Assembly: GCA_034660355.1 (NCBI GenBank)
Contig: JAYEIZ010000160.1
Coordinates: 1-58,733 of the forward strand
DNA from: Nanobdellota archaeon
GTDB lineage: Archaea > Nanobdellota > Nanobdellia > Woesearchaeales > JACPBV01
Length of the DNA: 58,733 nucleotides
Direction of reading: 5' to 3'
In this document: one piece after another, positions 1 to 58,733 of the stretch
Numbering within the stretch: position 1 is the first letter of the stretch
How the letters are laid out: the number at the start of each line of letters is the position of its first letter
Notes under the pieces: model-generated
What the model was told of the DNA's origin: nothing
The model's input: only the letters and a program-made list of their open reading frames with translations
Databases searched by the model: none
Translations under genes and position numbers: made by a program

Positions 1-2937
1 ATTAATTCTAGGCTCTAATACTTTACCCATTTCTATTGCAAGATGTTCTGTGTGAATATCCATTTGTGGGGCTGTATTAAGTCGTATATTTTTAGCCAGT
101 AGAAAATCTTTAGGTTTTACTGAGAATGCTTGTATATTTTCCTGGAAAGGTAAAACTGTATTATTAATATAATTAGCTTGAGCTTTAGCATCTAAACTAT
201 TGTACTCAGCTTGCATTGTGCCTATAGCAGGTAAGACTACCTCTTTAATAATATTTGCTTTAGCAACACTATAAGATATTTTTACAATACCTGCCCCATA
301 TAAGAAAATCATTAAAGGATATTTAGCAAAATTTCTAGGATTAAATAAAGTATCATTATTGAACAGTAGTTTATCTAAAGCATCTGATTTACGTATATAT
401 CCTTGTACTTCTTTTTTGGATACTTCTCTCCGCTTATATGCTATAAACATAGGAACAGATTTTGCTTTAGCTGAAGCTATAACATTACCAGTTACTCTAT
501 ACATATCTGTACGTGGATTTTTCTTAAAGAACCCACTTTCCCACATACGAGCATCTTTAATATTTCTAGTAAAGAATGTAGCTGTTGCATTGAATAAATT
601 CTTAACCTTACTAAACTTTCCCATAGGAAACTGCATTAATCCAATAGCTAGTCCATTGGTTACGCCATCAATTTCAATACCTATATCTGATTGAAAATCT
701 TTACCATTTACATGGTAATCATAATATGAAGCAAGACCTGATAAACCATCTAATATAGATAAATTTTCAATTAAATTATCATTCTTTAATGTATTATCTC
801 CCATCATATGAGGAAGAATTTCTGCAAGTCTGGTATATATTTTTCGATTATATTCTTCTGTAGTATTGCCTTGTTGTATTGCATTAAGTCCTTTTGCAAT
901 ATCCATAAGCTTAACTGATTCAGTAGGTAGTTTAATCTTTAAAGCTATAAGTCTATTAAATTCAGCTTTAACCTCTTTAGGGGTTTTCTTATCATCATTT
1001 TGATTAAGACGCTGTACTACAGCTGCTTGGAATAAATACATATTATCTTCATTATATGTAATTGCTTCATGTGGTTTAAAAAGTATACGAGCAATTTTAC
1101 TATTCTGAGGATTGATTAAACCTTGCATCATTAATCGCATATTTGATGCCATACCATACTTCATATATATAGGGTCATTTAATGTACCATCTTCCAGTGC
1201 TTGAAGAATATTATTTATTTCTTTTTGTTTAGCTTCATTGCTTGCTGTCTTAATGATAACGACATCTTTATGGTCAACACCATCTATGATCTTTTTATCG
1301 CCTGCAATTAGATTAAGAACATCTCTATTAACATCATTTAGTCCTTTAAATAATGACATAGCTGATGCTTTAGTCCATGCAATATTGTGTAATTTACGCC
1401 CAACCTTTTGTATTTTTTTAGGTGGAGCACTATAATTATGTTTCAAGAACTGTAGAGGTTCTTCATTAGGTTTAGTTAATATCTCTGAATTAGGTAAACG
1501 TACTGTCCCTAATTTTTTACCTACATCTAGTATAGTTGTATCTTTATCATGTTTATTAGGATTAGTATAAAACTCTCTCTGAGAAGGGTTTACAGCAACT
1601 TTATTCCCATCTGCATCTTTACCAAAGAATACTGGATTTGCAGTTATTTGGGGCATAGTATATCCAGTTTTGAAAGAATAACGTTCTTCAAACTGATCAT
1701 TATGTTTACGTACTTCTTTAATAAATACTCTTCCTGCATTCTTTGCAGTCTTAAATAATCTCTGTGATTCACCACTTCCTAGAGGAGTGTTATAGTACTT
1801 CCGATAAGCTTTATAGTATGTAACATATGCGTTCTTTACAGTAGGATGATCATTCACATACTGTTGTGCTGTAGGATTACCTATTACAAAATCAAAGAAT
1901 TTAGCTACTATAATATATTTATGTTGTTTATCTTTATTTACTTCAGATGCAAATACATTATTTACTTCCAATGCAGCCATTCCTGCAGCAGACCCAAATT
2001 TATCAAACCATGCTTTAAGACCTTCATTAGTTTCAAGAGCATTCTCCTTAGAAGTATTTGGAGACATTCCTAATAGTTTCTGAACATTACGTCCTACTTG
2101 TGCAGCTGACTGTGAATAACCTGTTCCCATAGTTAATGCTTCTATTTCAAATGCTTCTAATGGAGCTTTATTATCATTAAATAGGAAGTCTGCCATAGAT
2201 TTTACAGACATTGCTCCTGTACCATTAATATCCTCTTCAAACTGTTTAAGAGCAATAGACATAGCTAATTGGAAATGAAGTGGTAAAGCTTCTACATCAC
2301 CTACAGTTTTTTGGAATATAGATAAAGGTTTCTGAATAAGAAATACATCATCAGGTTTTTTAGATTTGTCCGCAGTAGCTACTTTAGCATAACGTTTTTT
2401 AAATGTAGTAAAGTGTTTACTCACATACTTAGATTGCTTCTCATCAAGACCTATTTCTTGTAAAGCTTTTATGAGTCTATCTTCATTACCTTTTTTAAGT
2501 ACTTCTTCTGATATATTAGATAAACTCTTTTTATCAGATTTAATTTTAACTAGTTGATCTACAGAGAGTCCTTGTAGATTAACTGAAGTAGTTAGTTTAC
2601 CTTTACCTGTAACTCTATTTCCCATTACACCTTCTTGACGTAAAAAGTTCTTTTTAAAGTTACTTACTTCAGTAATATCTTTATCTATATCAGCTACTTC
2701 TTTAGATACTTCTTCAGTTGTATCTTTAGACATATCAGATACTTCCTCAGAGCTCTTTACAGCCTCTGTAGATACATTTGCTAACATATTTGCACGTTTA
2801 TCAATTAAACGTTTGTGGAGCAATTCTACAGCCTGTGTAGCAGATAGATCTGGATCAGCTTTGCGTATCTCAGTAATAGATTCTTTAAGGTGATCACTTA
2901 AAGATACAGATGTACTGCAAGAGGTATATGAACCCAT
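1..2937 (-). CDS. Virion-encapsidated RNA polymerase (N4 gp50-like vRNAP), first 979 codons; 3' end runs off the window
   Basis: Missing from the ORF track because no stop is reached. The minus frame is open from ATG 2937 (RBS AAAGGA 8 nt upstream) to base 1. My translation shows T7-type RNAP motif A 'GIEIDGVTNGLAIGLMQ' (coords 631-681) and motif B 'RNFAKYPLMIFLYGAG' (289-336). Its position after the large virion-protein block matches N4 gene order. Confidence 0.8.
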   Translation of the reverse strand, partial: MGSYTSCSTSVSLSDHLKESITEIRKADPDLSATQAVELLHKRLIDKRANMLANVSTEAVKSSEEVSDMSKDTTEEVSKEVADIDKDITEVSNFKKNFLRQEGVMGNRVTGKGKLTTSVNLQGLSVDQLVKIKSDKKSLSNISEEVLKKGNEDRLIKALQEIGLDEKQSKYVSKHFTTFKKRYAKVATADKSKKPDDVFLIQKPLSIFQKTVGDVEALPLHFQLAMSIALKQFEEDINGTGAMSVKSMADFLFNDNKAPLEAFEIEALTMGTGYSQSAAQVGRNVQKLLGMSPNTSKENALETNEGLKAWFDKFGSAAGMAALEVNNVFASEVNKDKQHKYIIVAKFFDFVIGNPTAQQYVNDHPTVKNAYVTYYKAYRKYYNTPLGSGESQRLFKTAKNAGRVFIKEVRKHNDQFEERYSFKTGYTMPQITANPVFFGKDADGNKVAVNPSQREFYTNPNKHDKDTTILDVGKKLGTVRLPNSEILTKPNEEPLQFLKHNYSAPPKKIQKVGRKLHNIAWTKASAMSLFKGLNDVNRDVLNLIAGDKKIIDGVDHKDVVIIKTASNEAKQKEINNILQALEDGTLNDPIYMKYGMASNMRLMMQGLINPQNSKIARILFKPHEAITYNEDNMYLFQAAVVQRLNQNDDKKTPKEVKAEFNRLIALKIKLPTESVKLMDIAKGLNAIQQGNTTEEYNRKIYTRLAEILPHMMGDNTLKNDNLIENLSILDGLSGLASYYDYHVNGKDFQSDIGIEIDGVTNGLAIGLMQFPMGKFSKVKNLFNATATFFTRNIKDARMWESGFFKKNPRTDMYRVTGNVIASAKAKSVPMFIAYKRREVSKKEVQGYIRKSDALDKLLFNNDTLFNPRNFAKYPLMIFLYGAGIVKISYSVAKANIIKEVVLPAIGTMQAEYNSLDAKAQANYINNTVLPFQENIQAFSVKPKDFLLAKNIRLNTAPQMDIHTEHLAIEMGKVLEPRIN

Positions 2938-2960
2938 AATTATTTCCTTTGATTATTTTA

Positions 2961-5945
2961 TTACATACAGTTAAGCATATCTTCAAGCTGAGATATATCT
3001 TTTTCTAAATTAATATATTCTTGATTATTTTTCAATTCCTCAGGGACAGTTAATTTTTCTTGTACATCTTTTAATTGAGTATCTTTTACATCTTTAGTTT
3101 TATGTTCTTGTATAGTTTTCACAGCTTTATCTATATCAGTTTGATGTTCTTCATCACTCTGTACAGGAGCTTCAACTTCTTTAGCTACATCTATATTTAT
3201 ATCTAATGTACTGTCAGGCACATTAAGAGGCATGCTTTCATGAGCATCATATTGTTTCATATATTCATATGCACGTTTACCTAGCTCAGCTTCAGCGTTT
3301 ACAGCAGTAACTAATTTCTTAGACGCTGTTGGATGAACTAGCTGTATATATGAAGCTTGTTCAGATCCTTCTTTAATGTCTTGAGATTTTAGATATTGTT
3401 TCCTTGCATCAACTAATTCTATTCGTTTATTGTCCTGTGTAAATGGTATTGTTGTATCTGTAGAAGTATACTCAACTTTATTGATTTCTCTGTTTCGTTT
3501 ACCTGTAACTACCCAAAAGGATTTACTCTCTCTAGCTTTCTCACTAGAAGTAGTTAATGCTTCAGCTTTATCTTTTCTATTTTGTTTAAATGAATCTACA
3601 TCACTTAGTATAGATTTAATTCTAGCTTTTTTAATACTACGTTCATTATCAGAATCTATAACCTGTTTAATATCACGGTAGTATTGATTAAATCCTGTCC
3701 AGTTACCTTTACCATCTGACACATCAGAAGCAACATTCTTTAGAGATTTAGGTAAATTATTGTAAGCTGTTTCTGCTACTGTATTTGCTTTAGCAGTCAA
3801 CTGTGCAGATTTAATTAAATTCTTTCCTGCGTCTGAAGTATCCCCTTCAGGTAATATATTCTTACCTTCAGCACCATCACTAATACTACCTAATACAGGA
3901 GTTTCTGGAGCACCTTCTAGTATTTTCCTAGTTTGGTTCATTTGTGTTGCAGCTTCATCGTAGGAAGCTTGTTGCTCTGGAGTAAAGTTCTTAGTTAATA
4001 AAGCAGTCTTCATTTCAGCAGCTACTCTAATATACTCTTCTCTAGTAGTTATTTCTGAAGTAGCTGCCTTCATTGTGTCATTAAAAGAAACACTCTCTTC
4101 TTTAGTTAAATCTGTTTTAGGTATATTTGCTTTAGCTTTAGCCTCTGCTTCTTCAATAGCTTTATATCCAGCCATAGTTTGCTGTGCTACTGTAGGTTCT
4201 TTAATAGTTTCTTTTGGTTTCTTAAATGTTTTAGGTTCATTACGTTTTTCATATTTAGCAAACTCTTTAGGAGTAAGTTTACTTAATAGTTCTATTTTAC
4301 GTTCTTTGTATGTATCCAAATCATCTAATGCTTCTACCTCAGTTAATTCTTTTTCAAGTTTTGTATGGGTAGCTTCCATCTCTGTATCTTCAGGACTTGC
4401 AAATATAGCATCATCTGCTTGTTTAAGCTTTTGTTTTATATCTGATTCAGTAGACTTAGTTTTAATACTCTTTTCAGTTTGTTCTAACTTTTTAGTTATA
4501 CCTTTAACTTCTCTATTCCTAAGAGGTATTCTTATAGGGGCAGTAGCTATTTGAGTTGCAACGTTAGCAGCAACCATTCCAGGACCACCTGTAACAATAC
4601 CAGCAGCTTCACTAAGACTAGCTTTGGCTATTCGGTCATAATCTAGTTCTCCTTTACCTGCACTAGAAGCATATTGTTCAGCTACATCTACTACACCACC
4701 AGATACTGCTTCACCACTCACAGCCTGTACAGCTTTAATAGGAGCACGTTTATATATAGGAAGTTCTTTAACTATATTATTTAATTTAGATGGAATATCT
4801 TTTTTAAGGTTTTTTATAATATCCTTATTCCATTTCACTTTAGTAGCAGGAATAATTTTATTAAGATACATAACCTCAAATTTCTCTAATACCATAGAAG
4901 CTGCTGCCCAAGCATCAATAGCAGTTTGTTCTTTCATAGTAGGTTGTTTACCATGCTCTTTAATATACGCAACAGTCATCTCTTGTCGCTTACCTCTAGC
5001 AAGTGTAGTCATTATACCTATTTGAGTTACAGGACCTCCTACACTTAAAGCTACCATAAATGGTATACTATCTATACCTTGACGTATATATGCTGTAGGA
5101 TGGTTAATTACAGCATTAATTATAGCTGCACCTGTACTATTTTCTTTAGAGGTTAGTTCCCACGCTTTATCAGCTAATGCGGCTTCTGAACGATTAACTG
5201 GAACAGCGTCTTTTAACCACTGTCCCGTGTCTTGTATATCTGTATAGTCTTTATTATTTAAAGCTACTTTTGCACTTAATTTTTCTAATTCACTAAAGGT
5301 ATCTGAATTGCTAAATGCTTCTTCTTCTGAGGAGAGTTCCCCAGGATGTTTACTTTTAATAGCTCGGAATATATTTATATCTTTTTGAGATATACCAGGA
5401 GCATTACTTATTAAATTACTTAAGGAAAAATTCTTTGAATTGACTGCAGCAGCTAATGTCAGGTCTCCTGTAGTAGCTCCTAGAGTTTGCTTTCCTATAT
5501 TAATGGCTCCTTGTGCCAATCTATTTTTAATATCTGCTATAGAGTCCGTATATGGAGCTTTATCTATTCTAGCTTGAGCAGAAGAATCACTATATGTTTT
5601 AGCATATGTAGCTAATTTCTTAGAGCCTAGCCCTGAAATAATATTACCTGCAGTATCAACATACGAATATGTACCATTCTCATGGGTACTTATACCTGCT
5701 TCGTCTGTAGTCAATACAGGAGATAATGGTTTAATCGGACTTGTATCTATTTCACCTAAAGAATCAAAAGAAGATGTATCTGCAATATTAGATATTCCAA
5801 AGGAAGCAGTATCTGTTAAATCATCTATACCAAACCTATTAGTTTGCACAGATTGTTTTTGTGTAGCTATATCTTGTTTAGCTTGATTAACTGTAGTAGC
5901 TAAAGTAGCTTTTGCTGCTTGTACTGCTTCATTGTAATTACCCAT
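2961..5945 (-). CDS. Large virion-associated protein (994 aa), function unknown; candidate internal/ejection protein
   Basis: Long ORF ending 23 nt upstream of the vRNAP start. It is K/E/Q/A/T-rich with long coiled-coil-like stretches. No catalytic motif recognised. Confidence 0.55.
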   Translation of the reverse strand: MGNYNEAVQAAKATLATTVNQAKQDIATQKQSVQTNRFGIDDLTDTASFGISNIADTSSFDSLGEIDTSPIKPLSPVLTTDEAGISTHENGTYSYVDTAGNIISGLGSKKLATYAKTYSDSSAQARIDKAPYTDSIADIKNRLAQGAINIGKQTLGATTGDLTLAAAVNSKNFSLSNLISNAPGISQKDINIFRAIKSKHPGELSSEEEAFSNSDTFSELEKLSAKVALNNKDYTDIQDTGQWLKDAVPVNRSEAALADKAWELTSKENSTGAAIINAVINHPTAYIRQGIDSIPFMVALSVGGPVTQIGIMTTLARGKRQEMTVAYIKEHGKQPTMKEQTAIDAWAAASMVLEKFEVMYLNKIIPATKVKWNKDIIKNLKKDIPSKLNNIVKELPIYKRAPIKAVQAVSGEAVSGGVVDVAEQYASSAGKGELDYDRIAKASLSEAAGIVTGGPGMVAANVATQIATAPIRIPLRNREVKGITKKLEQTEKSIKTKSTESDIKQKLKQADDAIFASPEDTEMEATHTKLEKELTEVEALDDLDTYKERKIELLSKLTPKEFAKYEKRNEPKTFKKPKETIKEPTVAQQTMAGYKAIEEAEAKAKANIPKTDLTKEESVSFNDTMKAATSEITTREEYIRVAAEMKTALLTKNFTPEQQASYDEAATQMNQTRKILEGAPETPVLGSISDGAEGKNILPEGDTSDAGKNLIKSAQLTAKANTVAETAYNNLPKSLKNVASDVSDGKGNWTGFNQYYRDIKQVIDSDNERSIKKARIKSILSDVDSFKQNRKDKAEALTTSSEKARESKSFWVVTGKRNREINKVEYTSTDTTIPFTQDNKRIELVDARKQYLKSQDIKEGSEQASYIQLVHPTASKKLVTAVNAEAELGKRAYEYMKQYDAHESMPLNVPDSTLDINIDVAKEVEAPVQSDEEHQTDIDKAVKTIQEHKTKDVKDTQLKDVQEKLTVPEELKNNQEYINLEKDISQLEDMLNCM

Positions 5946-5977
5946 TACCGATTTCCTATTATATGTGTATACATTAT

Positions 5978-7543
5978 TTATTTTATATTATATTTTTCTT
6001 TTAATGCCCCCATAAGTAATTTAGAGGCAGTAATCGGAGGTATCACAGGTAGTTTATTAGTGGTTTCCATTACTCTACTAACAGCATTATCTAATAGGTT
6101 ACCAAGGTTTTTTGATGCGTCCTTTTTAGCTTTTGTAGCTGCCTTATCCTTTTTAAGGAGTTTTTGGGCAGCAGGAGGTAGTTTATAATTATCAGGCATT
6201 GCTCCTCTATTTTTTAAATGCTCTTGTAATTTGGCTTGATTAAGTGGATGTCCATGGAAATCGCTTAAAAGAATAGATTTATCTCCTATATTAATTTGTA
6301 GGCTGTTTCCCCAGCCCCAATTATCATACACAGTAGACATAGTAAGAATACTTTTAATTGCTTTAATTTGCCCCGAAGAAGTCAATTCCCCAGAAGGAAA
6401 TATTTGATCTAAGGTATCTACAAGAGATGATATATTTGAAGTTAAATCTGCATCTGAAATTTTATCTGAACTAAATCTACCTATTTTCCTAGCTGCCTCA
6501 AATATAAATTTAGTTTTGTTTTTAGCGTGAGCAGATGCCTCTTTTTTAGTTACTGTAATATCTTTAATAGCCTGCTCTTCTGTAGCTTTAGTAGCTGCTG
6601 TGTCTACTGTACTGTAACTAGCGGCATTACTACGAGCTTGTTGCATTCTAGGGAGATTATTATTTAATATTTCTTTAGCTTTAGATAATGCTTTACTTTT
6701 ACTAAGTCCAGCTTCCTGTAAACGTTCTGCATATAGTTTATCTATTTTAGTAATATCAGCTGTACGTAACTTTTGTCCTTTATCTAAAGCTTCTGTTAAT
6801 TGGGCACTGTACATAGATAAATCTGTATTTGCAGTAGGTTGCCCAGTAAGAGGATTAATTGTATTTACACTAAAATCGTCAACATCTAAATTAGTATAGA
6901 GTTCTTTATCCAATCTAGCTATTTCTTGTTTAATGTTTTCTGGTATAGGTTTACCATCTACCATAGCTTGCTGTCTGAAAGCTTTAAGTTGCTTTATTTT
7001 ATCCATCGCTGAAGCATCAGAATTAATAAAATCCTTTAAAAAGTTTTGTGCTTCTATTTTACCTGCATCTTTGCGTTCTCTTTGTTGTATATTATAGTCA
7101 TATGCTTCTTGCTGTCTAAGAGCTTCAGCATTCTTCGCTGCTGCATTAGCCATAGATGCTTCATGCCTATCTGTAGCACGTTCTTCTTTTATGCCTCTTT
7201 GACCTAAATCATATGCTTGCTGTTCCTGTTGCTGAGCATAAGAGATATCAGCCCTATCTTGCATAGTTAAACCACGATTAGCTTTATCAATTCTACTTAT
7301 ATCTAAGAATGCTTTAGAGGCATCATTAATCATCTGCTGTCTACTGGCTTCATCAGGTTGAGCGTTTAGTTCAGATATAAAATCTGCTGTCTGAGCATCT
7401 GTGTAATCCTGAGCACCTGATTTAATTCTACTACCTAGATCCTGAAATGCTCCACCTAAGTTTTGCCCAGCTTGATTAAGAGCCTGCATTGCACCTACAT
7501 TATTAGGAGCATTAACTGTCTTCCATGTAATTGGGTTAGCCAT
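5978..7543 (-). CDS. Virion structural/internal protein (521 aa), unknown function
   Basis: Long ORF co-directional with and tightly packed in the structural operon. The central part is Q/A/K-rich and coiled-coil-like. Confidence 0.5.
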   Translation of the reverse strand: MANPITWKTVNAPNNVGAMQALNQAGQNLGGAFQDLGSRIKSGAQDYTDAQTADFISELNAQPDEASRQQMINDASKAFLDISRIDKANRGLTMQDRADISYAQQQEQQAYDLGQRGIKEERATDRHEASMANAAAKNAEALRQQEAYDYNIQQRERKDAGKIEAQNFLKDFINSDASAMDKIKQLKAFRQQAMVDGKPIPENIKQEIARLDKELYTNLDVDDFSVNTINPLTGQPTANTDLSMYSAQLTEALDKGQKLRTADITKIDKLYAERLQEAGLSKSKALSKAKEILNNNLPRMQQARSNAASYSTVDTAATKATEEQAIKDITVTKKEASAHAKNKTKFIFEAARKIGRFSSDKISDADLTSNISSLVDTLDQIFPSGELTSSGQIKAIKSILTMSTVYDNWGWGNSLQINIGDKSILLSDFHGHPLNQAKLQEHLKNRGAMPDNYKLPPAAQKLLKKDKAATKAKKDASKNLGNLLDNAVSRVMETTNKLPVIPPITASKLLMGALKEKYNIK

Positions 7544-7553
7544 AATATATTCC

Positions 7554-8057
7554 TTATCTAACTACTTGAAGTGCTGCAGCACGAGCAGGATCATTATAGA
7601 AAGCACTATTAAGCATTGCTTGTCTATCTCTAATCTGATTATTAACTGTAGTACGTTGAGCTGCATAGTTCTGATCATATTGACGTTTATTTTCAGCTAA
7701 CTCATTTTCAGCTATACCAATACCTTTAAGTGCTGCCCATCCTTTAGCAAGAGAACCTACACCACCCATAACATTACCAGCCATATTCAAAGTATCTAAT
7801 CCAAATATTGAATCTCTACCTTTACCTGTATTTAAACTAGGGTATCCTGGTTGACCTAGATTAGATAGGGTTGGTCCAGGCTGTCCTCCCATTACTTCTG
7901 AGGTATTAGGAATATACTCTGGAGCACTAGGAGCTAATGACATATTCTGCATCCAGTTATATCGAGAACTCCCTGTAGAGGGCATTGCTGCATAACTATT
8001 CGGATTAAAGCGATTAGACTGCATTGGTGCATTTGGGTTAATCTGTAGATTATTCAT
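7554..8057 (-). CDS. Hypothetical structural protein (167 aa; N/G/M/P-rich)
   Basis: ORF with RBS (TAGGAGAC) upstream of ATG 8057, inside the structural operon. Confidence 0.5.
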   Translation of the reverse strand: MNNLQINPNAPMQSNRFNPNSYAAMPSTGSSRYNWMQNMSLAPSAPEYIPNTSEVMGGQPGPTLSNLGQPGYPSLNTGKGRDSIFGLDTLNMAGNVMGGVGSLAKGWAALKGIGIAENELAENKRQYDQNYAAQRTTVNNQIRDRQAMLNSAFYNDPARAAALQVVR

Positions 8058-8088
8058 AGTAGTCTCCTAAATAAATTTATTTAATAAT

Positions 8089-8125
8089 ACATATATAATA
8101 TTAAAATGTCTAATATTATATATGT
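8089..8125 (-). terminator. AT-only 14-bp perfect inverted repeat (weak terminator/attenuator or processing hairpin)
   Basis: acatatataatatt (8089-8102), 9-nt spacer, aatattatatatgt (8112-8125). The right arm overlaps the last codons of the 968-aa gene. On the minus strand it is followed by a U-rich run. Confidence 0.25.
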
Positions 8126-11022
8126 GCAGGTATATCTATCATTCTTGTTATTTTATGATCAAAATCAAATTCGTTATAAACTAAGTCTATTTTAGCATCT
8201 TCATATGCAAAATAACTTTCTGGAGACATAGGATTAAACCTAACTCTTTGAGACATATCTAGTAAAGCTAAATCAGTCCCATCTCCACGTTTAAGTAAAC
8301 TTCTTTGAATATCTTCTAATACATTCATATCTTTTGTATATTCTTTAAGATACTCATCCCACTCTTGCTGCATTTCTCCTAATCTACTTTCTGCATGTTC
8401 AGTCATTACTCCGCCCATGTAATGAGAAGCATGAGCAAATATACGTGTAGTTGTTACAGCTATTTCAGCTGTACTAGAAGGGTCTAACATAAATATCATT
8501 ACAGCAACATTCAAAGCTAACTGTAATTCTATATTATCTCCAACAATCGCACTTATAGCTTCTTTTATAATTGTAGCTATAAGTATCTTAGTTCCTACAG
8601 CTATTAACATAGGTACTATAGCTAATGTAGCTACACCTGCTGCACCGACTGTATATATACAAGTAACTCCTAAAGCATTAGTTAATGTAAATGTTGAACC
8701 TGCTGCTAATGCTTCCCCACCTACTGTAGCAACTACTCCTGCTTCTGTAGATACTGTAGTTACAGCAACTCCTTCTGCAACTGGAGCACCTGAGACAGTC
8801 ATTGTAGATGCAGTAGTAGTAGCTGAACCTCCCGCTGTAGCACCACCTGCTGGAGTAAGAAACATTGAAACTACAACTATAATAACAATTATAATAAGTA
8901 TCATTACAAGCATTTTAAGTAGGTTAAATTTCCTAGCTTTAATGACTTCATAATGAGCTATATAGATAGATAAATGTGAACCTGATAAAAATAGTTTACT
9001 TAAATCTCCAATAGATAATTCATTAATAAAAGCATATATCAGAGGAACCATTAAATCATCTCGATTCCCTAGATTAAACTTAACCATCTCAAAGTGTCCA
9101 GTAGCACCATCCTCTACACGTAGAGCAGCCATAGGAGCTACAACAGTATACGCATTAAGTCCTGATGGAGTACACTCGTAATATGTAATACTTTGTCCTG
9201 CAGTGGTCTCCTCAGAGGCACTAAGCACCATACGTAAAATTCCGCCTACATTTTCGTATACCATATCAGGAGTTAGATATATTACATCTGTTACATTTCC
9301 TTCAGCATCTTGTAATTCAGCTGTGTATGATATTCTCTCAGTAACCTGTAACCAATTAGAAGCTTCTGCTGTAGTATCTCCAGGATTTACTACACCATTC
9401 CCAGCTAAGAAAGCATTTACTTCAGCTAGATTATCTGCTTTGTAACCTACATTATATGTACCTTTTCCAGATGAGCTGTAATAAGTGTATACAAGATCTC
9501 CAGCGTCATTAAACTTAGACATATCTGAATAATATATACCATTCTCTGCACTACCTGTATCAGCATCAATTTCAGCTAAAGTAGTATGTTGAAATTTAAC
9601 GTATGCAAACTGAAAAGCATATTTATAATCTGTAGCAGTAACTATTAATTTATTATATGGTTTAGTATCTTCTTCAGGAGTAGAGTCATACGTTCCTTGA
9701 GTAACTCCCTGAGTACTATATAAATTCTGAAACATATTAAATAGATAACTCATACCTGCTTGAGTAGTATCCCACATACGTACACCAAAATTAACATAGA
9801 TATTATCTATATCTCCAGGATCTGCTCCAGGTTCATTAAGAACAGAGTCAAGCATAGCTTCTCCATCCATATTGAGAATACTTAATAACTCTATAATCTT
9901 CTCTTTTTTACTTGCTTCAAAACTAGTAAAATTTGTATTACTAATTCTTAATGGTATTGCAGGAATTGTTTTATAGTTAGATGGATCTTCATTAACAGGA
10001 TTCTCTGGATCATCTAAGTCAGGATAAGTACCTTCACCTACTTTATATACAAATATATACGTTCTATTAGGATTACTATCTTTGTAATAATAAGACGTGT
10101 AGTGCATATTTAATGGTTTCTTAGGAATAGTATAAGGTAATGGTATTGTAACTCCTGCATCATTATATATATCTAAATTATATGTTTCAGTTATTTCATC
10201 ATAAGTCATTGAACCAAAATCTATATGCCAACGAGTATCTACCAACACACTATCAGATACATTGTTATGATCTGATATAGTAATTATATGGTGAGTACCT
10301 GTTGATTTAGTTAGATTATCTGGAGTAGTTGCAGGGGAAGTAGATACATTAATATCAGTTCCAGTAACTGCATCAGAGGTATGATTATACTCAGAGAGAT
10401 CTACACGAGTATGTACACCTGAGCTAATAGTAACGGTATCTGTAGAGTTTCCAGAAGATGTATTTATTTCTCTATACTCTCCACCAGGTAAAGTATTATT
10501 ACCTACATCATATCCTTTGTTTTCTTGTAACCAATACTTCATCCAAGCAGATGGGATTAATGAACCAACTTTGCTTTGTTCAGCAGTACATGGTACACCT
10601 GTTAAGGTTTGTAAAGCGTTACTTAACTCTTCATAATCTACATAAGTAATATGAGATTCTAATGTAGGGAAATCTTCATAATAATCCCCATCATCAATAT
10701 ATTTAATAAATTTCTTTAGATTACCCTTCATGCTACGGAAAGTAGACATGTATAGTATTTCTTCTGTAATATCTTCATCTTGTAAGATAGCTCGAAGAAT
10801 TACATTAAGTAAGGGATTTTTCTTATCTGTGTCATCAAATAATGGGATATTTTGAACTGCATAGGTGGATATAATAGTATCTTCAGGGTCTTCTAAACCA
10901 AGAAGCATAGCTAATATATCCAACACTACTTCTACAACAAGGATTACAATATCTACAATTATAGTAACAATATCAATAATGACATCAACTACTGTTTCTA
11001 TAATATCTGCTATAAATCCCAT
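8116..11022 (-). CDS. Large virion protein (968 aa) with hydrophobic-acidic N-terminus and C-terminal transmembrane/Gly-Ala-Thr-rich region; candidate membrane-inserting ejection protein
   Basis: N-terminus 'MGFIADIIETVVDVIIDIVTIIVDIVILVVEVVLDILAMLLGL'. Later 'LLKMLVMILIIIVIIVVVSMF' plus several A/G/V/T-rich hydrophobic segments. Sits in the large-virion-protein block of N4-like order. Confidence 0.55.
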   Translation of the reverse strand: MGFIADIIETVVDVIIDIVTIIVDIVILVVEVVLDILAMLLGLEDPEDTIISTYAVQNIPLFDDTDKKNPLLNVILRAILQDEDITEEILYMSTFRSMKGNLKKFIKYIDDGDYYEDFPTLESHITYVDYEELSNALQTLTGVPCTAEQSKVGSLIPSAWMKYWLQENKGYDVGNNTLPGGEYREINTSSGNSTDTVTISSGVHTRVDLSEYNHTSDAVTGTDINVSTSPATTPDNLTKSTGTHHIITISDHNNVSDSVLVDTRWHIDFGSMTYDEITETYNLDIYNDAGVTIPLPYTIPKKPLNMHYTSYYYKDSNPNRTYIFVYKVGEGTYPDLDDPENPVNEDPSNYKTIPAIPLRISNTNFTSFEASKKEKIIELLSILNMDGEAMLDSVLNEPGADPGDIDNIYVNFGVRMWDTTQAGMSYLFNMFQNLYSTQGVTQGTYDSTPEEDTKPYNKLIVTATDYKYAFQFAYVKFQHTTLAEIDADTGSAENGIYYSDMSKFNDAGDLVYTYYSSSGKGTYNVGYKADNLAEVNAFLAGNGVVNPGDTTAEASNWLQVTERISYTAELQDAEGNVTDVIYLTPDMVYENVGGILRMVLSASEETTAGQSITYYECTPSGLNAYTVVAPMAALRVEDGATGHFEMVKFNLGNRDDLMVPLIYAFINELSIGDLSKLFLSGSHLSIYIAHYEVIKARKFNLLKMLVMILIIIVIIVVVSMFLTPAGGATAGGSATTTASTMTVSGAPVAEGVAVTTVSTEAGVVATVGGEALAAGSTFTLTNALGVTCIYTVGAAGVATLAIVPMLIAVGTKILIATIIKEAISAIVGDNIELQLALNVAVMIFMLDPSSTAEIAVTTTRIFAHASHYMGGVMTEHAESRLGEMQQEWDEYLKEYTKDMNVLEDIQRSLLKRGDGTDLALLDMSQRVRFNPMSPESYFAYEDAKIDLVYNEFDFDHKITRMIDIPAHI

Positions 11023-11044
11023 AAGGTAATCCCATTAGATATGC

Positions 11045-11566
11045 TTATAATGGTTCAGCAGATTCAATCTGATCATTAATATTATCTACACCTGTAGAGT
11101 TAATTGCGTCTACTCCTGTAGATGCAACACCTGCAGTAGATACATTAATATTCCACATATTTGCTAGAGTCTGTAAATGCTTATTCTTAGCATTATTTAA
11201 GAACCCTTTAGCTTGTTCACCATATAGAGTAATTTGCTTACCCATAACACTTTCAGGATCAGGGGCTACTTTAGTAGTCTGAATTGTCTGAGCAAATTCG
11301 GTAATCTCTTTTTGACCTAAGAGACTTACCTCAGTATTAGTTTTCTCTTTCCCTAATAGGAAAGCTGTAGCTTGCTGTACAGTTGCCTGTAATGCTCCTA
11401 GATAGACTGTAGCATAATCAGCACCAGTGATTCGTCCTAGTTGATGCTGTGCGTCTACATGAGCAGTAACAGTTTCCATGAGCTTATCAAATGCACCGTC
11501 TCCAGTAACTATGTTATCCTCATCTGTCTGCACATTACTAGTTAAATCACTGATACCTATAGTCAT
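11045..11566 (-). CDS. Structural protein (173 aa), unknown function
   Basis: ORF whose ATG (11566) shares 1 nt with the stop codon of the upstream 196-aa gene, inside the capsid-proximal block. Confidence 0.5.
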   Translation of the reverse strand: MTIGISDLTSNVQTDEDNIVTGDGAFDKLMETVTAHVDAQHQLGRITGADYATVYLGALQATVQQATAFLLGKEKTNTEVSLLGQKEITEFAQTIQTTKVAPDPESVMGKQITLYGEQAKGFLNNAKNKHLQTLANMWNINVSTAGVASTGVDAINSTGVDNINDQIESAEPL

Positions 11567-12156
11567 TATGCGTCTCCACGAGCTTTTTGTGCATCTGCAA
11601 GTCTATCTATTTCTTCTTTAGTCAAGTCAGGTAGGACTTCTACATTAAACTTTTTAGCTAGATAAGCTACTGAAGTTTTCTGACCATTAGGCAGTTTAAC
11701 AGTTTTGAATTTCTGCATCTGAGCATTATTAATCTGATCAAAGATAATCTGCGGTACATGCCAACCATTCTCGTTATTAAAGGGCACAAACTTTTTAATC
11801 ATACGTCCTTTATTAACAGATGAACTACCAACTGTGAATATCATTCCAGATTGTAAATTAAGTAAAGGATCATTAGGACTAATTATAATTCTACGTAGTG
11901 TCATAGCTCGCTGTTCTTTAGTTAATTTAACTTCTACTTTCTTAACAGTCTTTGCTATTTTAACTTCTTCACTTGCTTTAACTGTATCAAGTATTTCAAT
12001 TACTTTTTCTGTAGGAGCTTCTTTGTATGTGCCCTGTTCTACTGCAGTAAGTGTTTCACGTAGTTTCTTCACACCAGTAGAATGATGTAGTTCAATATTA
12101 TGTGAAGACAGTTCAAGAATTAGATCTTCTTTTTCCATATTTTTAATATCTGACAT
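11566..12156 (-). CDS. Hypothetical protein (196 aa) downstream of the capsid gene
   Basis: ORF with N-terminal helix-hairpin-like segment 'KEDLILELSSHNIELHHSTGVKKLRETL'. No function recognised. Confidence 0.5.
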   Translation of the reverse strand: MSDIKNMEKEDLILELSSHNIELHHSTGVKKLRETLTAVEQGTYKEAPTEKVIEILDTVKASEEVKIAKTVKKVEVKLTKEQRAMTLRRIIISPNDPLLNLQSGMIFTVGSSSVNKGRMIKKFVPFNNENGWHVPQIIFDQINNAQMQKFKTVKLPNGQKTSVAYLAKKFNVEVLPDLTKEEIDRLADAQKARGDA

Positions 12157-12184
12157 TTAATATATCCTTTTGTTATTTAATAAA

Positions 12185-12214
12185 GTCCCTAGAAGCTTTT
12201 ATACCTCTAGGGAC
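12185..12214 (-). terminator. Stem-loop immediately downstream of the major capsid gene
   Basis: gtccctaga (12185-12193) pairs with tctagggac (12206-12214): 9 bp, GC-rich for this genome. On the minus strand it is followed by TTTATTAAAT. Confidence 0.55.
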
Positions 12215-12223
12215 AATAAGTGC

Positions 12224-13501
12224 TTATAGGTTTTCTAAAGCAGTCCAAATAATACCAAGACGTTCTGGACGTAATGCCATGAAGCCATAATAGTACTTGA
12301 TTGAATAGAACCCAATTTCCCCATAAGGATCATCACGATTAGCAATTTCCTTACCAGGAGCTTTATGGTTGATAACAAACTTAACAGATTTACCGTCAGT
12401 CTGGAAACCTATTGTAGTAAATGCACCATCACCAACAACAAGCATTGGATAGATGTCTGTACCATTAAAGCCATCACCTGCAGTATCCGCAGCAGAAGCA
12501 CCACCGCCTGGAGAATATTGCATTTCAGGTACTATAATAATCCTGAACTGGTCAATAGTACCAATTTCACCTAGCACAGCATTACCAGCATCTGCATACT
12601 TTTCTACAGAAATAAATGCTGGATTATTATGTAGGTCTTTCATTGCTCTAAATGTAGGTATCATTTCTGAACATGTATACAGAAGATAGCCACCATTAAT
12701 AGTTCTTGTATCGACCATACGAGAACCAGAAATGATTTTAGTCTGTTTAGGTGTCTTGTTATTGGCAAGAGCAATAGACAAGTTCATCAGATCTGTATAT
12801 GTAACTACTTCATCCACAGTAATTTTAGTAGTTCCACCCATGAAATAGGTAGTACCATTAGCTGTAGCTGTAGTAAGTAGATCAGCCTGAAGTTCAGCTT
12901 CAGTCATCTCATTAGCAGCTACAAGAGCTTCTTCTGTGATATGAGAAAGTAGCTCAGTATCAGAGTCAAAGTCCATAGATTCCTGTGAGTACTCTGTGAA
13001 GAAACCTCGTTTAAGAAGTTCCCCTTCAATCTGAAGTCTAGTGAAACCAACTCTATTAACTCGTCCACCATTCTCTGTAAGAGCAGGAATCTTTTTTAGA
13101 ATAGTACCAGTATCCCTAGAAGAACCATACAAGAACTGACCATTCTCACCTACTGTACCATGAGCACCTGCTGCAGTAATAGCAAGAGCTTCAGTAGCAT
13201 ACGTAGATCCCTGAAGAACTCCAGCTGCATTCCAAGCAGACCATGTACCAGCAGTTAGAGATGTACCAGCAGCATCAATACCCTGATCATTTACATTACG
13301 TTCATCTAGCAATGGAACATATACATCTTGTTTAATTTTCTTTCCCATATGCTTAGGCATACCTTTTACACTAGCTAGAGGCAGAAAATACTGTTTATCA
13401 CGTACAGCAATAAGAGCTTTCTTATTGTAGTAATCTGTACGAGCTTGAGCTCCAATACTAGAAGCTGACCCTCCGAGAGGGTCGTTATAATTATGAGCCA
13501 T
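12224..13501 (-). CDS. Major capsid protein (425 aa)
   Basis: Size and position (portal, small ORF, acidic scaffold, this ORF, hairpin) fit the HK97-type/N4 gp56-like slot. RBS AAAGGA. No direct motif proof. Confidence 0.75.
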   Translation of the reverse strand: MAHNYNDPLGGSASSIGAQARTDYYNKKALIAVRDKQYFLPLASVKGMPKHMGKKIKQDVYVPLLDERNVNDQGIDAAGTSLTAGTWSAWNAAGVLQGSTYATEALAITAAGAHGTVGENGQFLYGSSRDTGTILKKIPALTENGGRVNRVGFTRLQIEGELLKRGFFTEYSQESMDFDSDTELLSHITEEALVAANEMTEAELQADLLTTATANGTTYFMGGTTKITVDEVVTYTDLMNLSIALANNKTPKQTKIISGSRMVDTRTINGGYLLYTCSEMIPTFRAMKDLHNNPAFISVEKYADAGNAVLGEIGTIDQFRIIIVPEMQYSPGGGASAADTAGDGFNGTDIYPMLVVGDGAFTTIGFQTDGKSVKFVINHKAPGKEIANRDDPYGEIGFYSIKYYYGFMALRPERLGIIWTALENL

Positions 13502-13533
13502 AATTAATAATCCTTTTCAAAATAAATAAAAAT

Positions 13534-14715
13534 CTATCTACTCGAAAACTGTTTTTCAAAATCTGCATCAGACATATTTAAAATATCCTTAATAACAGGT
13601 TTTGTACTCTTTCGAGAAGACTTACTTGTAGCAGCTGCTTTACGTTGTTTATTACGTTCAGCATCTTTCTGCTTAGGTTTTGGTTTACTTGATACATCAG
13701 AAGGTTCTGCCTTTGTAGCAGGAGCTAATAACCCTGATTGGGTTAGTCGATTAGCAATCTGTTCATAAGCATTTACGTCAGAAATACCATTAAGTTTACC
13801 TAATGATTTTTCACGTTGTAGAACTTCATTAACTTTATCAAATACTCCATTAGACATATGAGCATCAATAATTCTAATTATTTCAGGATTATCTGAAACA
13901 GTAGCTTTACTTGCATTGTCCCACTCTTTAGTAAGAGTATTAATAGTACGGCTAAATGTTGGAGAGTCTTTAAGATCCTCTAACACTACATCAATATTAA
14001 ACTCTTCATCAGAGATGGAGTAATTGTTAGGAGTATATTCTACACCTTCAGTATCTATATCTATAGGATCCAGACCACTGTCTTTTAATAGCTTTGCTAC
14101 AGCATTAGGATCTTTATTAGACAAGTCAATTAAGTTATGCAACCTAGATTCATCAAGCAATTTATGCTTATCTAGCATTTTAATAATCTTTAGATTAGGC
14201 TTTAGTTGAGCCATCTTCTTCTGATAATTAGCTCCCATTTGCATGAGCTTAACAATGTCTTCAGGATCTTTAACTGCCATTTCAACGCCATTAGCTTTGA
14301 ATGGTTCTGTTACCTTTTTATAGGCACTTTCGTAATCAAACTCTATTGTTTCCGAAGTATCCTTCTTTGTGTCAGGTGAGTCTTCTTTACTAGTATCAAG
14401 AGATTCTTCTTTATCTGTTTCTGAAAAAGATTCTTGCTCTGTCTGGGTATCCCCTTCTAGTTGGCTAGAGTCTTCATCTTCATTAGATTCAGTAGTGTGC
14501 TCTTGTGCTTCACTATCATCGTCTGTAGAGGTATCTTCACTATTATCAGAAGCATCCTCTTTAGCATCCTCTGAGTTATCCTCAGAGGTATCTTCATTAG
14601 AATCAGTATCCTCAGGAGTATCTGTAGAAGTATCTACCTCTAAGAAGTCTGCAGGATCCTGCTTCATAAATTCTTCATCGGATAGCCCGAGAGCTGATCT
14701 TTGAGTATCTACCAT
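13534..14715 (-). CDS. Scaffolding protein (393 aa)
   Basis: Extremely acidic D/E/S/T-rich N-terminal third, helical middle and basic K-rich C-terminus. Lies between portal and capsid genes. Confidence 0.6.
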   Translation of the reverse strand: MVDTQRSALGLSDEEFMKQDPADFLEVDTSTDTPEDTDSNEDTSEDNSEDAKEDASDNSEDTSTDDDSEAQEHTTESNEDEDSSQLEGDTQTEQESFSETDKEESLDTSKEDSPDTKKDTSETIEFDYESAYKKVTEPFKANGVEMAVKDPEDIVKLMQMGANYQKKMAQLKPNLKIIKMLDKHKLLDESRLHNLIDLSNKDPNAVAKLLKDSGLDPIDIDTEGVEYTPNNYSISDEEFNIDVVLEDLKDSPTFSRTINTLTKEWDNASKATVSDNPEIIRIIDAHMSNGVFDKVNEVLQREKSLGKLNGISDVNAYEQIANRLTQSGLLAPATKAEPSDVSSKPKPKQKDAERNKQRKAAATSKSSRKSTKPVIKDILNMSDADFEKQFSSR

Positions 14716-14716
14716 A

Positions 14717-15049
14717 TTAGTTTAGTTCCTCTGCAGCTATTTCTTCTCGTACAGCTTCTTTTTCTGATAAACTATTTTCTGCAGATTCACCCATAGCTAA
14801 GATCATATGAATATATCCTATAAGAGTACCCGTACCATCTATATCACGTAAAACAGCTGCACGTTCCTGTTCATCTAAAGTAATATCAGATCTAAGTCTA
14901 ACTAGACGAGCAGCATTCTTTTCAAAGAACCCTTCTTTAATAATTTCTTTATAGTCTTTATTAGCTAATAGACGTTCACATACTTCTTTCTTTTTAATTA
15001 GCTCTTTAGCTTTTTCGATACTAATTTCTATTTCTTGTAAATCACTCAT
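14717..15049 (-). CDS. Hypothetical head-morphogenesis-associated protein (110 aa)
   Basis: Helical, E/K-rich ORF. It ends 1 nt before the scaffold gene start. Confidence 0.5.
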   Translation of the reverse strand: MSDLQEIEISIEKAKELIKKKEVCERLLANKDYKEIIKEGFFEKNAARLVRLRSDITLDEQERAAVLRDIDGTGTLIGYIHMILAMGESAENSLSEKEAVREEIAAEELN

Positions 15050-15114
15050 AAGTATTCCTTATATTTTATTAAATTAAAAATGTATTCTTATCTAACCTTT
15101 TAAGTAATCCTTTG

Positions 15115-17193
15115 TCAAGCATTACTATTTTTACTTTGCATTTGTTTAAATGCTTCTTGGTCTAGTTTACTTAATCTATCATGTTCTCGTTTCTCCATAT
15201 CCTGTTTATGTGATAGTTCCATTTGCTGTTCTTTATTAGCATCAAGAACTCCACTCTCTTTATTGAGGAAATCTAAATCAGTCTGATCTGAACCACTATG
15301 TAGACTACGTGCTTTAGCTTGCTCAGTAGCAGTCTTAGCTTGTTTGAGACCTACATCAACTGCATTCTCTTGTCCTTTAGCTTGTTCATTAACAATCTTA
15401 GCTTTAAGTAATTCTAACTCTAACATAGCTTTCTCTTGAGCTAATGGATCTGGTTGTGCTTGATAATCTGAAATACGTTTAGATAATTCAGGCATCTTAC
15501 GTAAGGTAGCTATATCAGCTAATACAATTTGGCTTAATTCCAATGGTAAATTATTTCCCATTGTCTGTAGCATAAAACTAAGTTCAGAAGCTTTTTGTTC
15601 ATCAGCCTCAGCAGTAGCTATTTTAAGTTTAATATCATATTCACCACCTAAATCATTACGATCTATTTCAACAAACTCTTCATTAGTAATACGTATAATT
15701 TCTGTATCTTCTAACCATTCAGAGTTCATAGAAATTATCTTACGACCAATCTGTGTAAGTCCATTAGCTAATCTACGTAAGATACCTAATTCTCTTTTAG
15801 ATGTAGCATCTAATGCAGATCTAATTCCTGTAGCTGATACTCCTAGAGCTTGTCCAGATATACCACTACTGAATGCTTTAACTCCAGTAAGTGATTCTGC
15901 TTCATTATTCTGCATAGCTATAACTTCCATAGCAGAACGAGGAATTTCAGGATACTTGCCCATATGGAATGCTTGATTAGGATCTACAGCAGCATTAAAC
16001 TGATAATCTTCACCACGATCATATTTACGTGAATTAACTACATCAAGAGCATCTTTACGAATACCTAATTGACCATTAGCACTCCTACCAATGACATCTA
16101 TAATACCTCTAGTAACAGCTCCAATGATGCGTTGATTATCTTCTAGTAATGCTGCATCAGGTTCACCATACGTAGCTTTTCTTTTAAGTAAATACTGCAC
16201 ACTTACAAATGGGAGTTTCTTATCGGGATAAGGATTTTCTTCCATACGTATTAAAGTATCTCCTACCCATGTAGCTACAAAAGGTTCTACTTCACCTGTA
16301 TCATTAATGTCCCAATAACCCCAATATTCATGAGCAATTATACGTTTACGTGGATCATCTTTAAATTTAAAGTTTCTATCTTCTCCAGCAAGTTCATGAT
16401 CTGGAGTATTAAGTATTGATGATGATTCTATATTAATATTATCTAAATTTTTATACCTGCCATCTTTCTTTAATTCAGATAAAGAAGTTTCAAAACTCCA
16501 TATAGCAAATTTTGCATCTGAGAATTTACCACTACATGTAGGATCAATTATAATATTATTATAATCACATATATCTAAAGTAGGTTGATTTTTAACTACA
16601 ACAGTTTCTTCTACCTTTTCTGTACCTACTACTATTTCCTGTACAGTAGGTTGCCCTGTATTTGGATCTAGTACTGTACGAGTCTCTGTTATGTCTTTAT
16701 GTACTGTACGAGTAGCTTCTTCGTATTCCCATCCTGTACGTACGATAACAGTACCTTCATCAACTGCAGTACGTATATACTCATCAATAAAACTAGTTTT
16801 ATCTAACTTGTTATTGAACTGATAATTTAATACAAGACCATTTTGTGTAGCAGTTTTCGTATCTTCAAATGTAACAGGAGATGTTTGGAAAAGATCATCT
16901 GTAGAGAGGAATGGTTCAGCTAATGAAGAGTATCTCCACTCAGCTTGTTTACGAGCTACTTTAGGTACAATCTTAGATCTACCTTTTTTAGTTTTAAGAT
17001 TCTGTTTGCCATTAAGTATATTAATCCAAGCATCTACTTGAACTGTATGAGCAGTATGATCTACTTTAGCACTTTCATAGTCTGCTTGTAATTCCCTAAG
17101 TGTAGGGGCATTCTCCCAATCAGTAAGATCTTTAGCAATCTCTTCTTGAGCTTCAAATGATTTATAAGTTTTATCATTACCATTATCATTCAT
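15115..17193 (-). CDS. Portal protein (692 aa)
   Basis: Size and position upstream of scaffold and capsid. The C-terminal tail is coiled-coil and acidic. Matches the N4 gp59 slot. Confidence 0.75.
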   Translation of the reverse strand: MNDNGNDKTYKSFEAQEEIAKDLTDWENAPTLRELQADYESAKVDHTAHTVQVDAWINILNGKQNLKTKKGRSKIVPKVARKQAEWRYSSLAEPFLSTDDLFQTSPVTFEDTKTATQNGLVLNYQFNNKLDKTSFIDEYIRTAVDEGTVIVRTGWEYEEATRTVHKDITETRTVLDPNTGQPTVQEIVVGTEKVEETVVVKNQPTLDICDYNNIIIDPTCSGKFSDAKFAIWSFETSLSELKKDGRYKNLDNINIESSSILNTPDHELAGEDRNFKFKDDPRKRIIAHEYWGYWDINDTGEVEPFVATWVGDTLIRMEENPYPDKKLPFVSVQYLLKRKATYGEPDAALLEDNQRIIGAVTRGIIDVIGRSANGQLGIRKDALDVVNSRKYDRGEDYQFNAAVDPNQAFHMGKYPEIPRSAMEVIAMQNNEAESLTGVKAFSSGISGQALGVSATGIRSALDATSKRELGILRRLANGLTQIGRKIISMNSEWLEDTEIIRITNEEFVEIDRNDLGGEYDIKLKIATAEADEQKASELSFMLQTMGNNLPLELSQIVLADIATLRKMPELSKRISDYQAQPDPLAQEKAMLELELLKAKIVNEQAKGQENAVDVGLKQAKTATEQAKARSLHSGSDQTDLDFLNKESGVLDANKEQQMELSHKQDMEKREHDRLSKLDQEAFKQMQSKNSNA

Positions 17194-17528
17194 TATTTCT
17201 TTACCTCTAAATGTTTAGTATACTGACTAGTAAATGTTTTAAGAGAATCTTTTACTTTATATATCTTTATACCATCTATAGTGTCATGGTAAATAGTATA
17301 CTTAGTAAATAGATTATTATGTATACCTTCTACAATAGAACAATATATATCATCACCTCTAACTATTTCAGATACAAAGTATTTCCATATTTTAGCAAAA
17401 GATATTCTAGCTATATTAGAATCAGCTATGATAAGTCCTGCAATCTCATATCCTTTTAATACACGACTGTATCTGTAGAATAATATACACCCATCTTCTT
17501 GGATTAATTTACAGTGTTTAAATATCAT
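17193..17528 (-). CDS. Hypothetical protein (111 aa) translationally coupled between the KAS-like gene and the portal gene
   Basis: ATGA overlap with the KAS stop (17525-17528) and 1-nt overlap with the portal ATG (17193). No motif recognised. Confidence 0.5.
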   Translation of the reverse strand: MIFKHCKLIQEDGCILFYRYSRVLKGYEIAGLIIADSNIARISFAKIWKYFVSEIVRGDDIYCSIVEGIHNNLFTKYTIYHDTIDGIKIYKVKDSLKTFTSQYTKHLEVKK

Positions 17529-18526
17529 TTAATAATCCTTACACTAGCTGCAGAGAATGTATTTCCCATACCTGCACCTAAACTAATAAACCTACCAGTA
17601 TGCTCTTCTATAGCTAAAGCAGTTTCTAGTGCTGTAGAAGCTCCTAGAGTGTGTCCTATACGTAATTTATATGTATGTGTAATAATATCCCCAAAAATCT
17701 GTTTAATGATTTCTTCTTCAGGAAAATTAGTATCTGTATATGTCCCATGAGGTTTAATAAAGTCATAAGCACCTTTCATCACATCAGTAATAACATCATG
17801 ATACCCTTCTCCTGAAGGAAGCATTCCTATAGGATTTGAGGAATGTTCACAAGTAACTGCAATCTTTTCTATTTCAGCAAGAGGAGTATTTTTAGATATA
17901 TTTATACTTCTTTCAGATTCAAATATACCAATATGACATCCTTGACCTAAATGAAATTTAACTATATCAGGATTACCTTCTTCGGAAGCTTTTTTACATA
18001 AACCAGTTTTTGCAAATACATGTAAATTTTCTTCTGCAGTAGCATTATCTAATGCCACTACTACTACAGCATCTAGTGTTTTAGTATCTATCAGCATTTT
18101 AGCAATCTGCCAAGAAGAATGTCCGCTAGTACAGCTAGAACAATTTGTAGTGATGTAATCAAATTTACCTAAACTATTTGCTATTTTACCTGCATATATG
18201 TGCGTTGTGCCTAGTAACATGACTTTATGTACTGGATAAGCATCACTAAGTTTAACTGTAGATTTATGTCCTGACCAAACAGAACCTCCTGTAGCTAAAA
18301 TAAATCCTATTTTTATTTCAGGATTACTAGTCAATTTTTTAATTTGTTCTGCTGTATAGGGATTTTTGTTTAGAGTATTTCTGAATATAATATCAGGTAA
18401 TAATCGTAAACCTTTAGCTACTACCATTCCTCCATCAGTAATCATATTAACATATTGAGGATGTGGGATATTTTCAATTAGCTGTAATTGAGTAGAGTAA
18501 TTCATATTAGAATGAGTTAAGAACAT
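17525..18526 (-). CDS. Beta-ketoacyl-ACP synthase I/II-like condensing enzyme, short form (333 aa)
   Basis: Thiolase-fold KAS signatures are visible. These are active-site Cys context 'TTNCSSCTSGHSSWQIA', 'FHLGQGCHIG', His motifs 'KPHGTYTDTN' and 'RIGHTLGASTALE', and C-terminal 'LGAGMGNTFSAA'. RBS GAGGAA lies inside the ACP gene end. Confidence 0.8.
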   Translation of the reverse strand: MFLTHSNMNYSTQLQLIENIPHPQYVNMITDGGMVVAKGLRLLPDIIFRNTLNKNPYTAEQIKKLTSNPEIKIGFILATGGSVWSGHKSTVKLSDAYPVHKVMLLGTTHIYAGKIANSLGKFDYITTNCSSCTSGHSSWQIAKMLIDTKTLDAVVVVALDNATAEENLHVFAKTGLCKKASEEGNPDIVKFHLGQGCHIGIFESERSINISKNTPLAEIEKIAVTCEHSSNPIGMLPSGEGYHDVITDVMKGAYDFIKPHGTYTDTNFPEEEIIKQIFGDIITHTYKLRIGHTLGASTALETALAIEEHTGRFISLGAGMGNTFSAASVRIIK

Positions 18527-18843
18527 GTATTAAATTCCTCTACATCTTTAATTGTATATGTTTTGTTTTGGTTAGTTATAACAAATTCTTTGATAGATTG
18601 TACTGTATATTCCCCAGATACCATATAGTTTTCACACGTATCTTCAGCAATACCAAACATATCTCCAAGCCATACAAATAAAACCATAATACCTAAACTA
18701 TCAAGTAAACCTAATTTAACAAGATTATCTTGCATAGATGTAACACCTGTAAAATCATCTGTATCAGTAGTGGTTTCTTCTTGTATGATTTTATTTAATA
18801 TTTGCATAAATTCAGTATCAGTAATCATAAATTGTGTAGTCAT
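18517..18843 (-). CDS. Acyl carrier protein-like (phosphopantetheine-binding) protein, 108 aa
   Basis: 'LVKLGLLDSLGIMVL' contains the DSL Ser-attachment motif of carrier proteins. I place the start at ATG 18843 (AGGAG 5 nt upstream) rather than the track start at 18879. It overlaps the KAS start by 10 nt. Confidence 0.7.
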   Translation of the reverse strand: MTTQFMITDTEFMQILNKIIQEETTTDTDDFTGVTSMQDNLVKLGLLDSLGIMVLFVWLGDMFGIAEDTCENYMVSGEYTVQSIKEFVITNQNKTYTIKDVEEFNTCS

Positions 18844-18935
18844 AATGTCTCCTATAAAGATTAGCCACACAGTATACATATAATATATAACAATATAAAG
18901 CTAATATTTATAAACATTTATAAAGGAATAAATTA

Positions 18936-19613
18936 ATGTACTATCATGGAGGATTTAACGCTAGAAATATACATGAATTTAATAACAATTATAATGGTAT
19001 AAATACTGGTGATAACACAGGAGGGTTCTATTTCACAAATGATTATGCACAGGCTAATAGTTATGCTGTAGAGAGTTTTAAAGGAAAAATAGAGGATAAA
19101 TATTATATGTTATCTAAAGATAAAATAAAACAAATAGCTAAACATATTGGAGCATATTCAAGTAATATGGTGGATGTAATAGATAGATTTGTAGAAATCT
19201 ATACAAATAATAAATCTACAAAAGATACTATAGAAGTAAGCCTAAATATTAAAAATCCAATAATAATCGACTGTGATTATAAGGTAATGGATCATGAATT
19301 AAAAAGTGGAATATGTGCTTTTATCCGCAAACTTAATTATATTAATAGTTATGCGGATGATTCATATATAGATCATGGATATGAGTTTTTCTATAATAAT
19401 AAGCACTTCTTTTTTAGTAAGGAACTATTACAAGAAATAGAAGAAAATTATAGCCAAGAGGATTATGAAGAACCTGATCCTGATTTGATACCTAATTGTT
19501 TAATATTGAAAAATGTTAATGATAATATATCTGAATATATGGATTACTCTTTTGATGTAACTATCATGTTTAATCCATATGACATAGAAATTATAAATAA
19601 AGGAATAAATTAA
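18936..19613 (+). CDS. Possible ADP-ribosyltransferase-like protein (H-Y-[E/D] type, ART-PolyVal-like), 225 aa
   Basis: N-terminal 'MYYHGG...' and 'GGFYFTNDYAQANSYA' resemble ART motifs 1 and 2. C-terminal 'FDVTIMFNPYDIEII' resembles motif 3. Recognition by eye only. Confidence 0.4.
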   Translation: MYYHGGFNARNIHEFNNNYNGINTGDNTGGFYFTNDYAQANSYAVESFKGKIEDKYYMLSKDKIKQIAKHIGAYSSNMVDVIDRFVEIYTNNKSTKDTIEVSLNIKNPIIIDCDYKVMDHELKSGICAFIRKLNYINSYADDSYIDHGYEFFYNNKHFFFSKELLQEIEENYSQEDYEEPDPDLIPNCLILKNVNDNISEYMDYSFDVTIMFNPYDIEIINKGIN

Positions 19614-20446
19614 TGTCTAAAATAATGCTAGCCAAAGACTATAAAGATCTAAAAAAAGAATTACAATTCCCTGTAATGTGTTCAGAGAAAATAGATGGAA
19701 CTGCTGCAGATATTGACAGTATGGAAGCTTTGTCTCGACAAGATAAACCATATCTATCTGTACCTCATATTATACAAGAACTATTAAATATTCCTGGAGC
19801 TGTACTAGGAGAATTACATATCCCAGGAATGTCCTTTAAAGACTCCTCAGGAGCTATTAGAGGACATACTCCTGATGATAGAATCAAACTAGGTGTATAT
19901 GATTATATCACTCCTCTGACAAAATCTATGGGATATATGGAACGTATAGAAATGTTGAAAGATTTAATAGCTAGATTAGGATTACAGCATGTATTTATAA
20001 TCCCATATCATATCTTTACTACACATGCAGAGATAGAAGAATATTATAGTAAAATAGTTAATTCATCTCCTCTAGCTGAAGGTATTTGTATACGTCCTAT
20101 AAATCATCTATTCCAGCCAGGTAAACGTTCATGGGATCTATTACGTAAGAAGAAAGAAGATACTTTAGATCTTATGGTTACTGGATTTGAAGAAGCAATG
20201 ACACCAAAGAAAGAACCTAAAGGAATGGTAGGTAGAGTTATTATATCCTACAAAGGTGAATCTATAGGAGCTGGTGCAGGTAAACTAAAACACTCAGAAC
20301 GTAAAGCTTTATGGGAAGAGTTCAAAGCTAATAAATACGTACCTAAACTAGCTGAGATTACATATAAACCAGATCCATCATATGTAGCTCTACGTGAAGC
20401 TAGATTCACTAGATGGAGAGATGATAAAACAATACCAGACGCATAA
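19613..20446 (+). CDS. ATP-dependent DNA ligase (minimal NTase + OB type, 277 aa)
   Basis: Motif I 'EKIDGT', motif III 'VLGELHI', IIIa 'LGVYDYI', IV 'EGICIRP', V 'LLRKKKEDTLDLMVTG', followed by an OB-like C-terminus. Confidence 0.75.
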   Translation: MSKIMLAKDYKDLKKELQFPVMCSEKIDGTAADIDSMEALSRQDKPYLSVPHIIQELLNIPGAVLGELHIPGMSFKDSSGAIRGHTPDDRIKLGVYDYITPLTKSMGYMERIEMLKDLIARLGLQHVFIIPYHIFTTHAEIEEYYSKIVNSSPLAEGICIRPINHLFQPGKRSWDLLRKKKEDTLDLMVTGFEEAMTPKKEPKGMVGRVIISYKGESIGAGAGKLKHSERKALWEEFKANKYVPKLAEITYKPDPSYVALREARFTRWRDDKTIPDA

Positions 20447-20450
20447 GGAT

Positions 20451-20675
20451 ATGACTAAAATGAATAGATCACAGCAACTGTGTAAATTAATTAAAGCTAA
20501 TAGACTTGAACTAAAAATGACACAAGAAGATCTATCAAGAAAGTGTGGAGTATTACAGACCACCATATCTAAAATAGAATGTAATCAACATTCCCCTTCC
20601 CTAGAATTATATATTAAACTATTGTCGGGTTTGGATAAACATATTGAAATACATAAAGGAAATAATAAATGCTAA
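20451..20675 (+). CDS. XRE-family helix-turn-helix transcriptional regulator
   Basis: 'LIKANRLELKMTQEDLSRKCGVLQTTISKIECNQHSPSLELYIKLLSGL' is a classic Cro/C1-type HTH. The track start 20394 overlaps the ligase, so ATG 20451 or 20460 (AAGGA upstream) is more likely. Confidence 0.7.
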   Translation: MTKMNRSQQLCKLIKANRLELKMTQEDLSRKCGVLQTTISKIECNQHSPSLELYIKLLSGLDKHIEIHKGNNKC

Positions 20676-21442
20676 CAACTTATGATGGGTGCATGGGCTC
20701 AGGCAAAACTGCAAAAATACTAGAACTAATTGAAGAGTTAGAAGAGCATAATAAATTGGTATTAGTATATAAACCTAAGCATGATACACGAGGACTTATA
20801 GATTATATTGAATCACGAAATGGTAAATCCCATGAAGCTCTTAGAATATGTGAAGATTTTGCAGATGTAGAATTTGCATTAAAACGAATGAAAGTAGATA
20901 CAATGTTCTTCAGCGAAGTACATTTCTTTACAGATACTCCTGCATTTATAAAACTAGTTAAACATATATTAGCTCAAGGAATAAATGTTGTAACTGAAGG
21001 TCTTGATATGTCTTGGAAAGGCACTATGTTTGATACCCCTACAGCATTACGAGAAATTGCAGATAAATCATACACTCTTACAGGAACATGCGAGTGCGGT
21101 AATAAGAGTACCCATACAAGTAAATTAGTAGACTTAGATAGTGAATTTACTGTTGGTGGTGATGATATGTATATAGCTCATTGTGAACATTGCTGGCAAG
21201 TAGCTAATACATTATCAGATAAAAAAACTGCAGAAGATATGGTTAATAGTCCTAGCCACTATACTAATGGATCTATCGAATGTATTGAAGCTATGGAAGC
21301 ACAACTAACACCAGAAGAGTTTAGAGGATACTTAAAAGGATGTGTTATTAAATACATTTGGAGAGAGCGTCATAAAGATGGAATTGAATCCATCAAGAAA
21401 GCTATATGGTATCTTCATAGATTAACCACATTAAAGGAGTAA
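20669..21442 (+). CDS. tdk: Thymidine kinase fused to a C-terminal DUF3310-like domain
   Basis: P-loop 'GCMGSGKT', 'FSEVHFF', 'GLDMSWKG' and the Zn-type lasso 'CECG...HCEHC' mark the TK. Residues about 195-257 ('SPSHYTNGSIECIEAMEAQL...GCVIKYIWRERHKDG...KKAIWYLHRL') resemble the phage DUF3310 module. Confidence 0.85.
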   Translation: MLTTYDGCMGSGKTAKILELIEELEEHNKLVLVYKPKHDTRGLIDYIESRNGKSHEALRICEDFADVEFALKRMKVDTMFFSEVHFFTDTPAFIKLVKHILAQGINVVTEGLDMSWKGTMFDTPTALREIADKSYTLTGTCECGNKSTHTSKLVDLDSEFTVGGDDMYIAHCEHCWQVANTLSDKKTAEDMVNSPSHYTNGSIECIEAMEAQLTPEEFRGYLKGCVIKYIWRERHKDGIESIKKAIWYLHRLTTLKE

Positions 21443-21447
21443 GATAA

Positions 21448-21768
21448 ATGTTGAATGATAATAATAATAATATCACTATATCATGGGATTACTGGGGAGC
21501 TATATGGAAAATAACTGCTAAAGTAGTTTACCATAGTGAATTAAAAATCGTAAGTGTACAGAATATTAAAGCTATAGATCTTGATGGGGATGAAGTCCCC
21601 ATAGAATGTATGTCATCTAATATACAGATGAAAGATACAGTTAAAGATGAAATCGAAGAGTGTTTAGTTGAAAGTTTAGTTCTTCAAGGTGTGATAGCAG
21701 ATCCGTCAAGACTTTCAGGAGACTTTCAAAACGAACACAAATGGTATGTACAAAGTGAGGAGAAATAA
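21448..21768 (+). CDS. Hypothetical protein (106 aa)
   Basis: ORF with RBS AAGGAG, tightly packed between tdk and thyX. Confidence 0.5.
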   Translation: MLNDNNNNITISWDYWGAIWKITAKVVYHSELKIVSVQNIKAIDLDGDEVPIECMSSNIQMKDTVKDEIEECLVESLVLQGVIADPSRLSGDFQNEHKWYVQSEEK

Positions 21769-21771
21769 CTA

Positions 21772-22587
21772 ATGCAAATAATTGAACCAAGCTTTGAAAT
21801 AATGGATTGGGAAGATCCTATTAAACATATCGAAAGATGTGGAAGGGTTTGTTATAAATCTGAAGATAAAATAACTGATACTTCAGCAGAGAAATTTGTT
21901 GAGATGCTTATTAAGAAAGGGCATCTATCCGTATTGGAACATGCAAGTTGTGTTATACATAAATTTCAAAGCACTAACCTTGATGATATTGTAGCTTTAA
22001 TCCCTGAGATAAAGTCAGTTCAACAAATAAAAGACTTATTCCAATGGAAAAGTTATACTAGGCAACAAGAATTATTAGCCCCAAAACTTAGAGTTAAGCA
22101 CCATGTAACAGTTAAATTTATCTGTAACCGAGGATTCACTCATGAATTAGTAAGACATAGAGGATATAAATTTCCTGATGAGCAAGTGATTAAAGCTAAG
22201 TATTCTCAGGAATCTACTCGCTACTGTAATTATTCTAGTGAGGCTTTCGGTAGTGAAATATCTGTAATTAGACCAGTGTGGTTAGATGAGGATATTAAAA
22301 CAGAACACCTCATCAATAAAGAAAAACTAAACAGACTCAGAGAATGGGAAGTCAGTTGTAATCAAGCAGAGACATCATATTTTTCAATGATACAGAATGG
22401 AGCTAAGCCAGACGATGCTCGTGATATGTTACCTATAGGGCTAAAGACAGAAATTATCTGTACGACAACTTTAGCTCACTGGGAACATATATTCAATTTA
22501 AGGTGTGCAAAGGCAGCTCATCCAAGTATGAGACAGCTTATGATACCCCTAAGAAAGGAATTTATCAAAAGAGGGTATATAGTATGA
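21772..22587 (+). CDS. thyX: Flavin-dependent thymidylate synthase ThyX
   Basis: ThyX signature 'ELVRHRG...' followed by 'YSQESTRY' (RHR...S-Q-x-S-x-RY), with a short insertion between the two halves. N-terminal 'CGRVCYKS...KGHLSVLEH'. Confidence 0.85.
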   Translation: MQIIEPSFEIMDWEDPIKHIERCGRVCYKSEDKITDTSAEKFVEMLIKKGHLSVLEHASCVIHKFQSTNLDDIVALIPEIKSVQQIKDLFQWKSYTRQQELLAPKLRVKHHVTVKFICNRGFTHELVRHRGYKFPDEQVIKAKYSQESTRYCNYSSEAFGSEISVIRPVWLDEDIKTEHLINKEKLNRLREWEVSCNQAETSYFSMIQNGAKPDDARDMLPIGLKTEIICTTTLAHWEHIFNLRCAKAAHPSMRQLMIPLRKEFIKRGYIV

Positions 22588-22772
22588 AAAAATCAAAATT
22601 AGCTTGGTTTTATGCTAACTTAATCTTTGGTGCTGCTATTGCTTTGATTTTAGCTTCAATTCCAGAATGGGTTTTATTTTGGATTTGGGTTATCGGCTGG
22701 TTTGTCCCTGACTTAATTTTAGTTGGGCATCTTATTAGACAACGGTGTTTAATTATACGAAAAAGAGATTAA
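22584..22772 (+). CDS. Small membrane protein (62 aa, two predicted TM helices)
   Basis: ATG 22584 overlaps the thyX stop (ATGA). 'LAWFYANLIFGAAIALILASI' and 'WVLFWIWVIGWFVPDLILVG' are hydrophobic. The track start 22503 lies inside thyX. Confidence 0.55.
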   Translation: MKKSKLAWFYANLIFGAAIALILASIPEWVLFWIWVIGWFVPDLILVGHLIRQRCLIIRKRD

Positions 22773-22791
22773 TAGAAATAAGGAAGATTAA

Positions 22792-23256
22792 ATGAATATT
22801 GATAAGATTAAGAAATTCGTAAAAGAATACAAAGAACAGGATAATAGAATAACATCATTCCCATATATGTTTATATTACAGGAAAGATATACAGTAGCAG
22901 TTAGTGACGATTATGCTGATTCTAATTGCATGGTTGAATATATCAATGTAGATGATGAAATATTTTTATCAGAAGAAGAGTATAAAGAACTATTTGCTAA
23001 TAGTGAAATTGATGAAGACGGGCAAGAAGTTGCCTTTGATGAAGACGGTGAATTGCTTTATAAAGATGAATTTAAAGAAGTATGTTCTAATTTCTATTGG
23101 AAAGATGTCGGATTTTTCTTTACTGAAAAAGCACTTAATGAACATGTAGAGGCTAATCATTATCATTATGGTATGACAAGGAGTTACGTTAAGAAACTAT
23201 TCCGAAATCCTGAAATGGAGATGATTTTAAAAACTATGTTTGAAATTGCAGGATAG
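22792..23256 (+). CDS. Hypothetical acidic protein (154 aa)
   Basis: ORF with RBS AAGGAAG. No motif recognised. Confidence 0.5.
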   Translation: MNIDKIKKFVKEYKEQDNRITSFPYMFILQERYTVAVSDDYADSNCMVEYINVDDEIFLSEEEYKELFANSEIDEDGQEVAFDEDGELLYKDEFKEVCSNFYWKDVGFFFTEKALNEHVEANHYHYGMTRSYVKKLFRNPEMEMILKTMFEIAG

Positions 23257-23269
23257 GATATAAAATAAT

Positions 23270-23545
23270 ATGAGAATAGTTCATGAAGATAATTTTGAAT
23301 TATTAGAGCAAGGTAAAATCCTTGCAGATATTCAAGTCGAAATAACTTATGATGTAGTAAATGCTGATGCAGATGTTATAAATATTGTTAATATTCGTGT
23401 CAAAGTCCTTACTCATGATAGAAGATATAATGACTGGGAGTATATAATACCAGAACAATCGTTATATAGTATGATTGAAAAGTTCTTTTATCAAGATAAA
23501 CAGCAAGATTTTTTAATTGAGATAGCAGATTTAGATAGTTATTAA
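23270..23545 (+). CDS. Hypothetical protein (91 aa)
   Basis: ORF in the co-directional island. No motif recognised. Confidence 0.5.
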   Translation: MRIVHEDNFELLEQGKILADIQVEITYDVVNADADVINIVNIRVKVLTHDRRYNDWEYIIPEQSLYSMIEKFFYQDKQQDFLIEIADLDSY

Positions 23546-23609
23546 ACTGTACAGGAACTAAATATACCTGTACCTTAAGTACCCAAAATAATTTAAATAG
23601 GAATAATTA

Positions 23610-25376
23610 ATGACAAACAATAATATAGAAGCAATAGATGAATATCTTGATAGAACAGATTGGAGAGTTAATGCAAACGCTAATCAGGGATATTCATTAG
23701 GTGGATTGATACTAAACACAACAGGTAAAAATATAGCTAACTATTGGATGACTAAAATATATGAACCATCTATAGGTCAAGCCCATAAGAATGGAGATAT
23801 ACATATTCATGATCTTGATATGTTTGCAGGGTATTGTTGTGGGCATAGCCTCAGAAACCTCTTAAATGAGGGCTACAATGGTATTCCTGGAAAGATCTCC
23901 AGTAAAGCTCCTAAACATCTTTCTAGTGCTCTAGGGCAAATGGTGAACTTTATAGGTACACTTCAGAATGAATGGGCTGGTGCTCAAGCATTCAGTTCAT
24001 TTGATACTCTATTAGCTCCATTTGTACGAGTAGAGAAGCTTACATATAAACAGATAAAGCAATTAATAGAACAGTTTATCTTTGATCTAAATGTACCTTC
24101 TAGGTGGGGAACACAGACACCATTCTCTAATCTAACATTTGATCTAGTTTGCCCTAATGATCTGAAAGATATTAAACCACTAGTTGGAGGTAAAGAAGTA
24201 GACTTCACTTATGGAGATCTGCAAGTAGAAGCTGATATGCTAACAAAAGCTTTCCTTGAAGTTATGTTAGCTGGAGATGGTAACAGTAGAGTATTCTCAT
24301 ACCCTATCCCTACGTTTAATATTACTAAAGAATTTAACTGGGATAGTGAAATATCTAATATTCTTTTTGAGTATGCAGGTAAATATGGAACTCCATATTT
24401 CCAGAACTTTATTAATTCAGATATGGATCCATCAGATGTAAGAAGCATGTGTTGTAGATTGTCTTTAGATCTAAATGAGCTCAAGAAGCGTGGTGGAGGA
24501 CTATTTGGTGCATCTGAGCAAACAGGTTCAGTTGGAGTAGTTACTCTTAATATGGCTAGAATTGGTGGACTATATAAAGAAGAGAAATCTTTCTTTAGTC
24601 GTATAAATCATCTAATGGAAATTGCTACAAGTTCATTAGAAAAGAAACGTGAAACATTAGAGCATTATCTAAAGCATGATCTGTATCCATACACTAAACG
24701 ATATGTAGGTACCTTTAGAAATCATTTCTCTACCATTGGAGTGAATGGTATGAATGAAATGTGTCTAGCTTATTTAGGTAAAGATATTACCTCTAAAGAA
24801 GGTCAAGCATTCAGTCTTAAAGTATTAGACTTTATGAGAGATAAGCTAATAGATATACAAGAACGTACTGGACATATGTATAACCTTGAAGCTTCACCTG
24901 CTGAGGGTGCTTGTTATAGGTTTGCTAAACTAGATCAGAGCATGTATCCTAATGAAACTATACAATCTGGTACAGCAGATGCTCCTTACTATACAAACTC
25001 TTCACAGCTACCTGTAGGAAAGGTATCAGACCCATTTAAGATTATTGAACTACAAGAAGGTCTTCAAACTAAATATACTGGAGGTACAGTTCTACATTTC
25101 TTTTTTGGTGAAAAGATAGATGGAGCAAGTGCAAAGAAGTTTGTTAAACTAATATGCAATAAAACAAGACTACCATATATTACAATTTCTCCAGTATTTA
25201 CTATCTGTAAAACTCATGGGTATATTAAAGGCAAACACGCAACTTGTCCTACTTGTGGAGAAGTTACTGAAATCTGGGAGAAAGTAATGGGATATTATCG
25301 TCCTATAGATTGGGCTAATAAAGGTAAACAAAGTGAAATCAATGAACGAATTACAGTAACTGTAGGAGATAAATAA
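23610..25376 (+). CDS. nrdD: Anaerobic ribonucleoside-triphosphate reductase (class III RNR) NrdD
   Basis: 'DVRSMCCRLSLD' active-site Cys pair, C-terminal Zn site 'CKTHG...CPTCG' and glycyl-radical motif 'KVMGYYRPIDWANKGKQSE'. Confidence 0.9.
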   Translation: MTNNNIEAIDEYLDRTDWRVNANANQGYSLGGLILNTTGKNIANYWMTKIYEPSIGQAHKNGDIHIHDLDMFAGYCCGHSLRNLLNEGYNGIPGKISSKAPKHLSSALGQMVNFIGTLQNEWAGAQAFSSFDTLLAPFVRVEKLTYKQIKQLIEQFIFDLNVPSRWGTQTPFSNLTFDLVCPNDLKDIKPLVGGKEVDFTYGDLQVEADMLTKAFLEVMLAGDGNSRVFSYPIPTFNITKEFNWDSEISNILFEYAGKYGTPYFQNFINSDMDPSDVRSMCCRLSLDLNELKKRGGGLFGASEQTGSVGVVTLNMARIGGLYKEEKSFFSRINHLMEIATSSLEKKRETLEHYLKHDLYPYTKRYVGTFRNHFSTIGVNGMNEMCLAYLGKDITSKEGQAFSLKVLDFMRDKLIDIQERTGHMYNLEASPAEGACYRFAKLDQSMYPNETIQSGTADAPYYTNSSQLPVGKVSDPFKIIELQEGLQTKYTGGTVLHFFFGEKIDGASAKKFVKLICNKTRLPYITISPVFTICKTHGYIKGKHATCPTCGEVTEIWEKVMGYYRPIDWANKGKQSEINERITVTVGDK

Positions 25377-25377
25377 T

Positions 25378-25878
25378 ATGAACTTTGAAGAACATACAAA
25401 TAAGTGTCTCAATACTTGGATTCGAGACGACACGGCACTTGAGAGAACTGAACTAGGGTTGATTGAAGAAGTCGGAGAAGTTGCAGGAAAGCATAAAAAA
25501 TTCTTGAGAGGGGATTATGATAAGGAAGAATATGACAGGTTAGTGTTAGGTGAGCTTGGAGACGTATTATTTTATCTGACGATGAACTGTTATGAAAATA
25601 ATATAAACATTAAAGAATTTGCGTTACCAAATAGAGTTATAAAGTCAAACACTTTTGAGTATATTAAACAACTCAATAAAAATGTTTCTAAATTGCTAAA
25701 AATTCCTAATGATGAGGAAACACTTATTTTACATTATGTTGTAGTTGTTATATCAAATATAATAGATATAGCTAATCAATCAGGCTACACACTTCAACAA
25801 GTGGCAAACGCTAATATTGAGAAACTATCTAAACGTAAAATCAATGGAACTATTAAAGGTAGTGGGGATGACCGCTAA
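25378..25878 (+). CDS. mazG: MazG-like nucleoside triphosphate pyrophosphohydrolase
   Basis: 'GLIEEVGEVAGKHKKFLRGDYD...LGELGDVLFYL' is the EExxE...D metal-binding helix pair of the all-alpha NTP-PPase family. Confidence 0.8.
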   Translation: MNFEEHTNKCLNTWIRDDTALERTELGLIEEVGEVAGKHKKFLRGDYDKEEYDRLVLGELGDVLFYLTMNCYENNINIKEFALPNRVIKSNTFEYIKQLNKNVSKLLKIPNDEETLILHYVVVVISNIIDIANQSGYTLQQVANANIEKLSKRKINGTIKGSGDDR

Positions 25879-25895
25879 ACTAAGTATATTCCATT

Positions 25896-25924
25896 AAAAA
25901 AGCCCTGTTAATTCAGGGCTTTTA
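25896..25924. terminator. Bidirectional rho-independent terminator between converging mazG (+) and endolysin (-) genes
   Basis: aaaaa-AGCCCTG-ttaatt-CAGGGCT-ttta: 7-bp GC-rich stem flanked by an A-run and a T-run. Confidence 0.75.
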
Positions 25925-25993
25925 TGGAGAAATAGACTAGTACTTATGTAAACAAGAATTAATCTATATGTTTATATTATGATTGTCAATAGT

Positions 25994-26386
25994 TTAATAT
26001 CCAAATAGTTTCTGTTCTCTGTCAAAATCTGTACGTCTATCTAAATGTATAAATTTACTAGATACTCCAACAGACCATCCTTTGTTTAGAGCTAATTTAA
26101 CTAGCTTTGCTGCATATGCACTACTTTTAATAGATATATCTATTGCACAACATCCATCAGATCCATCGCATATATGAAAGCTTCCAGGTGCTCCACCAAC
26201 AGTCTTATTATGCTCCGTGGAACGACAACAAGAAGATACATACATAGATTCATCTAACTCTACACGTAGAGCCTGTAGAGCATCTACAAATCCTTTTGCT
26301 AGTCTATACTGACCACTTGCTCTACATTGAAGTTCTTCTTTAGTAAATAGTGTTTTACCTGTAAGGGGACTTTTTATATCATTCAT
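25994..26386 (-). CDS. Endolysin, peptidase M15 (zinc D,D- or L-Ala-D-Glu peptidase) family
   Basis: 'CCRSTEHNKTVGGAPGSFH...CCAIDI...FIHLD' matches the H-x(n)-D...H Zn-ligand pattern of M15 cell-wall peptidases. It sits with spanin-like ORFs. Confidence 0.8.
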   Translation of the reverse strand: MNDIKSPLTGKTLFTKEELQCRASGQYRLAKGFVDALQALRVELDESMYVSSCCRSTEHNKTVGGAPGSFHICDGSDGCCAIDISIKSSAYAAKLVKLALNKGWSVGVSSKFIHLDRRTDFDREQKLFGY

Positions 26387-26631
26387 TTGCAGTATTCCTC
26401 ATAAAAATAGTTTAATTGTTTCAGTTGATGCTCAGTACCCTCTGTAAGCTTATCTCTTGAGCTTATTCGTACTGGGAGCAACTTGCATGTATTAATTACG
26501 TTCGTAGTCATCGAGCAAGCGTTTAGGAAGTTCGTCAGGCATATTATCAATAATGTCCTGAGTAATGTTTTCCTGCTCACTTTGATACTCCTTAATTGCA
26601 CGTTGTTTAATACTTTGTTGCCTCCATACAT
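26383..26631 (-). CDS. Candidate o-spanin (outer-membrane lipoprotein)
   Basis: 'RKTLLRTLLIICLTNFLNAC' looks like a signal peptide with lipobox L-N-A-C. The ORF overlaps the preceding ORF out of frame (overlapped spanin architecture), and its stop overlaps the endolysin start. The real start may be internal. Confidence 0.45.
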   Translation of the reverse strand: MYGGNKVLNNVQLRSIKVSRKTLLRTLLIICLTNFLNACSMTTNVINTCKLLPVRISSRDKLTEGTEHQLKQLNYFYEEYCK

Positions 26632-26686
26632 TCAGTAATGTTTCCACTATTGAAGACACGGAGGCAAACAGTCGAAGCAACGACAT
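26492..26686 (-). CDS. Candidate i-spanin (short, 64 aa)
   Basis: N-terminal hydrophobic 'LLRLFASVSSIVETLLNVW' followed by a charged helical region. Overlaps the lipoprotein ORF. Unusually short for an Rz-type protein. Confidence 0.4.
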   Translation of the reverse strand: MSLLRLFASVSSIVETLLNVWRQQSIKQRAIKEYQSEQENITQDIIDNMPDELPKRLLDDYERN

Positions 26687-26687
26687 G

Positions 26688-26849
26688 TTATTTCTTATTA
26701 ACTATATAGATAGCTGCAACTTTACAGATCTTACGAACTACACCTTTCCAGCCTGTTGCTGTATCAGGAATAGCTTTAGCTGTAAATTCTGCAATCTGCC
26801 TAACTACAAGAGCAATAAATGCGATTTGTTCAGGGGTTAGATTTTCCAT
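26688..26849 (-). CDS. Small ORF (53 aa) in the lysis cassette, not in the ORF track
   Basis: My translation is MENLTPEQIAFIALVVRQIAEFTAKAIPDTATGWKGVVRKICKVAAIYIVNKK. RBS AAGGA lies 8 nt upstream of ATG 26849, and it ends 1 nt before the i-spanin start. Confidence 0.35.
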   Translation of the reverse strand: MENLTPEQIAFIALVVRQIAEFTAKAIPDTATGWKGVVRKICKVAAIYIVNKK

Positions 26850-26860
26850 AATATTATCCT

Positions 26861-27142
26861 TTATTTAATAAATTTAAAGTAGGCTATAAATGCACTAAAA
26901 CAAGCCGATATTCCTGCAAGAGAAGCGTATAACTCCCGTCTTGTAGGATAACGTTTGTCCAACTCTTTATCTGCAAGAGCTTTCTTTAGAGCTTCCATAG
27001 AACCCATTATAACCATATGATGTTCTTTTTCAACATCAATTCTTGCGACATGGCGTTCTTGAGATAGTTTAGTATTATTCTCAACAATAGTTTCAAGCTT
27101 AACCATTCGTTCAAGCATATCTGGAGGACATTGTTTACACAT
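26861..27142 (-). CDS. C-terminally membrane-anchored coiled-coil protein (93 aa); possible holin-like/lysis-associated protein
   Basis: Single hydrophobic helix 'LYASLAGISACFSAFIAYF' at the extreme C-terminus. Positioned upstream of the spanin/endolysin genes. Confidence 0.4.
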   Translation of the reverse strand: MCKQCPPDMLERMVKLETIVENNTKLSQERHVARIDVEKEHHMVIMGSMEALKKALADKELDKRYPTRRELYASLAGISACFSAFIAYFKFIK

Positions 27143-27288
27143 TATTCACCTATCTTTTCTTTAAGCATAGCACGTGCTGATTCAATACCAAAGGTAATAA
27201 CACGATTCTTAAACCATATTTCAGGTTCTCCTGTAAACTGACTAAGTAGAGCTTTCTCTCTATCAGTTAGATCTTCATACATTAACAT
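27142..27288 (-). CDS. Small ORF (48 aa), not in the ORF track
   Basis: My translation is MLMYEDLTDREKALLSQFTGEPEIWFKNRVITFGIESARAMLKEKIGE. Its stop overlaps the next ATG by 1 nt. Confidence 0.3.
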   Translation of the reverse strand: MLMYEDLTDREKALLSQFTGEPEIWFKNRVITFGIESARAMLKEKIGE

Positions 27289-27289
27289 A

Positions 27290-27580
27290 TTAATAACTCA
27301 ACCTAGCTTCAGCACTACCACTTGTGTATGCTTCCATTGTTAATCTGTATTCTACATTAGGCTCTGTAGCTTCAAAGGAACTCTCTGTAGGTACTGTGAA
27401 TGTATCTGTAGTCAACCAATCAGCAGTATTACGAAATTTTCTCTGTAGAGCTATTGTACCAGCAAATGTACCTGTTATAGATAAATTAACTAGTTGACGT
27501 ATTCTAACTGATTTAACAGGTATTAGAGAATCTGTAGATTCATCTAATGCTGTAAGTGTATTTACTGTCTTGTATTGCAT
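27290..27580 (-). CDS. Hypothetical tail-associated protein (96 aa)
   Basis: Start moved to ATG 27580 (GGAGGA 8 nt upstream) instead of the track start 27595. Beta-rich sequence downstream of the fibre genes. Confidence 0.5.
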   Translation of the reverse strand: MQYKTVNTLTALDESTDSLIPVKSVRIRQLVNLSITGTFAGTIALQRKFRNTADWLTTDTFTVPTESSFEATEPNVEYRLTMEAYTSGSAEARLSY

Positions 27581-27581
27581 A

Positions 27582-28163
27582 TTACCATCCTCCATTTAGA
27601 TCTATAGCATTCAGTATTTCAATCGTTGTAGCTTGTGTAATTTCACCTTTAAGACTTAGCTTATTTTTAATTATACTTTCATGTTTCATTACACAATCAA
27701 TAATTAAATTATCAAACTCATCAGGTGTAAACGTATGTTTAACGTAGTCATTACTATACCAAGTAGGTGTAGCACTTGAAGCATCTAAGTTACGCATTGA
27801 ACTAATAGAACTTTCACTAATAGAAAATGTTCCGTCAGTGCGTACAAGTCCTTTGTCTAACTCTGTTTTAGCTAGGTTAGATACTGTTGATAGTTTGGAT
27901 TGTTTAGCTTTATCTAACCTATCTTGCATAAACTCATCATACATAGTCTGATTAGATATACCCCAGTCAGTATCATAAGACAGAGTTCCTCCACCTATCC
28001 ATATATCAGGACTAGCTATATCTTCTATGACTTCGTGTGTAGCTATCCGAATATCAAACGCTCTTAAAGGTTTAGACATTCCTTTATCTGTTAAGATTAC
28101 CTCATCGGTATCTTGTAATAGATAGAGAACTTTCTTACTCTCTTTTTCTCTAATTATCTTCAT
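27582..28163 (-). CDS. Possible tail-fibre assembly/chaperone protein (193 aa)
   Basis: ATGA overlap with the stop of the fibre gene. Assignment rests on position only. Confidence 0.35.
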   Translation of the reverse strand: MKIIREKESKKVLYLLQDTDEVILTDKGMSKPLRAFDIRIATHEVIEDIASPDIWIGGGTLSYDTDWGISNQTMYDEFMQDRLDKAKQSKLSTVSNLAKTELDKGLVRTDGTFSISESSISSMRNLDASSATPTWYSNDYVKHTFTPDEFDNLIIDCVMKHESIIKNKLSLKGEITQATTIEILNAIDLNGGW

Positions 28164-29974
28164 CGTTCTGTAACTCCTTCAAGAATAATAGTATCAGCTG
28201 CAACAGCTCTACCTACATAAGCAATACCAGTTGTACCTAATGTACCTGTTGCATTTAAGTAATAATCTTCACCTACAGATAAACCTGATTGATTATCATC
28301 AGCACCGCCTGCTGTATTTATTTCACAAGACTGCCCTGTTGTTTTAGTTTCTGTAGCAACTCCTATCCAATCAGCAGCGTTAGAGGATTCTGTAGTCATT
28401 ACAACAGCAGTTCCGTAATCGCTATTTCCTTCGTCTTGATAACACAGCACAACTTTAGCAGTATCGATTTGACAGCAGGAAATGTATTCTGTACTAGCAC
28501 TCTCAAAGACAACTGGACTTCCACTAAATGAGATACCTGTTCCTGATACAGTTCCTACAATGGCAGTACCGTAGCCACTATTTCCAACATCTTGATAACA
28601 CAGCACAACTTTATTAGTGTCCACTAAGCAACAAGAGATGTAAGATGTACTAGCACTCTCGAATACAGCAGCCGTTCCAAAAGAAATACTTGTCCCAGAA
28701 ACTGTGCCTACTATAGCAGTACCGTAGCCATTATTTCCAGCGTCTCTATACCCTATTACTATTTTACTTGTGTCAATTAAACAACATGAGATGTAAGATG
28801 TACTAGCACTCTCAAAGACTACAGGACTTCCAAATGAAATTGACGTACCTGAAACTGTGCCTACTATAGTAGTTCCGTAATTACTGTTTCCACCATCTCT
28901 ATACCCTATTACAGCTTTATCTGTATCAACCTGGCAGCAAGAAATATGAGTTGTAATAGCACTCTCGAATACAGCAGCCGTTCCAAAAGAAATACTTGTT
29001 CCAGAAACTGTGCCTACAATGGCAGTTCCATACTGACTATTTCCATAATCTTGATACCCTATTACAACTTTGTTTGTATCAACCTGATAACATGAGATGT
29101 AATATGTAGCAGCACTCTCAAATACTACTAGCGAGCCAAATGAGATACCTGTCCCAGAAACTGTGCCTACTATAGCAGTACCGTAGCCACTATTTCCAAC
29201 ATCTTGATAACACAGCACAAATTTATTAGTGTCCACTAAGCAACAAGAGGTATAATTTACAAGAGCACTCTCAAAGACTACAGGACTTCCAAATGAAATT
29301 GACGTACCTGAAACTGTGCCTACTATAGCAGTACCGTAGCCATTATTTCCACCATCTGCATAACCTATTACAATTTTGTTTGTATCCACTTTACAACAAG
29401 AGATATATCTTGTATCAGCACTCTCAAAGACAACTGGAGTACCTCCTTCAAATACTGTTCCTTTCACTTTCTCAATATCACCACTATTAACAGCAGCTAC
29501 GAAATCACCGACAGTAACATCATCTGCAAGAGTAACGGTAGATGTACTGCTACCTCCTCCACCTGCAGCGGCTAATTGCTTAGCATTAATACATCTAGTT
29601 TCATCTGTACCTGTTGTAGCTTCAGCATCAGTACATATTTCAATAAGTCCTGCGTGGGTAGCAGAGGCTGCTTTATCTATAGATTCTGGAACTCCTGCAT
29701 CTGTAGTAGCAAGTAGTTTACTGTTACCAAAAGTATGAGCTAGTTTAGTTAAATCTACACTATTATCTGATGGTGTTCCTCCACTGCCTTCAAACTCTGT
29801 CCAAGCTCCTGCTAAACGTTTATATATTGTACCATTTGTACGGAAATAGAAATCTCCATCAACACCATCAACATCTGCAGGTGCATCTGTACCTGTCCAT
29901 AGAGTACCTGTACCTATTAGAAAGCCATCACTATTAGTACCTGAATGACCGCCAATACTACCTAATCTATCCAT
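28160..29974 (-). CDS. Tail fibre / receptor-binding protein with seven tandem 51-aa repeats (predicted 7-bladed beta-propeller)
   Basis: N-terminal fibre-type segment 'DGDFYFRTNGTIYKRLAGAW'. Residues about 179-527 are 7 copies of 'VVFESA.T.YISCC.VDTNK.V.GY.D.GN.GYGTAIVGTVSGTSISFG'. Confidence 0.75.
   Translation of the reverse strand: MDRLGSIGGHSGTNSDGFLIGTGTLWTGTDAPADVDGVDGDFYFRTNGTIYKRLAGAWTEFEGSGGTPSDNSVDLTKLAHTFGNSKLLATTDAGVPESIDKAASATHAGLIEICTDAEATTGTDETRCINAKQLAAAGGGGSSTSTVTLADDVTVGDFVAAVNSGDIEKVKGTVFEGGTPVVFESADTRYISCCKVDTNKIVIGYADGGNNGYGTAIVGTVSGTSISFGSPVVFESALVNYTSCCLVDTNKFVLCYQDVGNSGYGTAIVGTVSGTGISFGSLVVFESAATYYISCYQVDTNKVVIGYQDYGNSQYGTAIVGTVSGTSISFGTAAVFESAITTHISCCQVDTDKAVIGYRDGGNSNYGTTIVGTVSGTSISFGSPVVFESASTSYISCCLIDTSKIVIGYRDAGNNGYGTAIVGTVSGTSISFGTAAVFESASTSYISCCLVDTNKVVLCYQDVGNSGYGTAIVGTVSGTGISFSGSPVVFESASTEYISCCQIDTAKVVLCYQDEGNSDYGTAVVMTTESSNAADWIGVATETKTTGQSCEINTAGGADDNQSGLSVGEDYYLNATGTLGTTGIAYVGRAVAADTIILEGVTER
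28394..29440 (-). repeat. Seven in-frame tandem repeats of about 153 bp (coding)
   Basis: Period 51 aa (PVVFES at residues 180, 231, 282, 333, 384, 435, 487). Repeats 2 and 6 are nearly identical at protein level. Confidence 0.9.
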
Positions 29975-29992
29975 TAATTAATCTCCTCTAAC

Positions 29993-30018
29993 TAGGGAGT
30001 AGAATTGACTACTCCCTA
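29993..30018 (-). other. Intercistronic 10-bp stem-loop between two fibre genes
   Basis: tagggagtag (29993-30002), loop aattga, ctactcccta (30009-30018). No U-run follows on the minus strand, and the RBS GAGGAG of the next gene follows. Likely an mRNA stability/processing element. Confidence 0.4.
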
Positions 30019-30029
30019 ATCTAGTTAAA

Positions 30030-31562
30030 TCATGTTTGTGTATTTTCAACAACAATTTCTAAAGTACCTGCTGTAGGTATAGCAGATGTAGCATCATTAG
30101 CTGTTCTAAATTCAACAGTTAATGTATCTCCTTTAATGTCGGTTAAACACATACCACCTTTCTGATTGTATACTATATCTGAAGTATCAATAACACCAAA
30201 AGGTATAAGAATATTTACACCATCTGTAATACGCAAACCAGCAACAGAGTTTCCAGAGAATGCTGTACCTACTTTAACAACAGCTTTACTAAGCCTAATC
30301 TTCCCTGCAGGTACTGGTAATGCACTACCTATACTGAATGTATTATTAACACTATCTGCAGTAACAGTAGCTTCACGATTAACTCCACCAGCATTTGCTG
30401 CAACATAATTAGCTACTGCTTTACAAGTAGGAAGCTCATCATCAACATCTGTTACAGTAGTAGCTATATTATCTACAGTAGCTCCAGCAGCAAATGTAAG
30501 AGTAGACAGTTTCATTCCTGAGTCAGACTCTACAACACCTGTACCTTTAGCATTAAGTTTAAGATCAATATTTGTATCAGTACCTACTGCTTCTAAGGTA
30601 AGCACATTACCTGTAGCAGATGGAGTAAATCTAAGATGATTGACTTGGTCAGCAACTTCTACTGTTTCAAATACTAAATCACCACCATCATCATATAGAT
30701 CTGTAACATAGCTAAATACTGGATCACTTGCATTAACTCCTGTAAGTACCTGATTATTTACACCTACAGCAGTAACAGATAATGCTCCAGTACCAGAGCC
30801 AATAATAACTCCATGATCTGTAGCAGTATTAATACCAGTACCACCATAAGGTACTGAGAGAGCTACTGAAGCTGAAACAATAACTGTATCATCAATAGCA
30901 AAACCTTCACCTGTCTCAACATTCAAAGTCTTACTTGATGTTATATTATCTGCAGTATCATCAAATAGTAAAGTTTCTCCAGTATATCTATTAACAGTAC
31001 AAGCAGTAATATTACCGCCATCAGAGGTTATTGTTAATACATCTGCTGCCCATGATGCACCTAGTCCAGTAACTGCTGCAATTAGTTCTGCAACTCCTGT
31101 ACCAGTTTCACCTGAAGTAAGGTCAATGTTTTTAGCTCCAACTACTGAATCTGTAATATTAGCAAATCTGGAAGTAGCTGCTTGTACATTAGTCAGTGCA
31201 ACAGTTACAGATGCTCCTGGCACACCCTGTGCTGAACCACCTGCTAATGCTCCACCAGTAACTACCATAAAACCACCACCATCTCCAGTAGTTGTAGTAG
31301 GTGTAGTATTAGCAGCAATCTCTAACTGTTTATCTGGGATGACAATCATCTCACCACCATAAAACTGTCCATCAATAGATACATCACCTGTAAAGTGAGC
31401 ATCTACTACTTGTAGATCTTTTGCCCTGAAATCTGCATAAGCATCTCCAGCATTATTACGTATTTCAATACCATCAGTTACAGATTTCAGAGCATTACCT
31501 CCAATACCTAATGTAACTTCGGTAGCTAAACCGTTAATATCATATTCTCTTATATTAGTCAT
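30030..31562 (-). CDS. Tail fibre/spike protein (510 aa)
   Basis: G/T/A/V-rich beta-type sequence. The C-terminal ~115 aa are homologous to the C-terminus of the 666-aa fibre ('TADSVNN.F.IG..LP...FSGNSVAG..ITDG.N......TPAIPTAG'). Confidence 0.6.
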   Translation of the reverse strand: MTNIREYDINGLATEVTLGIGGNALKSVTDGIEIRNNAGDAYADFRAKDLQVVDAHFTGDVSIDGQFYGGEMIVIPDKQLEIAANTTPTTTTGDGGGFMVVTGGALAGGSAQGVPGASVTVALTNVQAATSRFANITDSVVGAKNIDLTSGETGTGVAELIAAVTGLGASWAADVLTITSDGGNITACTVNRYTGETLLFDDTADNITSSKTLNVETGEGFAIDDTVIVSASVALSVPYGGTGINTATDHGVIIGSGTGALSVTAVGVNNQVLTGVNASDPVFSYVTDLYDDGGDLVFETVEVADQVNHLRFTPSATGNVLTLEAVGTDTNIDLKLNAKGTGVVESDSGMKLSTLTFAAGATVDNIATTVTDVDDELPTCKAVANYVAANAGGVNREATVTADSVNNTFSIGSALPVPAGKIRLSKAVVKVGTAFSGNSVAGLRITDGVNILIPFGVIDTSDIVYNQKGGMCLTDIKGDTLTVEFRTANDATSAIPTAGTLEIVVENTQT

Positions 31563-31583
31563 AAATATGTTCCTTGTATAATT

Positions 31584-32030
31584 TTAAATATAGCTGATTA
31601 GTAACGTCCCTGTTCCATCAGTAGCTCCATCAATATCTTGGAAAAACTTAATTATAGTTTCATTTCCAATTTCCAACATATTGACAGTTTTATACGCTTG
31701 TGCTTCTTTTAAGAAAGCAGTAGGCATATCCATTAATAGTGAATGATCTGCATCTGTACCTATCTGTATATTAGGAGCAACAGAATCGTATATTGTACCT
31801 ATACGTATCTGTGTAGCTTTAACTACAGAATCTGCAGGTATTGTAACAAGTTCAGTACCATTAGGAGTATCTTTAGAGAACTCTCTTTTAAGTACTTTAA
31901 GTAATCCACTAGTGTCAGCTTCAATATTCATAGCTAACTTAACACTATCATCGAAGTTTCCTTCGTCATCTGTTAATACTAAACTATTTGGTTTAAGTAT
32001 TACTGATGCTTTATGATTTATAATACTCAT
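31584..32030 (-). CDS. Hypothetical tail protein (148 aa)
   Basis: ORF between the two fibre genes. No motif recognised. Confidence 0.45.
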   Translation of the reverse strand: MSIINHKASVILKPNSLVLTDDEGNFDDSVKLAMNIEADTSGLLKVLKREFSKDTPNGTELVTIPADSVVKATQIRIGTIYDSVAPNIQIGTDADHSLLMDMPTAFLKEAQAYKTVNMLEIGNETIIKFFQDIDGATDGTGTLLISYI

Positions 32031-32036
32031 AATAGA

Positions 32037-34037
32037 TTACCCTTTTGCTATAATCTTTACATTACCTGCTGTAGGTATTGCTGGAGTAACTCCGTCTGCT
32101 TCTACAAATTCAGCTTTCAATACTTTACCTTTAATATCTATAGTACTTCCAGAAGCATCTTGTTCATATACTGTATCTATAATATTCAATATACCAGAAG
32201 TTACAAGAGTATTTGTTCCATCAGTAATCTTTATACCTGCTACAGAGTTACCTGTAAATGCTACAGAGAATTTACTTTGAACACTACTCAGGAATACTGC
32301 ATCTACTACAGTAGGTAAAACTATACCAATATCAAAAATACTATTAACACTATCAGCTGTTATTGTTACATGTCTCTGGAAATTATCAACACTTCCAGCA
32401 GCAGTCTCTGCAGCTACTTGAGCTGTCTCTGCGTCTGTAGCACTATCTGATGCAGCAATAGCACTTAGAGCTGCTGCACTTGCACTAGCTGCAGCTTCTC
32501 CTGTAGCAGTAGGACTAAATGATGTAGAACGTACTTCTACAATATCACTCTTTGCCAACTCATAAGGGAATGTTGGATTAGGTGTATAGTTTGCTGTATG
32601 TTGTACCGCATCAAATACAATGATGTTTTCTAAGAAAAAGTCTGGAGATTGAGCTCCACCATAAAATTGCCCAATCTTAAAATCAACCGAGGTGCTTCTA
32701 GTTCCTGTCCCTGTAATAGTAGAACCCTTTTGAACTCCGTCAATAAAGAACCTACTAGCCCCAGCAGTAAAATCATAATTAAACTCAAACTCATAAGTAG
32801 TACCTGCAACGGGCGTATTCCAATAAAATAAAGATTCACCTATTAAACTACCAGAATCATCATAAGCTATAGCTCTGACATATCCATTTGTGTAATGATA
32901 AATACTAATCCAACTACTCACTCCTGTTCTTGTTGTACTGATAAAATATTGAGCTGTCGCTGGAATGCCAGAATAATTAAGATTAACTTTCAACCTAATA
33001 CAACCAATTTGGGCATTATCTATATTACCACTTCCAGAATATGTTAAACCTCTACCTGAAACAGCTCCTGTAAGGTCTAATGAGTTCCCTGTAATTACTG
33101 CTCCATTCAAAGCAGTACCTAGTAAACTACCACCGCCCCAGTTTAGATTAATATCATCTGTATACAAAGCACCGCATTGACTATCAACAGGGACTTCTTC
33201 TCCAAAGGTTAATCTTGTATCGCTTGTGCGTGTAAGTCTGCTTTTAGGTTCTTTGTGCCCATTCACAAAACAAGCTATATTATCTAAATCCGAAGCTAAT
33301 ACAAAAGGTGTATCAGTATAAGTTTCCCCTCCTGTTGCCTCCTCCTCGTGATAATTAACTACAATATTATTAGCAGATGCTTCAGCATCAACTGCACTTG
33401 CAGCTGCATTGGTTTCAGCAGTCTCAGCATTAGTTTCAGCTAATTGAGCAGCTATAGCACTAACACTAGAAGCGTTTGCTGCAGCTATTGCCTCACCTAC
33501 AGCTGTAGGTTTAAATGACATTGATCTAACTTCTACAATATCACCATTATTTAATGGAGTAGAGAATGATAATCTAGTATCTGAAGTACGAGTTAATTCA
33601 CTATCTGGTTTTTTATACCCATTTACAAAACAAGCAATATTCTTTGTATCTTGAGCTAATGTAAATGAAGTATCCACATAGGTTTCACCACCTGTAGCAG
33701 TTTCCTCAAGATAATCTATATCAACATTCTGAATACTAGCTTCACTAAAAGAGTCTGCTAACATAGCTGTATTAACTCGAATCTCTAGTGCAGATCCACT
33801 TGTAAATGCAAGAGCAGCAGTTCCATCAACACCTCTTTCACAAGTAAGAACATCTCCAGTTACATCTGTAACTTTTATGATTTCATGAAAACTATCTTCT
33901 TGTAAGGTAGCATAGAAATAATCGACTGCAGTTAAAGCAGGGAACCCAGATACATTATCTACTGTTATAGATGTATCTGTATCTGTGATATTCCCTATAA
34001 TAAAAGTAGCTGCATTATTTGAAAATTTAACAGGCAT
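32037..34037 (-). CDS. Tail fibre protein (666 aa) with duplicated module and an inserted concanavalin/LamG-like domain
   Basis: Conserved phage fibre N-terminus ('YFYATLQEDSFHEIIKVTDVTGDVLTCERGVDGT'). The module 'ATGGETY.DT.F.LA.D..NIACFVNG.K.P.S.LTRTSDTRL.F' occurs twice. The second copy is interrupted by ~215 aa with lectin-like features. Confidence 0.7.
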   Translation of the reverse strand: MPVKFSNNAATFIIGNITDTDTSITVDNVSGFPALTAVDYFYATLQEDSFHEIIKVTDVTGDVLTCERGVDGTAALAFTSGSALEIRVNTAMLADSFSEASIQNVDIDYLEETATGGETYVDTSFTLAQDTKNIACFVNGYKKPDSELTRTSDTRLSFSTPLNNGDIVEVRSMSFKPTAVGEAIAAANASSVSAIAAQLAETNAETAETNAAASAVDAEASANNIVVNYHEEEATGGETYTDTPFVLASDLDNIACFVNGHKEPKSRLTRTSDTRLTFGEEVPVDSQCGALYTDDINLNWGGGSLLGTALNGAVITGNSLDLTGAVSGRGLTYSGSGNIDNAQIGCIRLKVNLNYSGIPATAQYFISTTRTGVSSWISIYHYTNGYVRAIAYDDSGSLIGESLFYWNTPVAGTTYEFEFNYDFTAGASRFFIDGVQKGSTITGTGTRSTSVDFKIGQFYGGAQSPDFFLENIIVFDAVQHTANYTPNPTFPYELAKSDIVEVRSTSFSPTATGEAAASASAAALSAIAASDSATDAETAQVAAETAAGSVDNFQRHVTITADSVNSIFDIGIVLPTVVDAVFLSSVQSKFSVAFTGNSVAGIKITDGTNTLVTSGILNIIDTVYEQDASGSTIDIKGKVLKAEFVEADGVTPAIPTAGNVKIIAKG

Positions 34038-34050
34038 AGCTTAGCACCTC

Positions 34051-34500
34051 TTACTCGTTTGTAATTACCCAACTAACTGTCATTGGATCTAGTTCACCTT
34101 TATTCACTACAGCAAATATAGCATGAGCTAACATTGTACCACCTGAAGCAGCATTAAATAGTCCCACTTCTGTAACAGGAGTTTTATCTGGATCAGTTAC
34201 ATCAGGCACATCAGCAGGGAATGTAGCTTCATAAGTAATAGTATTACCACTCACAACACCTCCAGATACATTCAAAGCAACTCTAGCTACTTCAGTACCG
34301 AGAGTAGTATCTCCCAGTGCAGCTGCAGTAGTGTTTGTACCAATAGCCATATGAGTCATCACATCAGCTGTAGCATCTTTCATACGAGAGGTAATGAACT
34401 CATGCCCAGTAGTTACTACCATATTCTCTATACAGCGTACATGTACACCATTGAGGTAAATATCTACTCTTCCTCGAGATTTTACTTTACTATTAAACAT
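34051..34500 (-). CDS. Hypothetical tail protein (149 aa)
   Basis: ORF in the tail block. No motif recognised. Confidence 0.45.
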   Translation of the reverse strand: MFNSKVKSRGRVDIYLNGVHVRCIENMVVTTGHEFITSRMKDATADVMTHMAIGTNTTAAALGDTTLGTEVARVALNVSGGVVSGNTITYEATFPADVPDVTDPDKTPVTEVGLFNAASGGTMLAHAIFAVVNKGELDPMTVSWVITNE

Positions 34501-34514
34501 TTTAATTACTCCAA

Positions 34515-34832
34515 TTAATTTAATGTACGTGTGTTGAGCGGAGACCCATTCAACAAAGAAGTAGGTACAATTACAATAATAGTTGTACCTCTTATAGTTA
34601 TTGAAAGATTATCTACAGTAGTTACTTTATCTACAAGATTCTTTGTAACCATTAAAGATAATACATCGTTAGGTGTATTTACATCAGTAAGGTTTTTAGT
34701 GAATGAAAGTATAGTTATATCTGAAACTGTTACAGTTTCTCTAAACTTACGATTCTTACTATTATAGTTAAGTGAAGAGATTGCTTCAGTCTTAGGATAA
34801 TGTATACTTACTGTTGCACGGTACTCTGACAT
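34515..34832 (-). CDS. Hypothetical tail protein (105 aa)
   Basis: ORF whose ATG overlaps the upstream stop (TAATG). Confidence 0.45.
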   Translation of the reverse strand: MSEYRATVSIHYPKTEAISSLNYNSKNRKFRETVTVSDITILSFTKNLTDVNTPNDVLSLMVTKNLVDKVTTVDNLSITIRGTTIIVIVPTSLLNGSPLNTRTLN

Positions 34833-35209
34833 TAGAAGTCTTCCCGTACTTTAAATTTCATACGATCGAAGATAGTTAATATACTTCCGTCTTCATAAGT
34901 AATAAATATCTCACCTTCATATGTACCTGCTGGTACATCTAATGTAGTAGGATTCCATATCATGAAGCACACACCTGCTGTATATGGAGCTATTATCGTA
35001 CAGGTAATAGTATCAAGTATTGTCTTAGAACCCAATGCTCTAAAATGAACTCTAACTATACTTCCTGTAAGATCTATAGGTAACCATGTCTCTGGGTCAT
35101 CTGGATCTAAATTAACACCTGCAGCAGCAGTATTTGAATCACGGAGAGTGAGTGTAATTTCTGGTTTGTCATCTCCAGCTACTAGATTAATTGTATCGTA
35201 AAAAGCGAT
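34832..35209 (-). CDS. Ig-like (BppU-type) tail protein, probably 125 aa starting at a non-canonical ATC/ATT codon
   Basis: The track gives only a TTG-initiated 67-aa piece (34832-35035). The same frame is open back to a TAG at 35219-35221 and encodes 'PEITLTLRDSNTAAAGVNLDPDDPETWLPIDLTGSIVRVHF...', the first half of the domain. AGGAG (35216-35220) precedes ATT 35212 and ATC 35209. No ATG/GTG/TTG occurs before 35035. Confidence 0.5.
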   Translation of the reverse strand: MAFYDTINLVAGDDKPEITLTLRDSNTAAAGVNLDPDDPETWLPIDLTGSIVRVHFRALGSKTILDTITCTIIAPYTAGVCFMIWNPTTLDVPAGTYEGEIFITYEDGSILTIFDRMKFKVREDF

Positions 35210-35229
35210 AATACTCTCCTATAGTTTAA

Positions 35230-35305
35230 TCTGAGAAGAGCTACACCTAATCTATATAACTATAGAAAAGACCATATTTAACTCTTCTCAGAGGTGTTTC
35301 TCAGC
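35230..35305 (-). promoter_or_regulatory. Structured leader with mutually exclusive helices upstream of the non-canonical-start ORF
   Basis: ctgagaagag (35231-35240) pairs perfectly with ctcttctcag (35282-35291). Alternatively ctgagaa...acacct (35231-35248) pairs with aggtgtttctcag (35292-35304) with a 5-nt bulge. Confidence 0.35.
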
Positions 35306-35373
35306 ATAGGTCATGCAAATAATACTTACTATATAATGCTTTAATAAAGAGAGTCAATCTACATAAATCAATA

Positions 35374-36048
35374 CTAAACAAATCCATTATCTATCAACTT
35401 ATTATTAGTTTCAATCTGGTTATTTCCATGTAAACCCATCTCTACAATTTCTTTACAGCTAGCCTTATATCTCATGTAATAAGTATTGTTTACATCTTGG
35501 ATACTGCCACTGACAACTGTATGAGCTTTGTATGCTGCAAAGTTTATAATAGCATCTGTATATGCTGCAGATATTTTTAAATCTGTAGCAGCATTGATAA
35601 TTGTTTTAGGAGAGGCTGCATAAACTAATATAATTAATGGTCTAGCTAAACTATCTGTACCCTTAATTCTAGCTTTATATGGTTCATCTATAAGAATAGA
35701 TACAGCAGTATCTACATCAGAAACCATATTGGTTGAGGTATCTTTAATACTAATAGGAGTCTTATCCACAGCATAATGAGCAGATATTGGAGTCATGAAA
35801 TCAGAAGGTAGTTTATATTCTTCACCATCTAAAGGATTATCTATTTCATATTCTTTTTTAAGTAGATTAAACTTCTTATGTACAGCTAGATTAGCTAGAT
35901 TAATATAACTTATACATTTTGCTTGGTTAGCTAATTGTTTTGCTGTAGGTGGTGTAATAGGGTTAATTGACATATCCCCTACATCAGATATAGGTAATGT
36001 ATTAATTTCACCGTTTCTTAAAAATTCTATATATTCCGACACTTTCAT
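35374..36048 (-). CDS. Virion protein downstream of terminase (224 aa; N4 gp67 slot), function unknown
   Basis: Assignment by position only. Confidence 0.45.
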   Translation of the reverse strand: MKVSEYIEFLRNGEINTLPISDVGDMSINPITPPTAKQLANQAKCISYINLANLAVHKKFNLLKKEYEIDNPLDGEEYKLPSDFMTPISAHYAVDKTPISIKDTSTNMVSDVDTAVSILIDEPYKARIKGTDSLARPLIILVYAASPKTIINAATDLKISAAYTDAIINFAAYKAHTVVSGSIQDVNNTYYMRYKASCKEIVEMGLHGNNQIETNNKLIDNGFV

Positions 36049-36059
36049 TTTATTATCCT

Positions 36060-37661
36060 TTATACAAAGTAAGAACTGTCATCTTCAATAGATGAATCAT
36101 CACTATCCCAGATACCACCACTATACGCTTCTTCATCTTCATCAGGAACAGAAAGTTCACTTGGCTTCCAAGAATTTAATTCTGGAAGCATTGACACAGT
36201 ATCCAGCCAATCATCATGTTTGCTCTTAAATCCTTTAAGAGTAGCTAATGATAATTCATCCATTGCCTCTATAAGTATAGAATCTTCCTTCAATTCCTCT
36301 GGAAATGAAATCTTCTGCATCTTAAATAATGGTACAGCATTCTGTTGAAATCTACTCATCTTATCTTTAAGTGGACGAATACCAAAGTCATTTCCTTGTT
36401 TACCTTTAGATAAAGGAAAGTAAATATTCCTGTCCATCATAATGCCTTGTATCCAAGATATGAATGCTCCCTGCTGTCCAGAAACCTCTATACCTACTTC
36501 AAGTGGTCGATATATTTGAGCTAACCTAAAGAGCTCATCAATAGTTTCTGGCATAAGAGCTTGTTTACAGAACCCATCTACCCAGAACCAATGTCCTGCA
36601 TTATTGAGAGCCCATACACTAATTACACTAAAGTCTGCTGATTGTTTATCTGATGTAGCAAAATCTGTAGTAACGTAGAAATTATAGTTACCTTTATTAC
36701 GTAATAGTTTATCACGACTAAACCACATAATATCTTTATCTGTAATTAATCTTTCTTCTTCTGTCATAATACGTAACATTAGCTCTTGATTAAATGAATC
36801 TAGTTTAATTGCAAGCTTAGTTTTATTATACTGAGCTAAAACATAGTCATAAGTAAACCTATCTTCCCAAGCTCCTCTAAACTCTTCTCGAGTACATGGA
36901 AACTTCTCACATACAGGATACACATTAACATACCATGCCCCAGATTCAATAGCTTTATATAAAGGATCTTTAGCATTATATGGAGTACCTGACCAGATAA
37001 CCTTACGTTTATTAGGATGTAGAGCATAATCAATAGCAGAGTAAACTGTATCTTCTACCCGTTCAATAATAGTAGGAGACTTTGCATCTGCATCACTTAA
37101 CAGATCATCCAATATAGCTAACTGTGGACGAGTACCTAATTCCTGTGTACCACGTACACCAGTAGTTGCACCATGCCCAGTAACAACAAATTCTTTACCA
37201 TTAGCGTTCTTGAAATACCATCGAATATCTGTAAATTTAAAATCACTTAAATATTTCTTTAGAAACTCACTATTCTCGCATTGTCTTTCAAGACGCAAAC
37301 GCATCTTCTTAACACCATTCTCAATACTATCTGAAACATATAAAGCATACCCTACATCCCCAAATCCAGGTATACCCCCATATACGGCTATATACAGAAA
37401 CAAATACTCTGCTAACAATGTAGTCTTACTAAGCCCTCTCGAGCACATATTAGCTATATTCTCTTTTTTACCTATAATATTATCTAACATTTGATAGTGG
37501 ATTACAGGGGATTTATGTTCAGTAGGAGTATCTCCATGTAGTAGCTTAATAAAACTAATAAACTCTAATGCAAATTCACTAGGTACATAATTAGGGTCTA
37601 CAGAATAATCTATATCCTTTAACCAATCATCTACAGATTTCTTAACAGGAGCAGCTAACAT
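36060..37661 (-). CDS. terL: Terminase large subunit
   Basis: ATPase motifs 'CSRGLSKTT' (Walker A-like) and 'LAILDDLLSD' (Walker B). C-terminal RNase H-like nuclease 'YVTTDFATSDKQSADFSVISVWA ... HDDWLDTVSM'. Confidence 0.85.
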   Translation of the reverse strand: MLAAPVKKSVDDWLKDIDYSVDPNYVPSEFALEFISFIKLLHGDTPTEHKSPVIHYQMLDNIIGKKENIANMCSRGLSKTTLLAEYLFLYIAVYGGIPGFGDVGYALYVSDSIENGVKKMRLRLERQCENSEFLKKYLSDFKFTDIRWYFKNANGKEFVVTGHGATTGVRGTQELGTRPQLAILDDLLSDADAKSPTIIERVEDTVYSAIDYALHPNKRKVIWSGTPYNAKDPLYKAIESGAWYVNVYPVCEKFPCTREEFRGAWEDRFTYDYVLAQYNKTKLAIKLDSFNQELMLRIMTEEERLITDKDIMWFSRDKLLRNKGNYNFYVTTDFATSDKQSADFSVISVWALNNAGHWFWVDGFCKQALMPETIDELFRLAQIYRPLEVGIEVSGQQGAFISWIQGIMMDRNIYFPLSKGKQGNDFGIRPLKDKMSRFQQNAVPLFKMQKISFPEELKEDSILIEAMDELSLATLKGFKSKHDDWLDTVSMLPELNSWKPSELSVPDEDEEAYSGGIWDSDDSSIEDDSSYFV

Positions 37662-37662
37662 A

Positions 37663-38088
37663 TTACTTAATTACTCCTGTCCATGTAGCACTTGCTACCA
37701 CATCCCCATCAACATAAGCTTTACCTACATACTTACTTAATTTAAGACTACATGCTTGTAAAGATACTCTGAATACTAATTGATCTCCTGGAGTAACTGG
37801 TTTACGAAAACGTACTTTATCTACAGTCGCTACAAATACACTATCAAATGCACCTTCATATTTTACACTTTGTGAGGCTAATAATCCTCCTGTTTGTAGC
37901 ATCCCTTCAACAATTAACATTCCAGGAAATATTGGTTCAGTAGGAAAATGTCCCTGAAAACAAGATTCATTAATAGTTATATTTTTAACTGCAACAATGT
38001 CTTTAGATGGGTTTATATTAAGCACTCTATCTACCATGAGAAAAGGAGGCTTATGAGGAAGAATATTCATTATTTCTTTTATGTTCAT
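37663..38088 (-). CDS. fabZ: 3-hydroxyacyl-ACP dehydratase FabZ
   Basis: Near-canonical FabZ: 'ILPHKPPFLMVDRVL', 'VKNITINESCFQGHFPTEPIFPGMLIVEGMLQTGG', 'VDKVRFRKPVTPGDQL'. Catalytic His (GHFP) and Glu (IVEG) are present. The stop lies 1 nt before the terL ATG. Confidence 0.9.
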   Translation of the reverse strand: MNIKEIMNILPHKPPFLMVDRVLNINPSKDIVAVKNITINESCFQGHFPTEPIFPGMLIVEGMLQTGGLLASQSVKYEGAFDSVFVATVDKVRFRKPVTPGDQLVFRVSLQACSLKLSKYVGKAYVDGDVVASATWTGVIK

Positions 38089-38089
38089 C

Positions 38090-38899
38090 TTATTTTCCTA
38101 TACTATCAAAAAATGATTCTTTAGTTACTGGTTCAGGCTCCACCTCTTCAGTGAACTCCACATCAACTACTTTAGGCTCTGCTCTTTTAAGAATATCACT
38201 ATGAGCAATCTCTTTAGCGTTCACATGCCCACCTTGAATAAGTTCTCTCTGTTGCTTTGCCAGAGCTCTTGTAGTAGCTCTCAGGTCATCAATCACATCA
38301 TTCGAGTGTGTTACATCAATTTCTATTTTAGACGCTACAGGAGCAGCCAAATTACTAATCAAACACTCTGCAGCCTTCTGACGTACCATTTCACTTTTAG
38401 CTGACATCATTAAACTAGCTTGAGTATTAATAGCATCTTGATATATCCCCGCATTGAGAATATGGGTAGGTATAATAGTTTGCTCTAGTATTTTAATAAC
38501 TAAACTATTATTAGCATACCCATCTGCAAAACAAGCAATCTGAGAAGTAGTAGTCCCTTTGGCTACAAGATTCTGATACCTATCAGGAAACACTTTAGCA
38601 TATGCTGTAGAGTGTTTATCTCCCATAAGCTTTAGAGAAACAAACTTAATAGCATTGATATATGCTGTAAGAGAATACCTTCCTCCCATAAGAACTGCAC
38701 TGAAACTAAGAGCATTATCTCTAAATACTCTACGTAATTCAGATTCAGTCTCAGAGTTAATTAGATTAACTACATCATCAGTTACAGCTTTACGGAAACG
38801 TTTATCAGGTAAACAACCTATTAACATTTCTTTAGTAATATAATCTGTAGTCTCAATATCTACACCATTATCTGGTAAATTAACTAAACTATTTCCCAT
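38090..38899 (-). CDS. Hypothetical protein (269 aa); candidate small terminase/packaging-associated protein by position
   Basis: Second gene of the late operon, upstream of fabZ-terL. No motif recognised. Confidence 0.35.
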   Translation of the reverse strand: MGNSLVNLPDNGVDIETTDYITKEMLIGCLPDKRFRKAVTDDVVNLINSETESELRRVFRDNALSFSAVLMGGRYSLTAYINAIKFVSLKLMGDKHSTAYAKVFPDRYQNLVAKGTTTSQIACFADGYANNSLVIKILEQTIIPTHILNAGIYQDAINTQASLMMSAKSEMVRQKAAECLISNLAAPVASKIEIDVTHSNDVIDDLRATTRALAKQQRELIQGGHVNAKEIAHSDILKRAEPKVVDVEFTEEVEPEPVTKESFFDSIGK

Positions 38900-39548
38900 C
38901 TAATATTCCCCATTTCTTGTACAAACTCATACTAGTTACTTCTGGATGCTTAAAGTATCTAGGATTAATCATCCATATTTTAGCTTCATCAGATTTAACT
39001 ATAAGATTAGCTGTAACTAATTCTCTCCAGTATTTATTAAAAGTCCTATTACACATTCCCATAGCTTTTGCTATTTTACTCTTATTAAACAAATTATCTG
39101 TGCCCATGTATATAATAATATCTAGTATCAGAACTCTAGCTTTACTAGAGGTACACATAATAGGAGGACGCTCTAATGCGTATATATAATTAATTGGTGT
39201 CTCTGTAACCTTTTTTATATATTCAATTTTTCGTAGTCCTCTAGTTGTCTGATTTTCCCACATATGATTAAGAACTTTATAATCTGCAGTTACTCCCCAA
39301 CACATATAATCTGGATTAAACATATACTCAGTTTTAGTATATTTCCTAACTAAATCATTACGCTTCAATTCCTGCATAGCTACTTCAAAACTATGAGAAT
39401 TAATCTTAAATTTCTCCTGTAACTCTTTCGGAGTTCCTTTAATTATATTTTGGTTATTTATACACAGAGCTGCATTAATAAACATTAGTTTAGCTGATCT
39501 GTTAATCAGCCCAGTAGGGCTTTTACTAATATAAGATAGATAAGACAT
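38889..39548 (-). CDS. Tandem winged-helix DNA-binding protein (219 aa), first gene of the late operon
   Basis: Two similar segments: 'TPKELQEKFKINSHSFEVAMQELKRNDLVRKY...MFNPDYM' and 'SKIAKAMGMCNRTFNKYWRELVTANLIVKS...MINPRYF'. Confidence 0.5.
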   Translation of the reverse strand: MSYLSYISKSPTGLINRSAKLMFINAALCINNQNIIKGTPKELQEKFKINSHSFEVAMQELKRNDLVRKYTKTEYMFNPDYMCWGVTADYKVLNHMWENQTTRGLRKIEYIKKVTETPINYIYALERPPIMCTSSKARVLILDIIIYMGTDNLFNKSKIAKAMGMCNRTFNKYWRELVTANLIVKSDEAKIWMINPRYFKHPEVTSMSLYKKWGILDGK

Positions 39549-39584
39549 TAATTACTCCATGACATCAATGTGTCTAAACTAATC

Positions 39585-39590
39585 ATTATA
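39585..39590 (-). promoter_or_regulatory. Perfect -10 hexamer (TATAAT on the minus strand) upstream of the late operon; no good -35
   Basis: attata at 39585-39590 (+) is TATAAT on the minus strand, 36 nt upstream of ATG 39548. N4 late promoters are activator-dependent host promoters. Confidence 0.2.
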
Positions 39591-39735
39591 GTACATAAGT
39601 CAAGATTTATTTTAATCTGTATAACAACCTCCCTCTTCCTACATCTCATGTGTATTTTTCAAAGATAGTGTGAAAGAACGCTTTTATTAGTAAAACCCTA
39701 TAGAGAATTATTATAATTTTTATTTAAGAAAGGTG

Positions 39736-39764
39736 TTGACAGGTACTAATTAAACATCTAAGAT
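39736..39764 (+). promoter_or_regulatory. Sigma70-like promoter (TTGACA-17 nt-TAAGAT) with no ORF directly downstream
   Basis: TTGACA at 39736-39741, 17-nt spacer, TAAGAT at 39759-39764. The next ATG-initiated gene is about 380 nt away. Confidence 0.3.
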
Positions 39765-39811
39765 CCTGTTAAGGAATCACCCTTTGTTTCCCATTCCTCC
39801 ATATATACTCC

Positions 39812-39827
39812 TATATATATATATATA
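39812..39827. repeat. (TA)8 tract
   Basis: tatatatatatatata read directly. An identical-length tract lies at 40619-40634. Confidence 0.9.
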
Positions 39828-40012
39828 ATATAATTATATACTTATATAATATAAGTAATACTCCTTATTAAGCTTAACTAACTAAGATACTAATATAAGA
39901 TAGTATAGTTAATAAGATAAGCGTATTAGCTTATTATTAATATAAGATAAGAATAGTGATAATCCAAAAGCTTTAAGGTATATTTTAATTCTAAGTATGG
40001 GTTCAGTACTTA

Positions 40013-40027
40013 TAGTCCGCAGGACTA
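40013..40027 (+). promoter_or_regulatory. Candidate vRNAP early promoter hairpin (5-6 bp stem, 3-nt loop)
   Basis: t-AGTCC-gca-GGACT-a. On the template strand the loop is TGC (central purine), as in N4 early promoters. It lies 115 nt upstream of the first early gene. Confidence 0.4.
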
Positions 40028-40086
40028 CATTAAACAACCACCCTCCCCCTATAACTAACTATGGGTGTCTTTTCCATAATACACAA

Positions 40087-40097
40087 AGCCCTTGGCT
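40087..40097 (+). promoter_or_regulatory. Candidate hairpin promoter (4-bp stem, 3-nt loop) related to the 40595 hairpin
   Basis: AGCC-ctt-GGCT followed by ATATAGG. Compare ATAGCC-ttc-GGCTAT followed by TAAGG at 40595: shared pattern A.AGCC.T.GGCTAT..AGG. Confidence 0.3.
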
Positions 40098-40141
40098 ATA
40101 TAGGATAATTCTATCCACTAATCTAACAAAGGAATAACATT

Positions 40142-40396
40142 ATGAGAATATCACAAGCGTTCGGAACTTCAGTAATAAGATCACTGTTCACCTTAGACGC
40201 AATCACCTCAGCAGTCGCTCAGGCTGCACTCACCGTAGATGAGGCTGTAGGCACTGCACGTATAGCTGCAGGTACTCTTAGAGAGGCTCAAGCGATTCAG
40301 GCTTGTAACGAGCATTCTAAGCTGTTAAAAGAGCATAAAATAACTGAAGAAGAATTACAATCACAACTAGATAAATATGCACTACCAGCTATGTAG
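40142..40396 (+). CDS. First early protein (84 aa, Ala-rich), unknown function
   Basis: RBS AAAGGA 8 nt upstream. The central 100 nt are about 55% G+C by my count, against about one third for the window. Followed by a terminator. Confidence 0.6.
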   Translation: MRISQAFGTSVIRSLFTLDAITSAVAQAALTVDEAVGTARIAAGTLREAQAIQACNEHSKLLKEHKITEEELQSQLDKYALPAM

Positions 40397-40403
40397 ATAC
40401 AAT

Positions 40404-40440
40404 GGAACTCAAGATTTAAGCATCTTGGGTTCCTTTATAT
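40404..40440 (+). terminator. Rho-independent terminator
   Basis: ggaactcaagat / atcttgggttcc: 12-bp stem (one G-U), loop ttaagc, then tttatat. Confidence 0.7.
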
Positions 40441-40594
40441 TCTTACACATAACACATACACAATAATATAGTGCTCTAAGATATTTATGTATTTATTTAT
40501 ATCTCTTAAATTCTCATTTACTTATTTAGATTATTCTTATCTTATCTCTATATTTATACACTCCTCTTATAAATCCTTTCTGTATGTTCTGGTG

Positions 40595-40609
40595 ATAGCC
40601 TTCGGCTAT
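40595..40609 (+). promoter_or_regulatory. Candidate vRNAP early promoter hairpin (6-bp stem, 3-nt loop)
   Basis: ATAGCC-ttc-GGCTAT. The template-strand loop is GAA (central purine). It lies 67 nt upstream of ATG 40676. Confidence 0.4.
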
Positions 40610-40618
40610 TAAGGTGTT

Positions 40619-40634
40619 TATATATATATATATA
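40619..40634. repeat. (TA)8 tract
   Basis: Read directly. Begins 10 nt after the 40595 hairpin. Confidence 0.9.
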
Positions 40635-40675
40635 CTCATCTTACATTTAACCTGACATATAGAAAGGATCTTACT

Positions 40676-41071
40676 ATGTCTGATAACAAATTTACTAAAC
40701 GTACATCTACTTCTACTTCTAACAATGTTAGAGAGGCAGATAAATCTAAATATAAACGTGATCGTTTTATCTTAGGTAATGCTGATACTATCTTTGAAAC
40801 TGCTGAGCAGTTCACAGGTAAGCTAACAGCTGCAGTTGTAACTAGAATGTTTGCTAATGCAGATACTTCTATCGGTGAAACTACTGGTCGCAGTTTGAAA
40901 GTAAACTTTACAGTACCTGGTACAGGTGAGATTAAGTTTATGGGTTTTATAACTGCTGCTGATGGTACAGTTGAACTAGATATGGAAGATGTGCCACGTA
41001 TCAAAGAAGCTATTGAGACTGGTACTATTGCAATGGCAACTAGTATTGAAGATGTTGTAGCAATGTTCTAA
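40676..41071 (+). CDS. Early protein (131 aa), unknown function
   Basis: RBS GAAAGGA. Co-directional with the early genes and followed by a terminator. The antisense track ORF 40636-41004 is judged a shadow. Confidence 0.6.
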   Translation: MSDNKFTKRTSTSTSNNVREADKSKYKRDRFILGNADTIFETAEQFTGKLTAAVVTRMFANADTSIGETTGRSLKVNFTVPGTGEIKFMGFITAADGTVELDMEDVPRIKEAIETGTIAMATSIEDVVAMF

Positions 41072-41089
41072 CGAACTGTTTTAAGATTG

Positions 41090-41117
41090 GGTAATAGTAC
41101 ATTTATGTACTATTACC
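41090..41117 (+). terminator. Hairpin terminator
   Basis: ggtaatagtaca-ttta-tgtactattacc: 12-bp perfect stem, then tattaac. Confidence 0.6.
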
Positions 41118-41150
41118 TATTAACTATTTAATAACTAATGGAGCTAAACG

Positions 41151-41555
41151 ATGAAAATTCTAAATCAATATACGAAAGAAGTTTTAACTGAAAATAACGG
41201 TAGAAATATGAGAGATACTGTTATTTTAGCTGTAATACAAAAAGTATCTTTAGAAGATGCTGACTTGCAGGGAGCAGATTATTTATGTAACGTAGATTTA
41301 CGAAATGTAAATTTATATAATGCTAATTTACAAGACATAGATTTTAGTAATACTGATTTAAGAGGAGCTGATTTACGCAGTACTAACTTACAAAATGCTA
41401 ATTTACAGGGTGCTGACTTGAGAGGAGCTGATTTACGGAGTGCACACTTATGGGATGCAAACTTGGTAAATGCTAATTTAGAAGGTGCTAAATTATATGG
41501 TGCTGATGTAAGAGGTACTATCTTATGTGATGATACATATCTCACTATCGACTAA
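41151..41555 (+). CDS. Pentapeptide-repeat protein 1 (134 aa)
   Basis: About 18 consecutive A(D/N)LxX units ('ADLQGADYLCNVDLRNVNLYNANLQDIDFSNTDLRGADLRSTNLQNANLQGADLRGADLRSAHL...'). Confidence 0.9.
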   Translation: MKILNQYTKEVLTENNGRNMRDTVILAVIQKVSLEDADLQGADYLCNVDLRNVNLYNANLQDIDFSNTDLRGADLRSTNLQNANLQGADLRGADLRSAHLWDANLVNANLEGAKLYGADVRGTILCDDTYLTID

Positions 41556-41566
41556 TCTAATCATGG

Positions 41567-41592
41567 GCAGTAATACTTAAATGTATTACTGC
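41567..41592 (+). terminator. Hairpin terminator
   Basis: gcagtaatac-ttaaat-gtattactgc: 10-bp stem, followed by tcatttaagtttt. Confidence 0.55.
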
Positions 41593-41652
41593 TCATTTAA
41601 GTTTTAACTAGGATAGTGCATCTATCAATATATTAAATAAAGGAAATGAACT

Positions 41653-41853
41653 ATGAGTAAATTTTATAAACCTGCAAGTGAATTTGAGTTTCTCGTCAAA
41701 TTAGTAGATAATATCATTGAGGAAATGTACCAAATATCTGAAACTAATTTAGTCAAAAATAGTGAATGTAAATTTACTAGAGCACTAGATATTGCTAAGC
41801 ATAATTTAGAAGACGCTCAGGATGAATTACATAATATCTCTATGACTAAATAA
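41653..41853 (+). CDS. Hypothetical early protein (66 aa)
   Basis: RBS AAAGGAAA. Helical and acidic. Confidence 0.5.
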   Translation: MSKFYKPASEFEFLVKLVDNIIEEMYQISETNLVKNSECKFTRALDIAKHNLEDAQDELHNISMTK

Positions 41854-41887
41854 CTAATATATTAACCTCAAACAAAGGACTTAAATT

Positions 41888-42691
41888 ATGAAGATACGAA
41901 ACAGATATACTAATGCAATTATATTCGAGAATGATAGCGATACTATGAGAACTACAGTTATTTTAGCTATATCAGCAAAAGTTAGTTTAGTGAGTGCATA
42001 CTTAGAGAATGTAAACTTGATAGGTGCTAATCTACAAGGAGCAGATTTGCGTAATGCCGATTTACGTGGAGCTAACTTTCATAAAGCTGATTTACATGGA
42101 GCTATTTTACGAGATATAGATGCTGAAAGAGCAAACTTAAAAGAAGTTAATCTATATAACGCAGATCTACATTGTGCAGACTTAGAAGAAGCTAATCTAA
42201 TAGGAGCAAACCTAATAGGAGCTAATTTACAAAGCATTAATTTAGAGGGTGCTAAATTACAAAATACTGATCTAAGAGAAGCTAATTTAGAGAATGCTGA
42301 CTTAGAACTGGCTAATTTACAACGTGCTAATTTATATAGAGCTAATTTATGGAATGCTATTTTGTGGTGTACCAACTTACATGAAGCTAATTTACATAAA
42401 GCTGACATACGAAATACTGACTTCCAAAATGCTAATTTACAGCATGCAAACTTCCGCAATACTAAAGGTGATAGCCAAGAGATAATAACATTTCAAATTA
42501 ACTATTATACTATAACTATCACAAAAGATATTTTTCAAATTGGGCATGAAAGTCATTCTATAAAAGAATGGAAAGAATTTACTGATAAAGAAATTCTAGC
42601 AATGGACGGTAAAGACGCACTCGACTTTTGGAAAATATATAAGTCCGTTTTGTTTGAAATACATGATCTAAACTTTAAATTAAACAAATAA
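41888..42691 (+). CDS. Pentapeptide-repeat protein 2 (267 aa) with a non-repeat C-terminal domain
   Basis: About 32 pentapeptide units, then an ~80-aa unrelated tail ('GDSQEIITFQINYYTITITKDIFQIGHESHSIKEWKEF...'). The N-terminal cap is similar to protein 1. Confidence 0.9.
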   Translation: MKIRNRYTNAIIFENDSDTMRTTVILAISAKVSLVSAYLENVNLIGANLQGADLRNADLRGANFHKADLHGAILRDIDAERANLKEVNLYNADLHCADLEEANLIGANLIGANLQSINLEGAKLQNTDLREANLENADLELANLQRANLYRANLWNAILWCTNLHEANLHKADIRNTDFQNANLQHANFRNTKGDSQEIITFQINYYTITITKDIFQIGHESHSIKEWKEFTDKEILAMDGKDALDFWKIYKSVLFEIHDLNFKLNK

Positions 42692-42704
42692 AAGGAAATG
42701 AATT

Positions 42705-43286
42705 ATGAAAACACCTTATCATTGTCGTTGTATTAGATTAGAAATAAATGAACGGTTTAGTTGTAGTAATATGCTTACTATGCACTTAACTTCTCACTTA
42801 TTATGTGAACATATTCGTGTACGGATTGAAGGAAAGTCTCTTGATATATGTAGACAATTCTTCGATAAACTAAACACTAATATATTAACTATTAGTGAGT
42901 TTTATCTTAAACATAGGGATCTTGAGACTCCTATAAGTTATATGGACTCAATAGAAGATAATCCAGTACGTATATCTGTATGTGCTGTACCTTATTCAAT
43001 GGATGATTCACCTATTGCACGTAAAAACCATATGTTAGGACGGATAGATTCTACTAATTCTATTGCATTTAGTTACATATCTGTAACACCTATTATTGTA
43101 CATTTACATAATGAAAAAGAGTCTACTTTAATTACTATAAAAGTACATCCTACTGACATTCATCAAGAACTTAAATGGTTAGAGAACTTTAATCCTGATA
43201 CAGCTTATATTGATCTAAATCAATACACTAACACTGATACAATTCATCAAGGATTGAGTATACAGTATCAGGTTTTACGTTATTAA
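42705..43286 (+). CDS. Hypothetical protein (193 aa)
   Basis: ORF with RBS AAAGGAAA. Cys/His-rich N-terminus. No motif recognised. Confidence 0.5.
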   Translation: MKTPYHCRCIRLEINERFSCSNMLTMHLTSHLLCEHIRVRIEGKSLDICRQFFDKLNTNILTISEFYLKHRDLETPISYMDSIEDNPVRISVCAVPYSMDDSPIARKNHMLGRIDSTNSIAFSYISVTPIIVHLHNEKESTLITIKVHPTDIHQELKWLENFNPDTAYIDLNQYTNTDTIHQGLSIQYQVLRY

Positions 43287-43315
43287 ATTTTAACTAAGAA
43301 AGTGAGGAATAAATT

Positions 43316-43603
43316 ATGTTATCTATTATGAAACATTTAAATATAACTAAAGAATTGCAGGATAATGCCTCTGTATTACAGAGGCTCTTAGAAAATGATA
43401 GGAGATCACAAAGAGAGATTACATCTCTTGAAAATAACATACAAATACTCTCTAAGCAAAATATTAAATTATGTGAGGAGCTTGCATTCCTTAAACATAG
43501 AATGCAAGGACTTGAAGATTATAAGCAAGTTAAAAAGTTAGCATATATGAAACTATATGGATCCCAGAAGGAGGAAAGTTTTGAAACATTCAAGCATGAT
43601 TAA
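43316..43603 (+). CDS. Hypothetical coiled-coil protein (95 aa)
   Basis: RBS GAGGAA. Heptad-like 'LENNIQILSKQNIKLCEELAFLKHRMQGLEDYK'. Confidence 0.5.
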   Translation: MLSIMKHLNITKELQDNASVLQRLLENDRRSQREITSLENNIQILSKQNIKLCEELAFLKHRMQGLEDYKQVKKLAYMKLYGSQKEESFETFKHD

Positions 43604-43898
43604 AGAACTACATCGTATGGCGGTTATACTCGACGAGGAGTGCTCTTTCCCTAATTCTTTACATGATACTGCAGATTTACTACAGAAGCTCTCTGAATGG
43701 CATCCTGTGGAGTATTACGCAATAGTGCATGATAAATATTATCATGTATGTTCAAATGATAGGCAGTATATTGCTCAGTACAAAGATAATACTAATAAAC
43801 ATGGTAGTGGGTTTTATATCACTGATGATACTAAAGTCTATCCAACACATATGAAAGAACTATGTGAGTTTCCTAAAGGAGGTACTCTTGAGACATAA
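43581..43898 (+). CDS. Hypothetical protein (about 105 aa), probable TTG start
   Basis: The track start is ATG 43557 with no RBS. The in-frame TTG at 43581 lies 6 nt after AGGAGG (43569-43574). Confidence 0.45.
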   Translation: MKHSSMIKELHRMAVILDEECSFPNSLHDTADLLQKLSEWHPVEYYAIVHDKYYHVCSNDRQYIAQYKDNTNKHGSGFYITDDTKVYPTHMKELCEFPKGGTLET

Positions 43899-44115
43899 AC
43901 GTATTATAGCTACAGCTCATTGGTTTGAGAATTTACCTGATAAAGATATAAGTAAAGTTGCTCAGACTAAACGAAAAATTATATCTAACGGGCACTATAC
44001 AAGAATAGCTTGTCAACTCTGTGATAAGCTTTATGGAGAAATAGTTTGTATGAATTATACCCATACAAAACATATACTATTAAACCCTAGAATAACTGAA
44101 GAAATAGAAGTTTAA
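43888..44115 (+). CDS. Hypothetical protein (about 75 aa), probable TTG start
   Basis: The track start is GTG 43864. The in-frame TTG at 43888 lies 5 nt after AAGGAGG. Confidence 0.45.
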   Translation: MRHKRIIATAHWFENLPDKDISKVAQTKRKIISNGHYTRIACQLCDKLYGEIVCMNYTHTKHILLNPRITEEIEV

Positions 44116-44132
44116 CTAATGGAGAAATAAAT

Positions 44133-44741
44133 ATGATTAGAATTAAAAATATTAAAGGAAAAACTCTCTTTGAAGCTGATATAAATTCTCTAAAAGAATG
44201 TGTAGAATTGGCTGTTAAAAAGAAGATAAACCTTGAAGATGCTAATCTCGAGAGTGCAAACCTTGAAAAAGCAAATCTTGTAGGTGCAGAACTTAAAGGA
44301 GCTTATCTATATAAAGCAAGTCTTGAAAGAGCTGATCTTAATGAAGCTAATCTTGAAGGAGCTATTCTCGAAAGAGTTATTCTTAGGGGAGCTACTCTTG
44401 AATATGCAAACCTTATAGAAGCAAACCTTATAGACAGTAATTTTATAAGAGCAGACCTTAACGAAGTCGAGCTTGTAGGAGCTTGTCTAAATGGAAGCTG
44501 GCTTTGTGGTGCAAATCTTTACAAAGCTAATCTTGAGGGAGCTAGTCTTATAGGAGCTGATTTAGAAAGAGCAAACCTTTTTGGAACAAACTTTAATAAA
44601 ACTAATCTTTATAGGGCTGATTTCCGTAGAACAAATCTTAGAGAAGCAAGCCTTAAAGGAGCTTGTCTTGCAAGAACTGATTTTGAAGGAGCTATTCTTG
44701 CACGGGACTCAAATCAAATAGAGAAAGGAATAAATCAATGA
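44133..44741 (+). CDS. Pentapeptide-repeat protein 3 (202 aa)
   Basis: N-terminal cap 'IKNIKGKTLFEADINSLKECVELAVKKKINL', then about 31 A(N/D)LxX units. Confidence 0.9.
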   Translation: MIRIKNIKGKTLFEADINSLKECVELAVKKKINLEDANLESANLEKANLVGAELKGAYLYKASLERADLNEANLEGAILERVILRGATLEYANLIEANLIDSNFIRADLNEVELVGACLNGSWLCGANLYKANLEGASLIGADLERANLFGTNFNKTNLYRADFRRTNLREASLKGACLARTDFEGAILARDSNQIEKGINQ

Positions 44742-45130
44742 CTAAAATTAAATTAATTATAGCTGGTGGTAGAGACTTCACTGACTATAACCAGCTAGAA
44801 CATCAGTTTATACAGTTCACTCATCAGATAGAAGCAACTATATCTAAAGAACTTACCAATAAAGATATAACTATTATATCTGGTATGGCTAAAGGAGCTG
44901 ATATACTTGGTCTAAGGCTTGCTGAAGAGTGTGAGTTCAATGTTGAACGTTATCCTGCTTTATGGGATAAAGAAGGACGTAGTGCTGGATACAAACGTAA
45001 TGTACGTATGGCTGATAATGCTACGCATCTATTAGCTTTCTGGGATGGAAAGTCTAAAGGTACAGAGCATATGATTAAATGTGCTGAATCTAAAGATCTT
45101 ATTGTTAAAGTTGTAGATTATAGGAGATAA
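44738..45130 (+). CDS. SLOG-superfamily (DUF2493-like) protein
   Basis: 'IIAGGRDFTDY', 'ISGMAKGADILG' and 'YPALWDKEGRSAGYKRNVRMADNATHLLAFWDGKSKGTEHMI'. ATGA overlap with the preceding pentapeptide gene. Confidence 0.65.
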   Translation: MTKIKLIIAGGRDFTDYNQLEHQFIQFTHQIEATISKELTNKDITIISGMAKGADILGLRLAEECEFNVERYPALWDKEGRSAGYKRNVRMADNATHLLAFWDGKSKGTEHMIKCAESKDLIVKVVDYRR

Positions 45131-45134
45131 TCAA

Positions 45135-45416
45135 ATGAACGCCAAACAAAACCAACAGAATAAAGAAACTCTTTTACAATGCCAAATTAATTCACTTAGA
45201 CGAATAGAGCGAGAAGCAGGCTATCCCTATAAAAGTGATGACCTTAGCTTATTAGAGCAAGAAGCATATAACCAATGGCAGAAGAAAACAGAAGCTAGAG
45301 TTTATGGGTATCCACGATATATAATAGTATTACTATTAGCTTTACTAGGTAGCTTTGGGTTTCTTATAGGTTTACTTCTGCCTATTATTTTAGATTTATT
45401 TAATCAACTTATCTAA
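45135..45416 (+). CDS. Small C-terminally anchored membrane protein (93 aa)
   Basis: 'YIIVLLLALLGSFGFLIGLLLPIILDLF' hydrophobic C-terminus. Confidence 0.5.
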   Translation: MNAKQNQQNKETLLQCQINSLRRIEREAGYPYKSDDLSLLEQEAYNQWQKKTEARVYGYPRYIIVLLLALLGSFGFLIGLLLPIILDLFNQLI

Positions 45417-45425
45417 GGAAAGTAT

Positions 45426-45644
45426 ATGTCTTATCAGACAACTAATAATCTATTTGTATGTTGTATAATTATTTTATTACTATTATTTACTATAGCTATA
45501 GATATACAACATACGTCTATAACAGTTTTAGAAAAACATGTTGTAGTACTTAAACAAAGAATACAATCTCAACAAGAGTTTATTCTTTTAACAAACCAAC
45601 GCATTAATCAGGGGAATGAAAATGCAGCAAACATACACAGATAA
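45426..45644 (+). CDS. Small N-terminally anchored membrane protein (72 aa)
   Basis: 'LFVCCIIILLLLFTIAI' followed by a helical Q-rich tail. Confidence 0.5.
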   Translation: MSYQTTNNLFVCCIIILLLLFTIAIDIQHTSITVLEKHVVVLKQRIQSQQEFILLTNQRINQGNENAANIHR

Positions 45645-45780
45645 TACTATATCCGCACAGATTCAAGTAAACCATATACTAAATGAGTTTAGTAAAGACA
45701 ATCTATCAGAAATATCTTTAACAAATAGAGTATTAGTTGATTGGGACACCTATTTCAATGAATTTAAATTAAACATTTAA
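45616..45780 (+). CDS. Small ORF (52-54 aa), not in the ORF track
   Basis: ATG at 45616 or 45622 after GGGG. My translation is MKMQQTYTDNTISAQIQVNHILNEFSKDNLSEISLTNRVLVDWDTYFNEFKLNI. Followed by a terminator. Confidence 0.35.
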   Translation: MKMQQTYTDNTISAQIQVNHILNEFSKDNLSEISLTNRVLVDWDTYFNEFKLNI

Positions 45781-45813
45781 TAGAAGAATATTATCAATAA
45801 TTAAACTAATTTC

Positions 45814-45840
45814 ATGGGAAGCATTAGCTTCCCATTTCTG
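45814..45840 (+). terminator. Hairpin terminator closing the early block
   Basis: atgggaagc-atta-gcttcccat: 9-bp stem, followed by ttctg. Confidence 0.65.
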
Positions 45841-45868
45841 TATTTACTATCATAGTGAGGAATAAATT

Positions 45869-47629
45869 ATGGCTGATTCAGCTTACATAGATCAATACAA
45901 CATCGAAACTACATGGTCTAAGAGACAAGGTGTACGTATTGTGAAAGAAGAACTAGAAGGTAATATATCTATCACTAACGCTAGGGCGGTTAAAAGAGCT
46001 CTAGGACGATGTATTCAAGATTTTGATACCATTGACCAAGCATATGATCTATTCATGTTCTTGCTCTTCTCAGAGGATAGAGACATGCCTATACAATCTA
46101 TTGCTATGCAGTTAGGAATGCTTTGTACTACTGATAAAGTAAAAGCTTTTAGTAAAGGTATATATATAGTTAAAATGTGTGCAGAACTTACTGATCTGTA
46201 TCATTTAGATTCTCGTAAAGAAGGTGAAGACTTAGCATGGTATGTCTGCCCTAACTTTAAACTAGATAAAATAACTCGTAAGAGAGTTAAAGAACTACAG
46301 TTTCTTCCACCAATGAAAGTTATTCCAAGAGATTGGAATAGTAATACTGACGGTGGATGGGTACATGAAAACCAACATATTATGTTAGGTAAATCTATAG
46401 GTAAACATAATAAGTATCAAGCATATGATGTAATCAATAAGTTACAGAAAGTACCTTTTGAAATAGATGTAGATACTTATATGTTTGAAAAGAAGACTAA
46501 TCATAATATGAAGAAGAAACCTTATCTAAAAGTACTTAATAAATACTTAGGAGAAGAGTTCTACTTTGTATGGAGATATGACACTAGAGGACGTAGTTAT
46601 TCCTCTGGATACCATTTGAATATCCAGTCAGATGAGTACAGTAAAGCTTTATTATCTTTCGCTAATAAAGAAATGATAACTAATATAGATAATCTATATA
46701 TAGCTATAGCTGGTCATGCTGGTAAAGATAAGCTTACTTGGACAGAACGTATCAAGTGGGCTAAAAGTATAACTGATTTTAGTACTGTAGAATGGGAAGA
46801 GCCTATTCTAGGACGTAAAGCTGTACGAGCTCTTAATGATGCTCTACAGAGTAAGAAATCAGGGTATATGATGTCAGCTGATGCCACAAGTAGCGGTATT
46901 CAAATAATGGCAGCTTTATCAGGTTGTCTTGATACAGCTAAATTTACTAATATGATTGACCCGACTACACGAGTAGATGTTTATTCTGAAATGGTGAAAG
47001 CTATGAATGATAAACTGGATACTAAGGTTAATCGTAAAACACTCAAGAAATGTTTAATGACCTACTGCTATAACAGTAAAGCTACTCCTAAGAAATTGTT
47101 ATCTGAAGAACAATTAGAAGAGTTCTATGATAGTTTAGATGGATTACTTTCTGGAGCTCAGGATGTACTAGAAACTATTAATAGTGCATGGGATGATACA
47201 GCTACAGAACATTCATGGACTATGCCTGATGGACATAAAGTTATAGTGCCTGTAATAGAGTATCATGACATGGTGCTTGAAGATGAAGATTTAGGTGATA
47301 TACCTTTCAGATATTACTCTAAAACTCCATCAGATAACTATAGATCTCTCGGAGCTAACATATGTCATTCGGTGGATGCTTATATAGCTAGAGAAATGGT
47401 TAGAAGATGTGAATTTCAGTTAGTTCACATCCATGATGCGTATCTCTTTAGTCCTGACCATTTACAGGATGTAGCTAATATGTATCGAACTATTGTAGCT
47501 GAAATTGCTGACATGGATCTATTACAACATATACTTCGTGAAATTACTGGAGATAGTAATTATACATACTCGAAGTATACTGATGATCTATCTAGTAAAA
47601 TCTTACAAAGTGAATACATGCTATCTTAA
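45869..47629 (+). CDS. T7-like single-subunit RNA polymerase (N4 RNAPII-like middle-gene polymerase), single chain of 586 aa
   Basis: 'WRYDTRGRSYS' (T/DxxGR), motif A 'MMSADATSSGIQIMAALSG', motif B 'RKTLKKCLMTYCYNS', motif C 'VHIHDAYLF'. Confidence 0.85.
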   Translation: MADSAYIDQYNIETTWSKRQGVRIVKEELEGNISITNARAVKRALGRCIQDFDTIDQAYDLFMFLLFSEDRDMPIQSIAMQLGMLCTTDKVKAFSKGIYIVKMCAELTDLYHLDSRKEGEDLAWYVCPNFKLDKITRKRVKELQFLPPMKVIPRDWNSNTDGGWVHENQHIMLGKSIGKHNKYQAYDVINKLQKVPFEIDVDTYMFEKKTNHNMKKKPYLKVLNKYLGEEFYFVWRYDTRGRSYSSGYHLNIQSDEYSKALLSFANKEMITNIDNLYIAIAGHAGKDKLTWTERIKWAKSITDFSTVEWEEPILGRKAVRALNDALQSKKSGYMMSADATSSGIQIMAALSGCLDTAKFTNMIDPTTRVDVYSEMVKAMNDKLDTKVNRKTLKKCLMTYCYNSKATPKKLLSEEQLEEFYDSLDGLLSGAQDVLETINSAWDDTATEHSWTMPDGHKVIVPVIEYHDMVLEDEDLGDIPFRYYSKTPSDNYRSLGANICHSVDAYIAREMVRRCEFQLVHIHDAYLFSPDHLQDVANMYRTIVAEIADMDLLQHILREITGDSNYTYSKYTDDLSSKILQSEYMLS

Positions 47630-47638
47630 TACTATCTT

Positions 47639-47675
47639 GCAGACCTCTTTAATTAGAGGTCTGCTTATTTTTTTT
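47639..47675 (+). terminator. Strong rho-independent terminator
   Basis: gcagacctct-ttaatt-agaggtctgc: 10-bp stem, followed by ttatttttttt. Confidence 0.85.
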
Positions 47676-47761
47676 ATAAGGAATAAAATTATGTACCCAT
47701 ATGATTCAGATTACCCATTCTATATACAGTTTATATAAATAATATTTTAAGGAATAAAATT

Positions 47762-47938
47762 ATGGGATTTTATATATTTAATAAAGGTATAGCTACAAAA
47801 GCAGCCCTTAAACAAATGAACTCACCTGAAGCTAAAGAAGCTCTCAAAGGTGTAGAGTATATCAACTTTAATGAGGCTGAATTAGAGCTAAATTCACGGC
47901 AAGATAAACAAAGATATTTAGATAGAAATAAGGAATAA
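47762..47938 (+). CDS. Small ORF (58 aa), not in the ORF track
   Basis: Preceded by the recurrent TAAGGAATAAAATT-ATG initiation cassette. My translation begins MGFYIFNKGIATKAALKQMNSPEAKEALKGVEYINFNEAELELNSRQDKQRYLDRNKE. Confidence 0.4.
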   Translation: MGFYIFNKGIATKAALKQMNSPEAKEALKGVEYINFNEAELELNSRQDKQRYLDRNKE

Positions 47939-47942
47939 AATT

Positions 47943-48206
47943 ATGCGTAAAGAACTAACTATAGAAGAATGGGAAGAAAAATTTATCCCTATATTTAATA
48001 CTCTCTTACCGCCACATAAGGAAGATTTTGATTTCCTTAACAAACAAGACCCTCACCACATATGGACAGGATCAGTTTCAGGTGATCAACTGGTAGTTAT
48101 TGAAGGATACCATTTATATAGTGAAGTTATGTATTTTATAACAAAGAACCCTTGGACTGAGGGTGAACAATACATGATACAAAATAAATTATTGGAGGAT
48201 GATTGA
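47943..48206 (+). CDS. Hypothetical protein (87 aa), paralogue of 48432-48710
   Basis: Shares 'ELTI.EWEE.F.PI.NT', 'KQDPHH.WT', 'EGYHL', 'FITKNPWT.G.QY' with the 92-aa ORF. Confidence 0.55.
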   Translation: MRKELTIEEWEEKFIPIFNTLLPPHKEDFDFLNKQDPHHIWTGSVSGDQLVVIEGYHLYSEVMYFITKNPWTEGEQYMIQNKLLEDD

Positions 48207-48207
48207 T

Positions 48208-48426
48208 ATGTCAAATAAATCTAAGATAAATAAATCATTATCAACTTCTTGTGAAAACCATGGAGCATGGGCATTATTTACTTGCCCTGGATGTTATGAA
48301 GACCTTCCTTATGATGAGTGGGCAGATTCTACAGGAAACTGCCCTATATGTGGTAAAGAAATCTGTTGTGAGGTTATACAAGTACCAGTATCTTTCTGCA
48401 GGTTTACGGATTATGAAGGAGAATAA
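48208..48426 (+). CDS. Zinc-ribbon protein (72 aa)
   Basis: Two CxxC pairs ('CPGCYE' and 'CPICGKE'). ATG 48208 lies 9 nt after GGAGG; the track start 48199 abuts the RBS. Confidence 0.55.
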   Translation: MSNKSKINKSLSTSCENHGAWALFTCPGCYEDLPYDEWADSTGNCPICGKEICCEVIQVPVSFCRFTDYEGE

Positions 48427-48431
48427 TTAAA

Positions 48432-48710
48432 ATGTTTAGAGAACTAACTATCAAAGAATGGGAAGAAGAGTTTCTCCCTATAAAGAATACTATTTATAAT
48501 GAAGAGATAGATTATTTTGAACCTTATAGCTCAGAATGGGATTTCATTAGAAAACAAGATCCTCACCATGTGTGGACAGTTGTAGATACCGATGACGGAT
48601 TAGTAATTAATGAAGGTTACCATTTATGTAACAGAGTAATGCACTTTATAACAAAGAATCCTTGGACTAAAGGTACACAGTATCAAATAGATTATGAAGG
48701 AGATAATTAA
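48432..48710 (+). CDS. Hypothetical protein (92 aa), paralogue of 47943-48206
   Basis: See 47943-48206. Confidence 0.55.
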   Translation: MFRELTIKEWEEEFLPIKNTIYNEEIDYFEPYSSEWDFIRKQDPHHVWTVVDTDDGLVINEGYHLCNRVMHFITKNPWTKGTQYQIDYEGDN

Positions 48711-48711
48711 A

Positions 48712-48951
48712 ATGGGAGATCAAATAAACTCTAACGCATGGCAACCTATGGATACAGCACCTAAAGATGGGACAGAAATTCTTTTACATATACCTGTTAA
48801 TTGGGGATCAGATTATAAACAAGAAGATACTCGTATAGGTAAAGGTACTCTTATACGTTCATATTTTTTTATAAAAGAAAGAGGTTATTGGTTAGATAGA
48901 TTAGATAGTTATCTATCTGAAGATACTCCTATTGGATGGAAACATATATAA
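48712..48951 (+). CDS. Hypothetical protein (79 aa) with 'WQPMDTAPKDGTEILL' motif
   Basis: Start moved to ATG 48712 (GAAGGAGA upstream). The W-x-P-x-x-x-x-P-K-D-G-T motif is common in small phage/proteobacterial proteins of unknown function. Confidence 0.5.
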   Translation: MGDQINSNAWQPMDTAPKDGTEILLHIPVNWGSDYKQEDTRIGKGTLIRSYFFIKERGYWLDRLDSYLSEDTPIGWKHI

Positions 48952-48963
48952 GGAATAACTAAA

Positions 48964-49266
48964 ATGAGAGATTCAGTAAAAGCTTATAGTGAACAAAAGG
49001 CTTTAATAAAGAAAGCTTTAAAAACTGTAGGCTTCACAGATATTGAAATCACTGAAGGGTATTATTACTCCAGTGGCTTTGCTAAAAAGAATGATAAGTT
49101 AATTTATTTTAGGATTATGAATATTAAAAATGATTGTAGTAATGAATTGATAATGCTCCGTACAGCGAAACACAGAAAAGATTTTAGTATGAAAAATAAT
49201 AACTGGGTACTTCTTACAGATATTGAAACTATAGGTAACTCAGCTAATAAATTAGTAGATGTATAA
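48964..49266 (+). CDS. Hypothetical protein (100 aa)
   Basis: ORF with RBS AAGGAA. Confidence 0.5.
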   Translation: MRDSVKAYSEQKALIKKALKTVGFTDIEITEGYYYSSGFAKKNDKLIYFRIMNIKNDCSNELIMLRTAKHRKDFSMKNNNWVLLTDIETIGNSANKLVDV

Positions 49267-49330
49267 CCTCAATACTTAAGATTTCAGTATTCTAATCACT
49301 TAACCCTCTCTAGTTTTTAAGGACAGTTAA

Positions 49331-49522
49331 ATGCAGTATTTTGTAGTAAATAAGTGCACTGAATCTGCATGCCGTTATTATAGATTTGGGGATAATTGTG
49401 CAAAGAATGGTATGGATATTCAAATGCAAATAGATACCATAACAAACATTCAAGAAAATCATATTTGCGAAGTTAAACGACAAATGAATATATTCAGATT
49501 AGCTAAATTAATAAAGGAATAA
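49331..49522 (+). CDS. Hypothetical Cys-containing protein (63 aa)
   Basis: ORF with RBS AAGGA. Confidence 0.45.
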   Translation: MQYFVVNKCTESACRYYRFGDNCAKNGMDIQMQIDTITNIQENHICEVKRQMNIFRLAKLIKE

Positions 49523-49528
49523 CATAAT

Positions 49529-50548
49529 ATGTTTGAAGTTAATATTAAACAACTCATACAAGCTCTCATAGCAGATCTTAAAGCGAATATCACTTCTATG
49601 GTAGTATCTAGTCCTGGAGCTGGAAAGAGTGATTGTATACGTCAAATAGCTAAAGAGTATGGTCTCAAAGTAATTGATCTCCGTGTGAGTCAATGTGAGC
49701 CTGTAGACATGCAGGGATTTCCTGGAGTAACTCCAGAAGGACGTATGACTTTCCATGTGCCAGAATACTTTCCATTAGAAGGTGACCCTATCCCTAAAGG
49801 ATATAATGGATGGTTGTTATTCTTGGATGAGTTTAATTCAGGTAATAAACAAACTGAAGCAGCATGTTATAAACTGATATTAGATAGAGCTGTATATCAA
49901 CATAAATTACACCCTAACTGTCGTATTGTTGCTGCAGGTAATCTAACCACAGATAAAGCTATTGTGAATACAATGTCTACTGCAACAGCATCTAGGCTCA
50001 CACATTATAAACTGTATGTAGATCATAATGATTGGATAGATTGGGCATATAAGAATAATATAGATAATCGTATTATTTCTTTTATTAAATTCAAACCTGA
50101 AATACTTCATAAGTTTAATCCTAAATCTACTGAAGTAACCTTTCCAAGTCCCAGAACTTGGGAGTTCGTTTCTAAAATAATTGAAGATATAAAAGATATA
50201 GATGACCTGACACAGATACGTATTGCAGGTACGATTGGGGAAGGTGCAGCTGTAGAGTTTACAGGATACTGTAAAATATTTAGAAACCTACCTACTATTG
50301 AAGAAATACTTCATACACCAACTTTGTGGAGAATACCTATAGAACCTAGTGAAGTTTATGCAATTACTACTATGTTAGCTAGTAATACTACTCCTCAAAA
50401 TATATCTACAATATTCAAATCTATAGATAGATTGCCTATAGAGTTTCAGTTAATTACTTTGAAAGATATTCATAAGAAAAATCCTGCACTTGCAGAATAT
50501 CCTGAAATTAAAGTATGGCAGATAAATAACGCATCAAAAGTGTATTAA
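49529..50548 (+). CDS. MoxR-type AAA+ ATPase (N4 gp24-like)
   Basis: Walker A 'SSPGAGKSD', Walker B 'WLLFLDEFN', sensor 'RIVAAGN'. Confidence 0.85.
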   Translation: MFEVNIKQLIQALIADLKANITSMVVSSPGAGKSDCIRQIAKEYGLKVIDLRVSQCEPVDMQGFPGVTPEGRMTFHVPEYFPLEGDPIPKGYNGWLLFLDEFNSGNKQTEAACYKLILDRAVYQHKLHPNCRIVAAGNLTTDKAIVNTMSTATASRLTHYKLYVDHNDWIDWAYKNNIDNRIISFIKFKPEILHKFNPKSTEVTFPSPRTWEFVSKIIEDIKDIDDLTQIRIAGTIGEGAAVEFTGYCKIFRNLPTIEEILHTPTLWRIPIEPSEVYAITTMLASNTTPQNISTIFKSIDRLPIEFQLITLKDIHKKNPALAEYPEIKVWQINNASKVY

Positions 50549-50561
50549 CAGGAGAAATAAA

Positions 50562-51233
50562 ATGATTTCATACATATTCGGAGCATTCGCACTAGGACTT
50601 TATATTCTTATACTATTTTTATTCGTAAGAAGTTTGTTCAAAGCATACACTAAGTTTTATAACAATTTTATTGGGGTTGGGGAGGATGTTATGGATTTTA
50701 TAGCCCTAGTTAATAATGGTGATATAGAAAAAATAAAAGAAACATATACATTTGAGAATGGTATCCCAAAAGTATTTGAAAATAATCAGGCAGAATGTAT
50801 TTCCTGCTGTAAAGTAGATGCTCATAAAATTATGATAGTGTATAAAATTGACAAAACTGGAGGTTATGGAACTGCTGTTGTAGGCACAATTTCAGGTACT
50901 TCTATATCCTTCGGAAAACCTCATATATTTGTGTGCGGTAATATGCAACACATATCTTGCTGTCAATCGGACAATAATAAAGTCGTTATAGTTTATAGAG
51001 ATATAGATATTAGTCTTTATATCAAAACTGTGGTGGGCAATGTTATTGGAAAATCAATCACATTCGGAACTCCAGTAATGTTTAGAACTCTTTGTACAGG
51101 TGAGATTTCTTGTCGTCAAGTATCTAATAATGAGGTTGTTATAACTTGCCAAGATGTGGGGAATATAAGAGGCGGAGATACTATTGCATGTATTGTTATA
51201 GGAACTTCAATCACATATAGACTCAATAGATAA
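50562..51233 (+). CDS. Membrane-anchored protein with three copies of the tail-fibre propeller repeat (223 aa)
   Basis: N-terminal TM 'ISYIFGAFALGLYILILFLFV'. Then 'LVNNGDIEKIKETYTFENG' (compare fibre 'AVNSGDIEKVKGTVFEGG') and three 51-aa units with 'ISCC..D..K...VY' and 'GYGTAVVGTISGTSISFG'. Confidence 0.65.
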   Translation: MISYIFGAFALGLYILILFLFVRSLFKAYTKFYNNFIGVGEDVMDFIALVNNGDIEKIKETYTFENGIPKVFENNQAECISCCKVDAHKIMIVYKIDKTGGYGTAVVGTISGTSISFGKPHIFVCGNMQHISCCQSDNNKVVIVYRDIDISLYIKTVVGNVIGKSITFGTPVMFRTLCTGEISCRQVSNNEVVITCQDVGNIRGGDTIACIVIGTSITYRLNR

Positions 51234-51250
51234 TGATGAGGAAATCTGAA

Positions 51251-51889
51251 ATGTCTAAATATAAAATAGAAGATATAAATAATAATATGATTTTTACAGC
51301 TGAAACTAAGACTTTTAAAGACTGTGTTGAGCTTGCAGTTAAGAAAGGAATTAATCTTGAAAGAGCTGACTTTAGATGTGTTAATCTTAAAGGAGCAAAT
51401 CTTAGAGAGGCTAACTTAGAAAGAGCTAATTTATATGGAGCAGAACTTCAAAAAGCTAATCTTATAGGAGTAAACTTTGAAAGAGCTTATCTTGTAAATG
51501 CTGAACTTGAAGGAGCAAATCTCAGAAAAGCAAACCTTGCAAGAAGTAATATTCATAGTACAAATCTTGCAAGAGCAAATCTTAAAAATACTAATCTTGA
51601 AGAAGTATGTCTTTATGAAGCTAATCTTGAAGAAGCTTATTTTGCAATGTCAAATCTTTATAGAGCTGACCTTAGAAGAGCCAATCTTAGAGGAGCTAAT
51701 CTATATGAGGCAAATCTTGAAAGTGTTAATTTTGGGAATGCTGATCTTAGAGGAGTAAATCTTTTTGGAGCAAATCTTAAAGGAGCTAATTTTATAGATG
51801 CTAATCTTAGAGGATCTAAGATTATAAAAGCAAGCCTTGAAGAAGCAACCTATACAGGGGCAGATCTTACAGGAGTTATTTTTAGATGA
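51251..51889 (+). CDS. Pentapeptide-repeat protein 4 (212 aa)
   Basis: Cap 'YKIEDINNNMIFTAETKTFKDCVELAVKKGINL', then about 33 pentapeptide units. ATG 51251 lies 8 nt after GAGGA; the track start is 51233. Confidence 0.9.
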   Translation: MSKYKIEDINNNMIFTAETKTFKDCVELAVKKGINLERADFRCVNLKGANLREANLERANLYGAELQKANLIGVNFERAYLVNAELEGANLRKANLARSNIHSTNLARANLKNTNLEEVCLYEANLEEAYFAMSNLYRADLRRANLRGANLYEANLESVNFGNADLRGVNLFGANLKGANFIDANLRGSKIIKASLEEATYTGADLTGVIFR

Positions 51890-52500
51890 CTAAATATACA
51901 TTAGAAATAAAACCATGTGAATGTTTTGAATCTCCTAGAGAGTGGGATAATCTAGGTACAGTAGTAGCTAGTCATGGTAAATATAGTATGTCTGATGAGG
52001 GAGAAAGCAATCCATATTGGGGTGAAATAGGTAGCATGATACAAGACTTCATTGCATATATTTATAACAGAGACTGTTACGGTGCATATCCGTCTTGTGA
52101 TGAACTAGATAATGAAAATGTAATGGAAAGGTTTGTAGACAATAATTATATCTACCTGCCAATTTACATGTATGAGCATTCAAGTATAGCTCTTAACACG
52201 ACAGGGTTCTCATGTAAATGGGATTCAGGATTACTTGGGTATATTTATGTAAGTAAGAAAAAAATACGTGAATGGTTTAGTATAAAAAACATTACTAAGA
52301 AAATTCGGAAACAAGTTTTAATACAACTTGTTCATGAAATTGAGGCTTATTCAAATTATTGCAATGGTGAACTCTATCGCTACATTGTAAAAGATGAGAC
52401 GGGTGAGGTTATTGATGATTGTGGAGGATTCTTCACAGAAGAAAATGCTGAATCAGAAGGGAAAAGATGTATTCAATATTGCATAGAGCATGCACTTTAA
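51886..52500 (+). CDS. Conserved phage protein (204 aa), unknown function
   Basis: ATGA overlap with the pentapeptide gene. Motifs 'ESPREWDNLGT', 'LPIYMYEHSSIAL', 'KWDSGLLGYIYV' and 'GELYRYIV' recur in many phage/plasmid ORFs as I recall, but I cannot name the family. Confidence 0.5.
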   Translation: MTKYTLEIKPCECFESPREWDNLGTVVASHGKYSMSDEGESNPYWGEIGSMIQDFIAYIYNRDCYGAYPSCDELDNENVMERFVDNNYIYLPIYMYEHSSIALNTTGFSCKWDSGLLGYIYVSKKKIREWFSIKNITKKIRKQVLIQLVHEIEAYSNYCNGELYRYIVKDETGEVIDDCGGFFTEENAESEGKRCIQYCIEHAL

Positions 52501-52523
52501 TTTAATTAAATGGAGTTATTAAA

Positions 52524-52736
52524 ATGACAAAAGTACATGTAACAGTACAAGAAATATATAATTCTGTTAGAGAAGTAGAACTTACAGAAGATATTATATC
52601 AAAAACAGATTTATTTGCAGCTGCTCTTAATACAGAAGATGAAATAGAACTTCATTTTGTAAGAACAAATTACGAAAAAGGTATAGTACATATCCATTAC
52701 CCAGAAGGAAAAGAAAATACAAATAAGATTATATAA
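52524..52736 (+). CDS. Hypothetical protein (70 aa)
   Basis: ORF with RBS GGAG. Confidence 0.45.
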   Translation: MTKVHVTVQEIYNSVREVELTEDIISKTDLFAAALNTEDEIELHFVRTNYEKGIVHIHYPEGKENTNKII

Positions 52737-52749
52737 AGGAATTATTAAA

Positions 52750-53088
52750 ATGACAAAAACGTATAAAATAAAAGATATTAATGGAAAAATTCTTTTTGAA
52801 GCAGAAGCTGAAAGTCTTAAAGAATGTATAGAGTTTGCTGTTTGGGGAAGTGTCAATCTTAATAAGGCAAATCTTGAAAATACTAATCTTACAGGAGCTA
52901 ATCTTATAGGTGCAGAACTTAAAGGAGCGAATCTTAAAAATGCTATTCTTGTAGAAGCTAACCTTAGTTATGCAGATCTACGTGATGCTGACCTTAGATG
53001 TACATATATTAAAGGAACAAACTTTACAGAAGCAAATCTAAGAAATGCTAACTATGAAGGAGCATCTCTTTGGAGAGATAAATCTTAA
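52750..53088 (+). CDS. Pentapeptide-repeat protein 5 (112 aa)
   Basis: Cap 'YKIKDINGKILFEAEAESLKECIEFAVWGSVNL', then about 14 pentapeptide units. Confidence 0.9.
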   Translation: MTKTYKIKDINGKILFEAEAESLKECIEFAVWGSVNLNKANLENTNLTGANLIGAELKGANLKNAILVEANLSYADLRDADLRCTYIKGTNFTEANLRNANYEGASLWRDKS

Positions 53089-53092
53089 ATAA

Positions 53093-54199
53093 ATGAAAGG
53101 ATATTATCTAATGTCATTTGATGCCCTAGAAACTAAACTACTTAAAGCTAAGATTGAACTGATGTCTAAATCAGTATTTATATCTACAATAGCTTTAAGT
53201 ATTAAACATATCATATCTGATAAAGTATCTACTGCAGCTACTAATGGAAATAAAATTTGGTATAATCCAGATTTTATAAAAGATTTATCTATTCCAGAAT
53301 TTGTAGGACTTATAGCTCATGAGTGTTGGCATATAGCTTTTCTACATTTATCTCGTGGAAAAGGTAAAGATCCTGAAAGATATAATGAAGCAGGAGATTA
53401 TGTAATTAATAATATGCTTACTAGTTCCCGTTTTAAAATACCTCCTGGAGGATTAGTAGATAAGAAGTATAAGGATATGACTACTGAGCAAGTATATGAT
53501 ATTCTCATGGCTATGCCTAAAACTCCAGAAAATATGATGAAAGATTTAACTGAAGCACCAGAAGAAAATGTATCAGAACAAAATATTAAAGCTACTATTG
53601 TACGTGCCAATACTCAAGCTACATTAGCAGGGCAGAAACCAGGAGAATTACCTGAAGAAATCTCACGATTAATAGATGAGTTACTTGATCCTAAATTACC
53701 GTGGGAACAGTTACTACACAAATTTATTGATAATACTATAAAGACTGATTTTAATTGGAACAGACGTAATAGAAGATATAAAGAGTATCTTCCTAGCAGA
53801 TGTGATGGAGGATTATCACATCTAACCTTCGCTATTGATACAAGTGGATCTGTAAGTGATAAAGCAGTACAAGAACTGCTCAGTGAAATTCAATACATCC
53901 AAGATACGTTCTGTCCAGAGAGAATGACTATCATAGATTGTGATACTAAAATTAATCATATTCATGAAGTAGACCAAAGCACTAGAATATCTGAGCTAGA
54001 ATTTATAGGCGGAGGAGGTACAAGATTCCACCCAGTTGTTAATTATGTCAATGACCATCCTACACAAGCTCTAATATACTTTACAGACCTATATGGAGAT
54101 AGTGATGTAGGTGAAGTAGGTTATCCTATTTTATGGATCTGTAATTCAGATGCAGATCCTGCAAAAGTAGGTGAAACTATTTATTTAGAAGAGAGTTAA
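53093..54199 (+). CDS. vWA-domain protein with N-terminal HExxH metallopeptidase-like domain (N4 gp25-like)
   Basis: 'IAHECWH' (HExxH), 'FAIDTSGSVS' (MIDAS DxSxS). The alternative start ATG 53111 has better RBS spacing (AAAGGA). Confidence 0.8.
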   Translation: MKGYYLMSFDALETKLLKAKIELMSKSVFISTIALSIKHIISDKVSTAATNGNKIWYNPDFIKDLSIPEFVGLIAHECWHIAFLHLSRGKGKDPERYNEAGDYVINNMLTSSRFKIPPGGLVDKKYKDMTTEQVYDILMAMPKTPENMMKDLTEAPEENVSEQNIKATIVRANTQATLAGQKPGELPEEISRLIDELLDPKLPWEQLLHKFIDNTIKTDFNWNRRNRRYKEYLPSRCDGGLSHLTFAIDTSGSVSDKAVQELLSEIQYIQDTFCPERMTIIDCDTKINHIHEVDQSTRISELEFIGGGGTRFHPVVNYVNDHPTQALIYFTDLYGDSDVGEVGYPILWICNSDADPAKVGETIYLEES

Positions 54200-54202
54200 A
54201 TC

Positions 54203-54862
54203 ATGCAAATAAAAATTGGTAAATATTATGAAGATGAAAACGAAAATATTGGAAAATGTTTATGTACGCAATTATTATATAAAAACTTTTTAGTTGAGTT
54301 TTATGATCCTATTTCAAGTACATATAATGTTGTCGTATATGATACTGAAGGTAATTATAAAGGATCTAATAGTAAATATACCGATCTTATAAAAGAAGTC
54401 TCTTCACCTGTTGAAATAGCTCCATCGACTTATGGTATAGCTGAACATGTTTTAAAAGAATTACATAGCAAACTACCTACGTCTAACTATATAAAAGATA
54501 TGATTGCACAAGAACAAATTTGTAGAAAAACATCTACCGAACATCTTCAACATACTAAGTATAAAGAAACTCTTGCATCTAAAAAAGATAAACCATCAAT
54601 TTATGATGAACATTATTCTAAATTTGAAGAGGATTTCAAAATGGAAAACATGGCTAAATCTTTACAGATAAAACAAAACAAATTGTATAAATTACGTGGT
54701 GGAAGCAAAGCGTTTATTAGTCATCAATGTAAATTATCCAAGTATTGGTATGGTATTGTGGAAAATGATACTGGTATAATGTTGTGGGAAGAAGATGGAA
54801 CTATTAAGCTTAGTTGTTCTAAGAATAATGCTTTCGATATAGTATCAGAATGGGAGGATTAA
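54203..54862 (+). CDS. Hypothetical protein (219 aa) with repeated ~65-aa domain ending in SEWED
   Basis: The C-terminal 'KSLQIKQNKLYKLRGG...DIVSEWED' is paralogous to ORF 55438-55641. Confidence 0.5.
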   Translation: MQIKIGKYYEDENENIGKCLCTQLLYKNFLVEFYDPISSTYNVVVYDTEGNYKGSNSKYTDLIKEVSSPVEIAPSTYGIAEHVLKELHSKLPTSNYIKDMIAQEQICRKTSTEHLQHTKYKETLASKKDKPSIYDEHYSKFEEDFKMENMAKSLQIKQNKLYKLRGGSKAFISHQCKLSKYWYGIVENDTGIMLWEEDGTIKLSCSKNNAFDIVSEWED

Positions 54863-54864
54863 TA

Positions 54865-55047
54865 ATGAGCGATTTCATAGAAAAAGATAGTAAAAAATAT
54901 AAACAAATGGTTAATGACACGTCTAAGGTTGTTTGTCATTGTTGGGGTGATATTCTTGAAGATGCGGTTAAAGTATACGAAGATAAAGTAGAAAAAGACA
55001 TAGAAAGTATTTTGTTGAATTTGTGTTGTAAAAAGGATGATAAATAA
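54865..55047 (+). CDS. Hypothetical protein (60 aa)
   Basis: ATG 54865 follows GGGAGGA; the track start is 54850. Confidence 0.45.
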   Translation: MSDFIEKDSKKYKQMVNDTSKVVCHCWGDILEDAVKVYEDKVEKDIESILLNLCCKKDDK

Positions 55048-55226
55048 TGAGTACAAATAAATTGTATCTAGCTACACAAACGCTTAAACAAACTAAGGTT
55101 GCCTTAATTGGATTGATGAGCGTTGCAAATAAATACGAATTAAATAACTTATTTGAAGAAACACAAGAAACTATAGATTATTTAGATTTCATATTAGACA
55201 TATTGGAAAATAAAGATGAAATATGA
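55047..55226 (+). CDS. Small ORF (59 aa), not in the ORF track
   Basis: TAATG overlap with the previous stop. My translation begins MSTNKLYLATQTLKQTKVALIGLMSVANKYELNNLFEETQETIDYLDFILDILENKDEI. Confidence 0.35.
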   Translation: MSTNKLYLATQTLKQTKVALIGLMSVANKYELNNLFEETQETIDYLDFILDILENKDEI

Positions 55227-55413
55227 AATATTAAGAGCAAGTACTGGAGGTTTAACAAACTCACCAAAACCTTGTAAAAAAGCTTATTTAGAAAACAAAC
55301 AATGGTTTATTGATATAAATACTCTAACTGAGTTAAATGAATTAGTAACAGAAGTTGGAGATATTGTTTATGATCGTGAATCTATAATTATATATGATGA
55401 CTTTCTTGAATAA
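55216..55413 (+). CDS. Hypothetical protein (65 aa)
   Basis: ORF overlapping the previous small ORF by 11 nt. Confidence 0.45.
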   Translation: MKYEILRASTGGLTNSPKPCKKAYLENKQWFIDINTLTELNELVTEVGDIVYDRESIIIYDDFLE

Positions 55414-55437
55414 ACCTGCCCAATAAAAGGAAATAAT

Positions 55438-55641
55438 ATGATAACCACAACTAAATCTTTACAGATAAAACAAGGCAAGCTGTATAAGCTACGTAATGAA
55501 AGAAAGTGCTGTTTAATAGAGGATGCAGATGAAAGTATATATGGTGTTGTTATAGGGTCTATTGAAATTTTAGAGTGGGAATATACTGGGAAAAGTATTG
55601 AATCAAGCAAGCTAGATATACTATCAGAATGGGAGGATTAA
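55438..55641 (+). CDS. Hypothetical protein (67 aa), single SEWED domain
   Basis: 'KSLQIKQGKLYKLRNE...LDILSEWED'. Its stop abuts the DNA polymerase ATG. Confidence 0.5.
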   Translation: MITTTKSLQIKQGKLYKLRNERKCCLIEDADESIYGVVIGSIEILEWEYTGKSIESSKLDILSEWED

Positions 55642-57705
55642 ATGATAACAACAGCAATTCTAATCAAAGAAACTGCTATGGATCAAGATACCATAGATAC
55701 GTATTATATAAACCCTCTAGTAGCTAAAGGAATATCTAAAGATTCTATAGTAGTTTTACCTTTATTATATAATAATAATAATAAAATACCTGCTAATACA
55801 GGTAAAGCTTACTTAGATAAATTATCCCCTAAAATTCCAGATACAGTAACTAAACTAGTTATAGCAGATAGTCCGTATTTTAAATACATTACTGGATGTG
55901 CAAAAATAAAAGATGCTCATGGTATAACTGTTCAAGGTAAACATACAGGGTATGAAAAATATACATGTGCATATGTACCTAATTACAGATCTATATTCAG
56001 ACAACCTGCTAATGAAGATCTAATTGTATTAGGAATTAAAGCTATTACAAATGATGATAATAGTTCAGACCTTGTAATTGATTATGAAGAGTATGGTTTC
56101 AAACATGGATCTGATAGAGAAATATTAGATCAGTTGTTTCAGCACCCAGAATTGACTGTAGACATCGAAACTACAGGTTTGGATATATCTAGTTCAATAA
56201 TATCTATATGCTTCTGTTGGAGTAAATCTGAAGGTGTTGCTTTAGATATATCTATTAATGGAGGAGCTTACCTCAAACAGTTCTTTGAACAGTATACAGG
56301 TAAACTAATCTTCCATAAAGCATTGTTTGATGTAAAGCTTCTTATACGTTGGTTATGGATGTCTTCTGAATCAGATTTCAAAGGTATGAATGAAGGACTT
56401 CAACATTTCCGTAATGTTGATGACACTATGATATTAGCTTACCTAGAGAAGAACTCTACTACTCTAATATCATTGGGACTAAAAGAACTAGCTTTAGAGT
56501 TCATAGGTAAATATGCAATAGATACATCTGATTTATCTAAATATAGTAAAGCAGAGATTCTTAAATATAATCTACTTGATGGACTAGCTACATTCTATTT
56601 ATGGGAAAAATTTGCCCATCAGAGGACTTCTGAAGCATATACTACCATATTTAGACCAAGCATACCAGTACTGCTCAAATGTATGCTTGTAGGGCTTCCT
56701 ATGGATCATTCTAAAGTGCAAGATGCACATAAAATGCTTCAAGCCAAGAATGATGTATTTCTAAAACAATTAGAAGAAAGTACATATATAAAAGAATTTA
56801 CTAAGATTCTACGTACAGAGGAATGTATTAAAGCAAACAAGAAATTAAAGAAAATTAGGAAAACTCCATTAGATTTTAAAGATAAAAACTTTAATCCAAA
56901 TAGTCATGATCAAATAGGGAAACTATTACATGACTATCTAAAGTTACCTATACTGGAGACAACAGATACAGGAGCTCCTTCAACAGGAGGAAAAATACTT
57001 AAAGATCTAATAAACCATACAAAAGATCCAGATATTTTAATAATATTGGAAGCTATAATTGGTATAGCTGAGATAACTAAAATAGATGGCACATTCATTG
57101 AAGCATTAATGAAAGAAAAACATTTCCTTCATGGAAGTTTAAATCTATGTACTACACAAAGTGGTAGACTATCTTCATCAGATCCTAATCTTCAAAACCT
57201 ACCTAGTAAAGGTGTAATGGGTAAACTGATAAAGAGTTGTATTGTAGCTCCTACAGATTTAGATGGTGGATTACATATCAACAGAGAAAAATTATTATGT
57301 ATAATCAACTCCTACAAACAACCTTTGGAAAAATTACTAACTGAATTATATAATTTAGAGGATTCTTGTACAGAAGAAGAATATTATTCCATAATTACTC
57401 GCATAACACAACACCCAGCATGTACACAACAATTATTATATAATCTTAATAACTGCGTGCAGTTTAAAACAGGATCGTGGTTATTCGTAGGAGCTGATTT
57501 TGCAGCTTTAGAAGAAAGAATTGGAGCTATCCTAAGCAATGACCCAAATAGGGTCAAAGTGTACACAGATGGATATGATTCACATTCTTTGAGAGCTCAT
57601 AAATACTTTGCAGATAAAATGCCTGATATAGTACAGGCTATTGGAAAAGCTGAAACAGCTACTGAATTTTGGATAGATGATAACGGTAATTACTGTTGCA
57701 AGTAA
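55642..57705 (+). CDS. Family A DNA polymerase, N-terminal gene (3'-5' exonuclease + thumb + palm motif A)
   Basis: Exo I 'TVDIETTGL', Exo II 'FHKALFDVKLL', Exo III 'YNLLDGLATFYL', 'TQSGRLSSSDPNLQNLP', motif A 'LFVGADFAALEERI'. The ORF stops before motif B. Confidence 0.85.
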   Translation: MITTAILIKETAMDQDTIDTYYINPLVAKGISKDSIVVLPLLYNNNNKIPANTGKAYLDKLSPKIPDTVTKLVIADSPYFKYITGCAKIKDAHGITVQGKHTGYEKYTCAYVPNYRSIFRQPANEDLIVLGIKAITNDDNSSDLVIDYEEYGFKHGSDREILDQLFQHPELTVDIETTGLDISSSIISICFCWSKSEGVALDISINGGAYLKQFFEQYTGKLIFHKALFDVKLLIRWLWMSSESDFKGMNEGLQHFRNVDDTMILAYLEKNSTTLISLGLKELALEFIGKYAIDTSDLSKYSKAEILKYNLLDGLATFYLWEKFAHQRTSEAYTTIFRPSIPVLLKCMLVGLPMDHSKVQDAHKMLQAKNDVFLKQLEESTYIKEFTKILRTEECIKANKKLKKIRKTPLDFKDKNFNPNSHDQIGKLLHDYLKLPILETTDTGAPSTGGKILKDLINHTKDPDILIILEAIIGIAEITKIDGTFIEALMKEKHFLHGSLNLCTTQSGRLSSSDPNLQNLPSKGVMGKLIKSCIVAPTDLDGGLHINREKLLCIINSYKQPLEKLLTELYNLEDSCTEEEYYSIITRITQHPACTQQLLYNLNNCVQFKTGSWLFVGADFAALEERIGAILSNDPNRVKVYTDGYDSHSLRAHKYFADKMPDIVQAIGKAETATEFWIDDNGNYCCK

Positions 57706-57715
57706 AGGATATTTA

Positions 57716-58411
57716 ATGAAACAAATAACTAAAAAAGAATACATTGTAGGTATAATTAATTCTATAGCTAAGAAATATCCTGAACTTCGTACATCTTCAA
57801 AGAGCCCATCGTTTGCAATGCAATATAATGGAACTGCTTTTACTTTACATAAAAAAAGTGGTTTTCCTATGGAACAAGCTAAATCTATATATAAATCTTA
57901 CCATGAGCTGTATAAAGTTACAGGAGAATTTAATAAAGATAATGAAAGATTTATGACTGAGCATGGTTATATAGAATGTGCTTTTGGACTTAGACTACGT
58001 ACACCTATAATAGGTAGATGTGTATTAGGTAACTCTAAGACTCCATATGTAGCTGCTGCTGAGGTCAGGAGTGCAAATAATAGTGTTACACAGTCATGGG
58101 GAATGTTATTAAACCGTGCTGCTATAGCTACTAATAATCGAATAATTGAAGCTGGATTAGAGAATGATATTTTACCAGTTAATCTAATACATGATGCTGA
58201 ATATTTCATAGTTAGAAATGACCCTAAAATTATTAAGTTTCTTAATGATACACTTATAGAAGAAATGGAATGGAATGATTATGATAAAATTAGATCTAAA
58301 GATGTTCCAATGACTGCAGAGCTTGAAATTGGTAAAGACTGGAGTAAACAAATAACACTTAAAAATTATATATCTGAAGAAGAAATAATAAAACAAATAG
58401 CTACATTATAG
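57716..58411 (+). CDS. Family A DNA polymerase, C-terminal gene (fingers motif B + palm motif C)
   Basis: Motif B 'RTSSKSPSFAMQYNG', motif C 'VNLIHDAEYF'. Has its own RBS (AAAGGA 8 nt before ATG 57716); the track start 57677 overlaps the upstream gene. Confidence 0.8.
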   Translation: MKQITKKEYIVGIINSIAKKYPELRTSSKSPSFAMQYNGTAFTLHKKSGFPMEQAKSIYKSYHELYKVTGEFNKDNERFMTEHGYIECAFGLRLRTPIIGRCVLGNSKTPYVAAAEVRSANNSVTQSWGMLLNRAAIATNNRIIEAGLENDILPVNLIHDAEYFIVRNDPKIIKFLNDTLIEEMEWNDYDKIRSKDVPMTAELEIGKDWSKQITLKNYISEEEIIKQIATL

Positions 58412-58423
58412 GATAAACACATA

Positions 58424-58733
58424 ATGACAATAACACTTTCTAAAGATCAGCGAGTAGCTGTTGATGGTATATTAGATACCATTAATGAAAATCCTGATAA
58501 AGCTACAGCTACAGTACTTACAGGCTCCGCTGGTACAGGTAAATCCACGACAATACTTGAATTAATTAAAGCTTTGAGAGCTACTCATAATAATTACTAT
58601 TTAACAGCTATGACACATAAAGCTGCAAAAGTAGTATCAGATATAACATATAGAGAAGTACTTACAGTACATAAATTATTTGCATTAAAACCTACTGTCG
58701 ACAGACGAGGTAAAGAGATAATTAAACAACTTA
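58424..58733 (+). CDS. SF1 (RecD/Dda-like) DNA helicase, 5' fragment running off the window
   Basis: My translation is MTITLSKDQRVAVDGILDTINENPDKATATVLTGSAGTGKSTTILELIKAL...TAMTHKAAKV. It shows Walker A and motif Ia. Not in the track because no stop is reached. Confidence 0.7.
   Translation, partial: MTITLSKDQRVAVDGILDTINENPDKATATVLTGSAGTGKSTTILELIKALRATHNNYYLTAMTHKAAKVVSDITYREVLTVHKLFALKPTVDRRGKEIIKQL

Follow-up and report, generated by a model that had tools for sequence, protein, structure and literature searches.

What does an N4-like phage gain from a carrier protein and a condensing enzyme that are encoded directly in front of its portal gene? The question is raised by the window analysed here (the whole stretch of DNA, 58,733 nucleotides), in which an earlier note had described three minus-strand genes directly upstream of the portal gene. 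The corresponding ORFs were found exactly at these positions, and a gene for the dehydratase FabZ lies in the packaging module. The genes considered are the following:

15115..17193, minus strand: portal gene (PF23899 SU10_portal, 4.9e-137; phrog_1216 portal, 8e-231)
17193..17528, minus strand: orf111, 111 aa, a lineage-restricted orphan
17525..18526, minus strand: ketosynthase (KS), 333 aa, assigned from its predicted KAS I/II fold and its catalytic residues
18517..18843, minus strand: carrier protein (ACP), 108 aa, with ORF, Shine-Dalgarno sequence and homologue-supported start
36060..37661, minus strand: terminase large subunit (TerL; phrog_38, 8.9e-87), directly downstream of FabZ
37663..38088, minus strand: FabZ (PF07977, 5.4e-33)
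38090..38899, minus strand: N4 gp69-like, weakly TerS-like gene (phrog_2109, 1.3e-70; weak match to phrog_2538, terminase small subunit), directly upstream of FabZ

The phage, a marine one, is N4-like, as is evident from its portal (50-60% identity to Schitoviridae portals), its TerL, a giant ORF extending past the left end of the window and a T7-type RNA-polymerase gene (PF00940). The 14 kb of the genome outside the window are largely a single giant ORF. The genes follow each other in the order ACP-KS-orf111-portal, with the trio directly upstream of the N4-type portal. From the coordinates one obtains the overlaps given previously, i.e. 10 nt for ACP/KS, 4 nt for KS/orf111 and 1 nt for orf111/portal, the latter being the nucleotide that the portal start codon shares with the orf111 stop codon. 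Each downstream gene is preceded by its own Shine-Dalgarno sequence (GAGGA for KS, AAGGA for orf111 and AGAGG for the portal). The overlaps had been interpreted as co-translation with the virion genes. While the overlaps hold, a tie to portal function does not follow from them: stop and start codons that overlap, with a separate Shine-Dalgarno sequence for each gene, represent ordinary phage operon packing and are evidence of co-transcription only. The fixed position beside virion genes may merely mean that the cassette entered at the border of a module and that these genomes are highly syntenic.

Pfam profile searches, which had been suggested as a check, recognised FabZ as a canonical hot-dog FabA/FabZ domain (PF07977, 114 bits, cut-off 23) but left the carrier and the KS below threshold. 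At a cut-off of 20.8 bits the carrier reached 13.4 bits with the PP-binding model PF00550 (E 0.097), and the KS reached 15.9 bits with PF00109 and 16.4 bits with PF02801. Among the KS homologues only the version from a second N4-like branch (L203) cleared the PF02801 cut-off, with 22.7 bits. The NCBIfam equivalog models scored the KS at 37-44 bits (best 43.9), compared to cut-offs of 455-494 bits, and the NCBIfam ACP and DltC matches to the carrier were far under their cut-offs (E 0.03-0.07). Since all curated-model scores are under the trusted cut-offs, the family assignment of both proteins rests on profiles, fold and catalytic residues.

For the KS, the motifs from which a short KAS I/II-type condensing enzyme had been proposed are present, and a KS profile searched against the PDB matched FabF of S. 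pneumoniae (1ox0) with E 5.5e-11, the Cys, His, Lys and His of the KS falling onto the catalytic positions of FabF (TaCsS, aHGT and K..tGH). These residues, C132, H260, K287 and H292, are invariant in a 38-sequence alignment. An AF2 model (pLDDT 87.3, pTM 0.89) folds as a KAS: a Foldseek search of the PDB gave 1,042 matches at E <=0.001, of which the best 50 were all KAS or PKS ketosynthases (TMq 0.63-0.79), with the actinorhodin KS, FabB and FabF at TMq 0.75-0.79 and 13-17% identity. The protein is thus predicted, from sequence profile and model, to be a condensing enzyme of the KAS I/II fold (thiolase superfamily). It matches phrog_35856 (1.4e-85), a family annotated as 'unknown function'. 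It is shortened, with 333 aa (284 aa in L203) against 390-450 aa in the solved KAS I/II structures, and carries the C-terminal motif GAGMGN where FabF has GFGG. Compared with FabF, the missing segment appears to include a C-terminal loop.

The carrier ORF is open over 18517-18879 on the minus strand, and homologues support the ATG at 18843 as start, which an AGGAGA Shine-Dalgarno sequence precedes with a spacer of 4 nt. The resulting 108 aa protein exceeds typical ACPs by about 20 aa and is acidic (pI about 4.0; 4.0-5.0 across lineages 1 and 2, see below). The DSL motif, on which its identification as carrier had been based, is present: Asp48-Ser49 within LLDSLG is invariant in 49 distinct lineage 1 homologues, and these two residues are the only invariant columns in a joint alignment of the carriers from both lineages, which are homologous to each other (hhalign probability 99.3%). 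In a PDB search with the joint profile, carrier proteins (ACP, PCP, DltC and NodF, the latter as structure 1fh1) dominated the top of the list at E 0.004-0.3. In the alignments with the PCP 2my5 and with the chloroplast ACP 2ava, the motif falls onto their DSL. Asp48-Ser49 is the presumed phosphopantetheine attachment site. Helix II of the carrier is hydrophobic (FFVWLSELFGI) and not acidic, such that host AcpS, FabD and FabG may or may not recognise it.

The third gene is less easily placed. No Pfam, NCBIfam or PDB sequence match was found for orf111, and a search of 1.84 billion proteins with its profile retrieved only 24 representatives, which have 50-123 aa except for one marginal match of 833 aa (E 1e-4). 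The AF2 model (pLDDT 83.6) has the topology b-b-b-a-b-a-b-b. Its best 50 Foldseek matches in the PDB were all GNAT acyltransferases, at E 0.05-0.3 and TMq 0.37-0.52, and the model spans only the b-b-a-b-a-b-b core of the GNAT fold. The GNAT pyrophosphate-binding loop Q/R-x-x-G-x-G/A is not visible in the orf111 alignment. Taken together, a truncated GNAT-like core is weakly suggested by the model.

The trio is not a chance arrangement: public data contain 163 clusters of KS homologues, 81 related contigs repeat the order ACP-KS-orf111-portal with a KS that is only 39-52% identical, and dN/dS is low for all three genes. Values of 0.15 for ACP, 0.17 for KS and 0.25 for orf111, compared to 0.10 for the portal, demonstrate purifying selection. 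The overlapping ACP and KS genes were found inside the virion operons of three phage lineages. Besides lineage 1, in which the order described above recurs, these are lineage 1b, i.e. the L203 branch, where the pair directly precedes the portal without orf111, and lineage 2, unrelated phages of about 55 kb that also have ACP and KS without orf111. In lineage 2 the pair has tail genes on one side and Cys/Gly-rich putative ejection proteins on the other; one of the latter contains a 'cysteine string' of CCCS repeats, and an SLT transglycosylase comes next. No similarity to orf111 or GNATs could be detected for the third gene of lineage 2. The ACP/KS overlap is most commonly 10 nt in lineage 1, 4 nt in most lineage 2 loci and 11 nt in L203. 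The catalytic tetrad of the KS is also invariant in lineage 2 and aligned in lineage 1b, such that the tetrad and the Asp-Ser of the carrier are kept across independent lineages down to KS identities of about 28%. In some relatives (L188-type loci) orf111 is present although ACP and KS are missing, and two other lineages have the pair but no orf111. The three genes are therefore hardly a true unit, and the mobile core consists of ACP and KS.

The cassette had been considered to lie outside the N4-like core gene set, which is borne out. Salmonella phage FSL SP-076 has no gene between lysis cassette and portal, the pair is absent from metagenomic N4-like relatives with portals of <=57% identity except for the L203 branch, and a tblastn search with the KS hit none of the 492 GenBank phage records in which a portal homologue is present, nor did any N4-like GenBank phage match. 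For the ACP of the window, tblastn against 50,697 GenBank phage records yielded zero matches even at E <=10. Among 185,579 species genomes the only match was a mis-binned phage contig. Given this sole match and a best PDB sequence match of E 5e-11 at 13-17% identity, the pair does not appear from its sequence to be a recent host capture. No published description or characterisation of the module was found.

ACP, condensing enzyme and FabZ had been listed together as carried by the phage. The identity of FabZ is confirmed, and it is conserved in this clade. In an alignment with cellular FabZ its active-site His47 (GHFP) is conserved in 20 of 21 sequences and Glu61 is invariant; its closest cellular relatives, encoded in lpxD-fabZ-lpxA clusters, share about 51% identity with it. 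The gene is wedged between the gp69/TerS-like gene and TerL, and about 33 related viral loci have it at this very place (TerL 67-81% and gp69-like gene 60-70% identical). On 7 contigs it was found together with the ACP-KS-orf111 trio. FabZ is absent from lineage 2 and is thus accessory rather than obligate; given that orf111 is separable as well, the accessory steps differ between the lineages. A Pfam scan of 47 ORFs of the window found no FabD, FabH, FabG, FabI or PPTase, in agreement with what had been reported from inspection. Without an AT, KR or ER of its own, the pair would depend on the host FASII.

Such a division of labour has precedents. In rhizobia NodF and NodE, a specialised ACP and a beta-ketoacyl synthase, act with the housekeeping FASII to make the unusual unsaturated fatty acids of Nod factors. 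The phage two-gene unit likewise consists of a dedicated carrier and a Cys-His-His KS, but its proteins are much more diverged (see the identities to solved KAS structures above), the KS is shorter by about 80 aa, both genes overlap within a virion operon and a NodA-like acyltransferase was not identified. The rhizobial acpXL-fabZXL-fabF2XL-fabF1XL-lpxXL cluster builds the very-long-chain fatty acid of lipid A, which a dedicated acyltransferase delivers. Like this cluster, the phage clade combines a dedicated ACP, KS and FabZ and would leave the other steps to host enzymes; unlike there, FabZ lies 19 kb from the pair, within the packaging module, a LpxXL-type acyltransferase is lacking and there is one KS instead of two. 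The parts list matches systems of the NodFE/AcpXL type, a resemblance that is functional and not phylogenetic.

The highly diverged ACP and KS inside a virion gene block suggest that the phage directs the synthesis of a special fatty-acyl product. The reading that we prefer, to which we give an even chance, is a private carrier and condensing enzyme of the NodFE/AcpXL kind that borrow host FASII enzymes for a phage-specific acyl chain. Its core would be a phage-private pair that looks like an old, strongly diverged version of acpP-fabF, and the overlapping genes would supply carrier and KS in fixed proportion alongside the late (virion) genes. A host phosphopantetheinyl transferase would convert the carrier into the holo form at Ser49, and host FabD would load it with malonate. 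The KS would take an acyl primer onto Cys132 and, using His260, His292 and Lys287, decarboxylate the malonyl-carrier to yield the 3-oxoacyl-carrier. Host FabG would reduce the latter, and in the N4-like clade the phage FabZ would dehydrate it, with host FabI possibly acting afterwards. A chain on the phage carrier would be a poor candidate substrate for the normal lipid acyltransferases of the host and may therefore be reserved for a phage-specific acceptor. What we infer here comprises the phosphopantetheinylation, the recruitment of host FabD, FabG and FabI, and both the product chemistry and the acceptor. With its predicted GNAT-like core orf111 is a candidate acyltransferase for off-loading or priming, though not an obligate part.

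Alternatively, ACP, KS and FabZ could be ordinary AMGs that boost bulk fatty-acid and phospholipid synthesis of the host in late infection, e.g. to maintain the envelope or for membrane fluidity, with no phage-specific product. We consider this unlikely, though it is the strongest competitor. An acpP-fabF pair is a standard neighbourhood in bacterial fab clusters, and the phage genes share its order, fold and catalytic residues; FabZ is canonical and shares about 51% identity with its cellular counterparts. For Alteromonas phage R22Y, also a member of the Schitoviridae, a single ACP gene was suggested to be an AMG (PMC11705849), lone ACPs occur in Rhodobacteraceae prophages (PMC8224337), and reads of fabF, fabG and fabZ were assigned to viral AMGs in deep-sea viromes (PMC10653327). 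However, the fatty-acid AMGs of these reports are single host-like genes or read counts, and a pair of ACP and KS that is diverged yet conserved within a structural operon is described in none of the three. One would expect a booster of bulk synthesis to look like the host enzymes, which holds for FabZ, yet KS and carrier are extremely diverged from all cellular homologues and without close cellular relatives: the equivalog scores of the KS are far below the cut-offs and its glycine loop is altered, as detailed above. The recognition helix of the carrier is non-acidic, the overlapping genes differ from the separately expressed bacterial pair and from the large ACP excess of FASII, and lineage 2 does without FabZ.

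A still less probable option is lipidation directed at the virion, in which an acyl-carrier donor acylates a virion or ejection protein, or the pair itself is packaged. By analogy to the acyl-ACP-dependent activation of RTX toxins by GNAT-like enzymes of the HlyC family, this might help internal proteins of the particle to engage host membranes. The location of the pair within the morphogenesis operon of three lineages (directly before the portal in 1 and 1b), its Cys/Gly-rich neighbours in lineage 2 including the CCCS-repeat protein, and the GNAT-like predicted core of orf111 are consistent with it. Against this stand GNAT matches at E >=0.05, a third gene in lineage 2 that resembles neither orf111 nor GNATs, and the occurrence of orf111 without ACP and KS. 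Moreover, the virion proteins of the window are Cys-poor with no obvious acylation motif, and unrelated cargo commonly inserts at module boundaries.

Finally, the shortened KS and the sub-threshold scores of both proteins would fit a non-catalytic takeover as decoys or inhibitors of host FASII or ACP partners, or as co-opted structural proteins, but this is very improbable, as the genes are under purifying selection and the full tetrad and the Asp-Ser site stay invariant in independent lineages, every catalytic residue being rarely retained by decoys.

Four consecutive ORFs were found on the minus strand between positions 15115 and 18879:

18517-18879, minus strand: ACP-like ORF (ORF call)
17525-18526, minus strand: 333-aa ORF, the ketosynthase (KS; ORF call)
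17193-17528, minus strand: 111-aa ORF, orf111 (ORF call)
15115-17193, minus strand: portal, 692 aa (PF23899, 4.9e-137; phrog_1216, 8e-231)

The order of an ACP, a condensing enzyme and orf111 before the portal gene, as described in the earlier note, was confirmed by the ORFs, by alignments and by structure prediction. With Schitoviridae portals, the portal shares 50-60% identity. The carrier starts at the ATG at 18843, as judged from alignments of homologues and from an AGGAGA box 4 nt before it, in agreement with the 108 aa that had been proposed. The ORF coordinates also bear out the overlaps of 10, 4 and 1 nt between successive genes. These overlaps had been taken to imply co-translation with virion morphogenesis genes. 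Each downstream gene also has its own Shine-Dalgarno sequence: the cassette is a tightly packed operon with no special evidence for portal coupling. Around it, promoter- and terminator-like matches were not commoner than in shuffled sequences, and scans of the window found neither Rfam families nor tRNAs.

In the Pfam profile searches named as a check in the earlier note (PF00550, PF00109/PF02801) both KS and carrier remained sub-threshold, and profiles built from alignments matched FabF and carrier proteins, respectively. The KS scored 15.9 bits against PF00109 and 16.4 bits against PF02801 (cut-off 20.8), and 43.9 bits against the top KAS model of NCBIfam (cut-off 455). Its homologues form 163 clusters among 5.8 billion proteins; the 120 clusters listed are 45-65% identical, and many stem from marine metagenomes, Tara among them, where they lie on contigs of up to 70 kb. 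In an alignment of 38 KS sequences Cys132, His260, Lys287 and His292 as well as a C-terminal GAGMGN motif are invariant. The alignment profile retrieved FabF structures from the PDB (1ox0, E 5.5e-11), with the Cys, the first His and the Lys-x4-His lining up with the FabF catalytic motifs. For the AlphaFold2 model (pLDDT 87.3, pTM 0.89), all PDB matches listed by Foldseek were KAS I/II or type II/I PKS ketosynthases, with actinorhodin KS, FabB and FabF at the top (TMq 0.75-0.79, 13-17% identity). Despite the faint scores with curated models, the case for membership in the KS family is strong. Compared with FabF the protein lacks about 80 residues, and from the spacing of the motifs we take the absent segment to be the one that links the last helix to the final glycine-rich strand. 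No close cellular relatives were found: among 185,579 species-representative genomes the single match was a phage contig mis-binned into a Hyphomicrobiales MAG. The nearest viral structures in BFVD are two KS proteins of uncultured phages.

The carrier protein scored 13.4 bits against the Pfam PP-binding model, and had no match in the GenBank phage collection. Among 49 distinct homologues, strict conservation in the core is confined to Asp48-Ser49; next comes a hydrophobic helix in which Trp58 and Phe63 are conserved. Against the PDB, the profile from the window's N4-like clade (lineage 1) matched the peptidyl carrier protein 2my5 first (E 0.0018), with ACPs and DltC next in the list. A joint profile with a second phage group (lineage 2, see below) matched 84 PDB sequences at E ≤1, mostly carrier proteins, among them E. 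coli AcpP and NodF; the two alignments shown both align on the DSL serine. The carriers are acidic (pI 4.0-5.0). The assignment of 18517-18843 as a carrier protein is thus well supported, and we infer that it is phosphopantetheinylated. Helix II is hydrophobic in the phage carriers, whereas that of FASII ACPs is acidic, a difference that may mean that an Sfp-type PPTase recognises the phage carrier or that carrier and KS form a stable complex.

For orf111 we obtained no Pfam, NCBIfam or PDB sequence match, and when 1.84 billion representatives were searched exhaustively with a profile, only 24 proteins came up, all of 50-123 aa except one marginal 833-aa match (E 1e-4). Its AlphaFold2 model (pLDDT 83.6) has the order b-b-b-a-b-a-b-b. 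Each of the top 50 Foldseek matches in the PDB is a GNAT acyltransferase. Because their statistics are weak (E 0.05-0.3, TMq 0.37-0.52) and no canonical CoA-pyrophosphate loop is visible, we regard a truncated GNAT-like core as a lead rather than a finding. An AcpS-type PPTase and a hot-dog thioesterase were unsupported, the Foldseek matches all being GNAT.

Within lineage 1, the order KS, orf111, portal was found in all 81 related loci (one Logan contig, L002, and 80 IMG/VR loci). The ACP lies upstream wherever tblastn found it (72/81); the other nine loci start at the KS gene or just upstream. Identity to the window is 39-52% for KS, 31-60% for orf111 and 61-71% for the portal, and the most frequent spacing is -10/-4/-4 nt. 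The dN/dS values are 0.15 (ACP), 0.17 (KS) and 0.25 (orf111), with 0.10 for the portal. Among GenBank phages, 492 have portal homologues, and the KS matched one unrelated record only. Together with Salmonella phage FSL SP-076, which has no gene between lysis cassette and portal, this supports the earlier view that the cassette stands outside the N4 core. A role of orf111 as a portal-tied N4 core gene was rejected as well, since FSL SP-076 lacks it and tblastn against GenBank phages gave noise only.

The three genes are not always found together. Four relatives with portals 62-66% identical (L188, L189, L210, L190) keep orf111 and have no ACP or KS. In L188, which was read directly, lysis cassette, orf111 and portal follow each other, and the orf111 homologue (1973-2278) is intact and directly before the portal gene; L189 and L210, each with some 2 kb of sequence upstream, were orf111-positive and KS-negative by tblastn. 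L191 (portal 66%) has none of the three genes. This pattern implies that the genes were gained or lost in steps. In the portal-seeded survey, relatives with portals at most 57% identical lack the cassette genes, except for a second, more distant N4-like branch (lineage 1b; L203 and L222, portal 52%, GC 0.36), both loci of which gave a diverged KS match by tblastn. Direct reading of L203 revealed a 178-aa ORF, a 103-aa carrier with DSLD, a 284-aa KS and the portal. This block (1271-2968) has an ACP/KS overlap of 11 nt, and its KS abuts the portal gene. The L203 KS is the shortest version encountered; the lineage-1 HMM recognises it at 3e-37, it scores above the PF02801 cut-off, and Cys, His, Lys and His are retained.

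The sole GenBank match of the KS, MW202545.1, is a 57-kb uncultured phage. It belongs to lineage 2, a group unrelated to lineage 1 with at least 55 IMG/VR contigs (GC about 50%). A 93-aa carrier and a KS are present in 55/55 loci each, overlapping by 4 nt in most. The KS is 56-77% identical within the lineage and 28% identical to that of the window, with invariant catalytic residues. The carrier, again with DSLD, is a homologue of the window carrier (hhalign probability 99.3%, E 2e-20). After the pair follows a conserved 146-aa protein, found in 47/55 loci; five of the eight loci without it stop inside the KS gene. HMM, hhalign and PDB profile searches gave no signal for this protein as an orf111 homologue or a GNAT, and its likeness to orf111 is limited to a similar predicted strand/helix order, judged by eye. 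On one side of the lineage-2 pair lie tail genes, on the other Cys/Gly-rich proteins and then an SLT transglycosylase. In MW202545.1 the genes directly downstream of ACP, KS and the 146-aa gene encode a 412-aa protein with a C-terminal cysteine string of CCCS repeats (11423-12661) and a 639-aa Cys/Gly-rich protein (9500-11419), followed by the transglycosylase; presumably both are ejection proteins. Since the trio is separable and the third gene differs between the lineages without detectable homology, the recurrent, mobile core is the overlapping ACP-KS pair. It occurs on hundreds of marine and other environmental contigs from at least three phage lineages, always in a late/virion operon. Of the original interpretation, the identities of ACP and KS stood, with attachment and catalytic residues conserved; the trio as a unit did not, orf111 being separable.

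The gene at 37663-38088 (minus strand), previously labelled fabZ, proved to encode a canonical FabZ (PF07977, 5.4e-33) with catalytic His and Glu intact. Its nearest cellular relatives are about 51% identical and located in lpxD-fabZ-lpxA clusters. A protein search returned only cellular FabZ (51-54%), consistent with a singleton capture from a host. This reading was overturned by an alignment-seeded scan, in which FabZ appeared in about 33 related phage loci, in all of them in the order gp69-like/TerS-like, FabZ, TerL (identities 60-70%, 34-51% and 67-81%, respectively). It is also contradicted by seven contigs with both FabZ and the trio (3300047669_000545, 3300046532_001206, 3300046467_001894, 3300032278_000185, 3300004460_000078, 3300031658_003088 and 3300024327_000003). 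FabZ matches among GenBank "phage" entries look like bacterial DNA under phage names: most are short records that lack annotation, and one is a contig of a Salmonella genome. Because lineage 2 has no FabZ, neither in 50 kb of MW202545.1 nor in 55 loci, FabZ is a clade-specific accessory. The packaging operon is headed, upstream of the gp69-like gene, by a 219-aa protein (38889-39548, minus strand) with a RepL-like match (PF05732, 9.6e-06) and 30-49% identity in related loci.

Pfam scans of 47 window ORFs found no PPTase, FabD, FabH, FabG or FabI, as had been noted before. The contig has 73,123 bp in all, 14 kb beyond the window. An open frame of at least 984 aa (1-2955, minus strand), presumably an N4-type virion RNA polymerase, runs off the left end of the window, so that the unseen 14 kb leave little room for further genes.

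Attachment and catalytic residues that stay intact over deep divergence argue for real chemistry by the pair. The best-supported reading is a private ACP and KS that would plug into the host FASII: the host would supply the remaining steps, and the window's clade would add its own dehydratase. NodF/NodE and the AcpXL cluster of rhizobia are dedicated ACP-KS systems joined to housekeeping FASII in this way, and the phage pair resembles them. Alternatively, the pair could be a virion-assembly accessory making an acyl or short polyketide-like group for internal or ejection proteins. Such a role would explain its place inside morphogenesis operons in three unrelated podophage lineages and, in lineage 2, immediately before the genes of cysteine-string and Gly-rich proteins. 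Once attached to internal or ejection proteins, or packaged together with them, the group would amount to a lipidated membrane-penetration device of tailed phages. Among the window's virion proteins we found no Cys-rich acylation targets, and we consider this role improbable. Three features argue against a simple capacity booster for the host: KS and carrier diverge extremely from cellular enzymes, the carrier helix is odd, and the two genes overlap.

A dedicated type II ACP-KS system that phages encode and that draws on host FASII is a plausible mechanism. Until now, the fatty-acid genes of phages have been regarded as scattered, host-like auxiliary metabolic genes (AMGs) topping up the host. 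In contrast, a phage-specific, ancient pair with all catalytic residues kept suggests that phages have their own small machinery for building acyl groups. What lytic phages would need bespoke acyl chains for, be it lipid A or membrane remodelling, a signal molecule or lipidation of particle proteins, becomes testable, and two small, easily expressed proteins make the question approachable. The minimal KS (284-333 aa) and the unusual hydrophobic-helix carrier are also of interest for FAS/PKS enzymology.

In the literature searched we found no published description of the ACP-KS module. A large survey of N4-like viruses does not mention acyl or fatty-acid genes (PMC10654107), for the Schitoviridae Alteromonas phage R22Y, an AMG role of a lone ACP was proposed (PMC11705849), and viromes from 1,000 m were noted to contain reads of fabF, fabG and fabZ (PMC10653327). 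All three cassette families are listed in PHROGs, each under "unknown function"; the genes have thus been seen before but were left uninterpreted.

Between the ACP gene and the lysis cassette lies a 7-kb island on the opposite strand (18936-25878, plus strand). Its products are a weak ART-PolyVal-like protein, an ATP-dependent DNA ligase, an HTH protein, a thymidine kinase fused to DUF3310, ThyX, the anaerobic RNR NrdD and MazG/dUTPase_2. In the 81 related loci, the 10 kb on either side of the KS contain no gene of this island; 23 of the loci have an M15 endolysin upstream of the KS, at a distance of a few kb at most.

A 604-aa late protein (28160-29974, minus strand) contains about 8 tandem repeats of about 48 aa (VVFESA.T.YISCC.VDTNK.V.GY.D.GN.GYGTAIVGTVSGTSISFG), all but one with the SCC motif (SCY in the exception). 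Its odd Pfam matches, HBV 'X' protein (1e-13, with 0 stretches) and TRASH, look compositional. The family A DNA polymerase is split over overlapping plus-strand ORFs, 55642-57705 with the exonuclease and N-terminal polymerase part and 57677-58411 with the C-terminal part, which could reflect a frameshift, a split gene or a sequencing error. In the 69.9-kb relative L002 (1-942), the gene before the adaptor-like gene takes the place of the window's TerL; it encodes 862 aa, and its LAGLIDADG/Hom_end matches suggest an intein-containing terminase. The early/middle region of the window encodes five separate pentapeptide-repeat proteins (PF00805, E 1e-29 to 1e-55), an unusual number for one phage:

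41151-41555, plus strand: pentapeptide-repeat protein
41888-42691, plus strand: pentapeptide-repeat protein
44133-44741, plus strand: pentapeptide-repeat protein
51233-51889, plus strand: pentapeptide-repeat protein
52750-53088, plus strand: pentapeptide-repeat protein

Follow-up and report, generated by a model that had tools for sequence, protein, structure and literature searches.

A part copy of a putative tail-fibre propeller joined to a predicted membrane anchor in an uncultured N4-like marine phage

We analysed a 58,733-nucleotide stretch of DNA (contig JAYEIZ010000160.1, hereafter the window) whose source genome is an uncultured N4-like marine phage. As in other N4-like (Schitoviridae-like) phages, it encodes a virion RNA polymerase (partial ORF, 1-2952, minus strand; phrog_2206), a second N4-type RNA polymerase (phrog_2051/2166), a portal protein (phrog_1216) and a capsid protein (phrog_1357). 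At 50562..51233 on the plus strand lies a gene of 223 aa plus stop, which, from the ORF listing and its translation, comprises a transmembrane anchor, a linker, a neck-like segment and three propeller blades, and which we call the paralogue, after its relation to the putative tail fibre of the same phage. It belongs to a 2.5-kb accessory island of five plus-strand genes (50562..53088), together with a pentapeptide-repeat protein (218 aa), a 204-aa phrog_6186 protein, a 70-aa ORF and a further pentapeptide-repeat protein (112 aa). The left flank of the island is a MoxR-like ATPase gene (49529..50548, plus strand; phrog_1297, PHROG E=3e-115; 60-73% identical in relatives) and the right flank a gene for a metallopeptidase-like plus VWA protein (DUF2201; 53093..54199, plus strand; Pfam PF13203 and PF09967). 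The island is absent between matching flanks in the relatives L003, L004 and L127, the ATPase gene leading directly into the VWA gene in L003 and L127, while in L130 an IS110-like transposase gene occupies the gap. The paralogue is thus a lineage-specific accessory gene in a variable ATPase-VWA hotspot of the replication block. Whether the propeller and the VWA gene are functionally linked, as in integrins, was considered, and since relatives have the VWA gene without the paralogue, we treat their proximity as coincidence. The genome as a whole appears prone to duplication, with five pentapeptide paralogues along with further pairs of duplicates.

The paralogue shares its strand with the RNAPII-like RNA polymerase and DNA polymerase genes and lies between them, on the strand opposite to the fibre, portal, capsid and terminase genes; its placement among middle genes by an earlier note on this DNA agrees with this replication (middle-gene-like) block. 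Gene packing around it is tight and its ribosome-binding site strong, with a Shine-Dalgarno AGGAG (50550..50554, plus strand) 7 nt before the ATG at 50562, at the beginning of the 13-nt spacing past the stop codon (50546-50548) of the preceding ATPase gene. A candidate second start (50681..50693, plus strand) consists of an internal GGAGG, a 5-nt spacer and the ATG of Met44 at 50691, so that both in-frame starts carry a ribosome-binding site of their own. Sites as strong as that of Met44 precede only 2 of the 304 internal in-frame ATGs in the whole window, and this one is spelled in rare codons: GGG, which makes up 10% of Gly codons, is used twice, alongside GAG, with 25% of Glu codons. Initiation at Met44 may yield a soluble 180-aa product. 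Two such candidate starts recall dual-start membrane proteins of the lambda S105/S107 style, whose two in-frame starts, equipped with ribosome-binding sites, give products that differ in topology; as no lysis genes lie close to the paralogue, we do not class its product as a holin.

The ORF is exactly the 223-aa plus-strand frame with an N-terminal transmembrane helix that the earlier note had described. Residues 2-22 (ISYIFGAFALGLYILILFLFV; 50565..50627, plus strand) are uncharged and strongly hydrophobic, with a top 19-residue Kyte-Doolittle mean of 2.53, and AlphaFold2 models residues 2-36 as a single helix. For comparison, the Kyte-Doolittle maximum among 178 repeat-bearing ORFs from 120 viral contigs was 2.01, reached at internal positions only. 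A signal peptide or lipoprotein was ruled out, given a 21-residue hydrophobic stretch that has no basic N-region, AXA site or lipobox cysteine. A membrane or envelope location, as in known superinfection-exclusion proteins, is predicted from both hydrophobicity and the AlphaFold2 model. The helix is followed directly by a basic juxtamembrane segment (residues 23-36, RSLFKAYTKFYNNF; 50628..50669, plus strand) bearing R23, K27 and K31, and its N side is without charge; under the established positive-inside rule this predicts that the segment and the blades face the cytoplasm. By this rule of thumb we infer an N-out/C-in orientation, with the blades at the cytoplasmic face. Neither the window nor the databases searched yielded a homologue or source of the transmembrane segment, and the N-terminal 78 aa used as the sole query found no match.

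The putative tail fibre or receptor-binding protein (28160..29974, minus strand; 604 aa by translation) is encoded about 20 kb away in inverted orientation. From an N-terminal fibre motif it runs through a neck into a distal propeller of seven blades (units 29434-28391) and ends in a small C-terminal domain, and a small gene downstream of it (27582-28163) occupies the usual position of a fibre chaperone. AlphaFold2 gave pLDDT values above 95 for most 10-residue blocks across its blades, and Foldseek matched the model to integrin alpha, G-beta, seven- and six-bladed lectins and sialidases (E=2e-9 and weaker). Among GenBank phages, the fibre found only gp49 of Lentibacter phage ICBM2, which is located among tail-fibre genes, and one marine single-cell virus. 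A search for related loci that used the fibre as query recovered an N-terminal motif only. Labels such as PF18050 and 'X protein' on the homologues and on the fibre proved spurious, being weak partial matches summed across repeats. The family is almost always 7- or 14-bladed: among its 148 complete ORFs (120 viral loci), 7 units are present in 79, 6 in 24 and 12-14 in 28.

Upon comparing the paralogue with this fibre, we found one collinear match, joining paralogue residues 43-219 to fibre residues 155-330 (BLASTP E=9e-50, 159 bits, 90/177 residues or 51% identical; blastn E=2.5e-16). The resident fibre is by far the best match of the paralogue, the next among 203 family proteins scoring 120 bits, and the two share an SCC blade variant that occurs at least twice in only 2 of 202 other family proteins. 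The best-conserved part in the codon alignment is the neck segment (residues 41-69; 50682..50768, plus strand), the homologue of the fibre's pre-repeat region: over a core of 19 codons, VMDFIALVNNGDIEKIKET versus VGDFVAAVNSGDIEKVKGT, DNA identity is 72% and 12/19 residues are identical, and the match includes the pre-repeat GDIEK[IV]K. Three blade units of exactly 51 aa each follow, as scored with a unit HMM trained on 202 unrelated metagenomic proteins with 1998 units between them: P1 (residues 70-120; 50769..50921; 62.1 bits, i-E 2e-21), P2 (residues 121-171; 50922..51074; 58.9 bits, i-E 2e-20) and the most degenerate, P3 (residues 172-222; 51075..51227; 29.2 bits, i-E 4e-11), all on the plus strand. 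On the same HMM the first six fibre units reach 81-94 bits and the seventh 61 bits. A six-frame scan of the window recovered exactly 10 units, the seven of the fibre and the three of the paralogue, and no extra degenerate blades downstream of the paralogue in any frame.

Divergence is considerable and unevenly spread. P1 is 61% identical to fibre unit F1 in protein and 67% in DNA, while protein identity to the fibre units is 31-51% for P2 and 27-45% for P3. The family loop D-x-G-N-S-x-Y-G-T-A, the most conserved element, is intact in blade 1 only and degenerate in blades 2 and 3, the GNSxYGTA of the family reading DISLYIKT in P2. With this loop loss and the fall in unit score from 62 to 29 bits, the ligand specificity of the fibre may be gone from the paralogue; the pattern of beta strands and hydrophobic core is retained in P1, P2 and P3. 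That the pre-repeat segment of the fibre is reproduced and followed by three 51-aa units of its repeat family, as the earlier note had proposed, is borne out by the collinear match and the unit HMM, which leave the similarity statistically unambiguous. Of the motifs it had named, ISCC stands in units 1 and 2 and reads ISCR in unit 3, and GYGTAVVGTISGTSISFG is present in unit 1 only. Its spot estimate of roughly 75-80% DNA identity for one unit was too high: unit by unit, paralogue and fibre agree at 47-67% of DNA positions and 27-61% of residues, and local blastn gives 68-73% identity in its best segments and 79% over no more than 38 nt. By comparison, the first six fibre units are 69-82% identical in DNA among themselves. 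The note was right that this is an old, diverged paralogue and not a recent duplication, and with synonymous sites near saturation, the copy is older than it had supposed.

The predicted fold of the paralogue is that of a beta-propeller. AlphaFold2 built three blades of four antiparallel strands each, with a short fifth strand in the second and third, at a mean pLDDT of 84.9 and with most 10-residue blade blocks at 88-97, a confidence that may derive from full-length homologues among the aligned sequences. The top Foldseek matches are propellers without exception; the best PDB match is the six-bladed fucose lectin AAL (E=1e-3, TM-score 0.42, 12% identity), followed by sialidases, and G-beta, Arp2/3 and kelch proteins are also found. 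Three blades alone cannot close a ring; pairing of two fragments as a lectin-like ring of six blades, or docking on another protein, is probable. A chain of few blades that needs association for a ring is also seen in the partial-propeller lectins RSL of Ralstonia and BambL of Burkholderia, relatives of the single-chain AAL. The likeness is at the fold level only, as those lectins belong to another repeat family, are soluble and secreted, and have two blades per chain and form trimers.

Compared with the 51-aa-repeat fibre family of marine phages, exemplified by gp49 of the Lentibacter cobavirus ICBM2, the paralogue has the same blade unit and profile, neck and SCC variant. In contrast to the family, it has three blades and no seven-unit closed propeller, a transmembrane helix in place of the N-terminal fibre shaft or virion-attachment region, and no C-terminal tip domain; its gene lies in the replication block rather than the tail module, and the loop motif is lost in two of its three blades. 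This free-standing, membrane-anchored three-blade form is unique so far. None of 55 matches in a search of 5.8 billion proteins has an N-terminal transmembrane helix, and the best 150 of 3629 HMMER matches among 1.84 billion representatives are all long fibres except the query itself, although weaker short orthologues may lie lower in that list. Peptide scans of JGI metagenome contigs and GTDB genomes gave no match to the paralogue, Pfam and PHROG scans assigned it to no family, and GenBank phages gave no match by megablast with the 5.5-kb region or by tblastn with the paralogue. The gene turned up on a single further contig, Logan SRR26901924, whose 100% identity over 4466 bp marks it as the same phage and not a separate lineage. 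The pairing of fibre and paralogue that the earlier note had suggested seeking in related phages was thus found in none, leaving the paralogue a singleton.

Taken with the alignment, these comparisons identify the paralogue as, by origin, a part copy of the phage's own fibre gene, comprising the neck and the first three of seven blades, which acquired a new N-terminal transmembrane helix. The copy has stayed intact and translatable through a long divergence. Over 153 codons aligned with the fibre, pS is 0.63 and pN 0.35 (dN/dS ~0.34), and by our own calculation the chance of 180 stop-free random codons at 33% GC is ~1e-6. Together with the strong ribosome-binding site, the tight gene packing, the retained strand core and the confident blade model, this makes the paralogue probably functional, with signs of purifying selection. 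The genome-like GC3 of both genes points to paralogue and fibre as long-term residents. At the same time, the composition of the paralogue has shifted to AT-rich codons, with I, K and N gaining at the expense of G and A, and the net charge has gone from -5 to +3, a drift consistent with relaxed constraint. Overall DNA identity between the two genes is 50-68%, and their longest exact common run is 15 nt, compared with 65 nt within the fibre. A diversity-generating retroelement (DGR) or an invertible shufflon-type cassette was rejected on the grounds that the copies are too diverged and that no reverse transcriptase or invertase came up in ORFs examined in passing.

For the function of the paralogue, our best guess, and a tentative one, is that it interferes at the inner membrane with the biogenesis of the receptor. 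Judging from its block and strand, the protein would be made ahead of the late structural genes; the full-length product would insert N-out/C-in and place the three-blade fragment at the cytoplasmic face of the inner membrane, and the Met44 start may additionally give a free cytoplasmic 180-aa form. If the fragment retains part of the ligand specificity of the fibre, that specificity would be used within the infected cell, with the receptor glycan, a lipid-linked precursor of that glycan, or the export machinery at the inner membrane as its target. Less receptor on the cell surface could then limit superinfection and reduce the number of progeny lost on infected cells and debris. Against this proposal, a three-blade piece of a 7- or 14-blade family may fold or bind otherwise. 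The stronger version, an early inner-membrane 'receptor trap' that a lytic phage has derived from its own receptor-binding protein and that lowers receptor display from inside, we regard as unlikely. The earlier note had instead suggested that an envelope-tethered fragment could mask the receptor. All N4-like phages known to us infect Gram-negative bacteria, and as an inner-membrane anchor cannot reach an outer-membrane or surface receptor of such a host, and the blades are predicted to be cytoplasmic, masking at the surface is unlikely; of the masking ideas, the one that stays plausible is that the receptor, or its lipid-linked precursor, is intercepted at the inner membrane.

Several known systems resemble parts of this proposal. 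Like Llp of T5, Cor of phi80 and N15, Imm and Sp of T4 and SieA of P22, the paralogue is a small, lineage-specific accessory gene whose product is predicted to be membrane-associated; expected expression before the late genes and possible action on the phage's own entry route are further points of likeness. It matches none of them in sequence or by family (Pfam, PHROG, GenBank phages), and Llp and Cor are outer-membrane proteins, whereas the paralogue is predicted to face the cytoplasm. To our knowledge, none of these exclusion proteins derives from the receptor-binding protein of its own phage, and a literature search returned nothing on exclusion proteins derived from receptor-binding proteins or on propeller fibres in N4-like phages. 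The concept of an intracellular receptor-binding copy that captures the receptor and blocks later entry is shared with retroviral Env and with endogenous env genes (Fv-4, enJSRV), which differ in acting in the eukaryotic secretory pathway and in having no homology to the paralogue, whose domain is predicted on the cytoplasmic side. The mechanism proposed here is also that of Iap of Pseudomonas phage D3 and the Gtr systems, phage-encoded proteins of the inner membrane through which a phage changes how its own surface glycan receptor is displayed; these too are without homology, are enzymes or enzyme inhibitors rather than receptor-binding copies, and are known from temperate phages.

Other explanations draw on the same observations. 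A half-propeller that serves at the inner membrane as a functional scaffold unrelated to any receptor, with the pentapeptide-repeat and island proteins or a host membrane complex as partners, is possible, if doubtful: it would suit the strongly diverged surface with its reversed charge and its loop motif lost in blades 2 and 3, the cytoplasmic orientation predicted from sequence, the tight linkage to a pentapeptide-repeat gene within the island and the presence of the interaction propellers G-beta, Arp2/3 and kelch among the Foldseek matches, propellers being common platforms for protein interaction. Only the motif loss, however, distinguishes it from receptor interference. The motif loss forms part of a progressive degeneration from P1 to P3, and this, with the singleton status of the gene, its AT-ward codon composition and the duplication-prone genome, would also fit a decaying relic that drifts in a tolerant hotspot or of which only the small transmembrane part is used. 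We consider decay unlikely, as a frame of 223 codons has remained open despite a pS of 0.63, dN/dS is ~0.34, the hydrophobic core pattern is intact in every blade and there are two strong ribosome-binding sites, one of them spelled in rare codons.

The same gradient, with conservation highest in the neck and blade 1 and declining toward the C-terminus, could instead reflect a helper or regulator of fibre assembly, akin to the chaperone or template of the earlier note, in which neck and first blade pair with nascent fibre chains to hold them at the membrane, to time their assembly or to template their folding. The free edges of an open three-blade fragment could pair with a folding propeller, and a cytoplasmic location fits the site of fibre folding; but the paralogue and fibre genes lie 20 kb apart in different transcription blocks, that of the paralogue being the earlier, the small gene at 27582-28163 already occupies the chaperone position, and such a partner is absent for the 148 complete family ORFs (120 viral loci) and from all relatives, which makes a helper rather improbable. 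Location in the cytoplasm would equally suit an anti-defence decoy, an early copy of part of the fibre that absorbs a host immune sensor of the fibre propeller, as would an accessory island in the early/middle block beside pentapeptide-repeat proteins, which are often DNA mimics. A decoy should, however, keep the recognised surface, and with 51% identity left and blades 2 and 3 degenerate, a membrane anchor without clear purpose, and no defence system known to us that senses the 51-aa-repeat propeller family, we judge it very improbable. A cassette that donates sequence to the fibre gene for host-range switching, a role that the earlier note had also raised, is rejected, the sequence data having in effect refuted it. 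Donor and recipient would share a repeat family and a genome, but their longest exact run is 15 nt, overall identity is 50-68% and unit identity 47-67%, exchange with an inverted copy 20 kb away would invert or break the genome, and neither recombinase sites nor a reverse transcriptase nor a template/variable repeat pair came up.

The interest of the locus lies in part in its legible history. Phage exclusion and receptor-modifying genes are usually orphans, whereas here the origin can be read: part of the receptor-binding domain of the same phage gained a membrane anchor and was moved into an early/middle accessory hotspot, although with a single uncultured phage and no orthologues, the value of the case is limited. 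If the receptor trap is true, it would be a counterpart in bacterial viruses of retroviral Env-mediated receptor interference, and it would reveal a new route to superinfection-exclusion genes, namely partial duplication of a receptor-binding gene followed by capture of a transmembrane anchor. If the product still binds the ligand of the fibre, it would be the first case known to us of an intracellular copy of a phage's own receptor-binding protein, and the soluble Met44 form could be used as a probe for finding the receptor. If ligand binding has been lost, the paralogue would be a natural partial propeller, three of seven blades kept as a gene, and would bear on the evolution of propellers and on their tolerance of fragmentation.

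The 223-aa ORF at 50562-51233 (plus strand), here called the paralogue, is a copy of the neck (the pre-repeat segment) and three blades of the putative tail fibre (604 aa, seven blade units; 28160-29974, minus strand), fused to a membrane anchor and kept as a gene in a hotspot of the replication block. From approximately residue 41, the paralogue was collinear with fibre residues 151-333 (BLASTP: E=9e-50, 51% identity over 177 residues with one gap; blastn: E=2.5e-16), the two pieces in common being a short pre-repeat segment (VMDFIALVNNGDIEKIKET in the paralogue, VGDFVAAVNSGDIEKVKGT in the fibre) and three units, each exactly 51 aa long. Using a unit profile built from 1998 units of 202 unrelated metagenomic proteins, we obtained 62.1, 58.9 and 29.2 bits for the paralogue units, compared with 81-94 bits for the first six fibre units and 61 for the seventh. 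A six-frame scan of the window yielded exactly ten blade units, seven in the fibre and three in the paralogue, and no further unit remnants. The earlier note had thus correctly recognized the reproduced pre-repeat segment and the three units of the fibre family, the latter a similarity far beyond chance.

The same note had put the DNA identity of the units at 75-80%, which proved too high: upon comparing all units, we found 47-67% DNA identity (27-61% protein identity) between paralogue and fibre units, and 69-82% DNA identity among the first six fibre units themselves. The proportion of synonymous differences between the two genes reached 0.63, near saturation, versus 0.35 at non-synonymous sites. 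Because of this lower identity and near-saturation, the copy must be even older than supposed, which bears out the view of an old, diverged copy rather than a recent duplication. The paralogue units were mutually only 22-39% identical, the neck segment and unit 1 being the best conserved and unit 3 the least; the most conserved loop of the family, D-x-G-N-S-x-Y-G-T-A, was kept in unit 1 only.

The paralogue arose within the phage lineage when part of the fibre gene was duplicated, because the resident fibre was clearly its best single match (159 bits versus 120 for the next protein), because both proteins carry GDIEK[IV]K in the neck and the SCC variant in the blades, and because the GC3 of both genes resembles the rest of the genome. 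Among the other 202 family proteins fetched, just 2 had SCC at least twice. For the first 40 residues, anchor included, which end at the fibre-homology boundary near residue 41, no source was detected by a database search with the N-terminal part or by a search of the window. Within the fibre gene itself, the first six units show 67-82% identity among themselves, and an exact run of 65 nt recurs 459 nt (three units) away. Both features suggest that gene conversion took place recently or that a segment of three units, the module size of the paralogue, was duplicated.

In the AlphaFold2 model, each of the three paralogue units forms a four-stranded blade, with a short fifth strand added in units 2 and 3, at a pLDDT averaging 88-97 in most 10-residue blocks (>95 in most blocks of the fibre repeat region). 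Foldseek matches of both were exclusively beta-propellers: the six-bladed fucose lectin AAL, sialidases, G-beta and kelch proteins for the paralogue fragment, and integrin alpha, G-beta, seven- and six-bladed lectins and sialidases for the fibre, with E-values from 2e-9. The repeat family is very large and uncharacterised, with 3629 representative proteins at E<=1e-3 and at least 120 IMG/VR contigs, and with only 10 contigs in metagenome-assembled genomes among 185,579 species genomes; among cultured phages, only Lentibacter cobavirus ICBM2 provides an example, gp49, encoded amid tail-fibre and fibre-assembly genes. The family is quantised in unit number, as 79 of 148 complete ORFs had 7 detectable units, 24 had 6 and 28 had 12-14. 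In the IMG/VR loci, family proteins nearly always had 7 or 12-14 units, equivalent to one or two propellers, and paralogous propeller fibres are common within one phage, since 45 of 120 loci had more than one family ORF, frequently side by side. By sequence the paralogue belongs to this family; of the traits that define the family, it lacks the seven blades, the fibre N-terminus and the tail-module location. An N-terminal transmembrane helix was absent from its 55 close matches, from 178 motif-bearing viral ORFs and from the best 150 of the 3629 representatives, all of which, except the query, were long fibres. Searches of metagenomes and genomes with the whole protein, the N-terminal 78 aa and peptide patterns found no orthologue, and the single other contig with the paralogue was 100% identical in DNA. 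Hence, the anchored three-blade form is a singleton in these searches.

Residues 2-22 of the paralogue (ISYIFGAFALGLYILILFLFV) are uncharged and very hydrophobic (best 19-residue Kyte-Doolittle mean, 2.53) and fall within a single long helix spanning residues 2-36 in the AlphaFold2 model, which supports, as a prediction, the transmembrane helix proposed earlier. The N-terminus lacks a signal-peptidase site or lipobox. As no charge precedes the helix and R23, K27 and K31 follow within nine residues, the positive-inside rule predicts an outward N-terminus and cytoplasmic blades. An AGGAG ribosome-binding site lies 7 nt 5' of the start codon, itself 13 nt past the stop of the preceding gene, and the next gene directly abuts the paralogue stop codon. 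A candidate second start, Met44, is preceded by GGAGG with a 5-nt spacer (50681-50693); among 304 internal in-frame ATGs of the window, just 2 had so strong a site, the other probably being a true gene start. Because this site is strong and consists of rare codons (GGG twice, 10% of Gly codons; GAG, 25% of Glu codons), a soluble 180-aa product alongside the anchored form is plausible. With Met44 three residues past the homology boundary, such a form would begin just at the start of the fibre-derived segment.

The phage is N4-like: a partial minus-strand ORF running off the left end of the window (1-2952; open for 984 aa) has its match in the virion RNA polymerase of N4 type (phrog_2206) and explains a large share of the ~14 kb by which the 73-kb contig extends beyond the window. 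The second RNA polymerase, the portal and the capsid are of N4 type as well. The fibre, terminase, portal and capsid genes lie on the minus strand, and the paralogue on the plus strand between RNA polymerase (45869-47629) and DNA polymerase (55642-57705) genes, a placement that, read against the known N4 transcription programme, points to expression before the late genes. The paralogue is the first of five genes in a 2.5-kb island (50562-53088) separating a MoxR-like ATPase from a metallopeptidase/VWA protein (junction 50548-53093). In the related phage loci L003 (7059-7109), L004 and L127, the ATPase and VWA/DUF2201 genes are adjacent without an island, and in L130 (6134-6988) an IS110-like transposase gene (Pfam PF02371) occupies this place. 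This junction is therefore a variable insertion hotspot of the phage group, and the paralogue is cargo there.

Several neighbouring genes deserve mention. Five plus-strand pentapeptide-repeat paralogues, 34-50% identical (41151-41555, 41888-42691, 44133-44741, 51233-51889 and 52750-53088), are spread over the early/middle block, two of them inside the island; they are an unusual expansion for a ~73 kb phage and may act as DNA mimics. The DNA polymerase is apparently split into overlapping plus-strand ORFs (55642-57705 and 57677-58411; 687 and 244 aa), both matching DNA polymerase PHROGs, with a single 822-aa counterpart in L003; a frameshift, a programmed split or an assembly error could account for this. 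Just upstream of the RNA polymerase gene lie adjacent ORFs of 93 and 72 aa (45135-45416 and 45426-45644, plus), each with a strongly hydrophobic segment, and just downstream of it and of a terminator-like hairpin (47639-47664) lie paralogous ORFs of 87 and 92 aa (47943-48206 and 48432-48710, plus; 55% identical). In the tail module, minus-strand neighbours of 510 and 666 aa (30030-31562 and 32037-34037) have a 128-aa segment in common (42% identity), and the larger matches a tail-fibre N-terminal PHROG; the phage probably has several fibre-like proteins. A 193-aa ORF (27582-28163, minus), with weak matches to PHROGs of unknown function, overlaps the fibre stop codon by 4 nt, where a fibre chaperone or assembly gene is usual.

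We consider the paralogue a functional gene with a putatively altered binding surface. Function is argued by a 223-codon frame still open despite near-saturated synonymous change (180 stop-free codons in random 33% GC sequence have a computed chance of ~1e-6), a dN/dS of ~0.34 against the fibre, the strong ribosome-binding site, and a hydrophobic strand pattern preserved in all blades. Degeneration rising toward the C-terminus, a loop motif gone from two blades, a composition shifted to AT-rich codons and a net charge moved from -5 to +3 argue against function or for relaxed constraint, and a decaying relic seems improbable to us on balance. A role as recombination donor for host-range switching, also proposed earlier, is rejected as extremely improbable, since the longest exact run in common with the fibre is 15 nt, versus 65 nt inside the fibre. 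It is also unlikely that the paralogue masks the receptor at the envelope, as the earlier note suggested, because the blades are predicted to be cytoplasmic and an inner-membrane anchor cannot reach the Gram-negative surface.

Our tentative first choice is that the paralogue, presumably made in the early or middle phase with its blade domain on the cytoplasmic face, would use a retained part of the fibre binding specificity at the inner membrane to hinder receptor production or export, limiting superinfection and progeny loss. Because three blades cannot close a seven-blade ring, it would probably associate with itself or another protein. A new function unrelated to the receptor is less likely than such interference but ahead of the relic; help in fibre assembly is less probable than the relic, and an anti-defence decoy would be quite unlikely.

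All that the paralogue has in common with superinfection-exclusion proteins is a small, accessory product predicted to be membrane-bound, and Pfam and PHROG scans revealed no sequence relation to any of them. The nearest concept is retroviral Env-mediated receptor interference, and the nearest structural analogy the oligomerising partial-propeller lectins RSL and BambL; in the literature searched, no exclusion protein was described that a phage had derived from its receptor-binding protein. The paralogue is real, statistically solid, clear in origin and, so far, architecturally unique: an accessory membrane gene that a phage gained from its own receptor-binding protein gene.
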